NCBI GenBank assembly: GCA_029261055.1
Contig: JAJDCA010000015.1
Location: 83,998 to 147,997, forward strand
DNA length: 64,000 nucleotides
Source of the DNA: Candidatus Omnitrophota bacterium
Lineage (GTDB): Bacteria; Omnitrophota; Gorgyraeia; Zapsychrales; Zapsychraceae
Reading direction: 5' to 3'
Shown: positions 1 through 64,000 of the stretch, piece after piece
How the letters are laid out: each line of letters opens with the position of its first letter
Position numbering within the stretch: the stretch's first letter is position 1
The notes under the pieces: model-generated
Databases searched by the model: none
Told to the model about the DNA's origin: nothing
Seen by the model: only the letters and a program-made list of their open reading frames with translations
Made by a program: the position numbers and the translations under genes

Positions 1-17
1 ATGAGGGATGGGATGAA

Positions 18-2636
18 GTGAAGAAGTCTGTAAAAGATTTAGCCTTGTTAGCAACCCCACTCGAGCAAGATGAAGAGATGCGCGATATGGATAAGGCGGA
101 ACTGATTGATACGGCTAAGACAATGATGAGAAATGGTGGAAAGGGTTATTGGGTGGGTTTAAAAAAATTAGAGAAAAAATTATCTAAAGACGAAGCAGAG
201 AAAATAGCAGTGGACATAAACACGGAGTTGCTAGAGGAAAGTCTTGGGACAAATTTAATAGGCGGGGTAGACGAGGAGGAACAAGACTTTACAATCGATT
301 TTGAAAAACTTATTGAATCTGCACAACGTTTGGGTAATTTGGGGCAGCGTAGTGTTATTCTGAAGGCGCGTTCTCTGTTAGGTGAATTGGGTTCTAAGAA
401 GCCATGGAGTCAGTTTAAGAAACTCCTTGATGTTTTTGTTCAGCTTGGGATGAATAATGTCAGTAAGTCTTTTATGGAAGAAGATTCTAATGTTTTAATG
501 GAAGATGTTATTGATACTTTAGAGCAGGAAAAAAGTAGTTTTCCAGAGGTCGCGGTCAAAGAATGGATAGATTATTGGCGAGATTCTGTTAAAGGAGATG
601 AGTCTTTTTTTACAGAAATTTGGCAAGAATTTGATCCTTATTTGAATCAGGTGATAGGTTTAACATTGCAGCAAAAACTTAAGTTGTATGAATCTATATT
701 ACAAGAAGAAAAATTTAAGGATGAAGAAGAGTTATTAACTATTTTGTTAGACAGAAGTGAAGCATTAGAAGAGTTAATAGAATTAGAAGTGAAAAATGAT
801 CGTACTTTTGAACTTGAACCTGAGGGTTTGAAATATCGTTTTGAATATGAAACGTTTGATCAGGATTTAACAAAAACGGAGGAGCTAATAAATAAGGTTA
901 CAGTGGGGGCAAGAAAAGTTATAAAGGATATGGAATTAATGGGAGGAATAAATGATGATGAGTTTACTATAGATGTCGATTTTAAAATAGACAAGTTTAA
1001 TCCATCCGCTTTCAGATTAAGGTTCACATATCAGGGAAGACTGCAAGATGATGACATCCATGCACGATTTCTGTACGCAGCGCAAAAAACCGTTATGGCG
1101 TTGCATCCGCAATATATTTCCAAGGATTATGAGTTTTTAAATAAAGAAAACAACTTTACAAATTATTCCATCACATTCGTCCTCAGAAGTAGTATAGACG
1201 ATCAAGAAATTAAAACATTAATTCAAAAAGAAATCGCGTTGGCTGAAGAGGTGAAGAAGCGGGACCTGGCTTTGTTGGTTCCTGTGGTGGTGAATGGTTT
1301 GCGGAAGAAGTTACTGGAATATGGTGAAAAAATTATTAAGGAGGATGTGAAGAAAGAATATGGAAAAGTAGTCAGAGATTTGTATATCCGGTCAGAGGTT
1401 GATGCTTCTTTTAATAACGCGGCAACCCTGTTAAATAACTTTGAGGAGAAGCAGAGTATTGTAAATATTATGACCACAGCGGCCGATGAAATCGTTAAAA
1501 TAATAACGACATATCATTCGAAATATGGTCAGGGTTTGAAAGAATTTCTAGGGACGGATTTTTTGATGCCGATTATTGAGGAGGCTTTTAAATATCAGAA
1601 TAAAAGCGACACAAATAATGTGCCCGAAAATTATCAAATTATCATTAGACGTATATTTGCGGCATTAGAAAGTGAGTTGTTTATGCCTTGGGAAGAGGAT
1701 TTGAGTGATGAATTTGCAATCCACAAGGATCAAATAAAGGCGGCCATTGTTGGAAAAATATCCAGCGGTTTTGATAGTGATGAGGAAAATTCCCTGGGGG
1801 TAAGTGATATCCTAGGTGACATAAGCGCCATCCATGCACTAAGAAAATTAGTATCGTTAGATTATGTGAAAAGGAATGTGGCCGTGATAGGGGTAGACAC
1901 AAACACAGTGGAGGCCGTCCAAACATTGTTGAACAAGGTGGAAGGGGAGATCGATGCAATTGTTCCTTTTATGGAACGTGTGGTAACGGCGATGAATCAG
2001 AAAATTACTGAAAATGAATCCCGAGAGGTTGGAGCAGCTCCTGTAGAGAGTGATCTAAAAAATAAACACACAACTTTTGCCTTTATTGTTGATTTTCTTG
2101 ATGCCAACATAGCCAAAGATGATCAACTGGAGCAGTTGGAATCAATTACATCGTTAATTGAAAGCGGGCAGTTGCTTACACGGGATGATCCTAAGTGGGA
2201 CAACATGAAGGATCCTGCGAAAGATGATTGGAGTAACAAGGAGGAAGAAGAGCGGAAAGAAGACGTGGCTATGAAGGTGGGTACGGCGGAACAGGTGAAG
2301 ATTCCGGATACCATTGAGGATATGCTCGAGTTGTTTGATAAGGATCTGATACATGGGGGTATTAATTTAAACGCAGCAGCGTTTGATTTGCAGATTAAGC
2401 GTGACGGACGTGGGGTGCCGTTGCCGTTGGAGTTTCAGTCTTTGGGGGATGTGCATGTAGAAGGATTCTTACCGATTATTATGAATATTACCCCGATTAA
2501 TTTGCCTCAGCTTTTGGGGTTGGTCATTCCTGAATCAATGCCAGCGCAGGATGCGGTGGATGAGGCCAACGACATTCCCGATTATTACCGCGAAGAAGAC
2601 TTTGTCGCGCGTGATCCAATGGAGATTCAAGCATAA
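18..2636 (+). CDS. Large acidic (Glu/Asp-rich), helix-rich hypothetical protein with no recognisable domain. The reading frame is open to the window edge, so the true start may lie upstream.
   Basis: 872-codon ORF with the first start (GTG) at 18. The same frame has no stop back to position 3. Composition is D/E/K-rich and I recognise no catalytic motifs. A rho-independent terminator follows. Confidence 0.55.
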   Translation: MKKSVKDLALLATPLEQDEEMRDMDKAELIDTAKTMMRNGGKGYWVGLKKLEKKLSKDEAEKIAVDINTELLEESLGTNLIGGVDEEEQDFTIDFEKLIESAQRLGNLGQRSVILKARSLLGELGSKKPWSQFKKLLDVFVQLGMNNVSKSFMEEDSNVLMEDVIDTLEQEKSSFPEVAVKEWIDYWRDSVKGDESFFTEIWQEFDPYLNQVIGLTLQQKLKLYESILQEEKFKDEEELLTILLDRSEALEELIELEVKNDRTFELEPEGLKYRFEYETFDQDLTKTEELINKVTVGARKVIKDMELMGGINDDEFTIDVDFKIDKFNPSAFRLRFTYQGRLQDDDIHARFLYAAQKTVMALHPQYISKDYEFLNKENNFTNYSITFVLRSSIDDQEIKTLIQKEIALAEEVKKRDLALLVPVVVNGLRKKLLEYGEKIIKEDVKKEYGKVVRDLYIRSEVDASFNNAATLLNNFEEKQSIVNIMTTAADEIVKIITTYHSKYGQGLKEFLGTDFLMPIIEEAFKYQNKSDTNNVPENYQIIIRRIFAALESELFMPWEEDLSDEFAIHKDQIKAAIVGKISSGFDSDEENSLGVSDILGDISAIHALRKLVSLDYVKRNVAVIGVDTNTVEAVQTLLNKVEGEIDAIVPFMERVVTAMNQKITENESREVGAAPVESDLKNKHTTFAFIVDFLDANIAKDDQLEQLESITSLIESGQLLTRDDPKWDNMKDPAKDDWSNKEEEERKEDVAMKVGTAEQVKIPDTIEDMLELFDKDLIHGGINLNAAAFDLQIKRDGRGVPLPLEFQSLGDVHVEGFLPIIMNITPINLPQLLGLVIPESMPAQDAVDEANDIPDYYREEDFVARDPMEIQA

Positions 2637-2665
2637 TTTTTTCGATGTTTCTAACAATTAAAGAG

Positions 2666-2693
2666 GCCCAAACATTTAGTTTGGGCTTTTTTT
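2666..2693 (+). terminator. Rho-independent terminator after the first ORF
   Basis: GCCCAAAC / GTTTGGGC stem with a 5-nt loop, followed by a TTTTTTT tract, 30 nt after the stop codon. Confidence 0.6.
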
Positions 2694-2694
2694 G

Positions 2695-2735
2695 TTGATA
2701 TAAAATATGGCATATGTATGATTATATGGTATAAT
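2695..2735 (+). promoter_or_regulatory. Putative sigma70-type promoter plus palindromic operator for the brnTA pair
   Basis: TTGATA (-35-like) at 2695-2700, TATGAT 16 nt downstream and TATAAT at about 2730. A CATATG...ATATG inverted repeat overlaps the -10. The start codon lies less than 25 nt downstream. Confidence 0.3.
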
Positions 2736-2740
2736 TTTTA

Positions 2741-3028
2741 GTGATGAACATAACATTTGAATGGGATGCTTCAAAGGACAGGTTAAATCAAAAGAAACAT
2801 AATGTTTCTTTTTTCTTGGCGCAGCAGGCTTTTTTAGATAAAAATCGTATTGTTGCCCGAGATTTAGTACATAGTTGTACGGAGGAACGTTATTTTTGTA
2901 TTGGAAAAATTGGTGAGGGTATTATGACAGTTCGTTTTACATACAGAGGAGATGTTATTAGAATTATTGGAGCTGGATATTGGAGAAAAGGAAAGGTGTT
3001 TTATGAAAAAGAAAATAAAATATACTAA
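2741..3028 (+). CDS. brnT: BrnT-family (DUF497) type II toxin, a RelE-fold ribonuclease
   Basis: About 95 aa. It carries the FEWD...KHxVSF...HS..E.R...G...RIIGAGYW pattern typical of BrnT. It overlaps the downstream antitoxin gene. Confidence 0.75.
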   Translation: MMNITFEWDASKDRLNQKKHNVSFFLAQQAFLDKNRIVARDLVHSCTEERYFCIGKIGEGIMTVRFTYRGDVIRIIGAGYWRKGKVFYEKENKIY

Positions 3029-3230
3029 TGAAGCTATGGATTTTGAAATCCTTAAGGATTTTCTTCCTCCTCCGGAGAAGCTTGCTTTGAGAGAAGAAAC
3101 AGTTAAGGTTACGATTGGATTAAGCAAGTCAAGTGTGGACTTCTTTAAAATGTTTGCCAAAAAAAAACATGGTCATTATCAGACTATGATCAGAAAAATT
3201 CTAGATTCATATGTTGCGCATTATCATTAA
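3003..3230 (+). CDS. brnA: BrnA-family antitoxin (RHH/CopG-like); the likely start is the internal ATG at 3003 within ORF 2952-3230
   Basis: The C-terminus, VTIGLSKSSVDFFK...HGHYQTMIRKILDSYV, matches the BrnA ribbon-helix-helix region. It overlaps the brnT 3' end by 26 nt. Its stop codon abuts the ATG of the next gene. Confidence 0.65.
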   Translation: MKKKIKYTNEAMDFEILKDFLPPPEKLALREETVKVTIGLSKSSVDFFKMFAKKKHGHYQTMIRKILDSYVAHYH

Positions 3231-6200
3231 ATGATTAATCAACACAACACAAAAGGTTTTCGGGCATTATTAACGACGCAGTTCTTGGGGGCGTTTAATG
3301 ATAATGCGTTTAAGTTTGTTATTGCCGCGTTCATTGTAGATTTGATGGATCAGGCTGGAGGAGGGACAGGGTATTTGGCCCTTTCCGGTGTTGTATTTGT
3401 CCTACCGTTTTTACTTTTTTCCACATTGGGAGGTTATTTAGCGGATCGGTTTAGTAAGCAGAAGATCATTGTGGGTACAAAGATCTTTGAGCTGATGGTT
3501 ATGGCGGTGGGATTTTGGGCCTTGCTGAGTGGGCATATTGGACCGATGTTGGTCGTGCTGTTTTTTATGGGTTTGCAAAGTTCTCTTTTTGGGCCTTCCA
3601 AATATGGAATCCTGCCGGAGATGTTAGATGATAAAGAGTTATCCGAGGGCAACGGTTTGCTGCAGATGTGGACGTATGTAGCGGTTCTCCTTGGACAGAT
3701 GAGTTATGGATTTATTATGCAAGTGACACAGCCGCACTATTACAGGGCGGCTTTTATTTTTATGGCTATTTCGGTATGTGGAATTTTGGCCAGTTTATTC
3801 GTAACGAAAGTAAAACCTTCGGGGAGTGTGCGTCGTCATCAGATGAATGTTTTTAAAGAGGTGTATCAAAACATTCAATGGATCAAAAAAGACAGAGGCA
3901 TATTTCTTTCGATCATTGGATTGATGTATTTTGGTTTTCTGGGCGGCTTGTTTCAACCGAATGTCTTGTTGTTTGCACGAAAGATTCTTCACGTCAGCCA
4001 TTTACAAACAGGTTTGCTGATTTCTTGTATGACGATTGGTCTTGGTCTTGGGTGCATGGTAGCAGGAAAGTTGTCGGATAGAAAAGTGGAGCTTGGCCTG
4101 GTGCCTATGGGGGCGATTGGTTTAAGTGTGTTTTCTATTGGGTTGGGGGTGGTGGCGAATTCGTATGTTTTATCTTTAATTGATATTTTTCTTTTAGGCC
4201 TTTCTTGCGGGTTTTACATTGTCCCTTTAAATACCTTGATTCAGCAGAGGAGTCCGAAAGAAAATAGAGGGCAAATATTAGCGACCAATAGTGTTTTATC
4301 TTTTTGTGCGATTCTTATTGGATCGCTTTTTTTGTATGTACTTCGAGATATTGTCCATCTTAATGCCGCGCAGATTTTTATTTTTACAGGACTGCTGACC
4401 ATTGTTGGTACGGGATACATCACCTCTTTATTACCCTATGCCCTTATTCGCTTTATCATTTGGATGATTACACATACCATCTACCGGATTAAAAGTGTGA
4501 ATCGTCAAAATGTGCCTGAACAGGGTGGAGCGCTTTTGGTATCAAATCATGTGGCCTACATTGATGCCGTGATGATGATCGTTACGGTGCCAAGGACGAT
4601 TCGGTTTATGGTGTACCGCGAGATTTATTACATCAAATGGCTGAATCCATTATTTCGACTAGCAGGCGCCATCCCTGTAGCTGGTATTGATCGTCCTAAA
4701 GAAATTATGAAAGCTATCCACACGGCACGGGAGGCCATTGCGCAAGGAGAGTTGGTCTGTATTTTTCCTGAGGGGCAATTAACACGGACAGGGAATATGT
4801 TGAAGTTTAACCGGGGGATGGAAAAGATTATGAAGGGATTGGATTGTCCGATTATCCCTGTGCATCTCGACCGTGTGTGGGGAAGTATTTTCAGTTATGA
4901 GCGTGGAAAGTATTTCTTTAAAATGCCAAAGACGATTCCGTATCCGATTACGGTATCTTACGGTACCCCCATGCCGGCGGAATCAACGGCCTATGCGGTG
5001 AGAAATAAAATTATGGAATTGGGCGCAGATTCTTTGCCGCATCGTTTATCGGAGAAATTAACATTACCAGAAGCTTTTTTTCAAGAAGCGCGTAAACATC
5101 CGAAACAATTTTGTGCGGCGGATTCAAGTGGAAAGAAATTAAGTTTTGCCGAAGTTCTAATTTCTTCTGTGGTTTTATCTTTAAAGTTAAAACCTACCCT
5201 TAACGATCAATCGAATATTGGTATTCTCATTCCGCCTTCAATCGGTGGTGTTATTTCGAATGTTGCAGTCGCTATTTTGAATAAGGTTCCGGTCAATATT
5301 AATTACACGGCTTCCAAAGAAGCGCTTCAATCTGTGTGTGAGCAATGTCAGATGACACATATTTTAACATCGCGGACCTTTATGGATAAGATAAAGATCG
5401 ATTTGCCGGTTGAGCCGATTTATATCGAAGATATCGTTAAGCATATTTCAAAATTTGATCAAGTTATTTCTGCGATAAAATCATTTATGTGGCCGCGGTT
5501 TATTTCGTATACATTGATTTTTGGAAGCAAAAAGAAACGGCATATTTCTGATTTAGCGACCATTATGTTTACCAGTGGTAGTACAGGACAGCCCAAGGGG
5601 GTGATGTTAACGCATGCGAATATCACATCAAATCTTGAAGGGTTGTATCAAATTTTTCATGTAAATAAAGAGGATAGCGTAATGGGTATCCTTCCATTTT
5701 TTCATTCCTTTGGATTTACAGCCACACTTTGGTTTCCCTTAATAAGCGGGATGGGCGCCGTGTATCATGCTAATCCTTTGGACGCCAAGATGATTGGCAA
5801 GTTAGTTGCCAAGCACAAAGCCACTATTTTGATGAGCACGCCGACATTTCTTAATGCTTATATTCGTCGATGTGAAAAAGAGCAATTTGTAAGTTTACGT
5901 ACTGTTGTCGTTGGGGCGGAGAAGCTAAAGGAGCAGGTGGCTCAAGCCTTTAAAGAAAAATTTAATCTTGAGGCCATGGAAGGATACGGCTGTACAGAAT
6001 TGGCGCCTATTGTTTCATTAAATCTTCCGGATTATCGTGCTAAGGGCGTGCGTCAAAAAGCACATAAGCAGGGTAAGATCGGGCTGCCGCTTCCCGGGAT
6101 TGCCGTGAAAGTTTTAAATCCGGATACATTGCAGCCAGTGGAAGTGAATCAAAATGGATTATTGTTTGTTAAAGGGCCGAATGTGATGAAGGGGTACTTA

Positions 6201-6626
6201 AACAAAGATGATTTGACCAAAGAAGTGATACACGATGGATGGTATACTACCGGGGATGTAGCCAATATGGATGAAGATGGATTCTTGATGATTACCGACC
6301 GCATGAGCCGTTTTAGCAAGATTGCCGGCGAGATGGTGCCGCATATTAAGATTGAAGAAACAATTCATGCCATTTTAAACTCTTCGGAGCAAGTCTGTGT
6401 GGTCACATCGGTGCCTGATGAGAAAAAAGGCGAGAAGCTAGCCGTGTTATGTTTGCGCGACGTGGATGTACCTTCTTTGGTGGATGAATTAAAAAATAGT
6501 GATCTCCCAAATTTATGGATACCCGATATTACGATGTTCCACCCCATAGATGCGATTCCTATTTTGGGAACAGGGAAATTGGATTTAGGGGCCATCAAAC
6601 AAAAGGCGAGGGACGTATTTGTTTAG
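3231..6626 (+). CDS. aas: Tri-functional fusion: MFS lysophospholipid transporter (LplT-like), 2-acyl-GPE / 1-acylglycerol-3-phosphate acyltransferase (PlsC domain) and AMP-binding acyl-ACP synthetase (Aas-like)
   Basis: 1131 aa. The N-terminal roughly 400 aa form a 12-TM MFS domain with an LplT-like N-terminus. The PlsC HX4D motif is NHVAYIDAV. The C-terminus has the AMP-binding signature TSGSTGQPKGV and an acyl-adenylate core. Confidence 0.85.
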   Translation: MINQHNTKGFRALLTTQFLGAFNDNAFKFVIAAFIVDLMDQAGGGTGYLALSGVVFVLPFLLFSTLGGYLADRFSKQKIIVGTKIFELMVMAVGFWALLSGHIGPMLVVLFFMGLQSSLFGPSKYGILPEMLDDKELSEGNGLLQMWTYVAVLLGQMSYGFIMQVTQPHYYRAAFIFMAISVCGILASLFVTKVKPSGSVRRHQMNVFKEVYQNIQWIKKDRGIFLSIIGLMYFGFLGGLFQPNVLLFARKILHVSHLQTGLLISCMTIGLGLGCMVAGKLSDRKVELGLVPMGAIGLSVFSIGLGVVANSYVLSLIDIFLLGLSCGFYIVPLNTLIQQRSPKENRGQILATNSVLSFCAILIGSLFLYVLRDIVHLNAAQIFIFTGLLTIVGTGYITSLLPYALIRFIIWMITHTIYRIKSVNRQNVPEQGGALLVSNHVAYIDAVMMIVTVPRTIRFMVYREIYYIKWLNPLFRLAGAIPVAGIDRPKEIMKAIHTAREAIAQGELVCIFPEGQLTRTGNMLKFNRGMEKIMKGLDCPIIPVHLDRVWGSIFSYERGKYFFKMPKTIPYPITVSYGTPMPAESTAYAVRNKIMELGADSLPHRLSEKLTLPEAFFQEARKHPKQFCAADSSGKKLSFAEVLISSVVLSLKLKPTLNDQSNIGILIPPSIGGVISNVAVAILNKVPVNINYTASKEALQSVCEQCQMTHILTSRTFMDKIKIDLPVEPIYIEDIVKHISKFDQVISAIKSFMWPRFISYTLIFGSKKKRHISDLATIMFTSGSTGQPKGVMLTHANITSNLEGLYQIFHVNKEDSVMGILPFFHSFGFTATLWFPLISGMGAVYHANPLDAKMIGKLVAKHKATILMSTPTFLNAYIRRCEKEQFVSLRTVVVGAEKLKEQVAQAFKEKFNLEAMEGYGCTELAPIVSLNLPDYRAKGVRQKAHKQGKIGLPLPGIAVKVLNPDTLQPVEVNQNGLLFVKGPNVMKGYLNKDDLTKEVIHDGWYTTGDVANMDEDGFLMITDRMSRFSKIAGEMVPHIKIEETIHAILNSSEQVCVVTSVPDEKKGEKLAVLCLRDVDVPSLVDELKNSDLPNLWIPDITMFHPIDAIPILGTGKLDLGAIKQKARDVFV

Positions 6627-8019
6627 AAATTATTTTATAAAAATTGTTTTGTGTGTGTGTATTTTCTTAATAGGCATTAACGCACACTCAGGAGAAGAAC
6701 GGATGTTGCATAAAAAGCCAAAGCATTTTATTTTTCTTATCCACGGTATCGGAGGGAATAAAACTCATTTTGGATACATGGCGAAGGCTCTTTCAAGAAT
6801 TCTCAATCAAAAAGACCCCACCACGAAATATTTTATTAAAAATATTGAATATGATACGGGCAATAATGAAAAGACGCCATATGATTTTGCCAAGGATATT
6901 GATTTAGAGATTAAAAAGGTGACCGCATCAGGAAAATTTAAGAAAGAAGACAAAATTTCTCTGATTATGCATTCTCAGGGAGGTTTGATCGGTTCCATTT
7001 GGATGTTCCAATCTTTGATGGCAACGCCTGGGTACAGTACGCCAAAAACAATTGAACACCTTGACGCCTTTATCACGTTAGGGACTCCTTTTTGGGGCGC
7101 CAAGACAGCACGCTGGGGCAAGGAAATTAAGAATTTAACCGATAAGCTGGGTGTGGATGTTCCTTTGCCTTATGGCAAACAAGAATTAGAACAGATGACC
7201 TTTGGCAGTGATATGATTTATGATTTTCGTATGGCCATGATGGACCCGCAATATCAAAAGCATATTGATTATTTAAGGACAAATGTCCGGTTTCTCAATA
7301 TTGTTGGTGTAGCCGATTTACTCAATCCCTTAGGCATTTTTGTTTCCGGGACGGGGAAATATGAGGATGATGGCGCAGTCCCTCTCGCCAGTGCACGGTT
7401 CGATTTCTTATTTAGTCAATCTATCAAAGAGCAATATGAAGACCAGGATAGAGTTTCGCTGAAACAGGTGCAAGAAATCAAAATGGCACCGTATGTCGTT
7501 GTTAATGCCATGCACAGATCACCATTACCGGAATTAGATAATTTTGCAGGGATTGCACAAATTAAGAAAGATTGTATTAAGAATGCGAACTGCAAGCATC
7601 CTACGTTTCCTTATTTGTGGAAACATATTCTTGGGCATGACATCAAACAGCTAGATGAAAGCTTGGGAGATTTTAAGACATTTTTATTGGATGTAAATGT
7701 AAGAGTTCAATCTGAGCAAGAGTATCCTTGTCGTGATATTAAAATTGATTTATTAAAATTAAATGGGGATCCTTTAGATAAGGCTAATATCGAAGTCTCC
7801 AAATTTTTCGAGTTTTATTCCAAAGGAAAGAACGTCTCCAAAAAATACCCTAATCAATGCCGCTTTTATTTTACCGGAAGCATTAAAAAATCATTAGGAA
7901 ACAGACAAGAAGCCGTATTGCTAAAAATAGCCGGCAAAAACTTGAAAACACGATTTGTAGAGATTCAGCTCAAAGAAACTTATTCCTCGTTTGTAGATGT
8001 GAATTTGGTTGAGAAATGA
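6619..8019 (+). CDS. Secreted alpha/beta-hydrolase lipase/esterase (Lipase_2 / PGAP1-like) with a C-terminal extension
   Basis: N-terminal signal peptide, then the HGIGG oxyanion region and a GHSQGG-type nucleophile elbow (IMHSQGG). The start overlaps the aas stop by 8 nt. Confidence 0.7.
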   Translation: MFRNYFIKIVLCVCIFLIGINAHSGEERMLHKKPKHFIFLIHGIGGNKTHFGYMAKALSRILNQKDPTTKYFIKNIEYDTGNNEKTPYDFAKDIDLEIKKVTASGKFKKEDKISLIMHSQGGLIGSIWMFQSLMATPGYSTPKTIEHLDAFITLGTPFWGAKTARWGKEIKNLTDKLGVDVPLPYGKQELEQMTFGSDMIYDFRMAMMDPQYQKHIDYLRTNVRFLNIVGVADLLNPLGIFVSGTGKYEDDGAVPLASARFDFLFSQSIKEQYEDQDRVSLKQVQEIKMAPYVVVNAMHRSPLPELDNFAGIAQIKKDCIKNANCKHPTFPYLWKHILGHDIKQLDESLGDFKTFLLDVNVRVQSEQEYPCRDIKIDLLKLNGDPLDKANIEVSKFFEFYSKGKNVSKKYPNQCRFYFTGSIKKSLGNRQEAVLLKIAGKNLKTRFVEIQLKETYSSFVDVNLVEK

Positions 8020-8103
8020 AAAAGATCGCAAGTCTGATTAATCTAAGTTTATATTGAAAATATACACTTTATGTTGTATATTTATCCTAGGAGGATAAAC
8101 TTT

Positions 8104-9405
8104 ATGGCGATTAACCGGCAGTTGTTACGAGATGTGATTGTTGACCAATCAAAAGCTTCACTTGATCCGGGAAGTATTCCGCGGGAGAAGTTCAATGATT
8201 TAGTCCGTTTTTCAAAAACAGGGCAAGTTATTATTATTAGCGGATTACGGCGTTGTGGTAAGTCTACGTTGCTGCAGCAAATAAGGGCAGAAAACTCTGA
8301 AGTTGATTATTATCTTAATTTTGATGATGATCGTTTATGTCAGTTTACGTTGGAAGACTTTCAGCAGCTTTTGGAGGTGTTTATCGAGCTTTTTGGTGTG
8401 CAAAAGACATGTTATTTTGATGAAATTCAAAATATTCAAGGATGGGAAAGGTTTGTGCGGCGGCTACATGATGAAAAATATTCGATATTTGTAACCGGTT
8501 CAAATGCTTCGATGTTATCGAAAGAATTGGGAACGCATTTAACCGGACGTCATTTACAGTTGGAGTTATTTCCATTCTCATTTAGGGAATATTTATTGTA
8601 CAAGAAGAAAAAACAAGATTATGTGATTGATAGACTTACGACAGCTCAAAAAGGGGTTTTGAAATCACATTGGAATAAATATTTAAAAGTAGGAGGCTTG
8701 CCTGAATATTTTAAAATGCAGCAGAAAGAATATTTACACTATTTGTATGAAGGAATTTTATATCGAGATATTATTACGCGCTATTCACTCTCAAAAGAAA
8801 AGACATTGAAGGAATTGTGTTTTTATTTGGCGAGTAATGTGTCAATGGAAGTGAGTTTTAATTCATTAAGGAAGTTGTTACATGTTGGTAGTCCAAGAAC
8901 GATATCAGAATATTGTGGATATTTGGAGAATGCCTATTTGATATTTCTTGTTCCGAGATATAATCGATCACTGAAGAAGCAAATCCATTTTAATAAGAAA
9001 ATTTATTTTTCAGATACAGCATTAGCTGAGGCTATTGGTTTTCGCTGGAGTGAGGATAGGGGGCGTATGTTAGAAAATAGTGTTTTTCTTGAGCTTCGCA
9101 GGAGAGGAGGCAATATTTATTTTCATAAAGAAAAAAATGAATGTGATTTTTTGTTGAGAGAAGGATTAAAAATAAAAAAGGCCATACAGGTTACGGTTCA
9201 TTTAGATAATGAAAAGACACGGACACGCGAATTTTTAGGTATCAAAGAAGCCATAGAAACTTATGGATTAAAGGAAGGTTTTATTCTTACAGACAACACT
9301 GAAGGGGTCGAAACTATAAATACATCACGGGGAAAGAAGAAAATATGGATTGTGCCTGTGTGGAAACACAATATCGATCTAACGATAGTGTCAAAAAATA
9401 AATGA
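8104..9405 (+). CDS. AAA_14 / DUF4143 family ATPase
   Basis: Walker A GLRRCGKST and a DUF4143-like C-terminal region. An AGGAGGA RBS lies 9 nt upstream of the ATG at 8104 (ORF track start 8071). The gene is AT-rich compared with its neighbours. Confidence 0.7.
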   Translation: MAINRQLLRDVIVDQSKASLDPGSIPREKFNDLVRFSKTGQVIIISGLRRCGKSTLLQQIRAENSEVDYYLNFDDDRLCQFTLEDFQQLLEVFIELFGVQKTCYFDEIQNIQGWERFVRRLHDEKYSIFVTGSNASMLSKELGTHLTGRHLQLELFPFSFREYLLYKKKKQDYVIDRLTTAQKGVLKSHWNKYLKVGGLPEYFKMQQKEYLHYLYEGILYRDIITRYSLSKEKTLKELCFYLASNVSMEVSFNSLRKLLHVGSPRTISEYCGYLENAYLIFLVPRYNRSLKKQIHFNKKIYFSDTALAEAIGFRWSEDRGRMLENSVFLELRRRGGNIYFHKEKNECDFLLREGLKIKKAIQVTVHLDNEKTRTREFLGIKEAIETYGLKEGFILTDNTEGVETINTSRGKKKIWIVPVWKHNIDLTIVSKNK

Positions 9406-9428
9406 AAGAAAATAAAAAGAAATTTATC

Positions 9429-9486
9429 GGTGTTGCGCAAAAGCGTTCGCAACACCTCATGTCAAAATGCAAGAATGCATTTTGAC
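9429..9486 (+). promoter_or_regulatory. Stem-loop (GGTGTTGCG...CGCAACACC) followed by a perfect 11-bp palindrome GTCAAAATGCA-agaa-TGCATTTTGAC, a candidate operator
   Basis: Read directly from the sequence. It lies 16 nt upstream of the RBS/ATG of the 9502 gene. Confidence 0.35.
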
Positions 9487-9501
9487 TGCCAGGAGTAAAT
9501 C

Positions 9502-11742
9502 ATGATATTTTTAAGCATATGGCTCATATCTATCATTGTCACCATGGTTATTGCGGATAAAAGGAATGCGAATGTTGTGGTGTATTTTTTTCTTTCTGTT
9601 TTTTTTGGGCCTTTGGCATTGCTTATTCTTTTGATTGAGGCTGGTTTTTCTAAAAAATCAAAAATATCAGAAGGTGTTTTTGATGTCGAAAGTACTAGGA
9701 GAGAGATTGAGGGGTTCAGAAATCATATTCAACAATTACAACGCAAGATAACGCAGTTGGAGTTAAAGCTTAATAAAATAAGTGGAGAAGATGAAAAAGA
9801 AAGTGTCGAAAAATTAAGACCAAAAGATATTCAGAAATGTGTTAATCAGGCTAAGACGGCAGAGGGGCGTACTGGACAAAAAGTTGCCTCTAAAAAGCGG
9901 GAAGTTTCGGGTGATATTGAATCGAGGTTGGGACGGTTTTGGCTTAATAAATTGGGTATCGTTATTTTTACTCTCGGGATGGGGTTTTTGATTAGGTACA
10001 CCTTTAAGTACACGCCGCCTTTTTTGAAAATTCTTTTTGGGTATATTGTGAGTGCAGCGATGTTTGTTTTTGGAAACAAAATATCTAAGAAAGAAGGATT
10101 TCGGCAATTTGGATATGCCTTATTAGGCGGTGGCTGGGCCTTAACGTATTTTACGACTTATGCGATGCATCATTTTGAGGCATCCCGGATTATTGAAAGT
10201 CAGTGGGTGGATATTGGTCTTTTAGGTATTGTTATCTTGGGCATGTTTAAACATGCTTTGAAATTTAAATCCGAGGCGGTGATCGCTATGGCGCTGTTTG
10301 TGGCTTTTGTCACAACCACGATTGGACACATCACGCCTTTTACGCTTATTTCATTGATATTATTGTCAGCTGTTGTTTTGGTTTTGGTGTACAAGTTTAA
10401 GTGGACGAATATCCTTTTTCTTGGCATAGGTTTAACCTACCTCATTCATTATTTTTGGGTTATTCCAAACAGCCCTCAGCAGGGGAGTCATTTAAATTTT
10501 GCTTTTTTGTGTATGTATGGGTTTAGTTATTTTCTTGGGACACACATAATCAAAATTCCTTCACGAGGTGCTAAACATATTTCGGAACGGTTATCCGCAG
10601 CCAATGTAGGCAATTTTGTTTTCTTTAGTATGATCGGGTATCCCCTCATGACAAAATTGTTTTTTACGCAGAGGTTTTTGATTGTTCTCGCTGTAGGGGC
10701 TGTTTATTTAGCCGCCGCTTTTTGGATGAAACAGAGGAAGAGTCAAAATATTTTTGTCAGCGATGTGGTAATCGGTATTTTAGCCATCACGATGGCCATT
10801 CCTTTAAAATTTGATTATTCGACGACCCTTTTGTTGTGGTTGGTGGAAATACCATTTTTACTTTACGCCGGATTTCATTTTCGGCAGAGTGTTTATCGAT
10901 ATCTTAGTTATGCGGTGACCGTGGTTCAAGTTGGCCGGTTTGTTTTTGAATGCGCGAGTAGCCACATAACGGTACGGATGAGTTTTCTGGGAATGACGTT
11001 AAGCTGGGTTGAATTTATGCTTTTATCAGCGGCTATTGCGTTTGCGGTGTGTTCTTACATCGGGCAAAAATTTAAAATAGAAAAGGTGGCTACGGAGGAA
11101 GATAATTTTTTTAATCATGTCTTTTCTGCGCTTTCGTGGATTAGCCTAACGGCATGGATATGGTCCGTTGCATATGATCACTGGCTGACGTTTCATTTGT
11201 CTTTGGAAGCGGTTCTTATTTTTGGCATCGGCATGCTGTTTTCGTTGAAACGGTTTTATGTGTATGCGTATTGTTTATTGGTGACTGCTTTGGGGCTCTT
11301 TATAGTTGTCAACGATTTTCCCACAACGTTTGGACTTAAATGGATGGTTTTGGTTTTTGAGGCGTGCAGCTATTTTCTGATTTATGTTTTGTCTAAGTAC
11401 GTCATCCCAAGAATCAAGAGCAGCAAGGTACCGGAAAATGAATATCATGCCGTTTTTATTGGTGGGTTAATTTTTTTGGCGTACGGTATTTTTAAGTATG
11501 TTTTTGCCGGCTGGATATCTTTGGTATTAGGCATTACAGGTGTTCTTTTTAATCTTGTAGGATTGTTAGCAAGGGATAAACCCGCTAGAATAGGCGGTTT
11601 AGTTTTTTTAGGAATAACATTACTACGCGTTTTTCTAGTCGATTTATCTCAGATGGATATTGTAATTAAAATTATTAGTTTTATGGTTTTAGGAGTGCTA
11701 TTTGTAGGCGTATCGTTTCTTTACAATAAGTATTCTAAATAA
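9502..11742 (+). CDS. Large polytopic membrane protein (DUF2339-like) with an N-terminal TM, a coiled-coil segment and about 20 predicted TM helices
   Basis: 746 aa. The run of hydrophobic segments is interrupted by a coiled-coil segment (...QQLQRKITQLELKLNKISGE...) at residues 70-140. The RFWLNKLGIVIFTLG motif resembles DUF2339. Confidence 0.55.
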   Translation: MIFLSIWLISIIVTMVIADKRNANVVVYFFLSVFFGPLALLILLIEAGFSKKSKISEGVFDVESTRREIEGFRNHIQQLQRKITQLELKLNKISGEDEKESVEKLRPKDIQKCVNQAKTAEGRTGQKVASKKREVSGDIESRLGRFWLNKLGIVIFTLGMGFLIRYTFKYTPPFLKILFGYIVSAAMFVFGNKISKKEGFRQFGYALLGGGWALTYFTTYAMHHFEASRIIESQWVDIGLLGIVILGMFKHALKFKSEAVIAMALFVAFVTTTIGHITPFTLISLILLSAVVLVLVYKFKWTNILFLGIGLTYLIHYFWVIPNSPQQGSHLNFAFLCMYGFSYFLGTHIIKIPSRGAKHISERLSAANVGNFVFFSMIGYPLMTKLFFTQRFLIVLAVGAVYLAAAFWMKQRKSQNIFVSDVVIGILAITMAIPLKFDYSTTLLLWLVEIPFLLYAGFHFRQSVYRYLSYAVTVVQVGRFVFECASSHITVRMSFLGMTLSWVEFMLLSAAIAFAVCSYIGQKFKIEKVATEEDNFFNHVFSALSWISLTAWIWSVAYDHWLTFHLSLEAVLIFGIGMLFSLKRFYVYAYCLLVTALGLFIVVNDFPTTFGLKWMVLVFEACSYFLIYVLSKYVIPRIKSSKVPENEYHAVFIGGLIFLAYGIFKYVFAGWISLVLGITGVLFNLVGLLARDKPARIGGLVFLGITLLRVFLVDLSQMDIVIKIISFMVLGVLFVGVSFLYNKYSK

Positions 11743-11750
11743 AAAATAAA

Positions 11751-11884
11751 AGACAAAGAAGTAAGAAGTAAAGAGGCCAGAGGCAGAGCCTCAAAGAGGC
11801 AAGATGCAGAGAAGTAAAAAGGTAAGGTGCAGAGAAATAGGATATAAAGTTATTTTTTTCTTTGCTTCTTACTTCTTTATCTCT
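11751..11884. repeat. Structured intergenic element: imperfect roughly 24-bp inverted repeat (AGACAAAGAAGTAAGAAGTAAAGAG / CTTTGCTTCTTACTTCTTTATCTC) enclosing reiterated GAGGCA / GCAGAG motifs and a T-tract
   Basis: Seen in the sequence. It fills the 171-nt gap between the DUF2339 gene and the small-ORF operon. Confidence 0.4.
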
Positions 11885-11913
11885 ATGCCTCTCTTACACA
11901 AGGAGATAATGCT

Positions 11914-12177
11914 ATGTCAAATTTGAGGGAAATATTTCATGAAATAGGTAATTGGCACAATAAAATAAGTATTGTGGCCGGTGTGACAAGAGATATATTG
12001 ACAGGCGAGGATATAGATGCCTTATCAAAAGATGAAATAAAAGAAAAAATTACAAAAATGGTTGATGGATTTAAGAAGATCGAAGATTATGTAATCAACA
12101 CGGATAAGACAATGAGCCATTTGAAGGCTTTTGTTTACAAACAATTAGATCCTGATGCAGAATGCAAGGCGGATTGA
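11914..12177 (+). CDS. Small acidic hypothetical protein (87 aa)
   Basis: Strong RBS (AAGGAGA, 7 nt spacer). I recognise no domain. It heads a three-gene + strand module. Confidence 0.45.
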   Translation: MSNLREIFHEIGNWHNKISIVAGVTRDILTGEDIDALSKDEIKEKITKMVDGFKKIEDYVINTDKTMSHLKAFVYKQLDPDAECKAD

Positions 12178-12186
12178 GGTAATAGG

Positions 12187-12408
12187 ATGTTTAGTTTTTA
12201 TGTTGTCGTATTTGGAATACTTTGCCTGATGCTATTGCTGCGTTCTAGCATAAGTTTGAAAGGCAAAGTTATTGGATTAGTAATAATAACTTCGGTTTTA
12301 TTATGGGTTGAAAAAACCCAATGGTGCACCTCATTAGCCTGGCGCGTGTGGTCGATGTTAAAATACTACGTAGCCCTTGCCGTTTATCATCTCAAGAATT
12401 TCCTATAA
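12187..12408 (+). CDS. Small hydrophobic (2-TM) hypothetical membrane protein (73 aa)
   Basis: GAGGT RBS 6 nt upstream. It starts 9 nt after the previous stop. Two hydrophobic helices. Confidence 0.4.
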   Translation: MFSFYVVVFGILCLMLLLRSSISLKGKVIGLVIITSVLLWVEKTQWCTSLAWRVWSMLKYYVALAVYHLKNFL

Positions 12409-12489
12409 AATACCCTCGCCAGTCATTTTTGATTTTCATATGTTATACTTCTTAATGAATATATATTAATATTAGAAGAAGTAATTATT

Positions 12490-14739
12490 ATGTTAAAAAG
12501 ACGACACAATCTATTGTTCCGTTTGATGGCTGTATTTGTGATAGGGGCGTTTTCGTTAAACCTTATCATACTGCCCGCACAATCTTACGCGCAGAGCCGG
12601 TCTTCTGCCAATCTACCTGTTCCTGGGACGATGATTCATCCGAGCGAGCCTTTTTCACCTGTCTTAATCAAAGGGGTAAAGGTCTTTTCAGATAATCCTT
12701 TTCGGTTTGATTTTATTGTTAATCCTGGAGATGATGATTTAGAAGGGGATGCTTTGAAGGAAGAGTCGAATCGATTAATTAAATATTTTTTGGCCTCGTT
12801 AACAATTCCAGAGAAGGATATGTGGGTGAATCTTTCGCCGTATGAGGCTGATCGGATTATTCCGGGAAAGTTTGGTGAAACAGAGATGGGGCGTGATATG
12901 TTAGCGCAAGATTACATTTTGAAACAATTGACAGCATCTTTGATGTACCCGGAAGGGGAGATCGGCGAAAAATTTTGGGAACGTGTGTACGCAGAGGCGT
13001 ACGAAAAATATGGTATTACAGATATTCCAGTTGATACATTCCATAAAGTGTGGATTTTGCCAGCCAAAGCTGTGGTGTATGAAAATGCAGAAAATAACAC
13101 GGCGTTTGTGATGGAGAGTCGATTGAAGGTGATGCTGGAGGAGGACTATTTGGCGATGGCGAATAATATGAATCGTAGGGGTTTGATTCATCAAACCCAA
13201 GACAAGGGCATGATAAATCATGCCCCTACGACAACCATCCTTCGCGAAATTATCCTCCCCGAAATCGAACGCGAAGTCAACGAAGGCAAACACTTCGCCC
13301 CTTTACGCCAAATCTATCATTCCCTTATCCTCGCCACATGGTTCAAACGCAATTTACAAGAAAGCCTTTTAGGCCAGGGATATGTCGGTAAGAATAAAGT
13401 CGAAGGCGTCAATATCGAAGACAAAAATGCCAAAGAAAAAATTTATCAACAGTATGTCGATGCCTTTAAAAAGGGCGTCTATGATTTAATCCGAGAAGAG
13501 TATGATCCTAATACCCAAGAAATTGTGCCACGTAAGTATTTTTCGGGGGGAATTGTGACGAATTTGAATGTGGGGGAGGTTTATGAGAGTCAAAAAGAGA
13601 ATTTTGATGTGGCGATGATGAATGATTCTAAGAAATTAATACAAGTAATTACAAATTTTATTAAATTAAATGAAGAGGATTTAATTTACAAAAATTTTCC
13701 TCTTGAAACAGGGCTTAATTTTGGAAAGATATCAAAATTAATTTCGGAGAAGGCTCATCAAACATTTCTTGATAACCACAAGAATGAGTTTGAATCTATG
13801 GGGTTTACAAATTTAAGACTTCGAGATGATATAGATAAAATGAAAGGAAAATCCGGGGCATATTTTTTTCGAGCAAAAGATAAGGAAAAGAAAGAAGTTA
13901 TGATTCGTATAGGAAATGGGATATTCCCCATTATTCACTTATTTAAAGGAAAGAAATCTCATCCTAATATTATGCAGGTTTATAAAAATGGAGAGCTAAA
14001 GGATGGACAGGGATTTATTGTCTTAGAATTTATAGAAGGAGAGAATCTTTCAGATTTTATTCAGAGAAAAGATCATATTACAGGTGAGGAGATTAAACGT
14101 GTTTTTTATCAACTTCTTTCTGCGCTTGAATATTTTATTCTTAATGACATTATATTTTCTGATTTTAAACCTGATAATATTAGAATTTCCAAAGATAAAA
14201 AGCAGGTTACTGTTATTGATTTTCATTCCGCAAAGAGTATGTATGATAAAGAATTTCAGAAGGATATTCAATTAGAACAGCCATTAGTGTTTATGAGTCG
14301 TGTAATTTTTAAATTAACACAACAATCTGTAAAAAATAATAGTGAATTGATTGAAATAAGAAAAGTAATAAATAGCATTCATGAATATTCTCAATATTTG
14401 GAAGAAAAAAATAAATTTGGAAATATCGAAGAAAAAAAAGATGTGTTTTTAGGTCGAATAAATATGTTTAAAGAATATGTCTCTGATCAAGCATCTCTTG
14501 TGAATAATGATCCGCTTGGTGGTATTGACTTTAATCCGCAGGACTTAGCTATTGAGACGCAGGGGGATGGGGTGCGTATGGGGTTAGGATTGAATAGTGT
14601 TCCTTGTGAGGAAGAGGGTGCAGATAGCTCTAAGCCCTGTCAGCGTTGGGATCCTCAGGTATTGGAGAGGTCGACAGGTTTAAGTCCTGTTATTTTGAAT
14701 GTTGTTCCGCTGGATGATTTATCTGCTTTCCTTAATTAA
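12490..14739 (+). CDS. Sec-exported 749-aa protein with an unknown N-terminal domain and a C-terminal degenerate protein-kinase-like (Hanks-type) domain
   Basis: Signal peptide (KRR...AQSYA). It carries kinase-like subdomain strings: HPNIMQVY; FIVLEFIEGENLSDFI; YQLLSALEYF...IIFSDFKPDNI (compare HRDLKPEN); VTVIDFH (compare DFG). There are marked compositional shifts within the gene. Confidence 0.6.
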   Translation: MLKRRHNLLFRLMAVFVIGAFSLNLIILPAQSYAQSRSSANLPVPGTMIHPSEPFSPVLIKGVKVFSDNPFRFDFIVNPGDDDLEGDALKEESNRLIKYFLASLTIPEKDMWVNLSPYEADRIIPGKFGETEMGRDMLAQDYILKQLTASLMYPEGEIGEKFWERVYAEAYEKYGITDIPVDTFHKVWILPAKAVVYENAENNTAFVMESRLKVMLEEDYLAMANNMNRRGLIHQTQDKGMINHAPTTTILREIILPEIEREVNEGKHFAPLRQIYHSLILATWFKRNLQESLLGQGYVGKNKVEGVNIEDKNAKEKIYQQYVDAFKKGVYDLIREEYDPNTQEIVPRKYFSGGIVTNLNVGEVYESQKENFDVAMMNDSKKLIQVITNFIKLNEEDLIYKNFPLETGLNFGKISKLISEKAHQTFLDNHKNEFESMGFTNLRLRDDIDKMKGKSGAYFFRAKDKEKKEVMIRIGNGIFPIIHLFKGKKSHPNIMQVYKNGELKDGQGFIVLEFIEGENLSDFIQRKDHITGEEIKRVFYQLLSALEYFILNDIIFSDFKPDNIRISKDKKQVTVIDFHSAKSMYDKEFQKDIQLEQPLVFMSRVIFKLTQQSVKNNSELIEIRKVINSIHEYSQYLEEKNKFGNIEEKKDVFLGRINMFKEYVSDQASLVNNDPLGGIDFNPQDLAIETQGDGVRMGLGLNSVPCEEEGADSSKPCQRWDPQVLERSTGLSPVILNVVPLDDLSAFLN

Positions 14740-14799
14740 GAGATTGGCCAAAAAAATGTTCTGCCAATCTCCAAAGCGGCTTTAATTCCCCGAGGTGGT

Positions 14800-15075
14800 T
14801 TATTCCATGAGTTTTTTGATAGCGTCTTTTTTTTCTTCGGGAAGGCATTTGTGGGAAGGAGGGGAGTCTTTTTCTAGGGCGGAGGTATATTGACCAAAAA
14901 TTTTATGAAAGCCGCGGAGTTGGCGGCGGTATTTGATGCACATTCGGCACATTATTAAATGTACATTGAGTTTTATGGTTTCACCGAAGGTTAGCTTTTC
15001 CTCAAGGCTTTTGGAAATCAATTCCGTGGCAATTCTACACGATGTAATATCTTTTAATTTCATGCTTTTATCCAA
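14800..15075 (-). CDS. Anti-sigma factor, zinc-binding ZAS type (RsrA/ChrR-like), soluble
   Basis: HxxxCxxC motif (HLIMCRMC) plus additional Cys residues. It overlaps the 3' end of the ECF sigma gene by 16 nt. Confidence 0.6.
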   Translation of the reverse strand: MDKSMKLKDITSCRIATELISKSLEEKLTFGETIKLNVHLIMCRMCIKYRRQLRGFHKIFGQYTSALEKDSPPSHKCLPEEKKDAIKKLME

Positions 15076-15647
15076 TGGGTATCAATGCAGTCCCTTAATA
15101 GGGAACGGGCGCGGTGGAGTAGTACGTAAAGGTTAGACGTCGTTATTCCCAGAATATTACAAATTTCTTTAACATTCATATGCTCAACTTCACGCATGGT
15201 GAATGCTTGAGCCCCTACAGCAGCGAGTTTTCCCAGGCACATCTCAAAAATTTTCCAGAATTCTTTTTTCTCTAGAAGTTCGTTTGGATTAGGAATCCAA
15301 TTGGACGGGCTTTTTTTGTGGCATTCTCGTTGCGCCATTTTAAATAAATGATCCACCGATAAATCGTCTATGTTGATTTGTTCTGATGAACGTGTTTTGT
15401 ATTTTGCCCGCAGAAAATCCATAATTTTATTTTTGAGAATACTGATCAACCAGGAAAATTCTGAGGCTTCACCACGGTATTGTTCACGTGCTTTAAAGGC
15501 GGAAAGAAATGTTTCCTGCACGAGGTCTTGAGCCACTTCGACTTTATTAATGCGTGATAAAGCGTAACGATAAAGGCGGTCGCCGTATAAATCCACCCAT
15601 TGTTTGGCATCCTGTGAAGAGTATTTTTTTGGAGAATTGTCTGTCAT
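15060..15647 (-). CDS. ECF (group IV) RNA polymerase sigma-70 factor
   Basis: Region 2 (DLVQETFLSAFKA...) and a region 4 HTH (ICNILGITTSNLYVLLHRARSLLR). Confidence 0.85.
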   Translation of the reverse strand: MTDNSPKKYSSQDAKQWVDLYGDRLYRYALSRINKVEVAQDLVQETFLSAFKAREQYRGEASEFSWLISILKNKIMDFLRAKYKTRSSEQINIDDLSVDHLFKMAQRECHKKSPSNWIPNPNELLEKKEFWKIFEMCLGKLAAVGAQAFTMREVEHMNVKEICNILGITTSNLYVLLHRARSLLRDCIDTHWIKA

Positions 15648-15655
15648 GATATTTC

Positions 15656-15725
15656 ATACCAAATCCATTAAATAATTGTACTATCTTTAGCAAGGATTTT
15701 GGTCATTATTTAATGGATTTGGTAT
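15656..15725. promoter_or_regulatory. Perfect 21-bp inverted repeat (ATACCAAATCCATTAAATAAT ... ATTATTTAATGGATTTGGTAT) with a 28-nt spacer, immediately upstream of the ECF sigma start codon in the divergent sigma/luxR region
   Basis: Seen in the sequence. The left arm starts 9 nt from the sigma ATG. Confidence 0.45.
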
Positions 15726-15836
15726 CATTATAGTCAATTTTCTGAAAATTGGAAAATTTTTGTAAGAAAAAGGTTAGTTTTGCGTCTTCCCATTAAGAGA
15801 TTGTCCAAAAACAACTTGGACAACTCCTAAACACAA

Positions 15837-16217
15837 ATGAAAATGATGGGAGGAACAATGAAGAAACAACAAAGATTTGAAGAACACGTTAACGCCAATA
15901 TTAAGAATATTCTATTACCGCTTGTTGAGAAATTAATACTGCGATATGGGCAAGGCAAGGATTTGTTGCAGTTAAAAAAGGAGATTGAAAATATTGTCTC
16001 ATCTTATGGGATCACAATATCAGACCCAGCCTTCAGATTAACACGTAGAGAAATAGAAATTTGTAATATGATCCGAAATGGATTGACAACAAAGCAGATT
16101 GCCGATTTAATAAATATTTCGCCTATCACGGTCGAAAGGCATCGGAACAACATTCGAAAGAAATTTGGTATAAATAATGAAAAAGAAGTATTATCTGATT
16201 ATCTGCGAAGACTTTAG
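15837..16217 (+). CDS. LuxR/GerE-family HTH transcriptional regulator
   Basis: C-terminal HTH: LTRREIEICNMIRNGLTTKQIADLINISPITVERHRNNIRKK. Confidence 0.8.
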   Translation: MKMMGGTMKKQQRFEEHVNANIKNILLPLVEKLILRYGQGKDLLQLKKEIENIVSSYGITISDPAFRLTRREIEICNMIRNGLTTKQIADLINISPITVERHRNNIRKKFGINNEKEVLSDYLRRL

Positions 16218-16317
16218 TGCATGTTTTTTACAGGTTGTTAGGTTTTATATTTGTTGATATACTAAATTTTTTATAATCCTAAATATTTGGAAAATAATGA
16301 GTTAAAAGAATAAAGAT

Positions 16318-17445
16318 ATGTCTGCACATTTTCAAAGAAATGATATTGATTCAAATTCTTCTGTTTTCAAAATCAGCGGTGTTTTGAATTCAAAATCGGT
16401 GGGGCCGGTCTGGCGTCAAGCCATGCTTGCTTTAGATGATAATCCTCCTAAGAATCTCACTATCGATACTTCTGAGGTTGAGTATTGTGACGGGGCGGGG
16501 ATAGGATTGTTTATTGAGTTGAACCGGCGTCAAAATGAGAAGAAATTTGGTTTTGAAATTGTTGGTTTGAAAGAAGAGTTTCAGCGTTTATTGAATGTTT
16601 TTGATACAGGAAAAGGCATACAAAAGTTAAAAGGTCCAGAAAAGCAAGAAGACGGCCTATTTGTAAACTGGGGCAAGAGTTTTTGCAGCCTTTTGAAGCA
16701 GTTATCTGAAGAGATTATTTTTATCGGATCGCTTTCCTGTGCCATGATTCAGGCGATAAGATCACCTAAAAAGAAAATTCGTTGGAAAGATATGTGGGGG
16801 GCCGTTATCGAAGGCGGAATCGGCGCGCTACCGATTGTTGTCTTAATCAATTTCTTAGTAGGCCTTATTATGGCTTTTCAGGCGGCCATTCCGATGAAAC
16901 AGTTTGGAGCGGATATTTTTGTGGCTGATTTGGTGTCCTTATCTATTTTAAGGGAATTGGGCCCACTTATGACGGCGATTGTATTAGCGGGACGCACCGG
17001 TTCGGCTTTTGCTGCTGAATTGGGAACAATGAAAGTTAATGAAGAAATTGATGCGCTGCATACCATGGGGCTTAATCCGATTAACTTTCTTGTCATCAAT
17101 CGTGTTTTTGCCGTTATTATTTTTATGCCGATCTTAACACTTTTTGCTGATTTAGCCGGATTAATGGGGGGGTCGGTTGTTTTTACATCATTCGGCTATC
17201 CGATGATCACATATTTTAATCAAATCATAAATGCCGTTCAGTTGCACGATTTTCTGGGTGGATTTGTAAAATCATTTGCGTTTGCTTTAATTATAGCCTC
17301 TGTCGGATGTCTTAAAGGTTTAGAAACAAAAACAGGCGCAAGCGCCGTAGGAAAGTCTGCCACCAATGCCGTTGTGACCGGACTAATCCTTATTATTTTA
17401 ACCGATGGAATATTTTCCATCATTTATTATTTTTTAGGAATTTAA
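16318..17445 (+). CDS. mlaE: STAS-domain (MlaB-like) fused to the MlaE/YrbE ABC permease
   Basis: The N-terminal roughly 110 aa form a STAS/anti-sigma-antagonist fold. The C-terminal permease has the conserved MlaE core (LGPLMTAIVLAGRTGSAFAAELGTMKVNEEIDAL). Confidence 0.8.
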   Translation: MSAHFQRNDIDSNSSVFKISGVLNSKSVGPVWRQAMLALDDNPPKNLTIDTSEVEYCDGAGIGLFIELNRRQNEKKFGFEIVGLKEEFQRLLNVFDTGKGIQKLKGPEKQEDGLFVNWGKSFCSLLKQLSEEIIFIGSLSCAMIQAIRSPKKKIRWKDMWGAVIEGGIGALPIVVLINFLVGLIMAFQAAIPMKQFGADIFVADLVSLSILRELGPLMTAIVLAGRTGSAFAAELGTMKVNEEIDALHTMGLNPINFLVINRVFAVIIFMPILTLFADLAGLMGGSVVFTSFGYPMITYFNQIINAVQLHDFLGGFVKSFAFALIIASVGCLKGLETKTGASAVGKSATNAVVTGLILIILTDGIFSIIYYFLGI

Positions 17446-17453
17446 TGAGACAC

Positions 17454-17708
17454 GAAATCGCTTTCGAGAAAAGATTAACGCATTCGGCTCAGAAGAGATC
17501 TCCTTCTGGTCGATCTCTAATTCGTCTCATGCCTCAATCTTTTCTCTACGCGATTACGGCGCTTAATTTATAAAGTATCGGTCAACCCGTCTTATCAAGA
17601 GGTTGTGTTAAAGCCTGCAGGCGAATTGGAGGCCGAGCAGAACGAGGTCTCCTCTGAGCCGGAAGGTTTTAACACAACCTCCAATAGACGGGTTGACTTG
17701 AAAGTGTC
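17454..17708. repeat. Structured GC-rich intergenic repeat, copy A (about 255 bp), with a long nested hairpin GTCAACCCGTCT...AGACGGGTTGAC
   Basis: It shares its 5' module (GAAATCGCTTTCGAG.AAAGATTAACGCATTCGGCTCAGA), a CGCGATTACG core, and the terminal hairpin plus the TTGAAAGT tail with copy B. Confidence 0.6.
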
Positions 17709-17736
17709 TTTTAATTTTGACGCTATGGTTTAAATT

Positions 17737-18513
17737 ATGACTGAAAAGAAAAAAATTATTGAAGCTCGGAATATGAGTGTTGGGTATGGGGATACTGTTA
17801 TTCTTAAGGAAGTAACATTTCACGTCAATGAAGGGGAGATATTTATTATTCTTGGCGGGTCCGGTTGTGGGAAGAGTACTTTGTTAAAGAATCTTATTGG
17901 GCTTTATGACATTATTTCCGGGGATGCTTTGATTGATGGGCAGAATATTGGTAAAGCAGAAGGTCAGGAGTTGGTGAATATATTTAATAAAATTGGTGTT
18001 AGTTATCAAAGTGGGGCTTTATTTGGGTCTATGACTTTATTGGAAAATGTTATGCTTCCTTTAGAAGAGTTTACCGATCTTCCCCAAGATGCACGAGAGA
18101 TGATTGCGGCTATGAAGTTGCGGTTGGTTAATTTGGAAGGGTTTGAACATTTTATGCCATCTGAAATTTCCGGAGGGATGCAGAAGAGGGCGGCCATTGC
18201 CAGGTCCATGGCATTAGATCCACAAATTATATTTTTGGATGAGCCGTCAGCCGGGTTGGATCCGATAACATCGGCAGAGTTAGACCAATTGATTATGCGG
18301 TTAGCCAAGAATTTAGGCATTACTTTTGTTATTGTTACGCATGAGTTGGATAGTGTTTTTACCATTGCAGATCGATGTATTTTTTTAGATAAAGTATCCA
18401 AAGGGATTATTGCGGAAGGTCATCCGAAAGAATTGAAAGAACATTCAAAGGTAGACTTTGTTAAACGATTTTTTAATAGAGAAGTTGAAACAAATCAAAA
18501 GGAAAAAATATGA
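17737..18513 (+). CDS. mlaF: MlaF-like ABC transporter ATP-binding protein
   Basis: Walker A GGSGCGKST, signature LSGGMQKR, Walker B IIFLDEP. Confidence 0.85.
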   Translation: MTEKKKIIEARNMSVGYGDTVILKEVTFHVNEGEIFIILGGSGCGKSTLLKNLIGLYDIISGDALIDGQNIGKAEGQELVNIFNKIGVSYQSGALFGSMTLLENVMLPLEEFTDLPQDAREMIAAMKLRLVNLEGFEHFMPSEISGGMQKRAAIARSMALDPQIIFLDEPSAGLDPITSAELDQLIMRLAKNLGITFVIVTHELDSVFTIADRCIFLDKVSKGIIAEGHPKELKEHSKVDFVKRFFNREVETNQKEKI

Positions 18514-19358
18514 GTCAAAAAACACAGTATTTTAAAATTGGATTATTTATTCTTATTGGGAGTAGTATCCTTGTCGCCGGTATCATTGTATTAGGCGCCG
18601 GGAAAATATTTGAGAAGAAAATATATGTTGAAACATATTTTTCTACTTCAGTTCAGGGTATTGATATCGGAACGCCTATCAAATGCCGTGGGGTTAAAAT
18701 AGGAAAAGTCGATCAAATTAATATTGTTGGGGATGCTTATGATTTTGGTGGGGATATGGATAAATTTCGTAAATACGGGCTTTATGTGAGAGTACGAGGA
18801 GCTTTAAAAATCGGAGCGATATCCCTTATTACACAAAAATTAAACCAAAAGGAAATTGATCATTTAGTGCAAAATGAAGGTTTAAGATTAAAAATGGTTC
18901 CTTTGGGCATTACGGGGTTGTCATATTTAGAACTTGATTTCGGTAACGGCGAATATCCTCTTATGGATATTATTTGGAAACCAAAATTGGTGTATATTCC
19001 CTCGGTGCCCAATGAATTTGAAATGTTCATTAGAGGTTTGATGACTTTTTCAAAATCAATGAACGAAGACATTAAACCTATTTTGGAAAATTTACGGGAA
19101 GCATCGAAAAGTTTTCCTGAGACGACAAAAAATATCAATAAGGGCTTAGGAAGTGTTTCCGAATTAAGCACGAATTTAAATAGTGCTGTTATTAATGCGA
19201 ATAAGATTATGGGAGAGAATCAGCAGAATCTTAAAGAGACAATGAATAATATTAAATTTATTACCAATGATCTTCGGGATGTCTCTCAAGAATTAAAAAA
19301 TAATCCTTCGCGTGTCATTTTTGGAGAGGCCCCACCCAAACAGGGAGTTGAACGATAA
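18510..19358 (+). CDS. mlaD: MlaD / MCE-domain substrate-binding protein
   Basis: N-terminal TM anchor followed by an MCE domain. It overlaps the mlaF stop by 4 nt. Confidence 0.8.
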   Translation: MSQKTQYFKIGLFILIGSSILVAGIIVLGAGKIFEKKIYVETYFSTSVQGIDIGTPIKCRGVKIGKVDQINIVGDAYDFGGDMDKFRKYGLYVRVRGALKIGAISLITQKLNQKEIDHLVQNEGLRLKMVPLGITGLSYLELDFGNGEYPLMDIIWKPKLVYIPSVPNEFEMFIRGLMTFSKSMNEDIKPILENLREASKSFPETTKNINKGLGSVSELSTNLNSAVINANKIMGENQQNLKETMNNIKFITNDLRDVSQELKNNPSRVIFGEAPPKQGVER

Positions 19359-19969
19359 TGAAAAAAATATTTTTATATTGTATGTTATTTGCTAATTTTG
19401 TATTTTTAACGGGATGTGTGAGTCTAAACAAAGATTATCCGGACGTAAAAAGTTATTCCATTCGTATTCTTCGGGAAAAGAATAATGTTGTTCCCTCCAA
19501 AAGAATTACATTAAAGATTAATGCATTTGATATTGCAGAGCAGTTTGCAACCAAAAATCTTGTGTATAAAAAAGAGAAGTTGAATTTTAATGCGGATTAT
19601 TACAATCGATTCACATCTTATCCAGAAATCATGTTAGCTGATCAAATGCGTGAATGGTTCAGTAAAGCTCCCTTTATTAAAGAGGTAATCCTTCCCGAAG
19701 ACTCCAGAACAGCCAATTATTCAATCAATGCGTATATCAGTGAAATTTATGGTGATTTTTCTAAGCAAGAAAAACTCAAAGCTGTTATTAGCATAAAGTT
19801 AACTGTATTAGATGTTCAGAATGATGCAGTGGTTTTATCTAAGTTATACCGTGAAGAAATTAATCTTAAGAAAATGACAGTTTCAGAATTAATAGAAGGC
19901 TATCAGTCTGCTTTTAGGAAAGTTTTAGGGGTATTTGAATCGGATATAAATAAATTCACACATATTTAA
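19358..19969 (+). CDS. Lipoprotein, ABC-transport auxiliary component (DUF330-like) of the Mce/Mla operon
   Basis: Lipobox FLTGC after the signal peptide. About 200 aa. It abuts the mlaD stop. Confidence 0.6.
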   Translation: MKKIFLYCMLFANFVFLTGCVSLNKDYPDVKSYSIRILREKNNVVPSKRITLKINAFDIAEQFATKNLVYKKEKLNFNADYYNRFTSYPEIMLADQMREWFSKAPFIKEVILPEDSRTANYSINAYISEIYGDFSKQEKLKAVISIKLTVLDVQNDAVVLSKLYREEINLKKMTVSELIEGYQSAFRKVLGVFESDINKFTHI

Positions 19970-20010
19970 ATTAAAATTACTGTGTTGACGGAAAACATTA
20001 TGAAAGATAT

Positions 20011-20232
20011 GAAATCGCTTTTGAGCAAAGATTAACGCATTCGGCTCAGAGGAGGCCTCGTTCTGCTCGGCCTCCAATGGTTCGACAAGCTCACCACTAT
20101 TTTAGGCTTGTCGAATAAGTTCGCCTCATGCGCCAATTTTTGCTTTGCGCGATTACGATTCTTAAATTTTTATACTGTCGGTCATCCCGTCTTAACATAA
20201 ACTTCGATAGACGGGATGACTTGAAAGTATCC
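20011..20232. repeat. Structured intergenic repeat, copy B (about 220 bp), with hairpin GTCATCCCGTCT...AGACGGGATGAC and an inverted GGAGGCCGAGCAG module
   Basis: See copy A. Its 5' and 3' modules are about 85-90% identical to copy A. The internal module is in the opposite orientation. Confidence 0.6.
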
Positions 20233-20275
20233 GGTAATTTGAATAGCCAAGAAATAATTTAGAAAGGAAAAGATA

Positions 20276-21139
20276 ATGGTAAAGAATATTTATGAGGATC
20301 AGAATTATCCGGAAGCGGTATTGCCTTCGTGTCCGATTGACAAAAAGTTGAAAGGACAAACGGCCATAGTCACAGGGGCCAGTTCAGGTATTGGGCAATC
20401 TATTGCATTGGCGATGGGGCGTGCCGGAGCTAATGTGATTATTAATTACATATCTGGTGATGAGGCTTTAAAGGAAATGGTGCCGGAGATTGAGCGTTGT
20501 GGAGGCAAGGCTATTGGGTTTCAGGCTGATGTTTCGAAAGAAGATCAAGTTCAGGCCATATTTGCCAAGGCATGTGAAGAATTTGGGACGGTGGATATTC
20601 TGGTGAATAATGCCGGTTTACAGCAAGATGCCGCTTTTGATGAAATGACGCTGGCCCAATGGCAAAAGGTGATTGATGTGAATTTAACGGGGCAATTTTT
20701 GTGTGCGCGAGAGGCTGTGCGTGAATTTAAAAAAAGTGGTGTAAAAAAAGAAGTGTCGTGTGCGGCTGGAAAGATTATTTGTGTTAGCTCGGTGCATGAA
20801 GTCATTCCTTGGGCGGGCCATGTCAATTATGCAGCCTCCAAAGGTGGAGTTATGCTTATGATGAAAAGTATTGCCCAAGAATGTGCTCCGTTTCGAATTC
20901 GCATAAACAGCATATGCCCCGGGGCGATTAAAACACCTATTAACACAGAGGCATGGTCCACACCTGAAGCACAAAAAGAATTGCTTAAACTTATTCCTTA
21001 TCAGCGTGTCGGGGAAACGGCTGATATTGCACGAGTCGCCGTATGGTTGGCCTCTGATGATTCCGATTACATTAATGGAACCAGTATTTTTGTAGATGGG
21101 GGGATGTGCCTATATCCGGGGTTTGCTACTGGAGGATAA
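20276..21139 (+). CDS. Short-chain dehydrogenase/reductase (glucose-1-dehydrogenase-like SDR)
   Basis: TGASSGIG cofactor motif, NNAG, catalytic YAASK. Confidence 0.8.
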   Translation: MVKNIYEDQNYPEAVLPSCPIDKKLKGQTAIVTGASSGIGQSIALAMGRAGANVIINYISGDEALKEMVPEIERCGGKAIGFQADVSKEDQVQAIFAKACEEFGTVDILVNNAGLQQDAAFDEMTLAQWQKVIDVNLTGQFLCAREAVREFKKSGVKKEVSCAAGKIICVSSVHEVIPWAGHVNYAASKGGVMLMMKSIAQECAPFRIRINSICPGAIKTPINTEAWSTPEAQKELLKLIPYQRVGETADIARVAVWLASDDSDYINGTSIFVDGGMCLYPGFATGG

Positions 21140-21212
21140 TGGTGCAAAAATATTTTCACTTTGTAAGGAAATGCATTCTTGATCGACAAACTGGATAACT
21201 AATTGCTATATT

Positions 21213-21344
21213 ATTTCAGAAATTCTTGAAGCGTCTAAGGCCACCGCGGTGTATGCCGTGCTCAAACAGCCGAGCAGAGCTCGGAAACTGCGCGCGGCAT
21301 ACCCCACAATGCCCTTTTAACGACGCTTCAAGAATTTCTGAAAT
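21213..21344. repeat. 132-bp palindromic element: perfect 23-bp terminal inverted repeats (ATTTCAGAAATTCTTGAAGCGTC / GACGCTTCAAGAATTTCTGAAAT) enclosing an 86-bp GC-rich core with internal stems and a GCCGAGCAGAG motif shared with repeats A and B
   Basis: Seen in the sequence. It lies between the SDR gene and the GH15 gene. Confidence 0.55.
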
Positions 21345-21386
21345 TATCTAATACCAGATGAAGGTCGTTAATGGAGGGAATAAAAC

Positions 21387-23183
21387 ATGTCGAATTATCA
21401 ACCAATCGAAAATTATGGTATTATCGGTGATCTACACACCATTGCTTTAGTGGGGATGGACGGATCCATTGATTTTATGTCGTTTCCGCATTTTGACTCG
21501 CCGACGATATTTGCGGCCTTACTTGATCATGAAAAAGGTGGACGCTTTCAAATTTGTCCCAAGCTGGACCAGGCACGCCACAAACAGCTTTATCTTCCGG
21601 ATACAAATATATTGTTAACACGCTTTTTATCAGAAAGCGGTGTAGCTGAAATTTCTGATTTTATGCCTATCGAAGAATGTTGTGCGCACAGGATTGTGCG
21701 TCGTGTCAAAACGATTCGCGGAGAAGTCACCTACCAAATGAAATTTGCCCCAAAGTTCAATTATGCCCGGGATACCCATAAAGTCGAGGAAAAGGAAAAA
21801 GGGATTCTGTTCATCTCGGAAGGTGAAGACAAACAGACCATTTTTCTTCGATGCTCTGTGCCGGTAAAGATTGTTAATGGCGAAGCTGTCGCGGAATTTA
21901 AGTTGCATGCCGGCGAAACAGCTTCATTTATTTTAGAGCAGTATTCAGCCAACGGATCACCGGCCGATGCGCCGGATTACATATCCCGGTCATTTAAATC
22001 CACGGTCAATTTTTGGCGTAATTGGATAGCCAAGTCAAATTACAAAGGACGTTGGCGGGAAATGGTAGATCGCTCTGCGCTTGTTTTAAAGCTTCTGACT
22101 TCAAAGCCACATGGTTCCATTGTAGCCGCCCCAACATTTGGATTGCCGGAAGAGCTCGGTGGTGAACGGAATTGGGATTATCGCTATACATGGATTCGGG
22201 ATGCGTCTTTCACCTTGTATGGATTAATACGGCTTGGATTTACCGATGAAGCTGCTTCTTTTATGAAATGGATTGAAGCACGTTGCGGTGAATTAAATCC
22301 CGACGGTTCTCTTCAGATTATGTATGGCATTGATGGACGTCACAAATTAACAGAAATAACTTTAGATCATTTTGAAGGATATAAAAAATCTGCGCCTGTG
22401 CGTATTGGAAATGGCGCTTATGATCAATTGCAATTAGATATTTATGGCGAGCTAATGGATTCTGTTTATCTGTATGATAAATACGGATCACAAATATCGT
22501 ATGACTTGTGGCAAAATCTCATTCGGTTGGTGGATTGGGTGTGTGATAATTGGCATAAAACAGATGAAGGAATTTGGGAAGTGCGTGGTGGGCAACAAGA
22601 GTTTTTGTATTCCCGGTTGATGTGCTGGGTAGCCCTTGACCGAGGCATTCGACTTGCGCGGAAACGATCTTACCCTGCACCCATTCAAAAATGGAAGTCT
22701 GTTCGTAATGAAATTTATAATGCGATTTTTACTGATTTTTGGAGTGACGATTTAAAGGCTTTTACGCAATACAAGGGATCATCAACCCTTGATGCTTCGA
22801 ATCTTTTGATGCCGATGGTACGTTTTATCAGTCCGACCGATCCTCGCTGGATATCCACCTTAAACGCCATTCAAAAAGAGCTGGTTGATGATTCTCTGGT
22901 GTACCGCTACAAGGTTCAAGAAGGCGCTTCAGATGGTTTGTCCGGCGAAGAGGGCACATTCTGCATGTGTTCATTTTGGAATGTGGAATGCCTTTCGCGT
23001 TCGGGAGATGTGAAGAAGGCCAGGTTTTTATTTGAGAAAATGTTGGGTTATGCCAATCATTTGGGTCTTTATGCCGAGGAGCTTGGGCCAAGTGGAGAGC
23101 ATTTGGGGAATTTTCCGCAAGCATTCACACATTTGGCGCTGATTAGTGCAGCGTATGATTTGAATAAACGATTAGGGGAATAA
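21387..23183 (+). CDS. Glycoside hydrolase family 15 (glucoamylase / trehalase-like)
   Basis: 598 aa. GH15 signatures: NWDYRYTWIRDASFTLYGL and a C-terminal (alpha/alpha)6-barrel region. Confidence 0.8.
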   Translation: MSNYQPIENYGIIGDLHTIALVGMDGSIDFMSFPHFDSPTIFAALLDHEKGGRFQICPKLDQARHKQLYLPDTNILLTRFLSESGVAEISDFMPIEECCAHRIVRRVKTIRGEVTYQMKFAPKFNYARDTHKVEEKEKGILFISEGEDKQTIFLRCSVPVKIVNGEAVAEFKLHAGETASFILEQYSANGSPADAPDYISRSFKSTVNFWRNWIAKSNYKGRWREMVDRSALVLKLLTSKPHGSIVAAPTFGLPEELGGERNWDYRYTWIRDASFTLYGLIRLGFTDEAASFMKWIEARCGELNPDGSLQIMYGIDGRHKLTEITLDHFEGYKKSAPVRIGNGAYDQLQLDIYGELMDSVYLYDKYGSQISYDLWQNLIRLVDWVCDNWHKTDEGIWEVRGGQQEFLYSRLMCWVALDRGIRLARKRSYPAPIQKWKSVRNEIYNAIFTDFWSDDLKAFTQYKGSSTLDASNLLMPMVRFISPTDPRWISTLNAIQKELVDDSLVYRYKVQEGASDGLSGEEGTFCMCSFWNVECLSRSGDVKKARFLFEKMLGYANHLGLYAEELGPSGEHLGNFPQAFTHLALISAAYDLNKRLGE

Positions 23184-24167
23184 ATGCACACAGAAGATCA
23201 AACAGTAAAATTGACACAGGAAGATATTTATGGCTGGCCTGGGTATAGAATGAGTGTTGGTGACATCAGCCTGGGCATTACCCCCCAAATTGGCGGACGG
23301 ATTATATCACTCACGCATAAGGATGAAGAATTATTCTTTGCTCAAGATGAGCATAAAGGGGAAATATATAATTTTGAAAATGTAGCAGATTTAAAATCTG
23401 AAAAGAAACGTTTAGGCTTTCGTCTTTGGGGAGGGGATAAAACATGGGTTTCTCCGCAAGGCACTTGGTGGGAAAAAATTCCTCCGCTTGAAATAGATGC
23501 CGGTCAATATACCTTCACTAAGGTCGAAGAATTGCCTACATCTGTGACGCTGGAAATGACAAGTCTTGTTTGTCGTGAAACAAATTTACAAGTTACGCGG
23601 TGTATTCAATTAAGAGATGATGAATCCATTCATCTTAAACAAACGTTTTGCAATCATGCAAATGAGGATGTTCGTCTTGGCATATGGAATGTGACGCAAA
23701 TGCTAAGGCCATTTAATGTGTATTTCCCGACAAACAAGTCAAAAATACGTGCATATAAGGATGAAGGGTTAATTGAGGATGCGGAAGCAAAGATTACGGA
23801 AAATAATAATTGGGTCAAGATTTGTTGTGATGATAATACGCATTTTAAGTTTGGAGGGGCCCTTGATTTTGGCGTTAGTGTGGCCTTACGAAATTATCAC
23901 CTGGATGTTCGTCAAGAATCTGTAGAGACATTAGCTTTTGTAAAGCTGTTTGACATTGATTATGGGGCATCTTATGCCCATGATGCCGTTGCCGAAGTTT
24001 ATAATTCTCCCAAATATAATTATTTGGAGTTAGAAGTTCATGCGCCTTTTTATGTTTTAAAAAAAGGTGAAGAATATTCTCACAGTCAGGCTTGGCGTAT
24101 TGGAAGACTCGAAGGGGACGTGACACCTAAACAGGCTTTGGAGGCTTTGACAAAAGGGTATGCATGA
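23184..24167 (+). CDS. Hypothetical protein co-transcribed with GH15; possibly a sugar-binding or mutarotase-like accessory protein
   Basis: Its start abuts the GH15 stop and its end overlaps the aquaporin start by 4 nt. I recognise no motifs. Confidence 0.5.
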   Translation: MHTEDQTVKLTQEDIYGWPGYRMSVGDISLGITPQIGGRIISLTHKDEELFFAQDEHKGEIYNFENVADLKSEKKRLGFRLWGGDKTWVSPQGTWWEKIPPLEIDAGQYTFTKVEELPTSVTLEMTSLVCRETNLQVTRCIQLRDDESIHLKQTFCNHANEDVRLGIWNVTQMLRPFNVYFPTNKSKIRAYKDEGLIEDAEAKITENNNWVKICCDDNTHFKFGGALDFGVSVALRNYHLDVRQESVETLAFVKLFDIDYGASYAHDAVAEVYNSPKYNYLELEVHAPFYVLKKGEEYSHSQAWRIGRLEGDVTPKQALEALTKGYA

Positions 24168-24958
24168 TCAATGCTTTGCGTAAACATTGGCCGGAATATT
24201 TAATGGAAGCGTGGGGATTGGGGATGTTCATGGTCTCAGCTTGTCTTTTTGCTGCTCTTTTAGAATATCCAGGATCTCCGGTCAGGCAGATGATTGAGAG
24301 TTCTATTGTACGTCGTGCTTTTATGGGATTAGCCATGGGGTTAACAGCCGTAGGCATTATTTATTCTCCATGGGGCCAGCAATCAGGAGCGCATATCAAT
24401 CCGGCTTTTACTTTTACATTTTATCGTCTTGGAAAAATTGCTTCATGGGATGCCTTTTTTTATATTGTTTTCCAATTTCTTGGGGCTGTTTTAGGCGTTG
24501 CAGTATCTGCATTCTTTTTATCGAAATATGTTACGGATCCTGCCGTCAATTACGTTGTGACAATCCCTGGTGCTGCAGGAACTATTATTGCATTTATTTC
24601 AGAGATGCTGATGTCGTTTGGTTTAATGCTGATGGTATTAATCGTCACGAATCATAAAAAATTATCCGCCTATACCGGTTATTTTGCCGGTATATTTTTG
24701 TTATTTTATATTACTTTTGAAGCCCCCCTATCAGGTATGAGCATTAATCCGGCGCGTACGTTTGGGTCAGCTTTACCGTCAGGTGTGTGGGATGCCTGGT
24801 GGCTTTATATGATTGCTCCTTTAATAGGGATGATGTTGGCCGCAGAATTATATGTTCGTCGCGTAGGTTTAAAAAATATTTTTTGTGCGAAATTAAATCA
24901 TGACAATCATAAACGGTGTATTTTTTTCTGCGGATGCGGGAACTATAGAGGGAGATAA
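24164..24958 (+). CDS. MIP-family channel (aquaporin / aquaglyceroporin)
   Basis: Two NPA motifs (GAHINPAFT and MSINPARTF), six TM segments, 264 aa. Confidence 0.85.
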   Translation: MINALRKHWPEYLMEAWGLGMFMVSACLFAALLEYPGSPVRQMIESSIVRRAFMGLAMGLTAVGIIYSPWGQQSGAHINPAFTFTFYRLGKIASWDAFFYIVFQFLGAVLGVAVSAFFLSKYVTDPAVNYVVTIPGAAGTIIAFISEMLMSFGLMLMVLIVTNHKKLSAYTGYFAGIFLLFYITFEAPLSGMSINPARTFGSALPSGVWDAWWLYMIAPLIGMMLAAELYVRRVGLKNIFCAKLNHDNHKRCIFFCGCGNYRGR

Positions 24959-25060
24959 AAAAATATTGTCATCCCCGAATGTTTTAGTCGGGGATCAATG
25001 ATTTTCAACTGGATTCCCGCCTGCGCGGGAATGACAGGTTTTAAAATAAGGAGGTTATTA

Positions 25061-26245
25061 ATGTCAGCTAACGAAAAATATGATGTCATTATTATTGGAA
25101 CCGGCGCCGGAGGAGGGACTCTGGCTACAGAACCTGAACGCAGCGAACCGTATGCTCATGCACCTTTACGGCATGAACCGCGTATTCAAGAATTATATGA
25201 TGATTTAAAACGCATCGGACATAATCCATTCCCACTTCCGATTGGCGTACGTCTTGGTGACGATAAATCATACCCGCAACCGGATTATGTTATGGGAAAA
25301 TTTGATGGGTTTCCTGACCCAACCGAATCTAAAGCAGATGCGCATGTGTGCGCCGTGAATCCGGCTTTGGAACACAATAATGTCACTTTGTTAACAGATT
25401 GTTATGTCGAGCGTTTGGAAACAGATGCTTCCGGCCGCGCAATTAAAACTGTGCATGCCCTACACAAGGGACAAGCCGCTATTTTTTCAGCAGATACCGT
25501 CGTTGTTTCTTGTGGAGCGATTAATTCCGCAGCCTTATTATTGCGTTCCGCAAACGACAAACACCCCAACGGTTTAGCGAACAGTTCAGATGTTGTCGGT
25601 CGACACTATATGTGTCATAACAATTCTGCGATGCTTGCCCTTTCGAAGCATCCTAATCCAACAAAATTTGGAAAAACATTCGCGCTTAATGATTTTTATT
25701 TCGACAGCGATGATTTTGAATATCCGTTGGGACATATTCAAATGTTAGGAAAGTCCGATGCGGAAATGTTGAAAGGTGATGCGCCGGCCTTTGCTCCGGG
25801 CATGGCATTGGATTATATGGCTAAACACGCGGTTGATTTTTGGATGACATCCGAAGATTTGCCTGACCCGAATAATCGCGTGACATTAAATGACAATGGC
25901 GAAATTGTCCTGCAGTATACAGAAAATAATTTGGAAGGGCATACGCGCCTCATTGCGAAATTAAAAGGAATGCTTAATGAGTTAGGATGCCAAAATCATC
26001 TTTTTCCTTGTCAGGCTTATTTAGGCAAAAAAATTCCTTTGGCAGGGACAGCCCATCAGTGTGGAACAATCCGCTTTGGAAAAGATCCCAAGACATCGGC
26101 TTTAGATGAAAATTGCAAAGCCCATGATGTGGATAATCTTTATGTTGTTGATGGTAGCTTTTTTCCATCGAGCACCGCTGTTAATCCTGGACTGACTATT
26201 ATGGCTAATGCTTTAAGAGTTGGGAATCATCTTTTAAGAAAATAG
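25061..26245 (+). CDS. GMC-family oxidoreductase, unusually short: it lacks the segment normally following the N-terminal FAD-binding GxGxxG. It may be a degenerate gene.
   Basis: N-terminus DVIIIGTGAGGGTLA. The C-terminal GMC_oxred_C-like region reads HQCGTIRFG...VVDGSFFPSSTAVNPGLTIMANAL. The likely start is the ATG at 25061 with an AAGGAGG RBS (ORF track start 24998). The product is 394 aa against about 520-560 aa for typical family members. Confidence 0.6.
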   Translation: MSANEKYDVIIIGTGAGGGTLATEPERSEPYAHAPLRHEPRIQELYDDLKRIGHNPFPLPIGVRLGDDKSYPQPDYVMGKFDGFPDPTESKADAHVCAVNPALEHNNVTLLTDCYVERLETDASGRAIKTVHALHKGQAAIFSADTVVVSCGAINSAALLLRSANDKHPNGLANSSDVVGRHYMCHNNSAMLALSKHPNPTKFGKTFALNDFYFDSDDFEYPLGHIQMLGKSDAEMLKGDAPAFAPGMALDYMAKHAVDFWMTSEDLPDPNNRVTLNDNGEIVLQYTENNLEGHTRLIAKLKGMLNELGCQNHLFPCQAYLGKKIPLAGTAHQCGTIRFGKDPKTSALDENCKAHDVDNLYVVDGSFFPSSTAVNPGLTIMANALRVGNHLLRK

Positions 26246-26354
26246 GAAAGGAGAATAGACCATAGAAAATAAATAAAATGAAAATACTTAGAATGAATAA
26301 ATAATAAAGTTTATTTTTAAACGGGTTATGTATAGCCCACAAAAAGGAGAGAAA

Positions 26355-26954
26355 ATGAAAAAAAGAATTATGGCATTATTAGCAGTAATGGTTTTAGGGA
26401 GTGTAACGATGGCTTCCGCTGGGGTGAAATACAAGTTGGATTATCCGCATACATCCATTGGATTTAAAGTAAAACATCTTGGAATCAGTTCGGTAAAAGG
26501 TAAATTTGATTCTTTCGACGGAGAACTTCAATTTGATGGCGAAAAATTAGTTTCTTTAGAGGGTAAAGTGGAAATTAACAGCGTTAACACGGGAAATGAA
26601 AAGCGTGACACACATCTTAAATCTGATGATTTCTTTTCGGCTAATACATTTCCATCCATGATGTTTAAAAGTACAAAGATTACTCACGAAGGCGATGATC
26701 TGTCTGTTGTTGGAGAATTGACTATCCGTGATGTTACAAAAGTTGTGACGCTTAAGGGTGAGTTTAATGGATTTGCCGATATGGAAATGAATGGAATGAA
26801 GATGAAAAAAACGGGTTTAGCTCTTCAAGGTTCAATCAATCGTAAGGATTTTGGATTAGCTTTTAATATGCTTAACGGCGCAGGGAATAAAGTTGTCGAT
26901 GATAAAGTCAATTTGACAATTGAAATTGAAGGTAATATGGATATGGGAATGTAG
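26355..26954 (+). CDS. YceI-like periplasmic protein (polyisoprenoid-binding family)
   Basis: Signal peptide followed by a YceI domain (HTSIGFKVKHLGISSVKGKF). AAGGAGAG RBS before the ATG at 26355 (ORF track start 26328). Confidence 0.75.
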   Translation: MKKRIMALLAVMVLGSVTMASAGVKYKLDYPHTSIGFKVKHLGISSVKGKFDSFDGELQFDGEKLVSLEGKVEINSVNTGNEKRDTHLKSDDFFSANTFPSMMFKSTKITHEGDDLSVVGELTIRDVTKVVTLKGEFNGFADMEMNGMKMKKTGLALQGSINRKDFGLAFNMLNGAGNKVVDDKVNLTIEIEGNMDMGM

Positions 26955-27042
26955 GTAGGTAATTCTTGAAGATAAATCCTCCTGGGAATTGAGAAGGTTT
27001 CATTTCCAGGAGGATATAAAAAATATTTTTGGAGATATTTTG

Positions 27043-29688
27043 ATGACAAAAGAAGAAATAAGGCTTCAGGAAGATAAAGAAAAAAAAGTTCATTGGCGGC
27101 GATGGGGGCCTTATTTAAGTGAACGTCAATGGGGAACTGTGCGTGAAGATTACAGTGCCGATGGGGAAGCCTGGACTTTTTTTCCGCATGATCATGCCCG
27201 TTCACGTGCGTATCGTTGGGGGGAAGATGGTATTGCCGGCATATCGGATAATCATCAACGTCTGTGTTTTTCGTTAGCTTTTTGGAATGAAAAGGATGAC
27301 ATTCTCAAAGAGAGAATATTTGGACTTAATGGCAGCGAAGGGAACCATGGGGAAGATGTTAAAGATTATTATTTTTATTTAGACAGCACACCGACGCATT
27401 CGTATATGAAGTATCTTTACAAGTATGCGCAAAATAAATTTCCTTATCGGGAATTAGTTGAGGAGAATCAAAAACGAAGTTTACAAGAGCCCGAACATGA
27501 ATTATTGGACACACATATTTTTGACGATAATAAATACTTTGATATTGTTGTTGAATACGCCAAGGCCGACGCGGAAGATACGCTTATTAAAATTTCTGTA
27601 ACCAATCGTGGGATCGATGCGCATGCCATTCATATTCTTCCCACATTGTGGTTTCGTAATACATGGTCCTGGACGGATGAGGCAAAACGTCCTTCAATGA
27701 AATTGACCCAAACAAAGAATTTTGCCCATGTTGAATCCAAACATGAAACATTGGGAACGCGCTGGTTATATTGCCCGAAAACAGAGGCCTATTTATTTAC
27801 AGAAAACGAAACGAATCATGATCGCTTATTTAACCAAAAGAATGCCACCCCCTATGTAAAAGATGCCTTTCATGCATATTTGATTAATGAACAAAAGGAT
27901 GCGGTTAATCCCGAACAAGTCGGAACAAAAATGTCGCCGCATTATGTGCTTAATATAAAACCCGGACAAACAGAAGTCCTCACGCTTAGGCTTTCTGATA
28001 AAGGTTCTTTGAAAGATCCCTTAGGAAAAGATTTTGAAGATATTTTTGCCAAGCGGCTTTCAGAAGCCAATGAATTTTATGATGCCGTTGGACATAAAAA
28101 TTTATCGGATGATCAGCGGAATATTCAACGCCAAGCTTTTGCCGGAATGCTTTGGAGCAAACAGTATTACCATTATGTGATAGAAGATTGGCTTGATGGT
28201 GATGTTCTTACGCCTCCGGAAGAACGAAAGTCGGGACGAAATAGTCACTGGAGACATCTTTATAATGAAGATATTCTTTCCATGCCGGATAAATGGGAGT
28301 ACCCCTGGTTTGCCGCCTGGGATTCCGCCTTTCACATGATTCCGTTCGCTATGATTGATCCTGAATTTGCCAAGAAACAATTGTCGCTTTATACACGGGA
28401 ATGGTACATGCATCCAAATGGTCAAATTCCTGCGTATGAATGGGATTTTAGTGATGTCAATCCTCCTGTCCATGCCTGGGCCACGATGAGAGTTTTTAAA
28501 ATTGATAAGAAAAAAAGCGGTAAGGGGGATTATGATTTTCTGGAGCGTGTTTTTCATAAGTTATTGTTAAATTTTACGTGGTGGGTGAATCGTAAAGATA
28601 AAGAAGGGCGTAATATATTTGAAGGTGGATTTCTGGGAATGGACAATATCGGTATTTTCGATCGTAGCCAACCCTTACCTATCGGAGGAGACCTTCATCA
28701 GGCCGATGGTACCAGCTGGATGGCCATGTACAGCCTCAATATGCTCAGTATTGCCATGGAATTGGCTTTACATAATAAGGCGTATGAAGATATCGCCAGC
28801 AAATTTTTTGAACACTTTCTGCATATTGCTAATGCTATCAATAATGTCGATAAGGCGGGCGTAAGTCTGTGGGATGAAGAAGAAGGTTTTTATTATGACG
28901 CGGCCCACGTGGATGGTAAGCAAATTCCATTTAAAATCAGATCCATGGTCGGGCTTATTCCTTTATTTGCCATTGAGGTATTAAAACCCGAAACCATTGA
29001 TAAGTTGCCGGCCTTTAAAAAACGGATGAATTGGTTTATCAAACATCGGCCTGATTTATGTAAACATATTTCATGTCCGAACGCAGAGGGGGTTGAGAAA
29101 CGGCGGGTATTATCGTTGGTTAATCCTGAAAAGTTAAAACGTATTTTAGAGAAAATGTTGTGTGAAAAGAATTTCTTCAGTTCATACGGCATTCGCACGG
29201 TGTCGAAGCGTCATGATGAAAATCCTTACGTATTTAAGACGGATGATGGTAAACACTTTCAAGTGAAATATACGCCTGGAGAGTCGGATGTCAGTCTTTT
29301 CGGAGGAAATTCAAATTGGCGTGGGCCGATATGGTTTCCTGTAACGTATCTGCTTATTGAATCTCTACAAAAGTTTCATTTTTATTTAGGCGATGATTAT
29401 AAGATTGAGGCACCTACGGGCTCAGGAAACATGTTAACGTTATGGGAAGTTTCTTTACTTATTGCTGAGCGACTCATTAAAATTTTTGAGAAGGATGAAA
29501 ATGGACACCGGCCTGTTTATCATGAGTTAGAAAAGTTTAAACAAGACCCTAGCTGGTCGGAGAATATTCTGTTTTTTGAATATTTTCACGGTGATACAGG
29601 TAGAGGCGTCGGGGCTCAGCATCAAACAGGGTGGACAGGCCTTGTAGCTAAACTCATTCAACAATGTGCGCAGTATAAGAACACGTAA
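27043..29688 (+). CDS. GH63-family alpha-glucosidase (processing glucosidase I / glucosyl- or mannosyl-glycerate hydrolase-like)
   Basis: N-terminal WRRWGPYLSERQWGTVRED and a central (alpha/alpha)6 region (WYMHPNGQIPAYEWDFSDVNPPVHAWA). Start at 27043 with a GGAG RBS (ORF track start 26989). Confidence 0.7.
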   Translation: MTKEEIRLQEDKEKKVHWRRWGPYLSERQWGTVREDYSADGEAWTFFPHDHARSRAYRWGEDGIAGISDNHQRLCFSLAFWNEKDDILKERIFGLNGSEGNHGEDVKDYYFYLDSTPTHSYMKYLYKYAQNKFPYRELVEENQKRSLQEPEHELLDTHIFDDNKYFDIVVEYAKADAEDTLIKISVTNRGIDAHAIHILPTLWFRNTWSWTDEAKRPSMKLTQTKNFAHVESKHETLGTRWLYCPKTEAYLFTENETNHDRLFNQKNATPYVKDAFHAYLINEQKDAVNPEQVGTKMSPHYVLNIKPGQTEVLTLRLSDKGSLKDPLGKDFEDIFAKRLSEANEFYDAVGHKNLSDDQRNIQRQAFAGMLWSKQYYHYVIEDWLDGDVLTPPEERKSGRNSHWRHLYNEDILSMPDKWEYPWFAAWDSAFHMIPFAMIDPEFAKKQLSLYTREWYMHPNGQIPAYEWDFSDVNPPVHAWATMRVFKIDKKKSGKGDYDFLERVFHKLLLNFTWWVNRKDKEGRNIFEGGFLGMDNIGIFDRSQPLPIGGDLHQADGTSWMAMYSLNMLSIAMELALHNKAYEDIASKFFEHFLHIANAINNVDKAGVSLWDEEEGFYYDAAHVDGKQIPFKIRSMVGLIPLFAIEVLKPETIDKLPAFKKRMNWFIKHRPDLCKHISCPNAEGVEKRRVLSLVNPEKLKRILEKMLCEKNFFSSYGIRTVSKRHDENPYVFKTDDGKHFQVKYTPGESDVSLFGGNSNWRGPIWFPVTYLLIESLQKFHFYLGDDYKIEAPTGSGNMLTLWEVSLLIAERLIKIFEKDENGHRPVYHELEKFKQDPSWSENILFFEYFHGDTGRGVGAQHQTGWTGLVAKLIQQCAQYKNT

Positions 29689-29699
29689 TAAAGTTATTT

Positions 29700-31178
29700 A
29701 TGAAAGAATATACAAATACTTATCTTTATGAAATCAATACATTTGTATTTTTGGATAAATTATCTGAACAATTGAACAAGAAGATTTCACTTAAGAATAT
29801 TCCTGATACGGTTTGGAAAGATTTAAAAAGTAAAGGGTTTCAATATGTTTGGCTTATGGGAGTATGGCAGCGGAGTCAGCAATCCCGTTCATTTTCGTTA
29901 ACTTCACCGGAATTAAAGAAAGAATACACCGAAGTTCTGGGGGATTGGACAGACGAAGATGTGTCGGGCTCGCCATATGCTATTAGTGAATATAAACCTG
30001 ATTCACGTTTTGGTGACTTTACAGATTTGAAAAAATTGAAGGAGAAGCTTAACAATTTAGGATTAAAATTAATTTTAGACTTTGTTCCTAACCATATGGG
30101 GCTGGATAATGCATGGTTAAAAATGCATCCCGAAAGATTTCTTTCAAATAAAAATTATATTGAGCATGGGAAAGATCCTTACTTTGCTCCTTGGCGAGAT
30201 ACATTACAAATTAACTATGCTTCAAGTGAAACACGGAAAGCTTTGAGTAAATTATTGCTTGATATAGGGCAATATTGTGACGGGCTAAGATGCGATATGG
30301 CGATGCTTGTTATCAATCGTATTTTTGAGCAAACATGGGCGCATCTTTTAGGCGGGACACAGATGCCTCGGGAAGAATTCTGGAGCGCAGCAATTGCAAA
30401 AGTAAAAGGCAAGTTTCCAAATTTTATTTTTATGGCTGAAGCCTATTGGGGCGTAGAGTGGGAATTGCAGCAAATGGGATTTGATTACACGTATGATAAA
30501 ACGTTTTATGATCGCCTAGTAGAATCCGACGCTAATGATATTCGCGGACATTTACGTGCGGATATTGATTACCAAAATAGATCCGTTCGTTTTATTGAAA
30601 ATCATGATGAGCTACGATCTTTATTGTCCATGCCGCAAGAACGCGCCGAAGCTGCTGCCGTGATTGCAATGACTGTTCCCGGTCTTAAGATGGTTTTTGA
30701 TGGCCAGTTTGAAGGGAAGAAAATTCGCATTCCGGTTCATCTTAAGCGTGAACCCCTCGAAGAAGTTAATGAACGAAGTGAATTATTTTATCAGAAGTTA
30801 ATGGATTTTGTACGCCATCAGGAATTTGCTTCAGGAGATTGGAAGTTGATAGATGTCAATAAAGCAGGGAATGGCAATGAAAGTTTTAATAATATCCTTG
30901 CATGGATTTGGACGCATAACAACCATTCAAAAATAGTTGTTGTTAATTTCTCTGATGTTGAATCTCAAGCTTGGTTAGATGTTTCTTTTTTAAATGGTAA
31001 AAATGAAGAGCTTCAACTGAAAGAGTGGTCTACGCAAGAAATTTATGAACGGAATTTAGAAGACATTAAAGAGCAAGGGCTTTATGTGGCTCTTAAGCCG
31101 TGGCAATCTCATTTATTTTTTTGTGTGGGCCTCTTTTTAGAAAGTAGCCAGATTGAGAAAATGCAGGTAACTTTATGA
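29700..31178 (+). CDS. GH13 alpha-amylase-superfamily enzyme
   Basis: Conserved region I LILDFVPNH and a (beta/alpha)8 catalytic core. 492 aa. Confidence 0.7.
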   Translation: MKEYTNTYLYEINTFVFLDKLSEQLNKKISLKNIPDTVWKDLKSKGFQYVWLMGVWQRSQQSRSFSLTSPELKKEYTEVLGDWTDEDVSGSPYAISEYKPDSRFGDFTDLKKLKEKLNNLGLKLILDFVPNHMGLDNAWLKMHPERFLSNKNYIEHGKDPYFAPWRDTLQINYASSETRKALSKLLLDIGQYCDGLRCDMAMLVINRIFEQTWAHLLGGTQMPREEFWSAAIAKVKGKFPNFIFMAEAYWGVEWELQQMGFDYTYDKTFYDRLVESDANDIRGHLRADIDYQNRSVRFIENHDELRSLLSMPQERAEAAAVIAMTVPGLKMVFDGQFEGKKIRIPVHLKREPLEEVNERSELFYQKLMDFVRHQEFASGDWKLIDVNKAGNGNESFNNILAWIWTHNNHSKIVVVNFSDVESQAWLDVSFLNGKNEELQLKEWSTQEIYERNLEDIKEQGLYVALKPWQSHLFFCVGLFLESSQIEKMQVTL

Positions 31179-32038
31179 GTTTTGAATATTGGTTTATGTT
31201 TCCAGTTTCCATTGTTGTGGCGATTATCGCGATGGCGTCCGGAGTGGAAGGTGCAACATTTTTCGCTCCTATTTTTATGCTTGGTTTAGGGTTTCCTCCG
31301 GAAGTAGCCATTGGAGTCGGATTAATAACAGAGGTCTTTGGATTTACCAGCGGATTGACGGCTTATGTGCGAAAAAAACTTATTGATTATCGATTGGGTA
31401 AAAATCTTTTAATGGTAGCTATTCCTGCAGCTTTATTAGGAAGTTTATTGTCGGGCCATGTCAGACCGGATATTTTAAAGGTTATTTTAGGAATGGGTTT
31501 ACTTGCGGTTTCTTTTAGTTTTCTTAGGAAACCCGAACCTGAAGATATTAAAAAAATAAATGAAGCTAATACCAATCGGTTTGCCAAACAAAAGACAGAG
31601 ACATGTTTAGTGTCAGCTCAAGGAGAAAAACTTTGTTACACAGTTTGCAATAAAACAGAAGGCATGATGTCAGCGGGAATAGGAGGCTTATTTATGGGCC
31701 TTATTTCAACAGGGTTGGGTGAACTCAATGGTTTTTTTCTCCTCCAACGTTGCCGGGTTCCAAGTAAAGTGGCCGTGGCAACAAGTGTTTTTGTCGTCGC
31801 TGTTTCAGCACTATGCGCAGCCACTGTTCATTTGTATAAATTTGTTCAAGTTGGAGGAGAAGTCTTAAACACAGTATTCAGTGTTGTTATTTTTACTGTA
31901 CCTGGTGTGCTTATTGGTGCTCAAGTCGGAGCATCGGTTGCCAGCCGTATTCCACAAAAATTATTAGAGAAAATTTTAGCCATTTTATTTATCATCATTG
32001 CCTTATTTTTTATCGGGCAAGTTGCATTAGGGGTTTAG
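31175..32038 (+). CDS. TauE/SafE (DUF81) family anion exporter
   Basis: Duplicated 4-TM halves with glycine-rich motifs. It overlaps the GH13 stop by 4 nt. Confidence 0.7.
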   Translation: MSFEYWFMFPVSIVVAIIAMASGVEGATFFAPIFMLGLGFPPEVAIGVGLITEVFGFTSGLTAYVRKKLIDYRLGKNLLMVAIPAALLGSLLSGHVRPDILKVILGMGLLAVSFSFLRKPEPEDIKKINEANTNRFAKQKTETCLVSAQGEKLCYTVCNKTEGMMSAGIGGLFMGLISTGLGELNGFFLLQRCRVPSKVAVATSVFVVAVSALCAATVHLYKFVQVGGEVLNTVFSVVIFTVPGVLIGAQVGASVASRIPQKLLEKILAILFIIIALFFIGQVALGV

Positions 32039-32040
32039 TT

Positions 32041-33225
32041 ATGGAACATAATTATGATCAAGAATCTGTTGAACTCCATAAGAAGTTATCCGGAAAGATT
32101 GCAATTCATTCCAAATATCCTGTTAACGATATGCGAGATCTTTCGCTTATTTATACTCCTGGAGTGGCGCAAGTGTGTAAGGAAATTCATAAAGATCCGA
32201 CTAAAGTTTATGATTTAACGATTAAGCGAAATATGGTAGCGATCGTCACAGATGGATCTGCTGTTCTTGGTTTAGGTAACATTGGGCCTGAAGCGGCACT
32301 TCCTGTTATGGAGGGAAAAGCTGTTTTATTTAAACAGTATGCCAATATTGATGCCTTTCCCATTTGTTTGAAAACACAGGAAACAACAGAAATTATTAAT
32401 ATTGTTAGAAATATCAGTCCTGTTTTTGGCGGTATTAATTTAGAAGATATTGCCGCTCCACGTTGTTTTGAGATTGAAGAAGCCTTGCAAGATTTAGGGA
32501 TTCCGGTTTTTCATGATGATCAACACGGTACGGCCATTGTTCTATTGACCGGGCTTATTAATGCAGCAAAACTTGCTAATAAAGAATTGTCTGATCTTAA
32601 GGTGGTCGTTAATGGAGCTGGCGCTGCCGGAACAGCGATTGTCAATCTCCTTTTATGTTCGGGTTTCAATAAAGAAAAGTGTCATTCTGTTAAGGAAATT
32701 CTTGTTTGTGATTCGAAAGGCATTATTTCCAAACAACGGCAAGATATCAGACAAAATGCTGCAAAGAATCAACTTGCAAATATGACGAATTCAGGAAATA
32801 TTGAAGGGTTTTTAACAGATGCGGTTAAGGACGCAGATGTTTTTGTGGGAGTTAGTGTCGGGAATGCCCTTACACAAGATATGGTTCGTTCAATGAGCAA
32901 AGACCCGATTGTTTTTGCCTTGGCTAATCCTACTCCTGAAATTGAACCTGAATTAGCTTATGAAGCAGGAGCTTTTATTGTTGCAACAGGTAGGAGTGAT
33001 TATCCAAATCAGGTTAACAATGCACTTGTGTTTCCCGGTATTTTTCGTGGAGCGCTCGATGCGCGAGCCGGAGTTATTACAAAAGAAATGAAGCTTGCGG
33101 CTGCTTTTGCATTAGCCGAAAGTGTGAAAGAACCCAAAAAAGAAAAAATTATTCCTGGGGTTTTAGAGAAAAACGTGGCAGAGTACGTTGCTGCTGCAGT
33201 TAGTAATGCGTATTCAATGAACTAA
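32041..33225 (+). CDS. NAD(P)-dependent malic enzyme (short form)
   Basis: LSLIYTPGVAQVC, the NAD-binding GAGAAG motif and the malic-enzyme fold. 394 aa. Confidence 0.85.
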   Translation: MEHNYDQESVELHKKLSGKIAIHSKYPVNDMRDLSLIYTPGVAQVCKEIHKDPTKVYDLTIKRNMVAIVTDGSAVLGLGNIGPEAALPVMEGKAVLFKQYANIDAFPICLKTQETTEIINIVRNISPVFGGINLEDIAAPRCFEIEEALQDLGIPVFHDDQHGTAIVLLTGLINAAKLANKELSDLKVVVNGAGAAGTAIVNLLLCSGFNKEKCHSVKEILVCDSKGIISKQRQDIRQNAAKNQLANMTNSGNIEGFLTDAVKDADVFVGVSVGNALTQDMVRSMSKDPIVFALANPTPEIEPELAYEAGAFIVATGRSDYPNQVNNALVFPGIFRGALDARAGVITKEMKLAAAFALAESVKEPKKEKIIPGVLEKNVAEYVAAAVSNAYSMN

Positions 33226-33241
33226 AAAATGGAGGAAGTTT

Positions 33242-33934
33242 ATGACTAAAAAGAAAATGATTATTTCGATTATTGTCCTGGCGGCTGTCGTCGGCGGAAT
33301 TATTTGGGGAACACAGCAGCATAAGGAACATTGTGCTGTGTGTTTTGTAAAATCACTCAATGCGGATGTTATTAAACATTATATTGAAAGCTTTGGTCCA
33401 TGGGCGATTCTGGTCTATGTTGGTTTGTATACGCTTAATACGTTGACACTCATTCCACCCATTGCATTTATGTCTTTATCAGCCGGGGCTTTATTCGGTC
33501 CGATATGGGGGACGGTGGCTTTAACGTTAGGTTCTTTTTGTGGAACAACAACGACATTTATTATTTCACGATTTTTTGGAGGCAAACTGGTTGATAAATT
33601 TGTTAAGGGGAAAGCGGCTGACTTTAATGAAAAATTAAGTAAGAAGGGTTTTGTTGTTCTTCTTCCTATGAGATTAATTGGATTTCCTCCGTATGAATTT
33701 GTTAACTATGCTTGCGGTTTATCAAAAATACCTTATAAGGATTATATCTCAGCTACTATGCTCGGGATGTCTCCGGCGATTATTATTCAAGTTTTGTTAG
33801 CTGATCGATTGGCTAATTTTAGTTGGAAAGATCCTGTGTTGTATTTGGTTATTGCTTTATTTATTGGCATGGGTGTGATCACAGGGAGAATTATTAAAAA
33901 ACAACAACAAGAAGAAAAAGCCCTCCAAAGTTAA
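33242..33934 (+). CDS. TVP38/TMEM64 (DedA superfamily) membrane protein
   Basis: Motif LLPMRLIGFPPYEFVNYACGLSKI. 230 aa. Confidence 0.75.
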   Translation: MTKKKMIISIIVLAAVVGGIIWGTQQHKEHCAVCFVKSLNADVIKHYIESFGPWAILVYVGLYTLNTLTLIPPIAFMSLSAGALFGPIWGTVALTLGSFCGTTTTFIISRFFGGKLVDKFVKGKAADFNEKLSKKGFVVLLPMRLIGFPPYEFVNYACGLSKIPYKDYISATMLGMSPAIIIQVLLADRLANFSWKDPVLYLVIALFIGMGVITGRIIKKQQQEEKALQS

Positions 33935-34000
33935 AAACTTTGGAGAGGACTCGCCATCCGTTAGGATGGCGGTCAGCTTTTACAAAAATAGGAGATTGGA

Positions 34001-35443
34001 ATGGCAAAATATGAGTATGATTTAATTGTTATTGGTGGGGGAGCGGGGGGATTAACGGCAGCTACTTTTGCAGGTCAATCAGCGGCCAAAACTCTTTTAA
34101 TCGAGAAAGAAGAAAAATTAGGTGGTGATTGTCTGCATTATGGGTGTGTGCCTTCTAAATCACTTATTAAAAGTGCTTATGTTGCTAATGTCATTCGTCA
34201 TTCAGAAAAATATGGTTTACCGAAGGTTTCAATGGGTAAAGTGGATTACAGTAAGGTGAGTAAACGTATCCACGATATTATCGGAACTATTCAGCCACAT
34301 GATGAACCTGAGTATATTCAAAAAAAATATAATGTGGAAACAAAGTTTGGTTTGCCAAAGTTCGTTGACGATCATACCATTGATTTAAATGGCGAAACGA
34401 TTACATCGCGTTATTTTGTTGTTGCGACGGGGTCATCTGCATTTATTCCGCCTATTGAAGGTCTTGGAGATGTTCCTTATCTTACAAATGTGAATATTTT
34501 CTCATTGGATAAATTACCTGAATCCATGATTGTTCTTGGAGGCGGGCCGATTGGTTTAGAAATGGCACAATCATTTCAACGGCTTGGATCAAAAGTGACG
34601 GTTCTTGAAGGCGGGCCTAAATTTCTTCCTAAAGAAGATGAAGACATTTCTGAATTTATTAAAGAACGATTGGAAGCTGATGGCATAAAAATTCAGTTAA
34701 ATTCTTTGGCTAAAAGTGTCAAAAAGGAAGGGAATGATATTGTATTGACGTATGATTGCAAAAAATCAGGTAAATTGGAAACGATTAAAGCGGAAGCTTT
34801 GCTTGTGGCCACCGGACGAAAGGCTAATGTCAGTGGAATGGATTTAGAAAAAGCAGGCGTAGAATATGATCGATCGATTAAAGTCAATGCAAAGATGCAA
34901 ACTTCAAAGAAACATATTTATTCAGTAGGTGATGTGGCCGGGGGATATCAGTTTACGCATGTGGCCAGTTATGAAGCGGTTGTCGCTATCTATAACTGCA
35001 TTCTAAAAATTCCTAAAAAAGCAGATGCCACAAATACGCCGTGGTGTACTTACCTTGACCCCGAGGTGGCTTCCATTGGATACAATGAACAAAGAGCTAA
35101 AGCAGCTGGGATTGAATATATCAAGCATGTAGAAGAAATTACGCACAATGATCGCGCCCTTGCCGAAGGGGAAAATAAGGGGCTCATTAAGATCATAATG
35201 AACAAAAAAGGCAAAGTGATTGGTGTTCAAATTGTCAGTTTTCATGCGGGTGATTTAATTTCAGAATGGATTCCTGTTTTAAACGGGAATGTTAAATTAG
35301 CAACAATTACCGATGCCATTCATCCATATCCGACGATGTCGGAAATTAACAAGAATGCCAGCGTAAATTATCTAGTTTCCACTATTCCGCCATGGACAAA
35401 GAAGTTAACCAAGATGCTGTTTGGCTATCAGGGGAAAGTTTAA
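34001..35443 (+). CDS. Class I pyridine nucleotide-disulfide oxidoreductase (dihydrolipoamide dehydrogenase / mercuric-reductase-like)
   Basis: FAD motif GGGAGG, redox-active CxxxxC (GGDCLHYGCVPSK) and a dimerisation domain with HPYPTMSE. Confidence 0.8.
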   Translation: MAKYEYDLIVIGGGAGGLTAATFAGQSAAKTLLIEKEEKLGGDCLHYGCVPSKSLIKSAYVANVIRHSEKYGLPKVSMGKVDYSKVSKRIHDIIGTIQPHDEPEYIQKKYNVETKFGLPKFVDDHTIDLNGETITSRYFVVATGSSAFIPPIEGLGDVPYLTNVNIFSLDKLPESMIVLGGGPIGLEMAQSFQRLGSKVTVLEGGPKFLPKEDEDISEFIKERLEADGIKIQLNSLAKSVKKEGNDIVLTYDCKKSGKLETIKAEALLVATGRKANVSGMDLEKAGVEYDRSIKVNAKMQTSKKHIYSVGDVAGGYQFTHVASYEAVVAIYNCILKIPKKADATNTPWCTYLDPEVASIGYNEQRAKAAGIEYIKHVEEITHNDRALAEGENKGLIKIIMNKKGKVIGVQIVSFHAGDLISEWIPVLNGNVKLATITDAIHPYPTMSEINKNASVNYLVSTIPPWTKKLTKMLFGYQGKV

Positions 35444-35453
35444 GAGGTAATTT

Positions 35454-35930
35454 ATGGATAATAAAAATCGAGCAATAACGATGCGTTTTTTAGCGCAACC
35501 TACTGATGCTAATTTTGGCGGGAAGGTGCATGGAGGCTCAGTCATGAAATGGATAGACGAGGCCGGATATGCATGTGCCGTTAATTGGAGTGAAAAATAC
35601 TGTGTAACTGTTTTTATGGGGGATTTAAAATTTAAGGCCCCAATTTCCATTGGTGATCTGGTTGAGGTTAATGCCAAAATCATTCATACCGGAAAAACAA
35701 GTATACATATTGGGATTGAGGTTCAAACATCAGACCCGCGTAAAAACAAATTTAGTAAAACAACAGATTGTATCATTGTGTTTGTTGCTGTTGATGAAAA
35801 TGGAAAATCAATAGGTGTGCCGAAGTGGGAGCCCAAAGAAAAAGAAGATAAGTGTCTGGAAGATTATGCCATAAAATCCATGAATATACGTAAAGAAATG
35901 GAAGGGCAATTACAATCATGCTTACTTTGA
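35454..35930 (+). CDS. Acyl-CoA thioesterase (hotdog fold, YciA-like)
   Basis: FGGKVHGGSVMKWIDEAGYACA motif. Confidence 0.8.
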   Translation: MDNKNRAITMRFLAQPTDANFGGKVHGGSVMKWIDEAGYACAVNWSEKYCVTVFMGDLKFKAPISIGDLVEVNAKIIHTGKTSIHIGIEVQTSDPRKNKFSKTTDCIIVFVAVDENGKSIGVPKWEPKEKEDKCLEDYAIKSMNIRKEMEGQLQSCLL

Positions 35931-35994
35931 TTCCTTATCTGCACGGCAACTCTTGTCTAAATTTTAGAAAATAATATAAATAAGGTGGAGAAAT

Positions 35995-36759
35995 ATGGGC
36001 GCTATTATAGGGTTGCTTCTTATCTTAACCATATCGCTAACGATTGTGCGTATTGGGAGTATTTCATTGGAATTAACGGGATTATCTTCGGAAGTTTCCG
36101 GATTTCAGGCACAGTCAGCATTTTCAGGCGCAGGGTTTACGACGTCTGAATCTGAAAGTATTGTCACTCATCCTGTTCGTCGGAAAATTATTCGCATCCT
36201 TATGCTTATAGGGAGTGTTGGCGTTATATCAACGGGAGCAACGCTCATTGTTGCTTTGATAGGGACGAATAATGAGAATTTTGCATTAAGAGGTGTTTTT
36301 TTAATCGGAGGCCTTTTGGCGTGTTACATTTTAGCTCGATCAAAAATTGTGTATCATCTTATGAAAAAAATAATTGTGGGAATATTAAGCAGAAGCAAGG
36401 CATTACAGTTGCATGATTATCACGATATTTTAGCTATTAGTAAAGGGTACTCTATTTCGCGTATACGTGTACAGCCGGAGAATTGGCTTATTGGCAAAAA
36501 ATTAAAAGAATTAGGTATTCAAAAAGAAGGAACGACCATTTTAGCGATAACCCGTAGGGTTAATGCGCAGGAAAAACATATTATTCCTCATGGAGAAACA
36601 ATGATTGAGGAGGGGGATTTATTGACTATTTATGGTCGCTGTACAGCGATGGATTGTTTGTTTATGCGGCCTAAAGGAGAGAAAGGTGATATGGCCCATC
36701 AAATGCGTAAACAACAAAGAGAATCGCTCATTAATTTAGGAAATACTGAAAGTGTTTAA
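35995..36759 (+). CDS. Membrane protein with a C-terminal TrkA-C (RCK_C) domain
   Basis: N-terminal TM segments. The C-terminus (VQPENWLIGKKLKELGI...GDLLTIYG) matches RCK_C. Confidence 0.6.
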   Translation: MGAIIGLLLILTISLTIVRIGSISLELTGLSSEVSGFQAQSAFSGAGFTTSESESIVTHPVRRKIIRILMLIGSVGVISTGATLIVALIGTNNENFALRGVFLIGGLLACYILARSKIVYHLMKKIIVGILSRSKALQLHDYHDILAISKGYSISRIRVQPENWLIGKKLKELGIQKEGTTILAITRRVNAQEKHIIPHGETMIEEGDLLTIYGRCTAMDCLFMRPKGEKGDMAHQMRKQQRESLINLGNTESV

Positions 36760-36779
36760 AAAGGTAGAGAAAGGATTTC

Positions 36780-38378
36780 ATGATTAAAAAAGTTTTTTGG
36801 ATTTTTACAGCTATGGTGGGTATTGGCAGCGTTTTAGCTTATTTGTTTTTTCCTCCGCTTTTATGGCTACTGGTTATTTTTCTCCCCATAATTTTTCTTG
36901 GTCTGAAAGATATGACTCAAACCAGCCATACCATTTTGCGTAATTATCCTGTCCTGGGACATTTTCGTTATTTGTTAGAGGAGATTCGACCTGAAATTAA
37001 TCAATATTTTGTTGAATCCAATCATGATGGGCGGCCATTTGCCCGGGAAGATCGAACTTTAGTTTATCAACGGGCAAAAGGTGTTTTGGATACGTTACCG
37101 TTTGGAACACAGAAAAATGTTTATGAGCATGGATATGAATGGGTTAATCATTCCTGGAAACCTGTAGAGGTTGACCCAAAAGATTTGCGCGTCACGATTG
37201 GTGGTCCGGATTGCAAAAAGCCTTATAGTGCAAGCATTCTTAACATCAGTGCTATGAGTTATGGGGCGTTAAGTCAGCCGGCTATAATGGCCCTTAATCA
37301 AGGGGCCAAAATGGGGGGATTTGCGCACAATACAGGAGAAGGAAGTGTGAGTCCATATCATCAAAAGGGCGGCGATTTAATTTGGCAAATTGGGACAGGG
37401 TATTTTGGCTGCCGTACAGCGGACGGGAATTTTAATGAAGAAACTTTTGCAAAAAAAGCACAGCTGGATGAAATTAAAATGATTGAAATTAAAATTTCTC
37501 AAGGGGCTAAACCCGGGCATGGAGGGATTTTGCCAGCCGCAAAATTAACAGAAGAAATTGCTGAGATTCGCCATGTGCCAATGGGTGAAGACGTTATGTC
37601 ACCCCCAGCACATAAAGCATTCTCGACGCCGCTTGAATTTGTGGGTTTTATTAAGAAATTGCGCGATTTGTCCGGTGGAAAACCTGTTGGTTTTAAATTT
37701 TGTGTCGGGCGAAGGCGTGAGTTTCTCGCCGTGTGTAAAGCTATGTTAAAAACAGGCATTACGCCGGATTTTATTACGGTGGATGGGGGAGAAGGTGGGA
37801 CAGGTGCGGCCCCGTTAGAATATTCTAATAGTATAGGATGTCCTCTTATGGAGGGATTAATTTTTGTTCATAATTCTCTCGTCGGGAGTGGTTTGCGTGA
37901 CAAAATAAAGATTATAACAAGTTCTAAAGTCTCCACGGGATATGGCATTATTAAACGTCTTGCTGTCGGGGCTGATGTATGTTATTCCGCCCGGGCGATG
38001 ATGATGGCTTTGGGATGTATTCAAGCTTTAAAGTGCAATTCTAATAAATGCCCGACAGGTGTTGCAACGCAAGACTCAGCATTGGCAAAAGGTTTAGTTG
38101 TTGACGACAAAAATAAACGTGTTGCCAATTTTCATAAGGAGACAGTTGAGAGTGTCGCCGAAATGTTAGGTTCCATGGGGTTAGAACATACGAGTGAATT
38201 ACGGCCATGGCATGTTATGCGTCGAGTTAATCCAACAGAAACAAAACATTATGGAGAACTGTATAGATATTTAAAACCCGGCGTATTGTGTGGGGATGAT
38301 ATTCCAGCGCACTATAAAAGAGCCTGGGATTCGGCTTGTCCGACAAGTTTTGACCATGTTACTCTAATTAAGAAATAA
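36780..38378 (+). CDS. Membrane-anchored FMN-binding glutamate-synthase-family protein (GltB domain-2 homologue, PF01645-like)
   Basis: Two N-terminal TM helices followed by the GltS FMN domain (ITVDGGEGGTGAAPLEYSNSIGCP). Confidence 0.8.
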   Translation: MIKKVFWIFTAMVGIGSVLAYLFFPPLLWLLVIFLPIIFLGLKDMTQTSHTILRNYPVLGHFRYLLEEIRPEINQYFVESNHDGRPFAREDRTLVYQRAKGVLDTLPFGTQKNVYEHGYEWVNHSWKPVEVDPKDLRVTIGGPDCKKPYSASILNISAMSYGALSQPAIMALNQGAKMGGFAHNTGEGSVSPYHQKGGDLIWQIGTGYFGCRTADGNFNEETFAKKAQLDEIKMIEIKISQGAKPGHGGILPAAKLTEEIAEIRHVPMGEDVMSPPAHKAFSTPLEFVGFIKKLRDLSGGKPVGFKFCVGRRREFLAVCKAMLKTGITPDFITVDGGEGGTGAAPLEYSNSIGCPLMEGLIFVHNSLVGSGLRDKIKIITSSKVSTGYGIIKRLAVGADVCYSARAMMMALGCIQALKCNSNKCPTGVATQDSALAKGLVVDDKNKRVANFHKETVESVAEMLGSMGLEHTSELRPWHVMRRVNPTETKHYGELYRYLKPGVLCGDDIPAHYKRAWDSACPTSFDHVTLIKK

Positions 38379-38390
38379 AGGGGATTAATA

Positions 38391-40034
38391 ATGAAGGCAT
38401 CGGATTTATTTATTAAAGCATTAGAAAATGAAGGCGTTGAATATATTTTTGGAATTCCAGGTGAGGAGAACTTGGATTTTTTGAATTCATTAAAAGATTC
38501 AAAGATTAAACTTATTCTAACGCGGCATGAACAAGCCGCCGGTTTTATGGCCGCCACGTATGGACGGCTTACAGGAAAGGCCGGGGTTTGTCTTTCTACA
38601 TTAGGGCCGGGAGCAACCAATTTTGTGACGGCCGCAGCGTATGCCCAGCTTGGCGGGATGCCCATGCTGATGATAACGGGGCAAAAACCGATTAAGACAA
38701 GTAAACAAGGGCAGTTTCAGATAGTTGATATTGTGGACATGATGAAGCCGTTAACAAAATATACGAAGCAGATAGTCGATGGCGATAATATTCCTTCACG
38801 GGTTAGAGAAGCATTTCGGCTTGCACAAGAAGAGCGGCCGGGGGCTGTTCATTTAGAATTGCCTGAAGATATTGCAAAAGAAGATACGCAAGAATCATTA
38901 TTTGCTCGAAGCCTTGCGCGTCGACCTGTTGCCGAACAAAAAGCTGTCAGCAAAGCGATTGAGTTGATTGAACAAGCTAAAACGCCATTGCTTCTTATCG
39001 GCGCGGGGGCGAATCGGAAGTTGACATCCAAGATGCTTAAAAAATTTGTGGATACCTTTCAAATTCCGTTTGTGAGCACGCAAATGGGTAAAGGTGTGAT
39101 TGATGAACGGCATCCTTTACATTTAGGGAATGCATCACTGTCGGATAAAGATTTTGTTCATTGTGCGATTAATAAAGCTGATTTGATTATCAATGTTGGA
39201 CATGATGTTGTTGAGAAGCCTCCATTTTTTATGCAACACGGGGGTATAAAAGTTATTCATATTAATTTCTTAAGTGCATCTGTTGATCCGGTTTATTTTC
39301 CGCAAGTAGAAGTTATTGGTGATATCGCTAATAGTATTTGGCAGATTAAAGAAAAATTAACGAAACAAGAGCAATGGAATTTTTCTGATGTTTTAAAAAT
39401 TAAGCAAGAATTAGACGCACATTTGAAGATAGGTGTTGATGACAATAGATTTCCAGTTATTCCACAAAGATTCGTGGCCGAGGTGAGAAAAGCAATGCCT
39501 TCCGACGGAATCATTGCCCTGGACAATGGCGTTTATAAGATTTGGTTTGCGCGAAATTATATGGCGCACGAGCCTAATACTGTTTTGTTAGATAACGCAC
39601 TGGCCACCATGGGCGCAGGGTTGCCGTCTGCCATGGGCGCGAAGATTGTTCATCCCGATAGAAAGGTGATGGCGATTTGTGGCGATGGTGGTTTTATGAT
39701 GAATTCACAAGAATTAGAAACATCCGTTCGTTTGAAATTAAATATTGTGGTTCTTATTTTACGGGATAATGCTTATGGTATGATCAAATGGAAACAAACA
39801 GGAATGGGTTTTGAAAATTGGGGTTTGGATTATGGCAACCCTGATTTTGTTAAATATGCGGAAAGTTATGGAGCTAACGGACATCGTGTTAATGCCATTG
39901 AAGAGCTGGGTGCAATACTTGAAAAAAGTATTAATGAAGATGGTGTGCACCTTATAGAGGTTCCTGTTGATTATTCTGAAAATGAAAAAGTGTTAATTAA
40001 AGAGCTACATGGGCGAACATGCTCATCTGGATAG
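38391..40034 (+). CDS. Thiamine-diphosphate enzyme of the acetolactate synthase / pyruvate oxidase family
   Basis: N-terminal Pyr domain (GIPGEENLDFLNSL...GPGATN) and TPP-binding GDGGFMMNSQELET...N. Confidence 0.85.
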   Translation: MKASDLFIKALENEGVEYIFGIPGEENLDFLNSLKDSKIKLILTRHEQAAGFMAATYGRLTGKAGVCLSTLGPGATNFVTAAAYAQLGGMPMLMITGQKPIKTSKQGQFQIVDIVDMMKPLTKYTKQIVDGDNIPSRVREAFRLAQEERPGAVHLELPEDIAKEDTQESLFARSLARRPVAEQKAVSKAIELIEQAKTPLLLIGAGANRKLTSKMLKKFVDTFQIPFVSTQMGKGVIDERHPLHLGNASLSDKDFVHCAINKADLIINVGHDVVEKPPFFMQHGGIKVIHINFLSASVDPVYFPQVEVIGDIANSIWQIKEKLTKQEQWNFSDVLKIKQELDAHLKIGVDDNRFPVIPQRFVAEVRKAMPSDGIIALDNGVYKIWFARNYMAHEPNTVLLDNALATMGAGLPSAMGAKIVHPDRKVMAICGDGGFMMNSQELETSVRLKLNIVVLILRDNAYGMIKWKQTGMGFENWGLDYGNPDFVKYAESYGANGHRVNAIEELGAILEKSINEDGVHLIEVPVDYSENEKVLIKELHGRTCSSG

Positions 40035-40044
40035 GAGAAAGAAT

Positions 40045-41439
40045 ATGTCTGAAAAAATAAAAGTAACGTCACCCTATGATGGGCATTTGATTAAAGAGAT
40101 TGATCTGGATGATTGGGCAAAAGTTGATGGGATGTTGGCAACGGCTAAATCATTAGCCGATGACAGACGTCAATGTTTAATGATTCCTGAACGTATTAAA
40201 ATTTTAGAAAAGACGGCACAGTTAGTTGAAGATCGTCTAGAAAATTTTGCATTGCAAGCCGCTGAAGAAGGAGGGAAGCCGCTTATTGATTCTCGTGTGG
40301 AGTTAGTACGTGCGGTTAACGGTATTCAGGAAGCTGCGCGATCTCTTAATCATTTGGTGGGGCGTGAAATTCCGATGAATCTTAATGCCGCTTCACTGAA
40401 TCGCATGGCGTATACATTAAGAGAGCCGATAGGGGTTGTTATTGCCGTTAGTGCCTTTAACCATCCTTTTAATCTTATTGTGCATCAGGTTATTCCCGCT
40501 GTTGCAGTTGGTTGTCCGGTTATCGTTAAGCCAGCGGAGACAACCCCGATTTCATGTATCAATTTATTGAATTGTCTTTATGAAGCCGGCTTGCCTAAAG
40601 AATGGGCGCAAATGACGTTATGTAATTTAGAGAATGCAGAAAAATTGGTTACGGATTCTCGGGTGGCTTTTTTGACTTTTATCGGTTCGGCGAAGGTGGG
40701 TTGGATGTTACGGTCAAAAGTAAATCCCGGTGTGCGTTGTGTCCTGGAGCATGGTGGGGCGGCACCTGTTATTGTTGAACCGGATGCAGATATCGATGCG
40801 ATGTTGCCGCTTTTAACTAAAGGTGGATTTTATCATGCAGGTCAGGTTTGTGTTTCTGTTCAGAGAGTTTTTGTGCACGAGTCGATAGTGGATAAGGTTT
40901 CTAAGGGATTGGTTGAATTAGCCAAGAAATTAGTTGTTGGTGATCCTTCGGATACAAAAACAGAAATCGGTCCGCTTATTTTGGAACGCGAAGTTGACCG
41001 CGTTGATCAATGGGTGCAAGAGGCAAAGCAAGGTGGCGCTGAAATTCTAACCGGGGGTAAAAAACAAGGAACAACTTGTTATGAACCGACAATTATTTTG
41101 AATCCTCCCAAAGCCGCTAAAGTTTCTACCGAAGAAATTTTTGGACCTGTGGTATGTATTTATTCATACAAAGATCGCGATGAAGCGATTAAACAGGCGA
41201 ATGATGTTCCGTTTTCTTTTCAAGCGTCCGTGTTTACAAAAAATTTAGATGTGGCCTTAGATACCATGAAACGCTTGGAGGCCCTTACCGTCATGATCAA
41301 CGACCATACCGCTTTTCGTGTTGACTGGATGCCTTTTGGTGCCCGTAAGAAGTCAGGATTAGGTGTTGGCGGCATTGTTCCTACTATGGAAGAAATGACA
41401 GAAGAAAAAATGTTTGTGATAAAAACTGTTGAACAATAA
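40045..41439 (+). CDS. NAD(P)-dependent aldehyde dehydrogenase
   Basis: ALDH fold with the catalytic Cys region (GQVCVS) and Glu region (LEHGG). Start at 40045 after an AGGAGAAAG RBS (ORF track start 40009). Confidence 0.85.
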   Translation: MSEKIKVTSPYDGHLIKEIDLDDWAKVDGMLATAKSLADDRRQCLMIPERIKILEKTAQLVEDRLENFALQAAEEGGKPLIDSRVELVRAVNGIQEAARSLNHLVGREIPMNLNAASLNRMAYTLREPIGVVIAVSAFNHPFNLIVHQVIPAVAVGCPVIVKPAETTPISCINLLNCLYEAGLPKEWAQMTLCNLENAEKLVTDSRVAFLTFIGSAKVGWMLRSKVNPGVRCVLEHGGAAPVIVEPDADIDAMLPLLTKGGFYHAGQVCVSVQRVFVHESIVDKVSKGLVELAKKLVVGDPSDTKTEIGPLILEREVDRVDQWVQEAKQGGAEILTGGKKQGTTCYEPTIILNPPKAAKVSTEEIFGPVVCIYSYKDRDEAIKQANDVPFSFQASVFTKNLDVALDTMKRLEALTVMINDHTAFRVDWMPFGARKKSGLGVGGIVPTMEEMTEEKMFVIKTVEQ

Positions 41440-41445
41440 AAAGGA

Positions 41446-41688
41446 GTGACAATGAATGAGTTAACTTTATACTACAAACAAACGTGTCCGTATTGCAGTA
41501 AAGTCCTTCATTTTATGCAAGAAAAGGATATAAAGGTTGAACTTAAAAGTACGGAAAATGATGATAATAGAAATGAATTAATTCAGCTGGGCGGCAAACC
41601 ACAGGTGCCTTGTCTTGTCATCAAAGGAACAGCAATGTATGAATCAGATGATATTATTCAATGGTTTCAAGAAAATTTAGCCTCATGA
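41446..41688 (+). CDS. Glutaredoxin
   Basis: CPYC active site (TCPYCSKV). 80 aa. Confidence 0.8.
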   Translation: MTMNELTLYYKQTCPYCSKVLHFMQEKDIKVELKSTENDDNRNELIQLGGKPQVPCLVIKGTAMYESDDIIQWFQENLAS

Positions 41689-42509
41689 GAAAATATAATT
41701 TAATAATTTTAGCTGGTGGTGAGGATGAAGACTGGTGTCATCAGTACGGCTGTAAAAGAAAAGCTGAATTGCCGCTTTATGGTAAGCCGATGATTGATTT
41801 GGTTGTCGATGCTTTTCATAAAAGTTCATATATCGATCAAATTATAGTTGTTGGGCCTAAAGATCTTGATCAACTGAAATCAATGAAGCATGTTCATAAG
41901 CGGCTTAATGAAGGGAAGTCATTTATTCAAAATCTTCTTAAGGCCGTATATTACATTAAATCGTCGATTTACAAATTTTCTAATAATCATAATGGTTATC
42001 TTATTTCGTTTTGTGATGCAGCCCATCTCAATACAAAGATTATTAATGCAACTTTAGAAAATATGTCTCGGCATGATGCGGGGCTTGTTTTGCATTATGT
42101 AGAAAAAGAAACTATTTCTCAAAGTGGCTTTCCAATTGAAAATCGCACTTTTTTACCTATTGGCGGAAAAAAATATTCAGGTTCTAATATCTATTACGTA
42201 AAGAAAGCCCGGTCGCTGCTGAATGTGGTGTGGGATATTATTAATCTTCGGAAATTACGCAAAGAACCGAAAGAATTTTTAAAATATTTAGATTGTGAAG
42301 AGGGGGGTTGGCCAAAAATTGAAAAAGTTGTAGAACAACATATGCGAACAAAAGTTAAAGTTTTTGTGTCTCCTTTTGCAGAAATGGGTGTGGACGTCGA
42401 TAAACCAATTGATTATGAATTAGCCAAACTGCATACAGCCAAATCGCGCAAGAAGTTTTTAAAGCAGAATGAAGCATCCTCAAGTAACCTCATGCATAGT
42501 CAGAGATAA
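41685..42509 (+). CDS. MobA-like NTP-transferase family nucleotidyltransferase
   Basis: N-terminal LIILAGG nucleotide-binding motif. ATGA overlap with the glutaredoxin stop. Confidence 0.6.
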   Translation: MRKYNLIILAGGEDEDWCHQYGCKRKAELPLYGKPMIDLVVDAFHKSSYIDQIIVVGPKDLDQLKSMKHVHKRLNEGKSFIQNLLKAVYYIKSSIYKFSNNHNGYLISFCDAAHLNTKIINATLENMSRHDAGLVLHYVEKETISQSGFPIENRTFLPIGGKKYSGSNIYYVKKARSLLNVVWDIINLRKLRKEPKEFLKYLDCEEGGWPKIEKVVEQHMRTKVKVFVSPFAEMGVDVDKPIDYELAKLHTAKSRKKFLKQNEASSSNLMHSQR

Positions 42510-42652
42510 GTATCCTTTCCAAACCCTGTCCGGCAACCGTTATGTCAAACGATTCAACGGCTGGAATCAGCTAACAACTCTTTTGTATGCCCAAGTATTC
42601 CCCCATAATTACCTTTCTTGACAATAAACGAACGATCGTTTAATATCGCAAA

Positions 42653-43228
42653 ATGCGACAATCAGATGAAAATAAAAAAATAGCTATTGGAAAAGCGGCC
42701 ATTCAACTTATTAATTCGGTTGGGTTTGATGGTGCGTCTATATCAAAAATTGCAAAGGTTGCAAATGTTTCACCTGCGACTATCTATACATACTTTGAAA
42801 ACAAGGAAGATATGTTGCTTAAGCTTTATGTGATGGTTAAAAAAGAGCTTGCCATTGCTTTACTTCAGGGTTTAGACGAATCATTGGATATTAAAAAAGG
42901 TATACATTTGATGTTTGAAAGTTTAATTGCCTATTCTGAGAAAAACATTGAAAGTTTTGCGTTTAAAGAGCAATTTGCAAATTGTCCGCTTGTGGCAAAT
43001 GTTTGTGAAGATGAAGAGTTGAGAGCTGTCATTGAGCCGTTAAAATCGTTTATAGAAAAAGGCAAGAGGCAAAATATTCTTAAAGAGGTGTCGATTGAAT
43101 ATATTGGAGCATATCTTTTTCATCCAATTTCAACTCTTATTAAAAGAAAGTATGCCCACCAAGAAAAATTGACAGAAGAAGAAAAGAATCTTATGTTCGC
43201 AATGGGATGGGATGCTATTAGGAAATAA
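42653..43228 (+). CDS. TetR-family transcriptional regulator
   Basis: N-terminal HTH (ISKIAKVANVSPATIYTYF). Confidence 0.8.
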   Translation: MRQSDENKKIAIGKAAIQLINSVGFDGASISKIAKVANVSPATIYTYFENKEDMLLKLYVMVKKELAIALLQGLDESLDIKKGIHLMFESLIAYSEKNIESFAFKEQFANCPLVANVCEDEELRAVIEPLKSFIEKGKRQNILKEVSIEYIGAYLFHPISTLIKRKYAHQEKLTEEEKNLMFAMGWDAIRK

Positions 43229-43240
43229 AGGAGAATCATC

Positions 43241-44338
43241 ATGCAAAAAAATAAATTGATACATACCGTAACACTTTCCTTAACATTGATCGGTTTGTGT
43301 TTGTCAGCTATCGGATGTTCTAAAAAGGCTAAAGCGGAAGATCCTAAACCATCCGGGCCTATGTCTGTTAACGTGGTTGGTTTTAAAACACTTCAAAAAG
43401 ATTTATCCGACACTATTTTTGTTGTAGGAACGCTTGTAGCTAATGAATCGGTCAATATCACCAACGAGATTAACGGTATTATTCAAAGTATTAATTTTAA
43501 AGAAGGTCAAAAGGTTGAGAAAGGCGATGTTTTGTTTCAGATTGAAAAGAATAAACTGCAGGCCGGATATGACCAGGCTGTAGCGAATTTGAGGTTGGCG
43601 GAATCGACGGCTAAGCGTTATAAAAATTTGGTGCAGTCCAAGGCTGTATCTCAACAGGAATATGATGAGACGGTGGCAACTCTTGCCTCGAATCGGGCAG
43701 CAGTTCAATTGGCGAAAGAACAACTGGAAGACGCAACGATTATTGCCCCCTTTAGCGGAGTGATGGGTGAACGAATGATCAGCATAGGACAGTTTGTCTC
43801 ACCTGGAGCCCAGTTGAGTTCTTTGTACAATCAAGATCCGATTAAGGTTGCCTTTCATGTGCCGGAGAGGTATCTCGGTGATGTTGCTATCGGACAAATG
43901 ATCGAAATGAAAGTGGCTTCTTATAGTGACAAAACCTACAACGGGGATGTGTATTTTATTGATCCCAAGATTGATGAAACCACGCGTACAGTTTTGGTTA
44001 AAGCGTACGTCGATAACCCCACAGGTGAACTGCGCGAAGGCATGTTTGCCAATATTGAATTAATTGTAGAGATTCGTAAAGATGCTATTTTGATTCCGGA
44101 AACCGCGCTGATTGTCAAAGCTGATGAGGTGTTTGTTTATGTGGTCAAAGAAGATCAAACGGTTGAATTACGTTCAATTCAGACGGGGGCCCGAAATAAG
44201 GGAATGGTGGGTGTTCGTGAAGGATTAAGTAAAGAGGAAGTTGTTATTGTGGAGGGGTATCAAAAATTAGGACCGGGATCTCCGGTTAATGTACGCTTCG
44301 AAGATGTGACTGAGAAAAAACCTTATGAAATTATCTGA
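43241..44338 (+). CDS. RND efflux periplasmic adaptor (membrane fusion protein) lipoprotein
   Basis: Lipobox (AIGCS), biotinyl/lipoyl-like and beta-barrel MFP domains. It overlaps the RND start. Confidence 0.8.
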   Translation: MQKNKLIHTVTLSLTLIGLCLSAIGCSKKAKAEDPKPSGPMSVNVVGFKTLQKDLSDTIFVVGTLVANESVNITNEINGIIQSINFKEGQKVEKGDVLFQIEKNKLQAGYDQAVANLRLAESTAKRYKNLVQSKAVSQQEYDETVATLASNRAAVQLAKEQLEDATIIAPFSGVMGERMISIGQFVSPGAQLSSLYNQDPIKVAFHVPERYLGDVAIGQMIEMKVASYSDKTYNGDVYFIDPKIDETTRTVLVKAYVDNPTGELREGMFANIELIVEIRKDAILIPETALIVKADEVFVYVVKEDQTVELRSIQTGARNKGMVGVREGLSKEEVVIVEGYQKLGPGSPVNVRFEDVTEKKPYEII

Positions 44339-47300
44339 AATAAGTATTAAACGCCCTGTGTTAGCCACGATGATGAATTTGTTGTTGATTCTCTTTGGAG
44401 TGGTTGGCTTATCCCGTCTTCCGGTGCGTGAGCTGCCGGATATTGACCCACCGATTGTCAATGTGCAAACGGTTTATCCAGGGGCCAGTGCCCAGGTTAT
44501 TGAAACTCAGGTGACTGAACCGTTGGAAGATGCTTTAACCAGTGTCGAGGGGATCAAAAAAATTACGAGTGAAAACCGGGAACAATTAAGTTCTATCACG
44601 ATTGAATTTAATTTATCCGAGGATGTGAACGTGGCGGCTCAGGATGTGAGGGATCGTGTTGCAAGAGTACGCGGGCGTTTACCTGATGATATTGACGAAC
44701 CCATTGTGTCAAAGCAAGACGCCGACGCGAGCCCGTCGATTTGGGTGGCGTTGTTTAGTGAACGATTTTCTACGCTTGAGCTTACGACGATTGCAGAAAA
44801 TTTATTTAAGGATCGTTTACAAACCGTTCCCGGTGTGAGTTCTGTTATTCTCGGTGGATCCAAACGTTTTGCTATTCGTATTCGGCTTGATTCCAAAAAG
44901 ATGGCAGCGCGTGGCCTTAGTGTGCTTGATGTAGACCGTGCCTTAACTGAGCAAAGTGTTGAGCTTCCCAGTGGACGTATTGAAAGTCTGCAACGTGAGC
45001 TGTCCATTGAAACGCGCGGACAGCTCAAAAATCCTGACGAATATAATAATCTTGTTATCCGACGTGAGGGCGATGATCTAGTCAGGCTTAAAGATATCGG
45101 TTTTGCTGAAATCGGTGTGGAGGACGAACGGTCTATAGCGCGTTATAACGGCAAACCTGCCGTCGGGATTGGGGTTATTAAGCAGTCTAAGGCCAATATT
45201 ATTGATGTGGCCACAGCACTCAAAGTTGAGCTCGAACGTATCCAGCCCATGATTCCAGAGGGGATTAATTATAATATTCCTTATGACGAATCGATTTATA
45301 TTGAGAAGTCTATTAAGGAAGTTTGGATCACTCTTGCGATAGCGTTTATTTTGGTTATTGGGGTAATCTATATTTTTCTGCACAATGTTCGCTCCACATT
45401 GATTCCGAGTATTACGATTCCTATTTCTATTATTGCCACGTTCGGCATTTTATATTTTTTCGGATATTCTATTAATATTGTGACCATGCTCGCGTTTGTT
45501 TTGGCGATCGGACTTGTGGTAGATGATGCGATTGTTGTTCTGGAAAATATTCACCGGCATATTGAAGAGGGCTTATCGCCGTTTCAGGCATCTTTGCTCG
45601 GGATGAAGGAAATCGGATTTGCTGTTATTGCGACAACGGTTGCCCTTGTGGCTGTATTTCTTCCCATGGCGTTTCAGACAAGTGATACCGGACGGTTATT
45701 TATTGAATTTGCGGTTGCGATTTCATTCAGTGTGATTATTTCGACATTTGTCGCGTTAACTCTTGCGCCGATGATGTGTGCTCGGGTTTTAAAACCTCAT
45801 CATGAAAATCAACGCCAATCATTTCTTTTGAAATTTGAACAATGGTTGTACCGCCGGCGTAAAGGTTATTTAAAAATGTTGGGTTTTACGTTTCGTCATA
45901 TGAGCATTGTGTTTGGTATTTGTGTTTTAGCCGTGGCGGGCGCGTTTTATTTCTACTTAAATTTGGAAAGTGAGTTTCTTCCCGAGGAAGATAAAGGGCG
46001 ATTGTTTTGTATTGTCCTGGCGCCTGAGGGATCAACCAGTGAATATACGGATCGCATGGTGCGAAAGATGGAAGCTATTATACAATCGACACCGGAAGTT
46101 GACGGGTTTTTTACAGCCGTGGCTTTGGCGCGCGGCGGTCCGGGGCAGGCTGCGCAAGGATTATCCTTTATTCGGTTAAAAGAAAAGCGAGACCGTCATG
46201 TACGGGATATTGTCGGCGGACCGACGGGTTTTCGCTCACAGTTCTTTACAACCATTGAAGGTTCATTGGTGATCCCGATTATTCCCAAAGCCATCGGCGG
46301 TGGTTTTTCTCAACCTTATCAGCTTGTCCTTCAGCATCAGGATTTACATGAATTAAATCGTATTGCTGAAGAGTTTAGTAATACTTTGCGTCAGGAAGGG
46401 TTTCTTTTAAATGTGCGTTCTACATTTGAATTAAATAAACCTGAATTACGCGTGCACATTAACCGTAACCGTGCGGCGGTTCTTGGTGTTTCGGTTCAGG
46501 ACATATCACGTGTTTTACAAATTCTTTTCGGTGGATTGGATTTGGCTAAAGTAAATTTAGAGGGGAAGGAATATGATGTTATTGTTCAGTTGGAACGTGC
46601 ATCACGTTTATCTCCGTCGGATTTGGAAAAGATTTATATTCGCAATAATAATGGACAATTGATTCAGTTGAATAATGTCATTGATTATGAAACAGGAGGC
46701 GGGCCTAGTGCGATCAATCACTTCAATCGTCTGCGTTCAGCCACGATTGAGGCCACACCGTTGGATATTCCATTGGGGACGGCGATAGAACGGACTGAGA
46801 AATTATTAAAGGAAAGCAATATCCAAGGGCTTCGATATGAATGGAATGGGGAGGCTTTGGATTTAAAAGAGTCTGGAAGCGAAACGGTCTTTGTCATCCT
46901 GCTTGCGATTTTGATTATTTACATGGTTTTGGCGGCCCAGTTTGAAAGTTTAAAAGATCCACTGGTGATTATGTTTACTCTTCCACTTGCGGTCTTCGGG
47001 GCTTTGGGTTCCTTATGGTTGTTGGCGTATGTGGACCGTATGGCTGTTTCGGGCGTTAGCTTTTTACCGCGTATTCCGGCCATGGGCATCAATCTGTTCA
47101 GTCAGATTGGAATTATTATGCTGATCGGTATTATTACAAAAAATGGTATTCTTTTGGTGGATTTTGCCAATCAGGAAATGGCAAAAGGACAAGATGCGAT
47201 GCGCGCTATGTTGGGTGCGGGTAAGATGCGTTTTCGTCCGATTCTTATGACGGCGTTTTCAACCATAGCAGGGATTTTACCGATTGCCATTGGTTTTGGG

Positions 47301-48875
47301 GCCGGCGCTGAAAGTCGTCGTCCGTTAGGGGTTGCCGCCGTTGGAGGTATTGCTTTAGGCACATTTTTAACCCTGTTTGTTGTTCCCGTGGTGTATGTGT
47401 TATTGAATAGAACAAGGAAAGACAAGCTGCGATTAAAAAAACAGACAGTGGCAGCATTATCTGTCATTACAATTTTACCGATGCTATTGACCGGATGTTC
47501 CCCAATTTTAGGAGAAGACTATGTCCGTCCTGATGTAACCTTACCGGTGGATTGGGAATACCGGAGGGAGTATGAAAACTGGAAAGCCGCTACGCCCATA
47601 GATCATCATACTAAAGGACAATGGTGGGAAATTTTTGAAGATGATACACTCAACTATTTACAAAAACAAGCTTTAACGCATAACCATAATTTAAAAAGTG
47701 CCATGGCAAGCGTGCGTCAAGCGCGTGCGCTGGCTCGGATGGATAAGGCTGGGTTTTATCCAACGATTGAAAGTAATCCTGCGTTTGAACGTTCCCGTAC
47801 AACCAAAAACAGTTTTACTTCAACCTCGGCAGGTATAAGTAGTTTTACTTCCGAGCGTTATGAAATTCCGTTTGATTTTAGTTACGAATTGGATTTGTGG
47901 GGGCGTGTTCAACGGGCCTTTGAAGCAGGTGTGGCTCGCGCTGAAGGGACATTGGCGCAATATTACACCGTTATGTTGACGTTAAATGCAGATGTGGCAC
48001 GTCATTATTTTGACTTACGCGAGTTAGAGAAAGAAGTCAAAATTATTGATGAGACCATTAAACTCAGAGAGTATGCCGTTAATGTGGTCGACGAACGCGT
48101 CCAAGGAGGATTAACCAGCGAGTTGGATTTCAATCGCGCTAAAACCGAATTAGCCAAAGTCAAAACGGAACGTATTGATGTGCTGCGCCGCCGGCTGGAA
48201 ACTGAAAATGCATTAGCGGTGTTATGCGGTCAGCTTCCATCGGAATTCTCTTTGGATTTTACAGCCCCGATTATTGATGTTCCGGAAATTCCATTATATA
48301 TCCCATCGGAATTACTTGAGCGACGTCCGGATATTGCCGAAGCAGAACGTAAAGTAGAAGAAGCCAATGCCCAAATCGGTGTCGCTGAGGGGGCTATGTT
48401 TCCTAGAATCAGTTTAACGGCGACGGGAGGTCTTAAGAGCATTGAGATTGATTCGCTATGGGATTTGGAAAGCCGATTTTGGTCGTTAGGGCCGAACATA
48501 TCTATTCCTTTATTTACCGGTGGTAGAGGCAGGGCCAATGTGTGGGCTGTCGAAGCTAAATATGATCAAACGGTTGAAGATTACCGCCAAACAGTTTTAA
48601 CCGCTATTGAAGAAGTTGAAACATCTTTATCTAATGTAAAAATGTTTGGCCAGCAAGGAGTGTCCCAGGAGGAAGTCCTAAAATCGTCCCGCCAAACCGC
48701 AGAACTATCTATCTTTCGTTATAAAGAAGGATTGGTTACATTTTTGGAAGTTATTGATTCTGAGCGCTCCCGATTAGATGCGGAATTGCAAGCTGCACGG
48801 ATATTGAATCAACAGTTGATAGCGACAGTTCACCTGATTAAAGCCCTCGGAGGCAGCTGGAAGGCTAGTCATTAA
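44325..48875 (+). CDS. RND permease (AcrB-like, residues 1 to about 1035) in frame with a TolC/OprM-like outer membrane factor lipoprotein (residues about 1035-1516). No stop codon separates the two modules.
   Basis: One 1516-codon ORF. The AcrB-like 12-TM architecture ends at ...VVYVLLNRTRKDKLR. Then comes a complete lipoprotein signal (RLKKQTVAALSVITILPMLLTGC), followed by two OMF repeat halves. A possible internal start (CTG at 47427) sits 5 nt after AAGGAAAG. Confidence 0.75.
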   Translation: MKLSEISIKRPVLATMMNLLLILFGVVGLSRLPVRELPDIDPPIVNVQTVYPGASAQVIETQVTEPLEDALTSVEGIKKITSENREQLSSITIEFNLSEDVNVAAQDVRDRVARVRGRLPDDIDEPIVSKQDADASPSIWVALFSERFSTLELTTIAENLFKDRLQTVPGVSSVILGGSKRFAIRIRLDSKKMAARGLSVLDVDRALTEQSVELPSGRIESLQRELSIETRGQLKNPDEYNNLVIRREGDDLVRLKDIGFAEIGVEDERSIARYNGKPAVGIGVIKQSKANIIDVATALKVELERIQPMIPEGINYNIPYDESIYIEKSIKEVWITLAIAFILVIGVIYIFLHNVRSTLIPSITIPISIIATFGILYFFGYSINIVTMLAFVLAIGLVVDDAIVVLENIHRHIEEGLSPFQASLLGMKEIGFAVIATTVALVAVFLPMAFQTSDTGRLFIEFAVAISFSVIISTFVALTLAPMMCARVLKPHHENQRQSFLLKFEQWLYRRRKGYLKMLGFTFRHMSIVFGICVLAVAGAFYFYLNLESEFLPEEDKGRLFCIVLAPEGSTSEYTDRMVRKMEAIIQSTPEVDGFFTAVALARGGPGQAAQGLSFIRLKEKRDRHVRDIVGGPTGFRSQFFTTIEGSLVIPIIPKAIGGGFSQPYQLVLQHQDLHELNRIAEEFSNTLRQEGFLLNVRSTFELNKPELRVHINRNRAAVLGVSVQDISRVLQILFGGLDLAKVNLEGKEYDVIVQLERASRLSPSDLEKIYIRNNNGQLIQLNNVIDYETGGGPSAINHFNRLRSATIEATPLDIPLGTAIERTEKLLKESNIQGLRYEWNGEALDLKESGSETVFVILLAILIIYMVLAAQFESLKDPLVIMFTLPLAVFGALGSLWLLAYVDRMAVSGVSFLPRIPAMGINLFSQIGIIMLIGIITKNGILLVDFANQEMAKGQDAMRAMLGAGKMRFRPILMTAFSTIAGILPIAIGFGAGAESRRPLGVAAVGGIALGTFLTLFVVPVVYVLLNRTRKDKLRLKKQTVAALSVITILPMLLTGCSPILGEDYVRPDVTLPVDWEYRREYENWKAATPIDHHTKGQWWEIFEDDTLNYLQKQALTHNHNLKSAMASVRQARALARMDKAGFYPTIESNPAFERSRTTKNSFTSTSAGISSFTSERYEIPFDFSYELDLWGRVQRAFEAGVARAEGTLAQYYTVMLTLNADVARHYFDLRELEKEVKIIDETIKLREYAVNVVDERVQGGLTSELDFNRAKTELAKVKTERIDVLRRRLETENALAVLCGQLPSEFSLDFTAPIIDVPEIPLYIPSELLERRPDIAEAERKVEEANAQIGVAEGAMFPRISLTATGGLKSIEIDSLWDLESRFWSLGPNISIPLFTGGRGRANVWAVEAKYDQTVEDYRQTVLTAIEEVETSLSNVKMFGQQGVSQEEVLKSSRQTAELSIFRYKEGLVTFLEVIDSERSRLDAELQAARILNQQLIATVHLIKALGGSWKASH

Positions 48876-49093
48876 CGAGAACGGAGCAGATAACATTAGT
48901 AAAGATTAGCAAACAACAGTCGCATTCCATTCCATTTTTACAAAAAAAATTGTAAGATTTCCCTCTCAATCCCGACTAACCTCTTAATGGAACGCATAAA
49001 CAAGATCTTGTTAGTATCTACATGTTTTATGCAGGTTGCAGAATAATTATTAATATTTATAATATATAACTTTATTGTCATGAAGGAGTTATT

Positions 49094-49426
49094 TTGAAGA
49101 AAATTGTCTCCATATTCCACAAAGAAACGGGTGAGCTCATTGCGGAAGGTCCTCTTGGCTGGGGAATTATGCCTTTTGAAGGGAATTATTACATTCAAAA
49201 GAGGTATTTAAAAACAAAAGGATTTAAAAATACTTGGTTTCCCGGTCTGTGTATTTATAAATTTTTTTATGTTTGGTTAAATTTTCAAAGAAAAGATGGG
49301 GACGTGGATAAAATGCTTGGATGGCTTTATTTTTTACCGAACCCTTTGTTTCCGTTTATTTGGTTTAGGGTAGCTTTGCCGGGACATCATGAGGCATTAA
49401 GAATTGACGTTACAGAAATTATATAA
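49094..49426 (+). CDS. Hypothetical Trp/Phe-rich small protein (110 aa)
   Basis: ORF with a GGAG RBS. I recognise no domain. Confidence 0.4.
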   Translation: MKKIVSIFHKETGELIAEGPLGWGIMPFEGNYYIQKRYLKTKGFKNTWFPGLCIYKFFYVWLNFQRKDGDVDKMLGWLYFLPNPLFPFIWFRVALPGHHEALRIDVTEII

Positions 49427-49447
49427 ACCGTAAAAATAGGAGAAAAA

Positions 49448-50293
49448 ATGTCGCAGACTAAAGAAGTTCAATTTTCAGATTTAGATTTATCTTTATGGGA
49501 AGCCTCCCGGGATACCATTCATCAGTATGCTAAATTGTTAGGCAAAATTCGAGCCGCGTTAACCCCAAAACAAAAACATTGGTGGAATGTTAGTTTGCGC
49601 GCATCAGCGGTAGGATTTACGACCACACCGATTGCTATTTTTGATCAAAACAAATCCATTGAATTAGAGTTAAATTGTGTGAAACATAAAATTGTGATTA
49701 GTTCATCTAATGGGGAAAAGCAGTGTATTGATCTTGAAGGACAGTCGATTAAGAAAATGTATGAAAATGTTTTATCCATTTTGGCCGATATGAAGGTGCA
49801 ACCAAAACTTGATGAAAGCTTATTTTCAGGTGAGGAAAATTTGCAATATGATCGCACACGCATTGAATCATTTTGGAAATCTTTCGCCCAGATAGATCTT
49901 ATTTTTAAAGAATTTAAAGGCGGGTTACGACAAGAAACAAGTCCTGTCCAGTTATGGCCGCATCATTTTGATTTAGCATTTTTATGGTTTTCAGGTAATC
50001 TTGTACCCGATCAAGATCCAAATAATGAAGAGTATGCGGATGAACAAATGAATTTTGGTTTTTCAACGGGGGATGAAAGTATTAATGAGCCATATTTTTA
50101 TATTACAGCCTATCCCTTGCCGGAACTCCTCCCTAAAATTGCATTACCTCAAGGCGCTTATTGGGAGACAAAAGCATTTAATGGGGCGATTCTTAAATAC
50201 AAAGAACTAACCCAATCAACTAACCCACGAAATACGCTCATCAATTTTCTAAAAGCAGTACAGGATGCGGGTTCAGAGTTTATGTTAAAGTAA
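49448..50293 (+). CDS. Conserved hypothetical protein (281 aa)
   Basis: ORF with an AGGAGA RBS. It contains a LWPHHFDLA motif. Function unknown. Confidence 0.5.
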   Translation: MSQTKEVQFSDLDLSLWEASRDTIHQYAKLLGKIRAALTPKQKHWWNVSLRASAVGFTTTPIAIFDQNKSIELELNCVKHKIVISSSNGEKQCIDLEGQSIKKMYENVLSILADMKVQPKLDESLFSGEENLQYDRTRIESFWKSFAQIDLIFKEFKGGLRQETSPVQLWPHHFDLAFLWFSGNLVPDQDPNNEEYADEQMNFGFSTGDESINEPYFYITAYPLPELLPKIALPQGAYWETKAFNGAILKYKELTQSTNPRNTLINFLKAVQDAGSEFMLK

Positions 50294-50421
50294 TACCAAT
50301 TCCATTAAATAATGACCATAATCTATTCGGCTTTTCTCGAACGTTTCTACGAGAATAGCCACTACCAAAAGGGGAATTATTTAATGGAATTGGTATAAAA
50401 AATCTTAAACAAAGGATAATT

Positions 50422-52392
50422 ATGAGCAAAGACACTAAAAAGATAGTTTGGCATAAAGCTCTTGAAAAAGATGAGTTTCCTGAAGGTCGAGTAAAATCAA
50501 TTACTTTGGGGCATGTAACCGTGGCCCTTACGCATTTTGAGGGAAAGTATGGGGCGCTTAATAATAAATGTCCTCATCAAGGTGGGCCTTTGGGTGAAGG
50601 GTCGATTGAGAATGGTCTTTTGCGATGTCCGTGGCATGGATGGGATTTTTGTCCGCATAGTGGAAATACACCGGGATATGATGATGGTGTTGATGCTTAT
50701 GCCGTCGAGGTGCGAGATGATGGTATTTATGTCGGTCTTGAAGAAGAAGCGCCGCATGTGACAACTGTTTCAGATGTGATGACCGAAACTATGACCAACT
50801 GGGGCGTTAAGCATGTTTTTGGAATTGTTGGGCATTCAAATTTAGGGTTGGCGGATGGATTGCGTATGCAGGCAGAAAAAGGAAATTTGAAGTTTTATGG
50901 CGTTCGTCATGAACTAGCCGCTGCATTTGCGGTATCGGCTTATGGAAAGTTGACAGGTCGTCCTGCGGCATGTCTTTCCATTGCAGGGCCGGGGGCAACG
51001 AATTTATTAACGGGTTTATGGGATGCCAATGTGGATCGTTCACCAGCGATTGCCTTAACTGGGCAAGTGGATACGCAAGTTGTAGGGGCTGGAGCTTTTC
51101 AGGAAGTTGATTTACAAGGGGCATTTGGAACAGTAGCGCAATGGGCGCAACCGGTTTTGCATTCGAGTAAACATGCCGAGTTGATGAATTTAGCCTGCAA
51201 GAGTTCTATTTTGAACCGAGGTGTTTCACATTTGATTTTTCCTGATAATGTTCAGCATATGCCAGCCCCTGAGGGAGAAACGGCCGGAGGCCCAGAGGGA
51301 AGAATTACTTCCGTGGCTATTCGTCCGCCGAAAGAATCTGTTGATAAAGCGGTCGCCTTATTATCAAAATCTGAGCGTCCAACGATTATTGTCGGACATG
51401 GTGCACGGTTTAATATGCCGGCGATTATTCAATTGGCCGAGAGCTTGAATTGTCCGGTGTTAACGACGTTTAAAGGCAAGGGATTGATCCCGGATAGTCA
51501 TCCGTTGGGTTGTGGTGTTTTAGGTAGAAGTGGAACGCCAATTGCCAGTTATTTTATGAATGAATCAGATTGTCTGTTAGTCTTTGGTTCCAGTTTCAGT
51601 AATCATACAGGAATCACGGATCACAAACCAACCATTCAAGTAGATTTTGATGCCATGACTTTAGGCAAGTTTCACAAAATTGATGTACCTGTCTGGGGAG
51701 AAATTGGAGAAACTGTCGAAGTTTTGCAAAACGAATTAAAAGGTAAAACAAAGACCAAAGACCGTCGTGAGGAAATTTCTGCGCGTTGGACCATTTGGCG
51801 CAAAGAAAAGAAAAGCCGGGAAGATGATGATTCTGGTAAGGGGATTAATTCCGCATCCATTTTTTCTGCCTTATCGAGGCATGTTTCTAAAGAGGCTATC
51901 ATGGCCGTTGATGTAGGGAATAATACTTATTCTTTTGGTCGATATTTTGAATGTGAAAACCAAGCTGTATTAATGTCTGGATATCTTGGTTCAATCGGGT
52001 TTTCCTTGCCGGCTGCCATGGGTGCCTGGGCGGCCACGCAAGAAGAGGATGCTCGATTCAAAGGAAGGCCGGTTGTGTCGATTTCCGGAGATGGTGGATT
52101 TGGGCAATGCATGGCGGATGTATCCACCGCCGTAAAATACAAAATGAATATTACGCATATTTTACTCAATAATCATGAATTAGGAAAAATCAGCAAAGAG
52201 CAGCGTGCCGCCAAATGGGATGTCTGGCAAACGTCGCTGGTGAATCCAAATTTTTCCGAGTATGTTACCTCTTATGGGGCATTAGGTATTCGCGTTGAGA
52301 AAAAGGAAGATTTGGATGACGCCATAACAAAGGCCTTGAATCATGAAGGCTTTAGTTTAGTCGAAATCATGTCGGATGCTTTATTAATGTAG
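50422..52392 (+). CDS. Fusion of an N-terminal Rieske [2Fe-2S] domain with a thiamine-diphosphate enzyme of the pyruvate oxidase / acetolactate synthase family
   Basis: Rieske ligand boxes CPHQGG and CPWHGW in the first 110 aa. Then the TPP-enzyme Pyr domain (GPGATNLLTGLWDA) and the TPP-binding motif GDGGFGQCMADV...N. Confidence 0.8.
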   Translation: MSKDTKKIVWHKALEKDEFPEGRVKSITLGHVTVALTHFEGKYGALNNKCPHQGGPLGEGSIENGLLRCPWHGWDFCPHSGNTPGYDDGVDAYAVEVRDDGIYVGLEEEAPHVTTVSDVMTETMTNWGVKHVFGIVGHSNLGLADGLRMQAEKGNLKFYGVRHELAAAFAVSAYGKLTGRPAACLSIAGPGATNLLTGLWDANVDRSPAIALTGQVDTQVVGAGAFQEVDLQGAFGTVAQWAQPVLHSSKHAELMNLACKSSILNRGVSHLIFPDNVQHMPAPEGETAGGPEGRITSVAIRPPKESVDKAVALLSKSERPTIIVGHGARFNMPAIIQLAESLNCPVLTTFKGKGLIPDSHPLGCGVLGRSGTPIASYFMNESDCLLVFGSSFSNHTGITDHKPTIQVDFDAMTLGKFHKIDVPVWGEIGETVEVLQNELKGKTKTKDRREEISARWTIWRKEKKSREDDDSGKGINSASIFSALSRHVSKEAIMAVDVGNNTYSFGRYFECENQAVLMSGYLGSIGFSLPAAMGAWAATQEEDARFKGRPVVSISGDGGFGQCMADVSTAVKYKMNITHILLNNHELGKISKEQRAAKWDVWQTSLVNPNFSEYVTSYGALGIRVEKKEDLDDAITKALNHEGFSLVEIMSDALLM

Positions 52393-52404
52393 AAGGAGGA
52401 TTCA

Positions 52405-52800
52405 ATGGGCACTTTAGGGGCATACTTTGCACCATTATTATTAATTAATGGCGTAGGATTGATTTTATTATCAACGGCATCGCGGTACATGAATGTTAAA
52501 GCCGAAATTCAAAAATTAACACCGGAAGATTGTGCTAAGAAAAAAGAAGAGTTAGGTCGTGAAATAAAGCGAGCTCACCTTTTTCATCGAGCCATGGTAG
52601 GACTTTATTTAAGCATCGGTTTTTTCTCTTCGTCAGCCTTAATCGGGACGTTAATAAAAAATTATCCCCAAGTGGCTGACTTTATATTAAACTCTTTTAC
52701 AATTGCTGGCGTGGCTTGCACTGTTTTTGCGTCATTTCAGTTGATTGTGGAGTCTTTTTTAACGATGGAAATTGTCAAGAAACATGCTGATAAAAAATAG
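52405..52800 (+). CDS. Small 3-TM membrane protein (DUF2721-like)
   Basis: 131 aa with an AGGAGG RBS. The hydropathy pattern is consistent with DUF2721. Confidence in the family assignment is low. Confidence 0.45.
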   Translation: MGTLGAYFAPLLLINGVGLILLSTASRYMNVKAEIQKLTPEDCAKKKEELGREIKRAHLFHRAMVGLYLSIGFFSSSALIGTLIKNYPQVADFILNSFTIAGVACTVFASFQLIVESFLTMEIVKKHADKK

Positions 52801-52811
52801 AAGGGGGAATA

Positions 52812-53162
52812 ATGGAGCATAATATGTTTAAAGGAATTTTTGAATCCGCTTCTGTGGTGATTGATATTGCAGGGGTTTCTATTTTGATTTGGGGGTTTGT
52901 TTTAGCTTTTATTAGTTTGATCAAATGGGAAATATCCAAATTTGTTGGCAAGAAAACCCTGGAAGGAGCTCAGAAAATTAGATGTGTTTTGGGAACTTAC
53001 ATTTTAATCGGGCTCGAATTTATGATTATTTCCGACATCATCCAAACCGTCATCAGTCATTCTAAAGATGATTTGATGTTTCTTGGCGTCATAGTGTTCT
53101 TAAGAACAACCATTGGATTTTTCCTGGGTAAAGAGTTGGAACAAATTAAAAGTGAAAAATAA
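52812..53162 (+). CDS. Small membrane protein (DUF1622-like)
   Basis: 116 aa. The GLEFMIISDIIQTV segment resembles DUF1622. Confidence 0.45.
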   Translation: MEHNMFKGIFESASVVIDIAGVSILIWGFVLAFISLIKWEISKFVGKKTLEGAQKIRCVLGTYILIGLEFMIISDIIQTVISHSKDDLMFLGVIVFLRTTIGFFLGKELEQIKSEK

Positions 53163-53173
53163 AAGGGGATGTT

Positions 53174-54784
53174 ATGAAAAAAATTAGTATTGCGAAATTT
53201 TCGGAGCTTGAAGATAAAAAACCGGCGTATGCTTTAGTCGCCAATGTTGATTTGGTCATTATTAAATATGATGACAATGTTTCTGTATTGTATGGACGGT
53301 GCGCCCATCGTGGGGCTTTGATGTCGGATGGAACAATTCAGGGTAATGATATTATTTGTGGTGTGCATGGATGGGATTACAAGTTTGATACAGGGGTGAG
53401 TGCGTACAATAATGAAGAGAAGCTTCCGAAATTTAATGCCTGGATTGAAAATGGTGATGTACTTGTGGATGAAGATGAAATTGCGGCTTGGGAAGAAAAG
53501 AATCCACAGGCTTACAATCGTGATGCCTATCAAGGGCTTTACAAAGATTTACACGGCGGGCCAGAAGAGCCGCATTACAAATTTATTCAGCAATTAGCCA
53601 AAGATGGATTGTCTAAGTTTGGTCATCATGGTCCGGCCTCGGCCATGGGGGTAGCTCGTCAAGAGTTGCCGCAATGGGATGATATTCAATTTTTGACGGC
53701 GCAGTTAGCTACCTTACCACAGCTGGATGATGTTGCAGTAGGATCTGAGATTGTTATTGGTCCTAAGGCGAAAAAGCCGTTAACATTGAAGATTCCATTG
53801 TTTGTTTCCGATATGAGTTTTGGAGCTTTATCTGAAGAGGCCAAGATAGCTTTAGCTAAAGGGGCTGAGATAGCCGGCACAGGTATTTGCAGTGGAGAAG
53901 GGGGGATGCTTCCCGAGGAACAAGCTGCCAATGCGCGTTATTTTTATGAATTAGCCTCAGGCCGGTTTGGGTATTCTATTGATAAAGTCAAAAAATGTCA
54001 GGCCTTTCATTTTAAAGGAGGGCAAGGAGCTAAGACGGGAACCGGCGGACATTTGCCAGGTTCAAAAGTGAAGGGAAAAATCGCCAAAGTTAGAGGGCTG
54101 AATGAAGGCGAAGCGGCTATTTCACCGCCACGGTTTCCTGACTGGGATGATATCAAATATCTTAAAGAGTTTGCCGTTATGATCAAAGAAGAAACCGGCG
54201 GTATTCCAGTAGGTTACAAATTGTCCGCACAGCATATTGAGAAAGATATTGATGCCGCATTGGATATCGGCTGTGATTACATTATTCTTGATGGTCGCGG
54301 TGGTGGGACAGGCGCCGCGCCATTGATTTTCCGCGACAATATTTCTGTACCGACCATTCCTGCTTTAGCCCGGGCCAGAAAACATTTAGACAAAACGGAT
54401 AAAAATGTTACCCTAATCATCACCGGAGGCTTGCGTGTTCCGGCTGATTTTGCCAAGGCATTAGCGTTAGGAGCGGATGCGATCGCGGTATCCAATTCGG
54501 CTATTCAAGCGATTGGATGTTTAGGGATGCGGGCGTGTCACACGAATAATTGTCCTGTGGGTATTGCGACACAAAAAGAAGATTTAAGAAAACGGATTAT
54601 GATTGACGAGTCAGCCAAACGGTTGGCTAATTTTTTTAATGCGTCCGTTGATTTAATGAAAGTTTTAGCCCGAGCCTGTGGGTATACCGATTTTAATCAG
54701 TTTAATAGTGAAAACTTGACAACGTTTAAAAGGGATATGGCTTATCTGACAGGGGTTAATTACGGTGGGGTTGTTTCTGTCTAA
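53174..54784 (+). CDS. Fusion of an N-terminal Rieske [2Fe-2S] domain with an FMN-binding glutamate-synthase-family (GltB domain-2-like) domain
   Basis: Rieske boxes CAHRGA and CGVHGW. GltS domain: ILDGRGGGTGAAPLIFRDNISVPT and a C-terminal Cys cluster (CHTNNCPVGIATQ). Confidence 0.8.
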   Translation: MKKISIAKFSELEDKKPAYALVANVDLVIIKYDDNVSVLYGRCAHRGALMSDGTIQGNDIICGVHGWDYKFDTGVSAYNNEEKLPKFNAWIENGDVLVDEDEIAAWEEKNPQAYNRDAYQGLYKDLHGGPEEPHYKFIQQLAKDGLSKFGHHGPASAMGVARQELPQWDDIQFLTAQLATLPQLDDVAVGSEIVIGPKAKKPLTLKIPLFVSDMSFGALSEEAKIALAKGAEIAGTGICSGEGGMLPEEQAANARYFYELASGRFGYSIDKVKKCQAFHFKGGQGAKTGTGGHLPGSKVKGKIAKVRGLNEGEAAISPPRFPDWDDIKYLKEFAVMIKEETGGIPVGYKLSAQHIEKDIDAALDIGCDYIILDGRGGGTGAAPLIFRDNISVPTIPALARARKHLDKTDKNVTLIITGGLRVPADFAKALALGADAIAVSNSAIQAIGCLGMRACHTNNCPVGIATQKEDLRKRIMIDESAKRLANFFNASVDLMKVLARACGYTDFNQFNSENLTTFKRDMAYLTGVNYGGVVSV

Positions 54785-54794
54785 AGGAGGAGGT

Positions 54795-56057
54795 ATGAAG
54801 GTAGAGATGAAAGAAAGAACGATTGTTGATCAGTATTTAAAAGTGCGTCGATTCAGTGAGAGTTTATCGGCACATTTAGAGCCTGAAGATTGTGTGATAC
54901 AAACCATGCCGGATATCAGTCCGACCAAATGGCATTTGGCCCATACGACTTGGTTGTTTGAAACTTTTATTCTCAAGGCAAAGGTGCCTAATTATCAACC
55001 CTTTCATCCACAGTATGAATATCTTTTTAATTCTTATTACAACAGCGTCGGAAGGCAGTTTTTTCGACCGCATCGCGGGCATTTGTCACGTCCAACAGTG
55101 GCTGAGGTCAATAAATATCGACAGGCCATTGATCAACGCATGGTAGAGCTTCTTCAAAATTGTAAAGAAGAGGATCAGCCTGAAGCGCGATCACTTGTTG
55201 AATTAGGATTGCATCATGAACAACAGCATCAAGAGTTGATGGTGACGGATATTAAACATGTTTTTTCCTGCAATCCATTGCATCCGGTGTATTGGAATTG
55301 CCCTGTGCTTTATGCCGATGCCACGCCGGCCTTAACCTTTAAGTCTTTTGAAAAAGATGTTTATTGGATAGGGCATGAAGGAGAAGGGTTTGGGTATGAC
55401 AATGAGTTTCCTCGGCATGAAAAGCTTGTTCATGGATTTAAAATCGGATCACGTTTGATTACCAATGCGGAGTACATGGAATTTATCAATGATGGGGGTT
55501 ACACAAAGTCTGAATTTTGGTTGTCTGATGCCTGGGCTATGGTCAATCAACAGCAATGGACCGCTCCATTGTATTGGCAGAAAGAGGGCGAAGAGTGGTT
55601 TTATTTCACTTTGAATGGTTATGTGAAGGTGAACCCCTACACGCCGGTGTGTCATGTTAGTTTTTATGAAGCTGATGCTTATGCCCGCTGGGCGGGTAAA
55701 CGACTTCCGACGGAAGAAGAATGGGAAATTGCGTTTCGGGATGATCCGATCGAAGGTAATTTTGTTGAATCGCAATGTTTTTCACCGCTTGCGTTAAATA
55801 GTCAGGATATCAAAAAAACACAGGCGTATGGAGATGTATGGGAGTGGACGGGATCACCGTATGTCGGTTATCCAGGTTACAAAGCGGCCGCAGGGGCCAT
55901 TGGGGAATACAATGGAAAGTTCATGAACAATCAAAGGGTATTAAAAGGCGGGTCGTGTGCCACTTCGCAATCGCATATGCGTCCAACCTATCGAAATTTT
56001 TTCTTCCCTGAGCAAAGATGGCAATTTATGGGAATCAGATTAGCAGAGGATTTATGA
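54795..56057 (+). CDS. egtB: EgtB-like sulfoxide synthase (DinB_2 plus FGE-sulfatase domains), the ergothioneine biosynthesis hercynine oxygenase
   Basis: N-terminal DinB-like metal site (WHLAHTTWLFETF). The C-terminal FGE-sulfatase fold reads RGGSCATSQSHMRPTYRNFF. 420 aa. AAGGAGGAGG RBS. Confidence 0.8.
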   Translation: MKVEMKERTIVDQYLKVRRFSESLSAHLEPEDCVIQTMPDISPTKWHLAHTTWLFETFILKAKVPNYQPFHPQYEYLFNSYYNSVGRQFFRPHRGHLSRPTVAEVNKYRQAIDQRMVELLQNCKEEDQPEARSLVELGLHHEQQHQELMVTDIKHVFSCNPLHPVYWNCPVLYADATPALTFKSFEKDVYWIGHEGEGFGYDNEFPRHEKLVHGFKIGSRLITNAEYMEFINDGGYTKSEFWLSDAWAMVNQQQWTAPLYWQKEGEEWFYFTLNGYVKVNPYTPVCHVSFYEADAYARWAGKRLPTEEEWEIAFRDDPIEGNFVESQCFSPLALNSQDIKKTQAYGDVWEWTGSPYVGYPGYKAAAGAIGEYNGKFMNNQRVLKGGSCATSQSHMRPTYRNFFFPEQRWQFMGIRLAEDL

Positions 56058-57025
56058 AACAGCCAAAAGAAGAAATAACTTTTCATGATTTATCACCGGA
56101 AAAAGAAATTTTTTTAAACGATGTTTGTGATGGTTTATCTAAACCACAAAAAACATTGCCATGTAAATATTTTTACAATGAAGTCGGCTCTAGATTATTC
56201 AACGCCATTTGTCGGACCGTTGAATATTACCCGACACGGACGGAACTCGGTATTATGAAGACGTACGCCGGTGAAATGGCTGATATGCTAAAGCCAGGCT
56301 GTTTGTTTATTGAATATGGCAGTGGCATCGGTGAAAAGGTTCGGCTTTTGTTGGAGCACCTAAAGGAACTTTCAGGATATGTGCCGATTGATATTTCTAA
56401 AGAGCATCTTAAAGAAGCGGCAGAAGATTTGAACCGCGATTATCCGGATCTTGAAGTTCTGGCGGTGTGCGCTGATTTTACAAAAGAATTTTCAATTCCG
56501 GCTCCACAAAAAAACGTTACACAGAAAGTTATTTATTTTCCAGGATCCACGATTGGAAATTTTCATAAAGAAGCAGCTTGTCATCTTTTGGAAAATATGG
56601 CAAATTCTCTGGAAAGCGGAGACGGTTTATTAATCGGTATTGATTTAAAGAAAAACGAAGAAATATTAATCCAGGCCTACAATGACAATTCAAGCTTTAC
56701 AGAAGCATTTAATCGTAATATCCTGTTACGGATTAATAAAGAATTAGACGGGGATTTTCAATTAGATTGGTTCGATCATGAAGCGTTTTATGAAGAATCA
56801 AAGGGGTGTGTTGAGATGCACTTAGTGAGCCGCCGGGAGCATAAAGTTACCATTCACGGTCAAACATTTCAGTTTTTGAAAGGCGAAAGCATTCACACGG
56901 AATCCTCCCATAAATACACGATTGACGAATTTTCCGCACTGGCAAAACAAGCCAATTTTAATCTGAAAAAATCCTGGATTGATGAAAATGATTTTTTTGG
57001 AGTTTTGTATTTGGAAGTTATCTAA
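56054..57025 (+). CDS. egtD: EgtD-like SAM-dependent L-histidine N-alpha-methyltransferase
   Basis: YFYNEVGSRLFNAICRTVEYYPTRTE, YVPIDIS and GSTIGNF motifs characteristic of Methyltransf_33 / EgtD. ATGA overlap with the egtB stop. Confidence 0.8.
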   Translation: MKQPKEEITFHDLSPEKEIFLNDVCDGLSKPQKTLPCKYFYNEVGSRLFNAICRTVEYYPTRTELGIMKTYAGEMADMLKPGCLFIEYGSGIGEKVRLLLEHLKELSGYVPIDISKEHLKEAAEDLNRDYPDLEVLAVCADFTKEFSIPAPQKNVTQKVIYFPGSTIGNFHKEAACHLLENMANSLESGDGLLIGIDLKKNEEILIQAYNDNSSFTEAFNRNILLRINKELDGDFQLDWFDHEAFYEESKGCVEMHLVSRREHKVTIHGQTFQFLKGESIHTESSHKYTIDEFSALAKQANFNLKKSWIDENDFFGVLYLEVI

Positions 57026-57089
57026 TAGATATCCTATTGTGATGAATTGTCAGACTCATTTATGACATAATTTTAATGAAGGGGTAGGT

Positions 57090-57698
57090 ATGAAATCATT
57101 AAATGATCTTTTTGAAAGAAATGCAGCTTGGGCGGAGGGGATTAAGGAAAAGGATCCTGAGTTTTTTGCGCAGTTATCTAAGCAGCAGGCTCCTGAATAT
57201 CTTTGGATAGGTTGTTCAGACAGCCGTGTTCCTGCAAACCAGATAGTCAATTTGCGGCCCGGTGAAATTTTTGTTCATCGTAATATTGCCAATGTTGTTG
57301 TCCCTACAGATTTGAATTGTCTTTCTGTCGTACAATACGCTGTTGAGGTGCTTAAGGTGAAGCATATTATTGTCTGTGGTCATTATGGATGTGGCGGCAT
57401 AAAGGCGGCTTTAGATGATCAAGATCATGGTCTTATGGATGGTTGGCTTCAGCACATTAAAGGTGTCCGTCAGATTCATGCCGAGAAATTAAAGGATTTG
57501 GAGCTTGATCAAAAGCATGATTTGCTCTGCGAGTTAAATGTCATAGAGCAGGTTAAAAATGTGTGTAATACAACGATTGTACAAAATGCCTGGAAAGCAG
57601 GATCAGAACTCTTCGTTCATGGATGGATTTACGACATTCAAAACGGGATTCTAAAAAATTTGGATGCAGACAATACATCAAATGGGGAGAAGAAATGA
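57090..57698 (+). CDS. Beta-class carbonic anhydrase
   Basis: Zinc ligands CSDSRV and HYGCGG. 202 aa. Confidence 0.85.
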   Translation: MKSLNDLFERNAAWAEGIKEKDPEFFAQLSKQQAPEYLWIGCSDSRVPANQIVNLRPGEIFVHRNIANVVVPTDLNCLSVVQYAVEVLKVKHIIVCGHYGCGGIKAALDDQDHGLMDGWLQHIKGVRQIHAEKLKDLELDQKHDLLCELNVIEQVKNVCNTTIVQNAWKAGSELFVHGWIYDIQNGILKNLDADNTSNGEKK

Positions 57699-58294
57699 GT
57701 GACGAACAAGAAGTAGATTATGGGCCGTTGAAGGCATTAATAGGTGTTTGGAAAGGGGACAAAGGGCTTGATGTTGCGCCGGAACCGGATGGGGCTGAAA
57801 ATAATCCTTATTACGAAACGATTATTTTTACAGCGGTTGGTGACGTAAGCAATGCGGAAACGCAAGTTTTATCCGTTGTGCGTTACCATCAGGTTGTTCA
57901 GCGTGTGTCCAATAATAAAGTGTTTCACGATCAAACAGGATATTGGATGTGGGATCCAAAGGCAGAAACAGTGATGCATTCTCTGGTTATTCCACGCGCT
58001 GTATGTGTGCTCGCCGGAGGGGAATACAAAGGACAAAAAGACGCAGAAGGAAATGTGGTCTTAGATGTTTCAGCTAAAATGAATGATGAGAATTGGGGCA
58101 TAATTCAATCTCCTTTCATGAAAAAGAATGCCTGCACGACTGAATTTCGCCAGCAAATGACAATATCCAACGAAGCATTATCCTATGCACAAACCATAGT
58201 GGTTGAAATTTATGGAAAAACTTTTGAACACACAGATCAAAATAAGTTGATACTTCAGAAATCATATGCCGAAAATATTACAACAACTTCCTGA
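57695..58294 (+). CDS. Nitrobindin / THAP4-like heme-binding beta-barrel protein (DUF1794-like)
   Basis: N-terminal GPLKALIGVWKGDKG motif. Start at the ATG at 57695, overlapping the carbonic anhydrase stop (ORF track start 57623). Confidence 0.5.
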   Translation: MSDEQEVDYGPLKALIGVWKGDKGLDVAPEPDGAENNPYYETIIFTAVGDVSNAETQVLSVVRYHQVVQRVSNNKVFHDQTGYWMWDPKAETVMHSLVIPRAVCVLAGGEYKGQKDAEGNVVLDVSAKMNDENWGIIQSPFMKKNACTTEFRQQMTISNEALSYAQTIVVEIYGKTFEHTDQNKLILQKSYAENITTTS

Positions 58295-59402
58295 AGATTT
58301 TCTGGAACCTGTCGGTTCCGGGGAATGTTCCATTTCGTCTCCGACGCAGCTTTCTGTTGAGAATTCGTTGGATGAAATATTTGTCTTTGCGCGTCAACAG
58401 CAGGCGTCAGATATTCATATTTCTGCGAATAATCCGATTATTTTACGGAAATTTTCTAAACTTATTCCAGTTACTGAAGCAAAAATTTCCAAAGAACGTA
58501 TTCAAAAAATTATTGAAGAGGGAGTCGGTCAAAAATTATTGTCTGAATTTCTTGAATGCGGCGATTTAGAATTTGTTCATTCGATTAATGGGGCAGGGCG
58601 GTATCGGGTTACGCTCATGAAGCAGCGCTTTGGATGGGATTTAACAGCCCGTGTCATTGCACAATCGATCCGTTCTTTTGAGGATTCCGGTATGCCAGCT
58701 TCTTGTCAAGGCCTTACGAAATGGGCGCAAGGACTTGTGTTAGTGACGGGTCCGGCAGGGTGTGGCAAGACAAGCTCGCTGGCAACGCTCGTCGAACTCA
58801 TCAATGCCACCCGTAATGAACACATTATTACTATTGAAAATCCTATTGAGATGATTTATGAATCTCAAAAGTGTCAGATCACTCAACGGCAAATTGATCG
58901 GCATACGCTCTCCCAGGAAAATGCTTTAAAGGCTGCTTTGCGTGAAGATCCGGATATTTTGGTCATTAGTGAATTGCGTGATTTAGCAAGTATTCAGCTA
59001 GCCGTCACTGCGGCTGAAACAGGTCATCTCGTATTCGGTACGATGAATACGAATAATGCATCACAAACAATTTCTCGTCTTATTGATTCTTTTCCTCCGG
59101 ACGAACAAGCCGTTATTCAGAATATGATTTCTGAATCTCTTAGAGGGGTTATTTGTCAGCAACTTATTCCTAAGAAAGATGGATCAGGGGTTGTTCCAGC
59201 TTTTGAAATTCTTGTTGTCAACATGGCGGTGGCTAATATGATCCGTCTAAAAAATATTCAAAACATTAACAATCTGATTGCCACTGGAAAGAATGACGGC
59301 ATGGTTCTCATTGATGCTTCATTAAGCGAGCTTGTCAACCAAGGCATCATCGATAAAGAAGAAGCCCGTCAAAGGGCCATTAATCCAAAATTATTTAGTT
59401 AG
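58266..59402 (+). CDS. PilT/PilU-family type IV pilus retraction ATPase (divergent paralogue)
   Basis: Walker A GPAGCGKTSS, Asp box and His box (TGHLVFGTMNTN). 378 aa. Confidence 0.75.
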   Translation: MPKILQQLPEDFLEPVGSGECSISSPTQLSVENSLDEIFVFARQQQASDIHISANNPIILRKFSKLIPVTEAKISKERIQKIIEEGVGQKLLSEFLECGDLEFVHSINGAGRYRVTLMKQRFGWDLTARVIAQSIRSFEDSGMPASCQGLTKWAQGLVLVTGPAGCGKTSSLATLVELINATRNEHIITIENPIEMIYESQKCQITQRQIDRHTLSQENALKAALREDPDILVISELRDLASIQLAVTAAETGHLVFGTMNTNNASQTISRLIDSFPPDEQAVIQNMISESLRGVICQQLIPKKDGSGVVPAFEILVVNMAVANMIRLKNIQNINNLIATGKNDGMVLIDASLSELVNQGIIDKEEARQRAINPKLFS

Positions 59403-59407
59403 AAATC

Positions 59408-60454
59408 ATGGCACAAATCGACGCCCTTTTCCAAAAACTCATTGAATGCGAAGGTTCCGACCTTCATCTTAAACAAGGCCAGAAACCCAAGATGCGTCGT
59501 CATGGTCATCTGGAAGAATTAGATGGGCATGATTCATTATCTCAAGATCATTTGGTCGGTTTGCTTAAAGAAATGGCGAGTGAAGAGGGCTGGAAAGAAT
59601 TTGAACAAAAGGGAGATTTGGATTTTGCTTATTCTCTGGGAGAGACCGCCCGTTTTCGCGCGAATTTCTTTCGTCACTATTTTGGATTCGGCGCGATTTT
59701 TCGACATATTCCCTCAAAAATTTTGTCTTTAGATGAATTGGAAGCTCCAGAGGTTCTCAACAAGCTTGCGGAGCTATCTTCCGGGCTTGTCCTCGTCACT
59801 GGACCAACAGGAAGTGGGAAATCGACCACGTTAGCCAGTATGATTGATCATATTAATGCGACATTATCCAAAAAAATTGTCACCATTGAAGAGCCTGTTG
59901 AATTTACGCATACACCCAAAAAGTCGATCATTACGCATCGCGAGGTTGGATTAGACACCGTCTCATTTGCCAGTGGTTTACGTAATGCGATTAAGAGTGA
60001 TGTGGATGTGATTCTTGTCGGTGAAATGCGTGACCGGGAAACGATTGAATTAGCTCTTACAGCTTCTGAGATGGGCATCTTGGTTTTTGGAACCTTGCAT
60101 ACCAATTCAGCGTCTAAAACCATCGACAGGATTATTGACGTCTTTCCGGCGGCCAAAAAGAATCAAATCCGCATGATTTTAGCCAACGCGCTTCAAGGTG
60201 TCGTGGCCCAACAATTATTACGTAGCGCAGATGGTCAAAGACGCTGGGCCGCCCATGAAATTTTGCTAAAAACTCCAGCCCTCACGCCCATCATCCAAAC
60301 TGGGGAAACAATGAAGCTTACCTCAGAAATCCAGCTTAATGGCCAAATCGGCATGGTTCTCATGGACGCCTGCCTCCAGCAACTTGTGGCAAATGGCAAA
60401 GTCAGCCAAGAAGAAGCCTACAAAAAAGCTTTGGATAAAGAGAGCTTTGCGTAA
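59408..60454 (+). CDS. pilT: Twitching motility ATPase PilT
   Basis: GPTGSGKSTT, DVILVGEMRD and ASEMGILVFGTLHTNSASKTIDRI align well with canonical PilT. 348 aa. Confidence 0.85.
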   Translation: MAQIDALFQKLIECEGSDLHLKQGQKPKMRRHGHLEELDGHDSLSQDHLVGLLKEMASEEGWKEFEQKGDLDFAYSLGETARFRANFFRHYFGFGAIFRHIPSKILSLDELEAPEVLNKLAELSSGLVLVTGPTGSGKSTTLASMIDHINATLSKKIVTIEEPVEFTHTPKKSIITHREVGLDTVSFASGLRNAIKSDVDVILVGEMRDRETIELALTASEMGILVFGTLHTNSASKTIDRIIDVFPAAKKNQIRMILANALQGVVAQQLLRSADGQRRWAAHEILLKTPALTPIIQTGETMKLTSEIQLNGQIGMVLMDACLQQLVANGKVSQEEAYKKALDKESFA

Positions 60455-60647
60455 TCTGTTTTAAAAATCCATTGATTCCGCTTAGAGGGTGTGTTATGAT
60501 TTTGCCGATTTTTAAGAGACACCCCGGACCATCCTACTTCGCTCCAAAATTTTCGTCCTTCAGCTCGCTTCGCTCGCTTAGGACTTCATTTGGGAGCTTC
60601 GTAGGATTGGCCCAAAATTTTTCTAAATAAAATAATATTGTCATTTT

Positions 60648-60720
60648 GGGCCATTAGCTCATCTGGTAGAGCAGCTGACTCTTAATCAGCGGGCGGTAGG
60701 TTCGAGTCCTGCATGGCCCA
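60648..60720 (+). tRNA. tRNA-Lys (anticodon CTT)
   Basis: 73-nt cloverleaf folded by hand. Acceptor GGGCCAT/ATGGCCC, D-stem GCTC/GAGC, anticodon stem GCTGA/TCAGC with loop CTCTTAA, T-stem GTAGG/CCTGC with loop TTCGAGT, discriminator A. No encoded CCA. Confidence 0.85.
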
Positions 60721-60723
60721 TTA

Positions 60724-60744
60724 GTTTTTTGCTCCGCAAAAAAC
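60724..60744 (+). terminator. Perfect 9-bp hairpin GTTTTTTGC-tcc-GCAAAAAAC immediately 3' of the tRNA
   Basis: Seen in the sequence. It is followed by two further hairpins, one with a T-tract at about 60813-60851. Confidence 0.4.
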
Positions 60745-60886
60745 AAAGTCTGTCACGCAATGTTTTAATGCGTGATAGACCAATACTTTGCGAAGAAAAA
60801 ACTAAAGGTGTTGTCCCGATGTTTTTACGGGACTACACCCTAGTTTTTTTTATTCAACCCTCAACCAAACAACCCCAAGGAGAAAC

Positions 60887-61711
60887 GTGTCTACTCAAAA
60901 TATTGATATTGAAAAGCTCAAGTTGCAAGCCCTCCAAAACCGTAAAGACATTTTAGAAACTATTAACGCTGCAGGATCTGGACATCCAGGGGGGTCGCTT
61001 TCGGCTGTTGAAATTCTTTTAAGTCTTTACAGTTACAAGATGAATCACAAGCCGGATGATCCTACGTGGGAAGATCGTGATCGTCTCATTGTTTCAAAAG
61101 GGCACGTTTCACCGGTGGTTTATGTGACGCTGGCCAATGCAGGATATTTTCCTAAAGAAGAATTAAAAACATTTCGTAAATTTCAAAGTCGTTTGCAAGG
61201 ACATGTGCACACGAAAGTGCCTGGGATTGAATTTAATACCGGTTCTTTAGGTCATGGCCTTTCCGTGGCTAATGGCATTGGCCTTGGCGCCAGGATGGCC
61301 AAGAAAAATTTTAATACGTATTGCTTGATGGGTGATGGGGAGATTCAGGAAGGATCTGTTTGGGAGGCGGCTATGACCTCGACGCATCAGAAAATTAACA
61401 ATGTATGCGCCATCGTAGATTACAACAAAGTGCAGGAAAATGGTCCGGTCAGTGAGATTAAAGGGTTAGAACCTCTTGCAGATAAATGGAAAAGTTTTGG
61501 ATGGCATGTTGAGGAAATTATTGGTCACAATTTTAAGCAGCTCATTGCGGCTTTGGATAAATTTGACACGGTCAAAGATAAACCCTTTGTCATTATTGCC
61601 CACACGATTAAAGGAAAGGGCATTTCATTTATGGAAGGCGAAAAAGGATGGCACGGTAAGGCGCCGAATGATGAGCAATTACAAGAAGCTTTAGCGGAAC
61701 TAAATTCTTAA
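60887..61711 (+). CDS. tkt: Transketolase, N-terminal (TPP-binding) subunit of a split enzyme
   Basis: GHPGGSLS and the TPP motif GDGEIQEG. 274 aa. Confidence 0.85.
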   Translation: MSTQNIDIEKLKLQALQNRKDILETINAAGSGHPGGSLSAVEILLSLYSYKMNHKPDDPTWEDRDRLIVSKGHVSPVVYVTLANAGYFPKEELKTFRKFQSRLQGHVHTKVPGIEFNTGSLGHGLSVANGIGLGARMAKKNFNTYCLMGDGEIQEGSVWEAAMTSTHQKINNVCAIVDYNKVQENGPVSEIKGLEPLADKWKSFGWHVEEIIGHNFKQLIAALDKFDTVKDKPFVIIAHTIKGKGISFMEGEKGWHGKAPNDEQLQEALAELNS

Positions 61712-61721
61712 GGAGATAAAT

Positions 61722-62693
61722 ATGAGTAAGAAAATTCCTACCCGCGATGGGTTTGGTAAAGAATTGGTGGAAGTCGGCAAGGTTAATGACAAGGTCGTGG
61801 TGGTTTCGGCGGATTTGGAAGATGCCACACGGGCGGAATATTTTCGTGATGCGCATCCGGAGCGATTTTTTACGGTCGGGATTGCTGAACAGGATATGGT
61901 AGGGACAGCTGCGGGGTTGGCTTTAGTTGGATTTGTGCCCTTTATTAATTCCTTTGCCGTTTTTATGACCAACCGTGCGTATGACATGCTGCGGTTAGAC
62001 CTTTGTTACAATAACACGAACGTTAAAGTGATTTGTTCTCATGCCGGTGTCACGGTTGGACCGGACGGCGCCACGGCGCAATGTCTGGAAGATTACGCCA
62101 TCATGCGAGTGTTGCCGAACATGAAAGTGGTTTGTCCGGTGGATGATTTTGAAGCACGAAAAGCTACGCGTCTATTTGCTGAAGAATTTGGTCCGATGTA
62201 CATGCGTACCAGCCGAGCGCCGATGCCGGTACTAACGAAAGAAGATGATCCTTTTGTGATTGGAAAGGCGAATGTCATGCGTGAAGGAAAAGATGTCACC
62301 ATCATTGCCTGCGGTGTCATGGTGTCCGAGGCTCTTGCGGCCGCTGAAATGTTAAAGAAAGACAATATTGAAGCGAAGGTGGTTAATATGCACACCATTA
62401 AGCCTATTGATCAGGAGTGTATTATTGCTTCTGCTAAAGAAACTGGAGCTATTGTAACGGCGGAAGAGCATCAAATTAATGGTGGCTTGGGTAGTGCCGT
62501 GGCTGAAGTCGTCGTGAAAGAATGTCCTGTGCCGATGGAAATGGTAGCTGTTGCGGATACCTTTGGCCAATCGGGTTCTCCGGATGAATTGCTTGCAGAA
62601 TATCATTTAAAAGATGTCGATATTGCGGCGGCTGTCCGTAAGGTTGTTAAAAGAAAAGAGGGATCTAAAAAAGAGGAGACTGTAAACACATGA
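61722..62693 (+). CDS. tkt: Transketolase, C-terminal (Pyr/transketolase_C) subunit
   Basis: FFTVGIAEQDMVGTAAGLA motif. 323 aa. Confidence 0.85.
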   Translation: MSKKIPTRDGFGKELVEVGKVNDKVVVVSADLEDATRAEYFRDAHPERFFTVGIAEQDMVGTAAGLALVGFVPFINSFAVFMTNRAYDMLRLDLCYNNTNVKVICSHAGVTVGPDGATAQCLEDYAIMRVLPNMKVVCPVDDFEARKATRLFAEEFGPMYMRTSRAPMPVLTKEDDPFVIGKANVMREGKDVTIIACGVMVSEALAAAEMLKKDNIEAKVVNMHTIKPIDQECIIASAKETGAIVTAEEHQINGGLGSAVAEVVVKECPVPMEMVAVADTFGQSGSPDELLAEYHLKDVDIAAAVRKVVKRKEGSKKEETVNT

Positions 62694-63823
62694 CACAATC
62701 CAGAATGCAAGAATTAGCGGAATTCGGACAGAGTATTTGGTTAGATTACATTGACCGACCATTATTAGAGACGGGAAAATTAAAAAATCTTATTGCGCAA
62801 GGCTTGCGTGGAATGACGTCTAATCCTTCAATATTTAATCAAGCCATTGGCTCCGGTAGCGATTACGATCAGAAAATTAGTCGATTGGCGTCTGAAGGAA
62901 AATCGACATTTGAAATCTACGACGAATTAACCATTCAAGATATTCAAGAAGCCGCTGATCAGTTTAAAGATGTGTTCGAACATACTAAGGGGCTGGATGG
63001 GTATGTGAGTCTTGAAATTAATCCTAAAATTGCGCATGAAATTGATCAGCAAATTCAGGAAGGTTTACGGTTAGATAAAAAAGTTAATCGTCCAAATGTC
63101 ATGATCAAAGTACCTTCGACAGAGGCCGGGTTAAAGGTTATTGAAGAGTTAACCGCTAAAGGTGTTAATGTGAATGCAACACTTATTTTTTCACAGTCCC
63201 AATATGAAAATGTCGCGAAGGCGTATTTAAAAGGGTTAAGCCGTTTGTCGGAATCTACAGCCGATTTGAGTAATGTGCGTTCTGTGGCTAGTGTTTTTAT
63301 TAGTCGTATTGATACAGCTGTGGATAATTTGATTGATGAAAAATTGGCGCAGGCAAAGGATGAAGTTCAGACGGCCCAGTTGCAGGCTTTAAAGGGAAGG
63401 GCTGCAGTGGCCAATTCACGGATTATTTTTGAGAAATTTAAAGGGCTTTTGATTACAGAGCAGGCCAAACAACTGACTACTCAAAATGCTAACGCTCAAC
63501 GCGTTTTGTGGGCCTCTACGGGAACAAAAAATTCAAGTTACAGCGATGTGAAATATGTTACAGAATTGATTACAGCTCCGACGGTGAATACCCTTCCGGA
63601 AAAAACGCTTAATGCTTTCTGTGATCACGGCAAGGTAGGAGAGGCGTTTGAGGCTGATGCCACAGAAGCCACGGAAATTATTGCTTCATTAAAAGCGTGG
63701 GATATTGACACGGATGCTATTTGTCAAGATCTCTTGGATCAAGGCGTGAAGGCCTTCGAAGATGCTTTTGATCAGTTATTTGCTTCGATTGAAGATAAGG
63801 TAAAAGTTTTGACGAGTGTCTGA
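62690..63823 (+). CDS. tal: Transaldolase (long, actinobacterial-type)
   Basis: MTSNPSIF and catalytic-Lys KVPST motifs. 377 aa. Confidence 0.85.
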   Translation: MTQSRMQELAEFGQSIWLDYIDRPLLETGKLKNLIAQGLRGMTSNPSIFNQAIGSGSDYDQKISRLASEGKSTFEIYDELTIQDIQEAADQFKDVFEHTKGLDGYVSLEINPKIAHEIDQQIQEGLRLDKKVNRPNVMIKVPSTEAGLKVIEELTAKGVNVNATLIFSQSQYENVAKAYLKGLSRLSESTADLSNVRSVASVFISRIDTAVDNLIDEKLAQAKDEVQTAQLQALKGRAAVANSRIIFEKFKGLLITEQAKQLTTQNANAQRVLWASTGTKNSSYSDVKYVTELITAPTVNTLPEKTLNAFCDHGKVGEAFEADATEATEIIASLKAWDIDTDAICQDLLDQGVKAFEDAFDQLFASIEDKVKVLTSV

Positions 63824-63828
63824 TATTT

Positions 63829-63907
63829 AAAGTGATCAGTGGTCAGTGGTCAGAAAATGTGAAAAGGCAGATTGCTGATCACTGAAACCTGACCACTGAC
63901 CACTTTT
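63829..63907 (+). terminator. Complex dyad-symmetry element after tal. Tandem GTGGTCAG repeats and a GTGATCAG box have mirror copies in swapped order, so alternative hairpins or a pseudoknot are possible. T-run at the 3' end.
   Basis: Seen in the sequence. It lies 5-85 nt after the tal stop codon. Confidence 0.45.
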
Positions 63908-64000
63908 AAATTTCTAAGAAAATCGAGGTTTCACGTGTTGCACACCACCGGTTACATTCAACCTAAAATACTTAAAGAATTGTGGTTTCATACAGGGTCG

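Follow-up and report, generated by a model that had tools for sequence, protein, structure and literature searches.

The window (the whole 64,000-nt stretch of a Candidatus Omnitrophota contig that was analysed) contains an mla operon accompanied by three structured intergenic elements, here called A, B, and C (Table 1). Element A fills the space between the mlaE stop codon (17443-17445) and the mlaF start codon (17737), element B occupies the spacer from the end of the mla lipoprotein gene (19969) to the start of a short-chain dehydrogenase gene (20276) and so lies 3' of the last mla gene, and element C is found between the dehydrogenase and GH15 genes. The sequence-only reading of this region described all three as far more GC-rich than the surrounding DNA. 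The three whole intergenic regions do exceed most other spacers in G+C content (0.39-0.44 versus 0.20-0.35), but "far" was too strong a word for 100-nt peaks of 0.49-0.52 against a window mean of 0.40. Because the genes neighbouring A and B share one strand, with no predicted promoter or terminator between them, both elements are probably transcribed within the operon RNA and would form very stable folds in it. Scans for promoter-like sites found none in A or B, and scans for terminator-like sites found none in A, B, or C. Ordinary terminators occur elsewhere in the window (e.g., near 2665-2695 and 60800-60850). An outward promoter in the conserved TTGACTTGAAAGT tail was considered and rejected, as no fitting -10 element lies at a usable distance.

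Table 1. Positions in the window of elements A, B, and C and of their parts
Feature	Position	Strand	Basis
Element A, insertion between mlaE stop and mlaF start	17446-17728	+	Short junction in relatives; RNA fold
Part of A homologous to B	17448-17717	+	nhmmer; alignments
Left long hairpin of A (H1), outer stem GAAATCGC/GCGATTAC, enclosing U1	17454-17557	+	Folds; inverted repeat
Hairpin unit U1 in A	17466-17546	+	Pattern search; fold; stem recount
Right long hairpin of A (H2), outer stem GGTCAACCCGTCT/AGACGGGTTGAC, enclosing U2	17580-17697	+	Inverted repeat; folds
Hairpin unit U2 in H2 of A	17599-17681	-	97% to B; pattern search; nhmmer
Element B, spacer between mla lipoprotein and short-chain dehydrogenase genes	20005-20240	+	Alignments; nhmmer; RNA fold
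Hairpin unit U3 inside left hairpin of B (H1, 20011-20156)	20023-20150	+	Pattern search; fold; stem recount
Extra 41-nt branch hairpin of B, TTCGACAAGC...GCTTGTCGAA	20079-20119	+	Alignment; fold
Right hairpin of B (H2), GGTCATCCCGTCT/AGACGGGATGAC	20180-20220	+	Repeat family; fold
Element C, separate long palindrome	21207-21350		Inverted repeat

Homology of A and B and their hairpin unit

The similarity between A and B goes well beyond what chance would give (nhmmer E = 7e-19 and 2e-19), with a common 5' end of 74 nt at 84%, a common 3' end of 52 nt at 81%, and a longest exact run of 24 nt (AAAGATTAACGCATTCGGCTCAGA). The 5' module, in which GAAATCGC starts at 17454 in A and at 20011 in B, the CGCGATTACG core, and the terminal hairpin GGTCA(A/T)CCCGTCT...AGACGGG(T/A)TGAC followed by TTGAAAGT are all present in both elements, as had been noted from the sequence alone, with a compensatory exchange of A-T for T-A between the two in the terminal hairpin. 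The copies had been placed at 17454-17708 and 20011-20232, which located them correctly, although the homology reaches slightly further on both sides (Table 1).

The building block of both elements is a hairpin unit of ~83 nt that occurs three times, with U1 and U3 in the forward orientation and U2 inverted in the 3' hairpin of A. U1 consists of an 11-bp basal stem and a core in which GGC-TCAGA and AATTC-GTC enclose a 7-bp stem with an 11-nt loop (TCCTTCTGGTC); U2 has the same core as U1 and U3, inverted, on a basal stem that is completely different yet paired throughout. The reported occurrence in B of a reverse-complemented module of A was borne out (17625-17661 in A, 20042-20078 in B; 37 nt, 97% identical). 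The ~80-nt extra segment described in the 3' hairpin of A is likewise there, but rather than an insertion it is an inverted copy of the hairpin unit of the 5' module. Since the loop of H2 in B retains the last ~24 nt of the inverted unit (TTAACATAAACTTCGATAGACGGG versus TTAACACAACCTCCAATAGACGGG), the sequences make B look like a deletion derivative rather than A an insertion derivative. The anatomy of both elements is that of two long hairpins on a short closing stem, H1 with a unit of ~83 nt and H2, which would originally have had an inverted one; this inverted unit persists in A, whereas B has lost most of it and gained the 41-nt branch hairpin. This hairpin is placed in the AAT/TCG internal loop of U3, is lacking in A, and has no second copy detectable by nhmmer in the window or the fetched loci.

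Comparison of the three units demonstrates conservation of structure over sequence in the stems. A 28-nt degenerate core pattern gives three matches in the window versus 0.00 expected, 62 of 63 stem cells are paired, and 9 of 21 stem positions are altered on both sides, while the invariant parts are the internal loops TCAGA and AATTC and the apical loop TC-N-TTCTG-N-TC. These stem-pair counts were redone in stem register, as a MAFFT alignment of the three units misregisters the basal stem of U2 and produces false "broken" pairs in RNAalifold. When the structure of A is applied to B, 37 of the 55 testable pairs are identical in the two, 6 have a change on one side, another 6 have changes on both, and the last 6 are broken (four of them outside the element). 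Predicted RNA folds reach -120.4 kcal/mol for A (z -9.5 versus shuffles) and -90.6 kcal/mol for B (z -8.0).

Invariant loops on freely covarying stems, seen for a core of ~45 nt in three copies, are also what would be expected of stand-alone structured noncoding RNA genes or of recognition hairpins for a dedicated protein, such as a REP/RAYT or IS200/IS605 transposase. Single-strand DNA transposases of these two kinds read loops and bulges, and the hairpins of A and B are stable as single-stranded DNA too (z -7.9 for the DNA fold of A). However, neither a flanking promoter-like or terminator-like site nor a transposase gene (Y1 or other) was found in the window, and the outer stems of H1 and H2 are unrelated to each other, whereas the left-end and right-end hairpins of IS200/IS605 elements match. 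With the GTAG or CGTC head of REPs (PMC3733652) lacking as well, this explanation is very improbable. A narrower proposal concerns the core itself (GGC-UCAGA and AAUUC-GCC around a 7-bp stem with loop UCNUUCUGNUC), which, since its loops stay fixed and all surrounding stems covary, might be no passive repeat sequence but a functional recognition module, either as a hairpin acted on by some undescribed Omnitrophota transposase or recombinase for single-stranded DNA, or as an RNA module for protein binding or processing, domesticated in the transcripts of operons including mla; this is considered a speculative idea with a low probability of being correct.

Insertion of A and evidence for further copies

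The mlaE-mlaF junction was compared with those of three relatives in which it is readable and with a fourth relative. The two genes are separated by 3 nt in GCA_021108075.1 and by a single nucleotide in two more relatives, the MlaE C-terminus and the MlaF N-terminus are conserved, and removal of 17446-17733 gives back GGAATTTAA joined to ATTATG. Because mlaE and mlaF are only 1-3 nt apart in the three relatives, A is, on this sequence comparison, a recent insertion and no conserved regulator. The fourth relative (L005) has an unrelated spacer of 329 nt at the same place, and this junction therefore tolerates insertions. Homologues of A or B were found in none of the relatives examined. The word TTTAA at 17441 and 17729 is a candidate 5-bp target duplication around A that leaves a clean empty site, although it is a common word here, occurring four times within 300 nt of this AT-rich DNA; no target duplication with the geometry of A was found at B. 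The long inverted repeats of both elements are internal, and the terminal inverted repeats are only 5-7 bp (AGACAC/GTGTCT in A, GATAT/GTATC in B) and covary. An alternative in which A and B are the attL and attR sites of an integrated element was rejected, as what lies between them is the ancestral block mlaF-mlaD-lipoprotein, whose gene order relatives share.

Two visible copies, 2.6 kb apart in equal orientation in one operon, could also have arisen by a purely local duplication, in which recombination or slippage copied a structured spacer once, without mobility or a wider family. The searches for further copies, none of which returned one from any collection, agree with such an origin. An exact 20-mer of the 5' module had a single match in GTDB species genomes, dismissed as chance since it lies within a coding gene of an unrelated MAG. 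Neither two degenerate core patterns in JGI metagenomes nor four patterns (including the arm of C) in IMG/VR were matched, and blastn found nothing for A against plasmids or for B against phages. All open six-frame pieces of A and B were joined into a 788-aa pseudo-protein, aimed at open reading frames called in other copies, which had no homologue among 5.8 billion predicted proteins. Finally, nhmmer with A, B, C, and the units detected no further copy in the fetched loci, which include ~1.4 kb of the organism outside the window.

The assembly data argue against a local origin. Logan contigs of SRR15505515, an independent k=31 assembly that includes this organism, are 100% identical to the window and end inside A and B, at 17499, 17688, 20040, and 20073. 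As no 25-mer or 31-mer occurs twice within the window, A and B must each have at least 30 nt in common with other sequences of the sample, and more copies of this type are thus probably present elsewhere in it. Recombinant molecules between A and B were rejected as the source of the breaks, as a crossover in the 24-mer predicts ends at 17493 and 20050, and those seen are at 17499 and 20040. The other mapped contig ends number six, of which four are at or beside small palindromes (two flank the gap 13200-13259, overlapping a GTAG...CTAC palindrome at 13175-13229, and two adjoin palindromes at 25038 and 50318), one is within a tRNA gene (60665), and one is in plain coding DNA (39828). Moreover, for all their divergence of 16-19% from each other, A and B must each contain parts identical to other sequences in the sample, and the inverted third unit requires at least one more copying event. 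A local duplication is accordingly regarded as unlikely.

The reading favoured here, with moderate confidence, is that A and B are two copies, now diverged, of a modular interspersed repeat that is lineage-specific, non-coding, and non-autonomous. Both would have landed in intergenic spacers after the lineage split from its nearest sequenced relatives, A in the formerly tight mlaE-mlaF junction and B 3' of the last mla gene, presumably spreading through recombination or with the help of a transposase or recombinase whose gene lies elsewhere in the genome. The suggestion of a REP/MITE-like family made at the outset fits the two non-homologous sites, the inverted module, the gain and loss of modules, the filled junction, and the contig breaks.

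Possible RNA effects and known repeat classes

The sequence-only reading also offered a second possibility, in which A and B are a dedicated cis-acting mla RNA (attenuator, processing site, or stabiliser) setting the amounts of MlaE, MlaF/D, and the lipoprotein. Both elements are at gene boundaries of one operon, and they fold very stably on the sense strand: A reaches -111.4 kcal/mol on the minus strand versus the plus-strand value given above, with 13 G-U pairs and 1 A.C mismatch on the plus strand versus 6 and 4 on the minus strand. Invariant unit loops on covarying stems and the G-U excess would also be expected of an RNA under selection, although strand-biased C-to-T mutation could yield the latter as well. 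Against such a function stand the absence of A and B from every relative examined, whether with a 1-3 nt junction or an unrelated spacer, the location of B past the mla genes, and the one inverted unit, which would not be tolerable for a signal at the RNA level. There is no terminator or U-tract in either element, no ribosome-binding site is sequestered, and Rfam has no family for A or B at gathering or permissive thresholds. A role in tuning Mla stoichiometry was therefore not sustained, and a dedicated regulatory RNA is improbable.

As interspersed repeats, A and B may nonetheless influence the transcript that carries them. By analogy with REP/BIME, ERIC, Correia, and BOX elements, translational coupling of mlaE and mlaF may have been lost, and the hairpins may impede RNA decay or serve as RNA-processing sites. 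Such effects would be side effects and not the reason for the existence of the elements. If the reading is correct, it adds one more lineage-specific small repeat family in a poorly studied, uncultured phylum and indicates that a tightly coupled mlaE-mlaF junction can bear a ~290-nt hairpin insertion. The finding opens no long-standing question; its practical side is that elements of this type fragment short-read assemblies of such genomes, can pass wrongly for regulatory RNAs, and provide natural test cases for the influence of long hairpins in operon transcripts on translational coupling and RNA decay.

A and B would represent a new addition, specific to this lineage, to a class already known, the modular palindromic interspersed repeats (BOX, ERIC, Correia). 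REPs are 20-40 nt long, have a conserved tetranucleotide head (GTAG/CGTC), and are tied to RAYT transposases (PMC3733652). Like REP/BIME, A and B are extragenic palindromes in operons with stems held by compensatory change and composites of alternating orientation, and the mRNA stabilisation and attenuation roles proposed for REP/BIME are a further likeness; unlike REPs, they have a unit of ~83 nt in an element of 230-290 nt that lacks the head, and there is no RAYT gene in the window. With ERIC/IRU, Correia (NEMIS), and bacterial MITEs (reviewed in Delihas 2011, PMC3184786), they share the form of imperfect palindromes of 100-300 bp in intergenic spacers, also within operons, co-transcription (probable for A and B) as long hairpins, and variants arising by internal insertion or deletion. 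A known side effect of ERIC/Correia-type elements is a change in mRNA stability or processing (PMC3184786). Correia elements differ in having 26-bp terminal inverted repeats and a TA duplication, compared with the 5-7 bp of A and B and the candidate TTTAA at A only. A and B are as small and non-coding as MITEs, their six-frame peptides being without homologues; MITEs are typically AT-rich, whereas A and B are richer in G+C than their surroundings. A likeness in modular architecture alone is that to BOX of Streptococcus pneumoniae and S. suis, of which a genome has more than 100 copies, each built as boxA-boxB(n)-boxC (Croucher et al. 2011, PMC3049150). Both are composite modular intergenic repeats with conserved 5' and 3' end modules, with internal modules that differ in number or presence without disturbing the remaining fold, with extensive predicted secondary structure, with a location (probable for A and B) in transcribed regions, and with no coding capacity, any mobilising protein being encoded elsewhere. 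The host phylum is different, and the modules of A and B are long hairpins, one of them inverted, versus the tandem boxB of BOX.

Element C

Element C had been grouped with A and B as a related palindromic element. Its described form was accurate, with arms of 29 nt at 21207-21235 and 21322-21350 that are 93% complementary, including 23 nt of perfect inverted repeat, around a core of 86 nt. Membership in the same family was rejected, as the similarity is at chance level: the sole word in common with A and B is a 10-mer, which 8% of shuffles of C equal, and even the best local alignment falls short of the mean score of the shuffles. The only Rfam match of the search was a sub-threshold one on C, to the microRNA precursor MIR2084 (34.7 bits versus a gathering score of 100), and it merely mirrors the long hairpin. 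A Logan contig passes through C unbroken.

Homology and modular architecture of elements A and B

Elements A and B, two hairpin-rich spacer elements beside the mla genes, align with each other over their full length except for two large indels, with 84% identity across 74 nt at their 5' ends and 81% across 52 nt at their 3' ends, and have the termini GAAATCGC... and ...TTGAAAGT. The resemblance described in the sequence-only reading is real and non-random (nhmmer E = 7e-19 and 2e-19), and all of the sequence details it listed for A and B were found at its coordinates. The RNA folds of A (-120.4 kcal/mol, z -9.5) and B (-90.6 kcal/mol, z -8.0) are far more stable than those of dinucleotide shuffles; as single-stranded DNA, A still reaches z -7.9. 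Amongst the 20 spacers in the window longer than ~50 nt, that containing A is the most structured (z -12.7, mononucleotide shuffles), and the spacers with B, the nearby palindrome C, the second-family palindromes described below and the tRNA region are likewise prominent in the ranking. Sense and antisense strands differ in G-U pairs (13 versus 6) and A.C mismatches (1 versus 4), a difference that is compatible with constraint at the RNA level, although strand-biased mutation predicts the same pattern.

An ~83-nt hairpin unit occurs three times in A and B (U1 to U3 in the table), and a degenerate 28-nt core pattern matches exactly these three sites (0.00 expected). Aligned by their stems, the three units pair in 62 of 63 stem cells, and 9 of the 21 stem positions are altered on both sides. 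The loops are invariant (internal TCAGA and AATTC, apical TC-N-TTCTG-N-TC), with loop positions 3 and 9 switching jointly from C/G to G/C, and the basal stem of U2 is wholly unlike that of U1 and U3 in sequence, yet paired throughout. Imposing the predicted structure of A on B gave 55 testable pairs: 37 are identical, 6 differ on one side only, 6 differ on both, and the other 6 no longer pair, four of these lying outside the element proper. Because the loop of B's right hairpin keeps the final ~24 nt of a U2-like arm, the ancestral element probably contained two inverted units. B would have lost one of these, presumably via a deletion spanning the hairpin, and acquired its 41-nt branch hairpin (20079-20119). 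With hairpin modules added, dropped and inverted in this way, the A/B family is modular.

Origin of A at the mlaE-mlaF junction

Genes in the window lie nearly all on the + strand (ORFs, Pfam). The best named relatives of the MlaF ATPase are from Candidatus Omnitrophota MAGs (65-75% identity), and a protein identical to it is recorded from an NCBI contig of 150 kb and a Logan assembly. The gap between mlaE and mlaF is 3 nt in GCA_021108075.1 and 1 nt in one ENA relative and one JGI relative, and the MlaE C-terminus (...YYFLGI) and MlaF N-terminus (MTEKKK...) are kept in place across relatives, indicating that A is an insertion of ~283-291 nt. The junction that it invaded was probably tight and translationally coupled. 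Excising 17446-17733 joins GGAATTTAA to ATTATG, i.e., a stop codon, 3 nt and a start codon. The word TTTAA stands on both sides of the insertion; it is common in this DNA and has no counterpart at B. In the ENA contig ERZ27227322 k141_396653 (MlaF 71% identity), mlaE and mlaF are separated by an unrelated 329-nt spacer (368-696) that is mostly AT-rich with GC-rich ends (GTGCCCGCCTGCC... and ...GCGGGCGGGAATCAC), so that the same junction has been expanded independently in another lineage.

Features of the mla region, hairpin units and mapped Logan contigs (window coordinates)
Feature	Position	Strand	Location or basis
ECF sigma factor	15060-15647	-	Pfam/ORF
LuxR-type regulator	15837-16217		Pfam/ORF
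STAS-MlaE permease	16318-17445		Pfam/ORF
Element A	17448-17717		between MlaE permease and MlaF ATPase
Unit U1	17466-17546	+	within left hairpin of A
Unit U2	17599-17681	-	within loop of A's right hairpin
MlaF ATPase	17737-18513		Pfam/ORF
MlaD	18510-19358		Pfam/ORF
Auxiliary lipoprotein	19358-19969		Pfam/ORF
Element B	20005-20240		between auxiliary lipoprotein and short-chain dehydrogenase
Unit U3	20023-20150	+	within left hairpin of B
Short-chain dehydrogenase	20276-21139		Pfam/ORF
Element C	21207-21350		between short-chain dehydrogenase and GH15 gene
GH15 glucoamylase-like	21387-23183		Pfam/ORF
Logan contig	up to 13199		SRR15505515
Logan contig	13260-17499		SRR15505515
Logan contig	17688-20040		SRR15505515
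Logan contig	20073-25038		SRR15505515
Logan contig	39828-50318		SRR15505515
Logan contig	60665 onwards		SRR15505515

The sequence-only reading had offered cis-acting RNA tuning the Mla components as one of two explanations, and this regulatory option is not supported. The tight junction in relatives, together with the lack of anything resembling A, B or C in the relatives' loci that were compared, argues strongly against a conserved mla regulator. No promoter-like or terminator-like sites were found within A or B, and the elements are therefore probably co-transcribed with the operon. The hairpins that they would form in that RNA (roughly -90 to -120 kcal/mol) would break the coupling of mlaF translation to mlaE and might block exonucleases or serve as RNase III substrates, a functional consequence that is likely by analogy with known repeats.

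Repeat-like behavior of A and B

The Logan assembly of run SRR15505515, made with k=31, contains the same organism, its contigs matching the window at 100% identity. No canonical 31-mer or 25-mer occurs twice in the window, and the longest exact match between A and B is at most 24 nt; the four contig ends inside the two elements thus imply that the sample has further sequences matching each of them over 30 nt or more. The last 30-mer of the contig ending at 20040 begins exactly at 20011, and the first 30-mer of the contig starting at 17688 finishes exactly at 17717, so that these two ends coincide with the limits of A/B homology. Of the remaining mapped ends, only 39828 is in unremarkable coding DNA, the rest falling at or beside palindromes or in a tRNA gene, which supports treating contig ends as repeat markers. 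By this measure, drawn from assembler behavior rather than a copy count, A and B behave as repeats. No further copy was found in GTDB genomes (the single match, within a coding gene, is due to chance), JGI metagenomes, IMG/VR, or plasmids and phages, and a six-frame pseudo-protein search from A and B gave no match; these are weak negatives because the collections apparently contain neither the source genome nor a close relative.

The best-supported interpretation is that A and B are non-autonomous modular palindromic repeats of the kind represented by BOX, ERIC, Correia and REP/BIME. A repeat family was the other explanation originally proposed, and it is the better of the two given the insertion of A, the gained, lost and inverted modules, and the contig breaks. 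Pneumococcal BOX elements combine conserved end modules with variable internal modules, extensive structure and co-transcription (PMC3049150), and ERIC, Correia and REP/BIME are known repeats of the same general kind (PMC3184786, PMC3733652). The likeness is one of general kind, with membership by sequence in none of these families, and A and B are a new, lineage-specific addition to a well-known repeat class. Formal membership amongst MITEs is not established, as the terminal inverted repeats are short and target duplication is doubtful. There is no transposase gene in the 64-kb window.

The suggested grouping of element C with A and B is not supported. Its only link to them is the 10-mer GCCGAGCAGA (an equal or longer word is shared by 8% of C shuffles), and its best local alignment score against them is below the shuffle mean. 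The Logan assembly is continuous across C, which is treated as a separate, single-copy palindrome with 29-nt arms (93% complementary, 23 nt perfect; fold z -7.1) that folds at -82.9 kcal/mol on the - strand versus -73.3 kcal/mol on the + strand.

Other palindromes, repeats and genes

C is one of several perfect-armed long palindromes in the intergenic spacers of the window, mostly right after stop codons. Those at 11751-11882 and 63826-63913 each lie directly 3' of a stop codon, one having 24-bp purine-rich arms with an 84-nt core and the other consisting of GTGATCAGTGGTCAGTGGTCAG repeats; neither has a second copy in the window or the fetched loci. Palindromes of a second family are found at 15650-15732 and 50286-50404, and at 3961-4053 and 8298-8331 of the locus from GCA_021108075.1, another Omnitrophota MAG; their arms (ATACCAA(A/T)TCCATTAAATAAT and the complement) are perfect over 21 bp, and the loops measure 28 or 62 nt. 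In that MAG, whose MlaF is only 70% identical, the copy upstream of the mla cluster looks ~85% identical on visual comparison, as does its inner sequence, and a half-copy is located after the mla lipoprotein gene. A promoter-like TGGTCA-17-TATCAT (extended TG) that points towards the LuxR and mla genes overlaps the right arm, and the Logan contig end at 50318 is inside the copy at 50.3 kb.

A 55-nt GTAGGGG...CCCCTAC sequence with two small hairpins (13175-13229) lies in frame in a 749-aa Ser/Thr-kinase-like ORF (12490-14739) and resembles GTAG-tagged REPs placed within coding sequence; the Logan contig gap overlapping it (13200-13259) suggests another repeat family. The window has a single copy of the perfect palindrome ATTCCCGCCTGCGCGGGAAT (25013-25032), immediately 5' of the probable start of a GMC oxidoreductase gene and with a Logan contig end (25038) 6 nt beyond; its form, ATTCCC-N8-GGGAAT, is that of neisserial dRS3 repeats. 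The window's one tRNA gene (60648-60720) is closely preceded by an imperfect GC-rich palindrome of ~110 nt (60510-60620); the entire spacer (60455-60886) is strongly structured (z -8.8), and a Logan contig starts at 60665, inside the tRNA gene. Approximately 810-890 nt past the 3' end of the window, the Logan contig (L014, 4144-4226) terminates in the spacer after a radical-SAM gene, in a stretch with short repeated words (CCTTGGAG ... CTTTGGAG) that bears no likeness to A, B or C and may contain a further repeat.

An ordinary hairpin and T-run terminator at about 2665-2695, indicating that canonical terminators are used by this genome, precedes a small BrnT/BrnA-type toxin-antitoxin pair (2744-3230), which was called in a Logan contig (L012, 3243-3729). 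A single 1516-aa ORF at 44325-48875 contains a full AcrB-type RND pump (residues 4-1027) and an OEP domain (residues 1329-1509), an unusual fusion of inner- and outer-membrane efflux components.

What the first reader, a model, noticed from the sequence alone, without database searches (positions are those of the whole stretch)
36780..41439. Paralogous set of the same enzyme pair without Rieske domains: GltS-like FMN protein, TPP enzyme and aldehyde dehydrogenase (Ehrlich-like route?)
About 12 kb upstream of the Rieske operon sits a second GltB-domain-2 homologue, here membrane-anchored by two TM helices. It is immediately followed by a second POX/ALS-family TPP enzyme, an NAD aldehyde dehydrogenase, a glutaredoxin and a nucleotidyltransferase. 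The order GltS-like (amine/imine to 2-oxo acid chemistry), TPP decarboxylase-type enzyme, then ALDH reads like a catabolic amino or oxo-acid pathway. The repetition of the same two enzyme families, once plain and once Rieske-fused, in one window points to a duplicated and diversified module of unknown substrate.
Basis: inference. Interest (0 to 1): 0.55.

Follow-up and report, generated by a model that had tools for sequence, protein, structure and literature searches.

The report
Likely glutamate-to-succinate bypass operon
Three adjacent genes annotated as a glutamate-synthase-like flavoprotein, an "acetolactate synthase" and an aldehyde dehydrogenase most likely form a 2-oxoglutarate decarboxylase / succinic-semialdehyde dehydrogenase bypass of the citric acid cycle, a pathway already known from cyanobacteria, here joined to an uncharacterised membrane flavoprotein.

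Summary
The genes are real and correctly typed. They are a membrane-anchored GltS-FMN-domain protein (36780-38378), a ThDP enzyme (38391-40034) and an ALDH (40045-41439), tightly packed on the + strand.

The "paralogous duplicated module" reading fails. The Rieske-fused copies are only 32% and 27% identical to these genes. Each gene has 72-81% identical orthologues in other genomes.

The ThDP enzyme is not AlsS:
- It misses both AlsS HMM cut-offs.
- It replaces the two AlsS glutamines that position the second pyruvate (Q424, Q487) with Ala and Lys, exactly as cyanobacterial 2-oxoglutarate decarboxylase (KGD) does.
- It falls in the same NCBIfam family (NF006187) as KGD-like sequences.

Context in other genomes points to decarboxylase-plus-ALDH chemistry on 2-oxoglutarate:
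- An ALDH follows the ThDP gene in 8 of 10 sampled genomes, and the two are fused in single chains.
- The partner is often an ALDH21-type enzyme (ALDH21 is an NADP-SSADH).
- One genome has gdhA-TPP-ALDH with overlapping genes.

Best reading: glutamate/2-oxoglutarate to succinic semialdehyde to succinate. The GltS-like protein occupies the GDH position, but its role is inferred only. This is a known kind of pathway in a new variant, of moderate interest.

The parts
36780..38378 (+). Membrane-anchored GltS-FMN-domain protein (532 aa). It has an N-terminal hydrophobic hairpin, an FMN TIM-barrel domain and three 3Fe-4S-type cysteines (C413, C419, C424).
   Evidence: PF01645 scores 285 bits. Residues 4-46 are hydrophobic. 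The C-x5-C-x4-C motif aligns with A. brasilense GltS C1102/C1108/C1113, and the QGAKPG..GG..LP..K..R block is conserved. No GATase_2, central or GXGXG domain is present. Orthologues are 57-72% identical across many phyla.
38391..40034 (+). ThDP-dependent 2-oxo acid decarboxylase of the KGD/NF006187 family (547 aa). The proposed function is 2-oxoglutarate decarboxylase.
   Evidence: NF006187 scores 927 bits against a cut-off of 509. The AlsS models fall below their cut-offs. It is 43-45% identical to cyanobacterial KGD-like ORFs, which also score 878 bits on NF006187. E47, K383, A405, M407, D432, D459, Y462 and K468 equal MaKGD E50, K386, A408, M410, D435, D462, Y465 and K471. AlsS Q424/Q487 are replaced by A405/K468.
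40045..41439 (+). NAD(P)-dependent aldehyde dehydrogenase (ORF from 40009, likely start 40045). The proposed function is succinic semialdehyde dehydrogenase.
   Evidence: PF00171 scores 409 bits. The best solved relative is ALDH21, an NADP-SSADH (306 bits, 37% identity). An RBS lies before 40045. Orthologues of 54-76% follow or are fused to the same ThDP clade in L205, L211, L071 and P0123.
34001..35443 (+). Class-I pyridine-nucleotide disulfide oxidoreductase (CxxxxC). It is a recurrent neighbour of both the ThDP gene and the GltS-like gene. Its role is unknown.
   Evidence: Pfam gives Pyr_redox_2 plus Pyr_redox_dim. All NCBIfam matches are below their cut-offs. A protein of this family lies within 5 kb of the GltS-like gene in 14 of 80 loci. 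It is next to the ThDP gene in L205 and two genes from it in L203 and in L206.
33242..33934 (+). VTT/DedA-family membrane protein, paired with the PNDR gene.
   Evidence: PF09335. An 80% identical copy lies beside PNDR and a GltS-like gene in L069. A VTT gene lies directly upstream of the ThDP gene in L203.
35454..35930 (+). 4HBT-fold thioesterase. It is not a conserved neighbour.
   Evidence: PF03061. No matches in the related loci.
35995..36759 (+). Small membrane protein with a TrkA_C (RCK_C) domain, 20 nt upstream of the GltS-like gene. It may be a transporter or regulatory subunit.
   Evidence: PF02080. Hydrophobic segments are present. Only L062 has a 40% homologue nearby.
41446..41688 (+). 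Glutaredoxin-fold protein (80 aa), 6 nt after the ALDH gene.
   Evidence: PF00462 and GST_N. Not conserved in the related loci.
41661..42509 (+). MobA-like nucleotidyltransferase-domain protein (282 aa). It is the last gene before a 143-nt gap and a promoter-like site.
   Evidence: PF12804 scores 34.8 bits. A promoter-like site lies at 42618-42646, ahead of the TetR gene. Not conserved elsewhere.

Best explanation
Genes 36780-41439 encode a short route from the glutamate/2-oxoglutarate node to succinate.

The ThDP enzyme (38391-40034) is a non-oxidative 2-oxoglutarate decarboxylase of the cyanobacterial KGD family. It is mis-named acetolactate synthase by homology. It makes succinic semialdehyde plus CO2. 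The ALDH (40045-41439), translated from a start 10 nt after the ThDP stop codon, oxidises that aldehyde to succinate with NAD(P)+. Together they bypass 2-oxoglutarate dehydrogenase and succinyl-CoA synthetase.

The upstream membrane-anchored FMN/3Fe-4S protein (36780-38378) occupies the position that NADP-glutamate dehydrogenase holds in other genomes. I propose that it interconverts glutamate and 2-oxoglutarate + NH3 at a GltS-type synthase site, exchanging electrons through its 3Fe-4S cluster with a membrane-associated partner.

Shown: family memberships, active-site identities, gene order, fusions and recurrence across phyla. Inferred: the identity of the 2-oxo acid, the direction of flux, and the whole role of the GltS-like protein.
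For: 1. Family. The window ThDP enzyme scores 927 bits on NF006187 (cut-off 509). ORFs carrying 52-55 of 56 residues of peptides from the experimentally characterised Microcystis KGD score 878 bits on the same model. They are 43-45% identical to the window enzyme.

2. Active site. AlsS Q424 and Q487 position the second pyruvate (PMC9469723). They are A405 and K468 here, the same as MaKGD A408 and K471. K471 was modelled as the salt bridge to the distal carboxylate of 2-oxoglutarate. AlsS K40 is Glu both here and in KGD.

3. Coupling to an ALDH. An ALDH follows the ThDP gene in 8 of 10 sampled contexts that have 75-81% identical ThDP genes. In one of these (L203) a beta-carbonic anhydrase gene lies between the two. 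An ALDH also follows the ThDP gene in Granulosicoccus L071. Single-chain ThDP-ALDH fusions exist (P0123, P0133).

4. ALDH identity. In five contexts and one fusion the partner is 55-59% identical to moss ALDH21, an NADP-dependent SSADH. The window ALDH's best solved relative is also ALDH21.

5. Glutamate link.
- L209 has gdhA (731 bits, cut-off 536) overlapping the start of the ThDP gene, followed by an ALDH21-type gene.
- GDH is also adjacent in L202 and nearby in L206.
- In 80 genomes the commonest neighbour of the GltS-like gene is this ThDP family, in 17 loci. In 13 of these (SAR324 x10, Granulosicoccus x3) the GltS-like gene sits immediately upstream of a ThDP gene 63-73% identical to the window's.

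6. GltS-like cofactor sites. The three 3Fe-4S cysteines and the QGAKPG...R block of the GltS synthase site are kept.

7. Operon structure. Gaps are 12-20 nt, RBSs are present, and no intergenic terminator-like site separates the genes between 35995 and 42509.

8. Precedent. KGD and SSADH genes carry consecutive locus tags in Cyanothece (cce4227 and cce4228).
Against: - No enzyme assay exists for this clade.
- The window clade differs from cyanobacterial KGD at three residues that docking placed in the pocket: S251/N379/Y382 against Q254/V382/H385. The difference is consistent across the clade. The substrate could therefore be another anionic 2-oxo acid.
- Identity to characterised KGD is only about 44%.
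- The window ALDH is only 37% identical to ALDH21, and all NCBIfam SSADH models are below their cut-offs.
- The GltS-like family has invariant His and Ile where GltS has Glu and Gln in the KPG-x-GG-x-LP loop. About 60 of 80 GltS-like loci have no ThDP gene nearby.
- SAR324 loci lack an adjacent ALDH.
- Whether the organism lacks 2-oxoglutarate dehydrogenase could not be checked.
Confidence: 0.55

Rival explanations
1. This is the same decarboxylase-then-ALDH logic acting on a different anionic or polar 2-oxo acid. Candidates are 3-sulfopyruvate, 2-oxoadipate, hydroxypyruvate and oxaloacetate. The GltS-like flavoprotein would produce that oxo acid from the matching amino acid, giving an Ehrlich-like catabolic route of unknown substrate.
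For: - Pocket positions S251/N379/Y382 differ from cyanobacterial KGD Q254/V382/H385 across the whole window clade.
- The GltS-like family changes two residues of the GltS substrate loop.
- After lactaldehyde dehydrogenase, the ALDH's next-best NCBIfam matches are sulfoacetaldehyde and phosphonoacetaldehyde dehydrogenases, all below their cut-offs.
- A TauE/SafE-family exporter gene lies 5 kb upstream, at 31175-32038.
Against: - The same HMM ranking (lactaldehyde, SafD, PhnY) is given by the ALDH21-type partners, whose plant orthologue is a proven SSADH. The ranking therefore does not discriminate.
- NADP-glutamate dehydrogenase is the gene found fused in an operon with this ThDP clade (L209) and adjacent in L202.
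- TauE is not a conserved neighbour.
- Both lysines assigned to 2-oxoglutarate binding in MaKGD are kept.
Confidence: 0.25
2. ThDP-ALDH is a KGD/SSADH pair, but the GltS-like gene is only a neighbour with an unrelated housekeeping role. Its adjacency would reflect operon shuffling within a redox/stress gene neighbourhood (PNDR, DedA, glutaredoxin).
For: - Most GltS-like loci (about 60 of 80) lack the ThDP gene.
- Most ThDP loci sampled (10 of 10 outside SAR324, Granulosicoccus and the window) lack the GltS-like gene.
- PNDR, DedA, MsrAB and peroxiredoxin genes recur around these genes.
Against: - Immediate GltS-like to ThDP adjacency, with gaps of 12-125 nt, occurs in three distant lineages: the window's (12 nt), SAR324 (about 70 nt) and Granulosicoccus (29-125 nt).
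- The ThDP family is the single most frequent neighbour in an unbiased clustering.
- The GltS-like gene sits exactly where gdhA sits in L209.
Confidence: 0.15
3. The ThDP enzyme is a catabolic acetolactate synthase, as current annotation says, and the ALDH is unrelated.
For: The NF006187 product name is 'acetolactate synthase large subunit'. The best PDB hit, 13bb, is deposited as acetolactate synthase. AlsS structures are the next best hits.
Against: - AlsS models are below their cut-offs (470.5 < 510 and 432.6 < 551.1).
- Q424, Q487 and K40 of AlsS are replaced.
- No alsD, alsR, ilvN, ilvC or ilvD gene was found among the long ORFs of the window that were scanned.
- Fusion to ALDHs makes sense only if the product is an aldehyde.
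- Characterised KGDs carry the same NCBI name.
Confidence: 0.04
4. The plain pair and the Rieske-fused pair are a recently duplicated and diversified module.
For: The same two Pfam families occur twice within 18 kb on one strand.
Against: - Identity between the copies is 32% and 27%, which is family background level.
- The two ThDP enzymes belong to different subfamilies: KGD/AlsS-like against pyruvate-oxidase-like.
- Each plain gene has orthologues of 72-81% identity in other genomes.
Confidence: 0.02

Closest known systems
Cyanobacterial 2-oxoglutarate decarboxylase / succinic semialdehyde dehydrogenase TCA bypass (Synechococcus PCC 7002 A2770, Synechocystis sll1981, Microcystis MAE_06010, Cyanothece cce4227 with the SSADH cce4228). 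The bypass is also reported for Thiomicrorhabdus.
   Same: - The ThDP enzyme is in the same NCBIfam family (NF006187).
- The catalytic Glu, the GDG-X26-N motif and the Met supporting the V conformation are the same.
- The Ala and Lys that replace AlsS Q424/Q487 are the same, and both pocket lysines are kept.
- The ThDP gene is followed by an ALDH gene.
   Different: - Identity is only about 44%.
- There is a distinct pocket signature: S/N/Y instead of Q/V/H.
- The ALDH partner belongs to the ALDH21-related group. The cyanobacterial SSADH type is not recognisably among the 60 best PDB matches.
- A membrane GltS-like flavoprotein is linked upstream.
- The hosts are uncultured heterotrophs rather than cyanobacteria.
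gdhA-TPP-ALDH21 operon of locus L209 and related loci
   Same: The ThDP enzyme is 76% identical. The order is the same: a glutamate/2-oxoglutarate enzyme, then the ThDP enzyme, then an ALDH, with overlapping or tightly spaced genes.
   Different: The first gene there is soluble NADP-glutamate dehydrogenase, whereas here it is a membrane FMN/3Fe-4S GltS-domain protein. The ALDH there is ALDH21-type (56% to the moss enzyme), whereas here it is a 37% relative.
Glutamate synthase large subunit, FMN ('synthase') domain (A. brasilense GltB, Synechocystis Fd-GltS), with archaeal split GltS and N-methylglutamate synthase MgsC as stand-alone relatives
   Same: PF01645 TIM barrel, the three 3Fe-4S cysteines, and the QGAKPG..GG..LP..K..R loop.
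   Different: - No amidotransferase, central or GXGXG domain is present. None was found in the other long window ORFs that were scanned.
- No GltD partner is present.
- An N-terminal membrane hairpin is added.
- The loop has His and Ile where GltS has Glu and Gln.
- The full-length GltB model scores 148 bits against a cut-off of 1047.
Catabolic acetolactate synthase AlsS (B. subtilis 4RJJ, K. pneumoniae 1OZF)
   Same: Same three-domain ThDP fold, similar length, and about 336 bits to the solved structures.
   Different: Below both AlsS HMM cut-offs. Q424 becomes A, Q487 becomes K and K40 becomes E. No alsD or alsR is present. The enzyme is partnered with, and elsewhere fused to, an ALDH.
ALDH21 (Physcomitrella NADP-dependent succinic semialdehyde dehydrogenase, PDB 5MZ5)
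   Same: It is the best solved relative of the window ALDH. The catalytic Glu and Cys are kept. Two arginines, chain 139 and 475, are kept in every ALDH partner of this ThDP clade. I recall these as the carboxylate-binding R121 and R457; that is from memory and was not verified.
   Different: Identity is 37%. A third arginine (chain 246) is Leu here.

Membership tests
KGD-type ThDP 2-oxoglutarate decarboxylase (NCBIfam NF006187 family) | Scores above the curated cut-off of the family HMM that also captures characterised KGDs | tested here: met
   The window enzyme scores 927 bits against a cut-off of 509. A cyanobacterial KGD-like ORF scores 878 bits on the same model.
KGD-type ThDP 2-oxoglutarate decarboxylase (NCBIfam NF006187 family) | Catalytic Glu, the GDG-X25-30-N ThDP motif, and the hydrophobic residue supporting the V conformation | tested here: met
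   E47, G431-D432-G433...N460 and M407 align with MaKGD E50, D435, D462 and M410.
KGD-type ThDP 2-oxoglutarate decarboxylase (NCBIfam NF006187 family) | Residues modelled as contacting 2-oxoglutarate in MaKGD (Q254, V382, K386, A408, L467, K471) | tested here: inconclusive
   K383, A405 and K468 are conserved, and L467 becomes M464. Q254 becomes S251 and V382 becomes N379. H385 becomes Y382. These differences hold across the whole clade. The reference contacts come from docking, not from a crystal structure.
KGD-type ThDP 2-oxoglutarate decarboxylase (NCBIfam NF006187 family) | Gene next to a succinic semialdehyde dehydrogenase | tested here: met
   An ALDH starts 10 nt downstream. An ALDH follows the ThDP gene in 8 of 10 contexts, and fusions exist. 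ALDH21-type partners occur in five contexts and one fusion.
KGD-type ThDP 2-oxoglutarate decarboxylase (NCBIfam NF006187 family) | Decarboxylates 2-oxoglutarate to succinic semialdehyde | not testable with these tools
   This needs an enzyme assay.
Catabolic acetolactate synthase AlsS | Scores above the AlsS HMM cut-offs | tested here: not met
   NF006378 scores 470.5 against 510. TIGR02418 scores 432.6 against 551.1.
Catabolic acetolactate synthase AlsS | Gln424 and Gln487, which position the second pyruvate | tested here: not met
   They align to A405 and K468. The role of these residues is taken from PMC9469723.
Catabolic acetolactate synthase AlsS | als/bud operon context (alsD, alsR) or branched-chain amino acid genes | tested here: not met
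   None was found among the long ORFs of the 64-kb window that were scanned.
Glutamate synthase (GltS) large subunit | FMN-binding synthase domain with three cysteines ligating a 3Fe-4S cluster | tested here: met
   PF01645 scores 285 bits. C413, C419 and C424 align with GltS C1102, C1108 and C1113.
Glutamate synthase (GltS) large subunit | N-terminal glutamine amidotransferase, central and GXGXG domains, either in one chain or as neighbouring genes | tested here: not met
   PF01645 is the only domain found in the protein. No such domains appear in the other window ORFs scanned. The GltB equivalog scores 148 bits against 1047.
Glutamate synthase (GltS) large subunit | Full conservation of the 2-oxoglutarate-binding loop | tested here: inconclusive
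   QGAK and the downstream Arg are kept. However, KPG-E-GG-Q-LP reads KPG-H-GG-I-LP, and this is invariant in the family. The residue roles are recalled from the Fd-GltS literature and could not be checked in the paper library.
Succinic semialdehyde dehydrogenase (ALDH21 type, GabD type) | Scores above a curated SSADH HMM cut-off, or is a close orthologue of a characterised SSADH | tested here: not met
   TIGR01780 scores 272 against 646. PRK09407 scores 273 against 521. Identity to ALDH21 is 37%. The protein is filed as an ALDH with proposed SSADH function, not as a family member.
Succinic semialdehyde dehydrogenase (ALDH21 type, GabD type) | Catalytic Cys and Glu of the ALDH superfamily | tested here: met
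   LEHGG and GQVCVS align with ALDH21 ELGG and GQSCIH.

The most novel reading that the evidence does not exclude
The membrane-anchored 'FMN-binding glutamate synthase family protein' is a very large orphan family, 57-72% conserved across a dozen phyla. It could be a respiratory-type glutamate dehydrogenase. In this reading it oxidises glutamate to 2-oxoglutarate + NH3 at a GltS-type site. It then passes electrons via FMN and a 3Fe-4S cluster to a membrane acceptor. This would feed a KGD/SSADH bypass, so that glutamate is converted to succinate without NAD-GDH, 2-oxoglutarate dehydrogenase or CoA.
Probability: 0.18. Interest if true: 0.7.

Novelty: new variant of a known kind. Interest (0 to 1): 0.42.

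Why it matters
If correct, the cyanobacterial-type 2-oxoglutarate decarboxylase bypass is widespread in uncultured heterotrophs. Examples include SAR324, Planctomycetota, Calditrichota, Chloroflexota, Acidobacteriota and Granulosicoccus. In all of these it is hidden under the name "acetolactate synthase large subunit". This affects how TCA-cycle completeness and branched-chain amino acid capacity are read from MAGs.

The finding also gives a first testable functional lead for a huge, highly conserved orphan family of membrane flavoproteins, which sit at the glutamate/2-oxoglutarate node. It offers two simple diagnostic residues, Ala and Lys in place of AlsS Gln424 and Gln487, to separate decarboxylases from true acetolactate synthases.

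Tried and rejected
- A protein search with concatenated primer-derived MaKGD peptides found nothing useful and cost one search. The peptides were then used as a degenerate DNA pattern on metagenomes, and that worked.
- P0233 shared one peptide with MaKGD but was not a KGD.
- I tried to name the source organism. The exact look-ups gave only an unnamed 150-kb NCBI contig and a Logan contig.
- Literature searches for the GltS-like family, for yerD and for Fd-GltS residues Lys972/Arg992 returned nothing functional. The GltS residue roles therefore stay as recollection. My recalled Glu903 could not be placed in the alignment and was dropped.
- The ALDH21 paper was not available, so the roles of Arg121 and Arg457 are unverified.
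- The Rfam and tRNA scans found no riboswitch near the cluster.
- The promoter and terminator scans were no better than shuffles for promoters and showed no intergenic terminator inside the cluster.
- The gene between the GltS-like and ThDP genes in Planctomycetes is a GTPase, so it is uninformative.
- I considered a sulfonate route (TauE upstream, SafD-like HMM ranking). I downgraded it because proven SSADH-type ALDHs give the same ranking.
- Structure prediction was not run. The tools return no coordinates, so pocket geometry could not have been examined.

Full report
**What is in the sequence.** The stated ORFs exist on the + strand.
- 36780-38378 (532 aa) carries a single Pfam domain, PF01645 Glu_synthase (285 bits). 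Residues 4-46 are hydrophobic, with a Pro-Pro break, which is long enough for a two-helix hairpin.
- 38391-40034 (547 aa) has the three ThDP-enzyme domains.
- 40009-41439 is an ALDH (409 bits). An AGGAGA site overlapping the ThDP stop codon sits 6 nt before the ATG at 40045. Orthologues align from residue 13. The true start is therefore probably 40045.
- A glutaredoxin-fold gene (41446-41688) and a MobA-like nucleotidyltransferase gene (41661-42509) follow.
- Intergenic gaps are 6-20 nt, or the genes overlap.
- Terminator-like hairpins found between 35995 and 42509 all fall inside coding sequence, none in a gap between genes.
- A promoter-like site appears only before the TetR gene at 42653.
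- No riboswitch was found.

**Paralogy with the Rieske operon.** The two GltS-like proteins share 32% identity over 321 residues (148 bits). The two ThDP enzymes share 27% (203 bits). Both figures are at family background level.
- Each GltS-like protein scores about the same against the canonical GltB model (148 and 143 bits).
- The plain ThDP enzyme is nearer to AlsS structures (about 336 bits) than to its Rieske-fused neighbour. That neighbour is best matched by pyruvate oxidase models (379 bits).
- Each plain gene has far closer orthologues in other genomes: 72% for the GltS-like protein and 81% for the ThDP enzyme.

This is not a recently duplicated module.

**The ThDP enzyme is a KGD-family decarboxylase, not an acetolactate synthase.**

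*Family.* It passes NCBIfam NF006187 ("acetolactate synthase large subunit", 927 bits against a cut-off of 509). It fails both AlsS models (470.5 < 510 and 432.6 < 551.1).

*Recovering KGD sequences.* The characterised cyanobacterial 2-oxoglutarate decarboxylases (sll1981, A2770, MAE_06010) are described in PMC10418658.
- I recovered four peptides of MaKGD from its mutagenesis primers.
- I used one peptide as a degenerate DNA pattern on metagenomes.
- This gave ORFs matching 52-55 of the 56 peptide residues.
- These KGD-like ORFs are 43-45% identical to the window enzyme. They score 878 bits on the same NF006187 model.

The family name is therefore misleading for at least part of the family.

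*Active site.* According to PMC9469723, AlsS Q424 and Q487 position the second pyruvate.
- They align with A405 and K468 in the window enzyme, and with A408 and K471 in MaKGD.
- K471 is the residue modelled as salt-bridging the distal carboxylate of 2-oxoglutarate.
- AlsS K40 is Glu in both the window enzyme and KGD.
- E47, the GDG-X26-N motif, M407, Y462 and K383 are also shared with MaKGD.

*Differences.* The window clade carries S251/N379/Y382 where cyanobacterial KGD has Q254/V382/H385. In the alignment of 50%-identity cluster representatives, this S/N/Y signature is shared by many of them. A second group carries the cyanobacterial Q/V/H signature. AlsS-like sequences carry K...Q...Q.

*Context.* No alsD, alsR or ilv genes were found among the long ORFs of the 64-kb window that were scanned.

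**Coupling to the ALDH, and the identity of the aldehyde.** I sampled ten genomic contexts of ThDP genes that are 75-81% identical to the window's.
- In eight of them an ALDH gene follows: L203, L204, L205, L206, L208, L209, L210 and L211. In L203 a beta-carbonic anhydrase gene sits between the two, which fits a CO2-releasing step.
- Two cluster representatives are single-chain ThDP-ALDH fusions: P0123 (1016 aa) and P0133 (1019 aa). A fusion makes sense only if the ThDP product is an aldehyde.

Two ALDH types fill this position.
- The first type is window-like, at 54-76% identity: L205, L211, L071, L026 and P0123.
- The second type is 55-59% identical to moss ALDH21: L203, L204, L206, L208, L209, L210 and P0133.
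- ALDH21 is also the best solved relative of the window ALDH (306 bits, 37% identity).

**The glutamate link.**
- In L209 an NADP-specific glutamate dehydrogenase (731 bits, cut-off 536) overlaps the start of the ThDP gene by 4 nt. An ALDH21-type gene follows. That operon reads directly as glutamate to 2-oxoglutarate to succinic semialdehyde to succinate.
- GDH is also immediately downstream of the ThDP gene in L202 and five genes upstream in L206.

In the window, the GltS-like gene occupies the GDH position.

From the GltS-like side, I clustered all ORFs within 5 kb of the gene in 80 genomes, without prior bias.
- The ThDP family is the most frequent neighbour, in 17 loci. A class-I pyridine-nucleotide disulfide oxidoreductase (PNDR) is second, in 14 loci.
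- Immediate GltS-like to ThDP adjacency (ThDP 63-73% identical to the window's) is found in ten SAR324-lineage loci and three Granulosicoccus loci. L071 repeats the full GltS-like/ThDP/ALDH triad.
- Three planctomycete loci have a third NF006187-like clade one gene away, with a GTPase gene between.
- Most GltS-like loci, about 60 of 80, have no ThDP neighbour, although several of those contigs are short.

**What the GltS-like protein is.**
- It is one member of a very large family. More than 8000 hits were found, and the top 120 all scored above 810 bits. Members occur in Omnitrophota, SAR324, Planctomycetota, Chloroflexota, Bacteroidota, Myxococcota, Bdellovibrionota and others.
- The hydrophobic N-terminus is present in 117 of 120 members.
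- The three cysteines align with the 3Fe-4S ligands C1102, C1108 and C1113 of A. brasilense GltS. The QGAKPG..GG..LP..K..R block of the synthase site is kept.
- There is no amidotransferase, central or GXGXG domain in the protein. None was found in the other window ORFs scanned, and no GltD is present. It is therefore not a glutamate synthase in the usual sense.
- The family has invariant His and Ile where GltS has Glu and Gln in that loop. Its substrate may therefore differ from 2-oxoglutarate.
- No functional literature on the family was found.

**Mechanism proposed.** The steps below are marked as shown or inferred.
- Shown by sequence: the ThDP enzyme keeps the decarboxylase-type, KGD-like pocket and lacks the AlsS carboligase residues.
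- Shown by context: it is coupled to an ALDH.
- Inferred, moderately well supported: the substrate is 2-oxoglutarate and the products are succinic semialdehyde and then succinate, with NAD(P)H.
- Inferred, weakly supported: the GltS-like flavoprotein interconverts glutamate and 2-oxoglutarate + NH3. Electrons would leave or enter through its 3Fe-4S cluster at the membrane.
- Open: the recurrent PNDR, the DedA-family protein and the glutaredoxin may be redox partners, or may simply belong to a stress-related neighbourhood.

**Comparison with what is known.** The KGD/SSADH bypass is established in cyanobacteria (PMC10418658). KGD and SSADH genes carry consecutive locus tags in Cyanothece, cce4227 and cce4228. 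The bypass has also been invoked for Thiomicrorhabdus (PMC9751133). The ThDP-ALDH pair is therefore a new, divergent member of a known kind. Three things are new:
- a distinct active-site signature clade that is 75-81% conserved across phyla;
- its two alternative ALDH partners and its fusions;
- the link to an orphan membrane GltS-domain flavoprotein that stands in for GDH.

**Verdict.** The paralogy interpretation is wrong. The pathway logic is right and can now be specified. Confidence that this is a decarboxylase-plus-ALDH couple is about 0.85. Confidence that the substrate is 2-oxoglutarate is about 0.6. Confidence that the GltS-like protein works at the glutamate/2-oxoglutarate node is about 0.35. 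Interest is moderate.

Noticed in passing
window 50422-57025: The genes run in this order: Rieske-fused ThDP enzyme, two small membrane ORFs (52405-53162), Rieske-fused GltS-like protein, then egtB (54765-56057, TIGR03440 566 bits) and egtD (56018-57025, TIGR03438 384 bits). The Rieske cluster may therefore be tied to ergothioneine metabolism.
   Followed up: partly
window 33242-35443; L069 2747-4862; L203 5373-7959; L205 6251-7693: A DedA/VTT membrane protein and a class-I disulfide oxidoreductase recur beside the same ThDP or GltS-like genes in other phyla. L069 has VTT (80%), PNDR (68%) and a GltS-like gene. L205 has PNDR (77%), TPP (81%) and ALDH (70%). Their role is unexplained.
   Followed up: partly
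P0123 (1016 aa) and P0133 (1019 aa), proteins from the representative library: These are single-chain fusions of the KGD-like ThDP enzyme with an ALDH. One carries the window-type ALDH and the other the ALDH21 type.
   Followed up: yes
NCBIfam NF006187 (tested with the window ThDP enzyme, L195, L007 and L071): This equivalog model, named 'acetolactate synthase large subunit', scores cyanobacterial KGD-like sequences at 878 bits. The product name propagated by annotation pipelines is probably wrong for much of the family.
   Followed up: partly
L007 8880-9872 and seven related loci (mostly SAR324); window 41661-42509: moaA (radical SAM plus Mob_synth_C) lies just upstream of the GltS-like gene in SAR324. 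The window cluster ends with a MobA-like nucleotidyltransferase. This could be a molybdenum-cofactor link or a coincidence.
   Followed up: no
window 42653-48875: A TetR regulator and a membrane fusion protein are followed by a 1516-aa ORF. Its C-terminal third looks like an outer-membrane-factor lipoprotein fused to the pump. Only the TetR gene was scanned. The pump and membrane-fusion labels rest on reading the translations.
   Followed up: no
window 1-64000: Nearly all long ORFs are on the + strand, and GC skew is positive in every 2-kb bin. This suggests the window lies on one replichore with strong strand bias.
   Followed up: no
window 3231-6626: An 1131-aa tri-domain ORF combines an MFS transporter, an acyltransferase and an AMP-binding enzyme. 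It is Aas-like, suggesting lysophospholipid uptake and re-acylation.
   Followed up: no
L203 9801-10577; window 57090-57698: In Fuerstiella a beta-carbonic anhydrase gene sits between the ThDP and ALDH genes, which fits a CO2-releasing step. The window also has an ORF at 57090-57698 that looks like a beta-carbonic anhydrase by eye (not scanned), 16 kb downstream.
   Followed up: no
window 49448-50293: A DUF5996 protein (199 bits) lies immediately upstream of the Rieske-ThDP gene.
   Followed up: no
window 60647-63823: tRNA-Lys(CTT) is followed by ORFs that read as a split transketolase (60887-61711 and 61722-62693) and a transaldolase (62690-63823). The tRNA is a tool result. The enzyme labels come from reading the translations.
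   Followed up: no

Follow-up and report, generated by a model that had tools for sequence, protein, structure and literature searches.

The tripartite efflux pumps MexAB-OprM, MexEF-OprN and CusCBA share with the locus described here their three components (a periplasmic adaptor or MFP, an RND permease and an outer membrane factor or OMF), their gene order, a repressor gene in front, and a NodT/OprM-type OMF with a Cys, here the predicted N-terminus, at the equivalent position. In AcrB and MexB structures, the C-terminus of the permease, which follows the twelfth transmembrane helix (TM12), is cytoplasmic; in the AcrAB-TolC and MexAB-OprM structures, the N-terminus of the OMF is separated from the inner membrane by well over 100 Å. 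Whereas canonical operons have an RND stop codon and an OMF start codon, the locus described here lacks both, and the predicted OMF signal peptide lies inside the 1516-aa chain, at aa 1028-1058.

Precursors with internal signals have a precedent in FbcH of Bradyrhizobium japonicum, reportedly a cytochrome b-c1 polyprotein that is cleaved into two mature subunits (work of Thöny-Meyer and Hennecke, about 1989-1991). In both, one ORF joins a polytopic inner-membrane protein, whose C-terminus is cytoplasmic (here by prediction), to a partner from its complex that faces the periplasm, and an internal signal peptide stands between the two. However, the site in FbcH is of the signal peptidase I type and neither product leaves the inner membrane, whereas here we find a lipobox (signal peptidase II) and a product that would be bound for the outer membrane. 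With ordinary lipoprotein precursors (Lgt/LspA/Lnt), the locus shares a positive n-region, a short h-region, an L-(S/T/N/A)-G-C box and no Asp after the Cys; their signal is N-terminal, whereas the one here stands behind about 1027 residues and 12 TM helices. RND-superfamily partners are likewise joined in one chain in SecDF and in engineered AcrA-AcrB fusions, but those partners share a membrane or compartment and are not cut apart, and none of these fusions joins an inner- to an outer-membrane protein. SecD and SecF are fused in Thermus (PMC8277102).

One reading frame for permease and outer membrane factor

The operon lies on the forward strand of the window, the 64,000-nt stretch of Candidatus Omnitrophota DNA that was analysed as a whole. 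Its first gene, at 42653..43228 (+), encodes a TetR-family regulator (Pfam TetR_N, E=2.1e-13, and TetR C-terminal domains); MarR occupies the TetR position in the fused relatives L082 and L164-L169 and in the unfused relative L001. The MFP gene follows at 43241..44338 (+), as judged from its translation and from Pfam matches to HlyD_D23 (E=6.2e-35) and HlyD_3, and its 3' end shares 14 nt with the RND start. A lipobox scan marks the MFP itself as an N-terminal lipoprotein (…LSAIGC), and an ordinary lipoprotein encoded at 19358 has an N-terminal lipobox, FLTGC, identical to that of the junction described below. A promoter and terminator scan of 42400-49500 returned no excess of hits and nothing specific around the junction. 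Mla genes are present in the genome, which we read as a diderm marker; within the 64-kb window, no lgt, lspA, lnt or lol gene was found.

The rest of the operon is a single ORF at 44325..48875 (+), with an ATG start, 1516 codons and zero internal stops in translation, to which the ORF listing, the translation, Pfam and NCBIfam assign an RND permease, an internal signal peptide and an OMF. The initial annotation had called this frame uninterrupted and both of its modules complete, and it was right on both counts. The permease module spans aa 1-1027 (44325..47405, +) and has TM12 (…FVVPVVYVLL) as its last element, as indicated by ACR_tran, by sequence motifs and by an AF2 helix at aa 1001-1033. 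The ACR_tran (PF00873) match runs over aa 4-1027 and covers model positions 2-1020 of 1021 (E=1.5e-287; 957 bits versus a cutoff of 28). The permease motifs GLVVDDAI (D400/D401), TKNG (K939) and R971 are all invariant across 69 fused homologs. Proton-relay residues in AcrB are D407/D408 in TM4, K940 in TM10 and R971 in TM11, and the permease residues were equated with this numbering by motif recognition rather than by structural alignment. Scores stayed below the curated multidrug RND cutoffs (NF033617, 1009 versus 1250 bits; TIGR00915, 796 versus 940), and the permease is therefore best classed as a divergent member of the RND superfamily (AcrB/MexB-like, HAE1-type).

The predicted mature NodT/OprM-type OMF occupies aa 1058-1516 (CSPILGEDYVRP… to …ALGGSWKASH; 47496..48872, +). 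NCBIfam model TIGR01845 (outer_NodT) matches aa 1051-1510, starting within the signal-peptide region, and covers model positions 3-459 of 460 with 374 bits versus a cutoff of 210; the OMF homology of the C-terminal module, on which the initial annotation had let its reading stand or fall, is thus borne out. Pfam OEP gave two matches in the fused protein (E=1.3e-47), and matches in PDB by sequence were OprJ-like, OprM, OprN and CusC (E=1e-57 to 1e-46). The AF2 model has a mean pLDDT of 81; its best Foldseek matches, with E values between about 1e-28 and 1e-25 and a target-normalised TM of about 0.8, were OprN, OprJ, CusC, CmeC and OprM. The predicted fold is the duplicated alpha-barrel plus beta-barrel repeat. 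An open frame of 1516 codons that is matched by two domain profiles over their full length goes far beyond chance.

The predicted signal peptide between the modules

At the junction, the protein reads ...VVPVVYVLLNRTRKDKLRLKKQTVAALSVITILPMLLTGCSPILGEDYVRP..., and the segment from aa 1028 to 1058, ending in LTGC, agrees with the earlier claim of a complete lipoprotein signal peptide with lipobox between the modules. A predicted cytoplasmic linker that would serve as the n-region (aa 1028-1040, NRTRKDKLRLKKQ; 47406..47444, +) contains six K/R and one D. It leads into an h-region (aa 1041-1054, TVAALSVITILPML; 47445..47486, +), which is a predicted 13th TM helix of N-in/C-out orientation (AF2 helix, aa 1038-1055). 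The lipobox L-T-G-C (aa 1055-1058; 47487..47498, +) holds the proposed Lgt/LspA site, G1057|C1058, marked by the conservation of both residues; the Cys codon is TGT (47496-47498, codon 1058). With six K/R, a 14-residue h-region and LTGC, the segment has the make-up of a lipoprotein signal. Its position is atypical, with the Cys at residue 1058 versus the N-terminal location, within about the first 40 residues, that is expected. Ordinary lipoproteins of the organism carry matching lipoboxes (FLTGC at 19358, AIGC in the MFP), which we count in favour of a polyprotein.

These features recur across the 69 fused homologs. The lipobox Cys is invariant (69/69), Gly stands at -1 in 68 of the 69, position -3 is mostly L, F or A, and Asp directly follows the Cys in none (0/69). 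The n-region is 10-23 aa long with a median of five K/R versus zero D/E, and the uncharged stretch ahead of the Cys measures 13-23 aa (median 16). A strict PROSITE-like lipoprotein pattern (positive n-region, uncharged h-region of 7-22 residues, then [LVI..][ASTVI..][GAS]C) fits 59/69, and the other 10 deviate solely by Asn at -2 (L-N-G-C). Column conservation, measured as majority frequency, is only 0.33 in the linker and h-region versus 0.86 in TM12. The alignment thus shows selection acting on signal-peptide features while the linker sequence drifts.

The lipobox Cys aligns within two residues of the mature Cys1 of OprM (PDB sequence alignment), and about seven residues separate it from the conserved DY.RP motif of the OMF. 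In the AF2 model, TM12, a turn and a further helix form a hairpin that ends three residues before the Cys and is followed by the OprN/OprM/CusC fold; confidence in the linker helices is moderate (pLDDT about 59-72). These alignments show the OMF to be complete and place its probable start at the Cys. The initial annotation had called an internal lipobox topologically awkward. We find no such difficulty: the permease C-terminus is expected to be cytoplasmic, as in AcrB and MexB, and is followed by a positive n-region and an h-region, so the internal signal would insert N-in/C-out. This is the orientation that a signal peptide needs, and by analogy with these permeases the lipobox Cys would then face the periplasm. 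This arrangement is supported by the positively charged linker and by homology to RND permeases whose topology is known.

Fused and unfused relatives

We found at least 80 distinct full-length fused homologs (about 1490-1560 aa, 47-79% identity), mostly from Candidatus Omnitrophota MAGs, in NCBI, JGI, ENA and Logan assemblies; the list is score-ranked and over-represents fused proteins, so that it gives no true fused-to-unfused ratio. They are annotated as "RND permease" or as "outer membrane subunit". One fused protein, P0007, recurs without any difference on at least 24 contigs from independent assemblies (42 index blocks), and another, P0115, was found on 12 contigs. The point error in the assembly that had earlier been considered is excluded by these homologs and by the identical protein on at least 24 contigs. 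Sequence comparison thus confirms the fused gene as real, old and shared by many relatives. The initial annotation was also right that an MFP-RND-OMF operon does not usually look like this.

Searching 1.84 billion representatives exhaustively added 26 fused ones at 28-44% identity, of which 17 have the lipobox Cys and nine have an AXA-like SPase I site. In a second fused family (P0104-P0118), AXA-type (signal peptidase I) sites likewise take the place of the lipobox; its nearest named unfused relative comes from a Lentisphaerae MAG, and it is the closer analogue of FbcH. As evidence for processing, every independent fused lineage appears to retain a cleavable signal of the type suited to its own OMF. 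In a metagenome scan with the OMF C-terminal alignment, fused relatives accounted for 6-7 of 80 loci among the matches listed. A 1303-codon frame upstream of an OMF in locus L140 was rejected as an RND fusion, as its first ~800 aa contain no Pfam domain.

Close unfused Omnitrophota relatives are laid out exactly as canonical MFP-RND-OMF operons. The closest RND relative (P0046, locus L001) is one of them: a stop and a 17-nt gap precede an ATG and MKSILMSFMVFLFLTGC, and its separately encoded OMF is 69% identical to that of the window. Two other unfused loci, L093 and L096, have an ATGA overlap at the junction spot, and in L003 a single in-frame stop separates the modules. A genome-contig scan with the full fused alignment, which met mostly generic RND patterns, gave four loci matching both modules among the matches listed, all of them unfused, and no Omnitrophota among those matches; it also showed the single-stop arrangement in L003 and L071. 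The comparison with orthologous loci that the initial annotation had proposed upholds the fusion, which recurs in at least 80 homologs, and finds the modules separated by a stop in L001 and L003. In a neighbour-joining tree, unfused members are nested within the fused clade, and fused members within unfused ones. Fused and unfused states are thus shown, at the level of these sequences and this tree, to be one mutation apart and to interconvert. Long unfused RNDs (1085-1092 aa) were considered as carriers of a remnant 13th helix and rejected, as their tails are hydrophilic.

Proposed processing of the precursor

Post-translational cleavage at the internal lipobox, which the initial annotation did not consider, is the best-supported and most likely reading of the locus. 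We put at roughly three in four the probability that the gene encodes a polyprotein precursor that is cut by the Lgt/LspA route to yield a normal outer-membrane lipoprotein. The permease would insert co-translationally with its 12 helices and leave its C-terminus in the cytoplasm; the following 31 residues would act as a lipoprotein signal peptide and insert as a 13th helix, N-in/C-out, and the OMF domain of roughly 460 residues would be threaded to the periplasm. Lgt would then add diacylglycerol to Cys1058 and signal peptidase II (LspA) would cleave G1057|C1058. The released OMF, with its acylated Cys at the N-terminus, would be N-acylated, sorted to the outer membrane and folded as a trimeric channel. 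Unlike the permease of a canonical operon, the processed one would retain the former signal peptide as an additional C-terminal helix, and the end product would be an ordinary MFP-RND-OMF tripartite pump. The fusion would supply RND and OMF at 1:1, matching the 3:6:3 complex, with no separate initiation event. We infer the cleavage, the enzymes and the benefit in stoichiometry, as well as the membrane topology, the last by analogy with RND structures. The fusion itself may be a near-neutral, easily reached state, which arises when a stop codon is lost or when the frame shifts by 1 nt within an ATGA overlap. Steric access of LspA is assumed, with the helix tethered to the RND trimer through a loop of 10-23 residues. 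We know of no documented LspA processing of a lipobox downstream of a 12-TM protein. Our literature search likewise returned no such case, and it gave nothing relevant on fusions between RND and OMF proteins, on efflux in Omnitrophota, on polyproteins, or on signal peptides or lipoboxes in an internal position.

An OMF made separately from an internal start, with the full-length chain as a by-product, is very unlikely. The DNA details cited in the initial annotation are all present: CTG at 47427-47429 (codon 1035), with AAGGAAAG at 47414-47421, 5 nt upstream; GTG at 47448-47450 (codon 1042); and the lipobox Cys codon. A TTG at codon 1027, with a weak GGTG upstream, is a further candidate. CTG is a very rare start in bacteria, however, and AAGGAAAG is probably a by-product of an Arg/Lys-rich coding stretch (AGG AAA GAC AAG). 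GTG 47448 has no SD-like motif, and this by itself weighs little, because about half of the real starts go without one (an SD-like motif precedes 19/37 real starts in the window versus 18% background); a signal peptide begun at this GTG would have no K/R. At the DNA level, none of 13 fused loci has an ATG ahead of the n-region (0/13), and no ATG, GTG or TTG is conserved upstream of the charged n-region among them; in two of these loci, L082 and L168, the whole linker from TM12 to the lipobox is free of such codons. Most candidate GTG and TTG codons lie inside the h-region and would give signal peptides of 8-15 residues that lack K/R. The internal start of the initial annotation is therefore not supported, and even if one were used, ribosomes arriving from the RND part would carry on across the junction; the fused product would be made regardless and would need handling. 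Programmed frameshifting or read-through was also considered and rejected, since neither a stop nor a frame change is present.

A stable uncleaved fusion, in which permease and channel remain one polypeptide and the hydrophobic segment is a permanent 13th helix or tether, would account for the uninterrupted and conserved ORF and for the AF2 pairing of the segment, as a helix, with TM12. We nonetheless regard it as highly improbable. It would leave the conservation of the invariant Cys and the G-1/L-3 lipobox without a reason, and equally that of AXA in the other fused lineages, while the helix itself is conserved at 0.33 versus 0.86 for RND helices and its uncharged stretch (median 16 residues) is short for a permanent TM helix. 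Because some 7 residues from Cys to DY.RP would have to bridge the gap of more than 100 Å between the inner membrane and the OMF N-terminus (outer membrane/equatorial domain), an uncleaved tether would be unable to reach. OMFs of this class reportedly need an acylated N-terminal Cys to insert (CusC mutant entries 4k34 and 4k7k), and close relatives alternate between fused and unfused states, implying identical mature products. An uncut single chain that would contribute to both membranes of a diderm envelope, perhaps lipidated at the internal Cys, is likewise very unlikely, as is its milder form, regulated cleavage in which release of the channel would be a checkpoint of pump assembly. The remaining explanation, that the stop between two normal genes was lost to faulty sequencing or assembly or to an inactivating mutation of recent date, might draw on the single mutation between the two states, on fused entries that look recent (the linker of P0039 keeps the Met-Arg-Arg start of the OMF) and on L091, where the junction is fused and the OMF interrupted. 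It is effectively refuted by the sequence record: the fused state is common to a clade whose members are as little as about 50% identical, dozens of independent assemblies carry identical fused proteins, both modules still match their profiles over the full length, and the motif residues of the RND part are invariant.

Because lipobox and AXA versions both occur, at least 26 distant lineages are fused, and fusion and fission are repeated in the tree, the architecture is, as far as these comparisons reach, a general solution that has gone unnoticed, and no isolated case. If cleavage at the internal lipobox holds true, this would be, to our knowledge, the first natural case described in which an outer-membrane protein is made at the C-terminal end of an inner-membrane transporter, and the first in which signal peptidase II acts on a lipobox that is preceded by about 1000 residues and 12 TM helices. 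It would widen the range of substrates for Lgt and LspA, predict that the RND permease has one more helix at its C-terminus, and offer a natural system for the effect of RND:OMF stoichiometry and co-localisation on pump assembly. Pattern-based lipoprotein rules that look for the Cys only in about the first 35-40 residues would probably overlook such an internal lipoprotein, and counts of efflux components in Omnitrophota and other lineages may be skewed as a result.

An uninterrupted ORF and its surroundings

The RND::OMF ORF (44325..48875, + strand) starts with ATG and runs for 1516 codons, and its translation contains no internal stop. Its RND module (aa 4-1027) matches nearly the whole Pfam ACR_tran model (E=1.5e-287), and its NodT-type OMF module (aa 1051-1510) matches positions 3-459 of the 460 in NCBIfam TIGR01845, at 374 bits (cutoff 210). 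The initial annotation, which had described a single uninterrupted RND + OMF ORF with an OMF-like C-terminal module, was right on both counts. Between the modules lies the stretch NRTRKDKLRLKKQ-TVAALSVITILPML-LTGC. Genes for a TetR regulator (42653-43228) and for an MFP that is itself a lipoprotein (43241-44338) and overlaps the RND start lie 5' of the fused ORF. In function the pump is an ordinary MFP-RND-OMF system with the layout of MexAB-OprM. The RND part clears the Pfam model but scored below the curated NCBIfam cutoffs for multidrug permeases (1009 vs 1250 and 796 vs 940), as a divergent member. The TetR-family regulator heads the operon at a position where every related locus examined (L001, which is unfused, L082, and L164-L169) has a MarR-family regulator.

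We modeled aa 985-1516 with AlphaFold2 from a 46-sequence alignment (mean pLDDT 81). The model contained a helix at aa 1001-1033 corresponding to TM12 (the last helix of the RND part), a four-residue turn, a second helix at aa 1038-1055, a coil, and the OMF fold; both linker helices were predicted with moderate confidence (pLDDT about 59-72). A Foldseek search with this model returned OprN, OprJ, CusC, CmeC, and OprM, with a target-normalised TM of about 0.8. In a comparison to PDB sequences, OprM residue 5 aligned with E1064, which places the acylated Cys1 of mature OprM within two residues of C1058. By alignment and model, the OMF is predicted to begin at this cysteine.

Elsewhere in the window, a 1131-aa ORF at 3231-6626 (+) carries MFS_1, Acyltransferase, and AMP-binding domains and looks like a three-way fusion of LplT-Aas type, with an acyltransferase and an acyl-ACP synthetase joined to a lysophospholipid transporter. 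The Mla-type lipid transport genes at 16318-19969 (+) code for a STAS-MlaE fusion, an ABC ATPase, and an MlaD protein, with a 203-aa lipoprotein (MKKIFLYCMLFANFVFLTGC) last in the cluster; we took the Mla genes as a diderm marker. Two unusual fusions join a Rieske [2Fe-2S] domain to a full TPP-enzyme with N/M/C domains (50422-52392, +) and to a Glu_synthase/FMN-dehydrogenase domain (53174-54784, +), and unfused paralog-like genes for Glu_synthase (36780-38378), a TPP enzyme (38391-40034), and an aldehyde dehydrogenase (40009-41439) lie nearby. At 54765-57025 (+), an EgtB-like gene (DinB_2 + FGE-sulfatase) precedes an EgtD-like gene (Methyltransf_33), and the two resemble a gene pair for ergothioneine biosynthesis. 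The window (1-64000) has 45 ORFs that reach 150 aa, 43 of them on the + strand, and a single tRNA-Lys(CTT) at 60647-60721; the 872-aa ORF at 18-2636 had no Pfam match.

Fused homologs and their unfused relatives

A search of 5.8 billion proteins with the window protein as query recovered that protein itself and at least 80 other distinct fused proteins of ~1490-1560 aa, all with both domains, at 98-100% query coverage and 47-79% identity. They came from NCBI, JGI, ENA, and Logan assemblies, and those with a named source were nearly all from Candidatus Omnitrophica/Omnitrophota MAGs. One homolog, P0007 (74% identical to the window protein), occurred unchanged on at least 24 contigs in 42 index blocks; P0115, from a second fused family, was found on 12 contigs, and the longest contig of its cluster is 4.39 Mb. 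All related fused loci examined had the operon order MarR, MFP, RND::OMF. An exhaustive phmmer search of 1.84 billion 50%-identity representatives, with aa 317-1516 as query, yielded 26 further fused representatives among its best 150 matches (1372-1557 aa, 28-44% identity). In the databases a fused protein is called an "RND permease" or an "outer membrane subunit", with a double name in JGI. Orthologous loci in related genomes, a comparison proposed in the initial annotation, showed the fusion to recur; the RND::OMF gene fusion is genuine, and it is both conserved and recurrent.

Among the matches listed, the RND part is closest to the unfused P0046 (83% identical; Omnitrophica MAG). At the locus of this relative, L001, the RND ends in …VLLNKRKRKNK and a stop, followed after a 17 nt gap by a separate OMF that begins MKSILMSFMVFLFLTGCALVGDDYTRP and is 69% identical to the OMF part of the window protein. 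The unfused loci L093 (~456-504) and L096 (~2114-2165) have an ATGA stop/start overlap at the RND-OMF junction, while RND and OMF are in-frame in L003 (4680-4900; Verrucomicrobiia), with one stop and two codons between them, and in L071 (6950-7170), with a single stop between them; all four pairs are one mutation from fusion. No 13th helix was seen in the unfused RNDs, whose tails are hydrophilic. In a rough NJ tree of RND parts, unfused P0046 and P0074 were nested inside a large fused clade, and fused P0029, P0030, P0039, and P0064 were scattered among unfused members; fusion and fission have therefore occurred repeatedly. The P0039 linker still shows the OMF's Met-Arg-Arg. The simplest account of this repeated exchange is that fused and unfused genes yield the same mature proteins.

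At a further locus, L091 (~560-1900), the junction is fused as in the window and the OMF frame is broken further on, which may reflect a pseudogene or a sequencing error. We rejected L140:1844-5752 as an RND fusion: its 1303-codon stop-free frame ends in an OMF, and the first ~800 residues had no Pfam match. Either a long N-terminal extension or a non-coding open frame on a GC-rich contig could explain it.

The junction and its proposed processing

On an alignment of 69 fused Omnitrophota-type homologs, the lipobox C1058 was invariant, Gly occupied -1 in 68, L/F/A occupied -3 in 55, and none had Asp directly after the Cys. The stretch from TM12 to the hydrophobic segment spanned 10-23 residues (median 5 K/R, 0 D/E), and the uncharged run before the Cys spanned 13-23 residues (median 16). 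Mean majority-residue frequency was 0.33 in the linker, 0.86 in the TM12 region, and 0.74 over the four lipobox columns. Read from the alignment, this pattern is the mark of selection for signal-peptide character in general rather than for a particular structural helix. Ordinary lipoproteins of the organism share this lipobox type (FLTGC at 19358-19969, AIGC in the MFP).

The second fused family (P0104-P0118) shares 47-49% identity with the window protein, lacks the Cys, and has AXA-type signal peptidase I sites after the hydrophobic stretch (examples are ASA↓E, ARA↓E, and AQA↓A). Its loci (L169:2501-7081, L170:1595-6175) have the same MarR-MFP-fusion operon, and among its named unfused relatives the nearest comes from a Lentisphaerae MAG. 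Among the 26 distant representatives (P0139-P0277), a hydrophobic stretch was followed by a lipobox Cys in 17 and by an AXA-like site in nine; some have S-C lipoboxes (MTSC, LTSC, FGSC). Every fused lineage thus appears to keep a cleavable signal of the type suited to its own OMF. The 26 distant representatives suggest that this domain arrangement originated in several lineages other than Omnitrophota.

TM12 is known from RND structures to end on the cytoplasmic side, so that a positive stretch and a short hydrophobic segment after it would insert N-in/C-out. Signal peptides normally lie in this orientation, which would put the lipobox at the periplasmic face, and the earlier objection that an internal lipobox is topologically awkward falls away. 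We infer, with a probability of roughly three in four, that the product of the fused ORF is a polyprotein and that the lipoprotein signal peptide inside it is the site of processing. The OMF domain would be translocated across the inner membrane, Lgt would diacylglycerylate Cys1058, and LspA would cut just before it; the OMF lipoprotein would then move on to the outer membrane, and the former signal peptide would stay on the permease as a 13th helix.

The initial annotation had instead considered an internal CTG or GTG start for the OMF, and the codons it cited are present as placed (CTG 47427, with AAGGAAAG at 47414-47421 before it, and GTG 47448). The AAGGAAAG motif sits in an Arg/Lys-rich coding stretch and is probably a by-product of coding, and no SD-like motif lies in front of GTG 47448. 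SD absence says little, because across the window such motifs stand before 19 of 37 genuine starts, compared with 18% of random positions; the absence of start codons is the stronger argument. In the linker DNA of 13 fused loci, no ATG/GTG/TTG was conserved between TM12 and the lipobox, and two loci, L082 (P0007) and L168 (P0030), had none there at all. None of the 13 had an ATG 5' of the n-region, and most GTG/TTG candidates lay within the h-region, where the resulting peptides would be K/R-free. Initiation of the OMF within the long ORF is improbable on this evidence. So, to the same degree, is a stable uncleaved RND-OMF fusion: with about 7 residues between the Cys and the conserved DY.RP motif, such a tether is geometrically implausible, since solved tripartite pumps have the OMF N-terminus at the outer membrane or equatorial domain, >100 Å away from the inner membrane. 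A stop missing through an assembly point error, also raised earlier, does not fit the recurrence of fused homologs in four sources and of P0007 on many contigs, and an artefact or decaying gene is the least credible reading of all.

The closest mechanistic precedent for processing of the window fusion is Bradyrhizobium FbcH, reportedly a cytochrome b-c1 polyprotein that likewise has an internal signal peptide. We found no description in the literature of natural RND-OMF fusions or internal lipoboxes, and the fusions mentioned in a large review of tripartite pumps are SecDF, peptidase, and NBD fusions only. A selective benefit of the fusion could lie in 1:1 RND:OMF output and co-targeting; equally, the fusion may be nearly neutral and persist because it is rendered harmless by processing. 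LspA processing at an internal lipobox, if true, would extend the known range of signal peptidase II.
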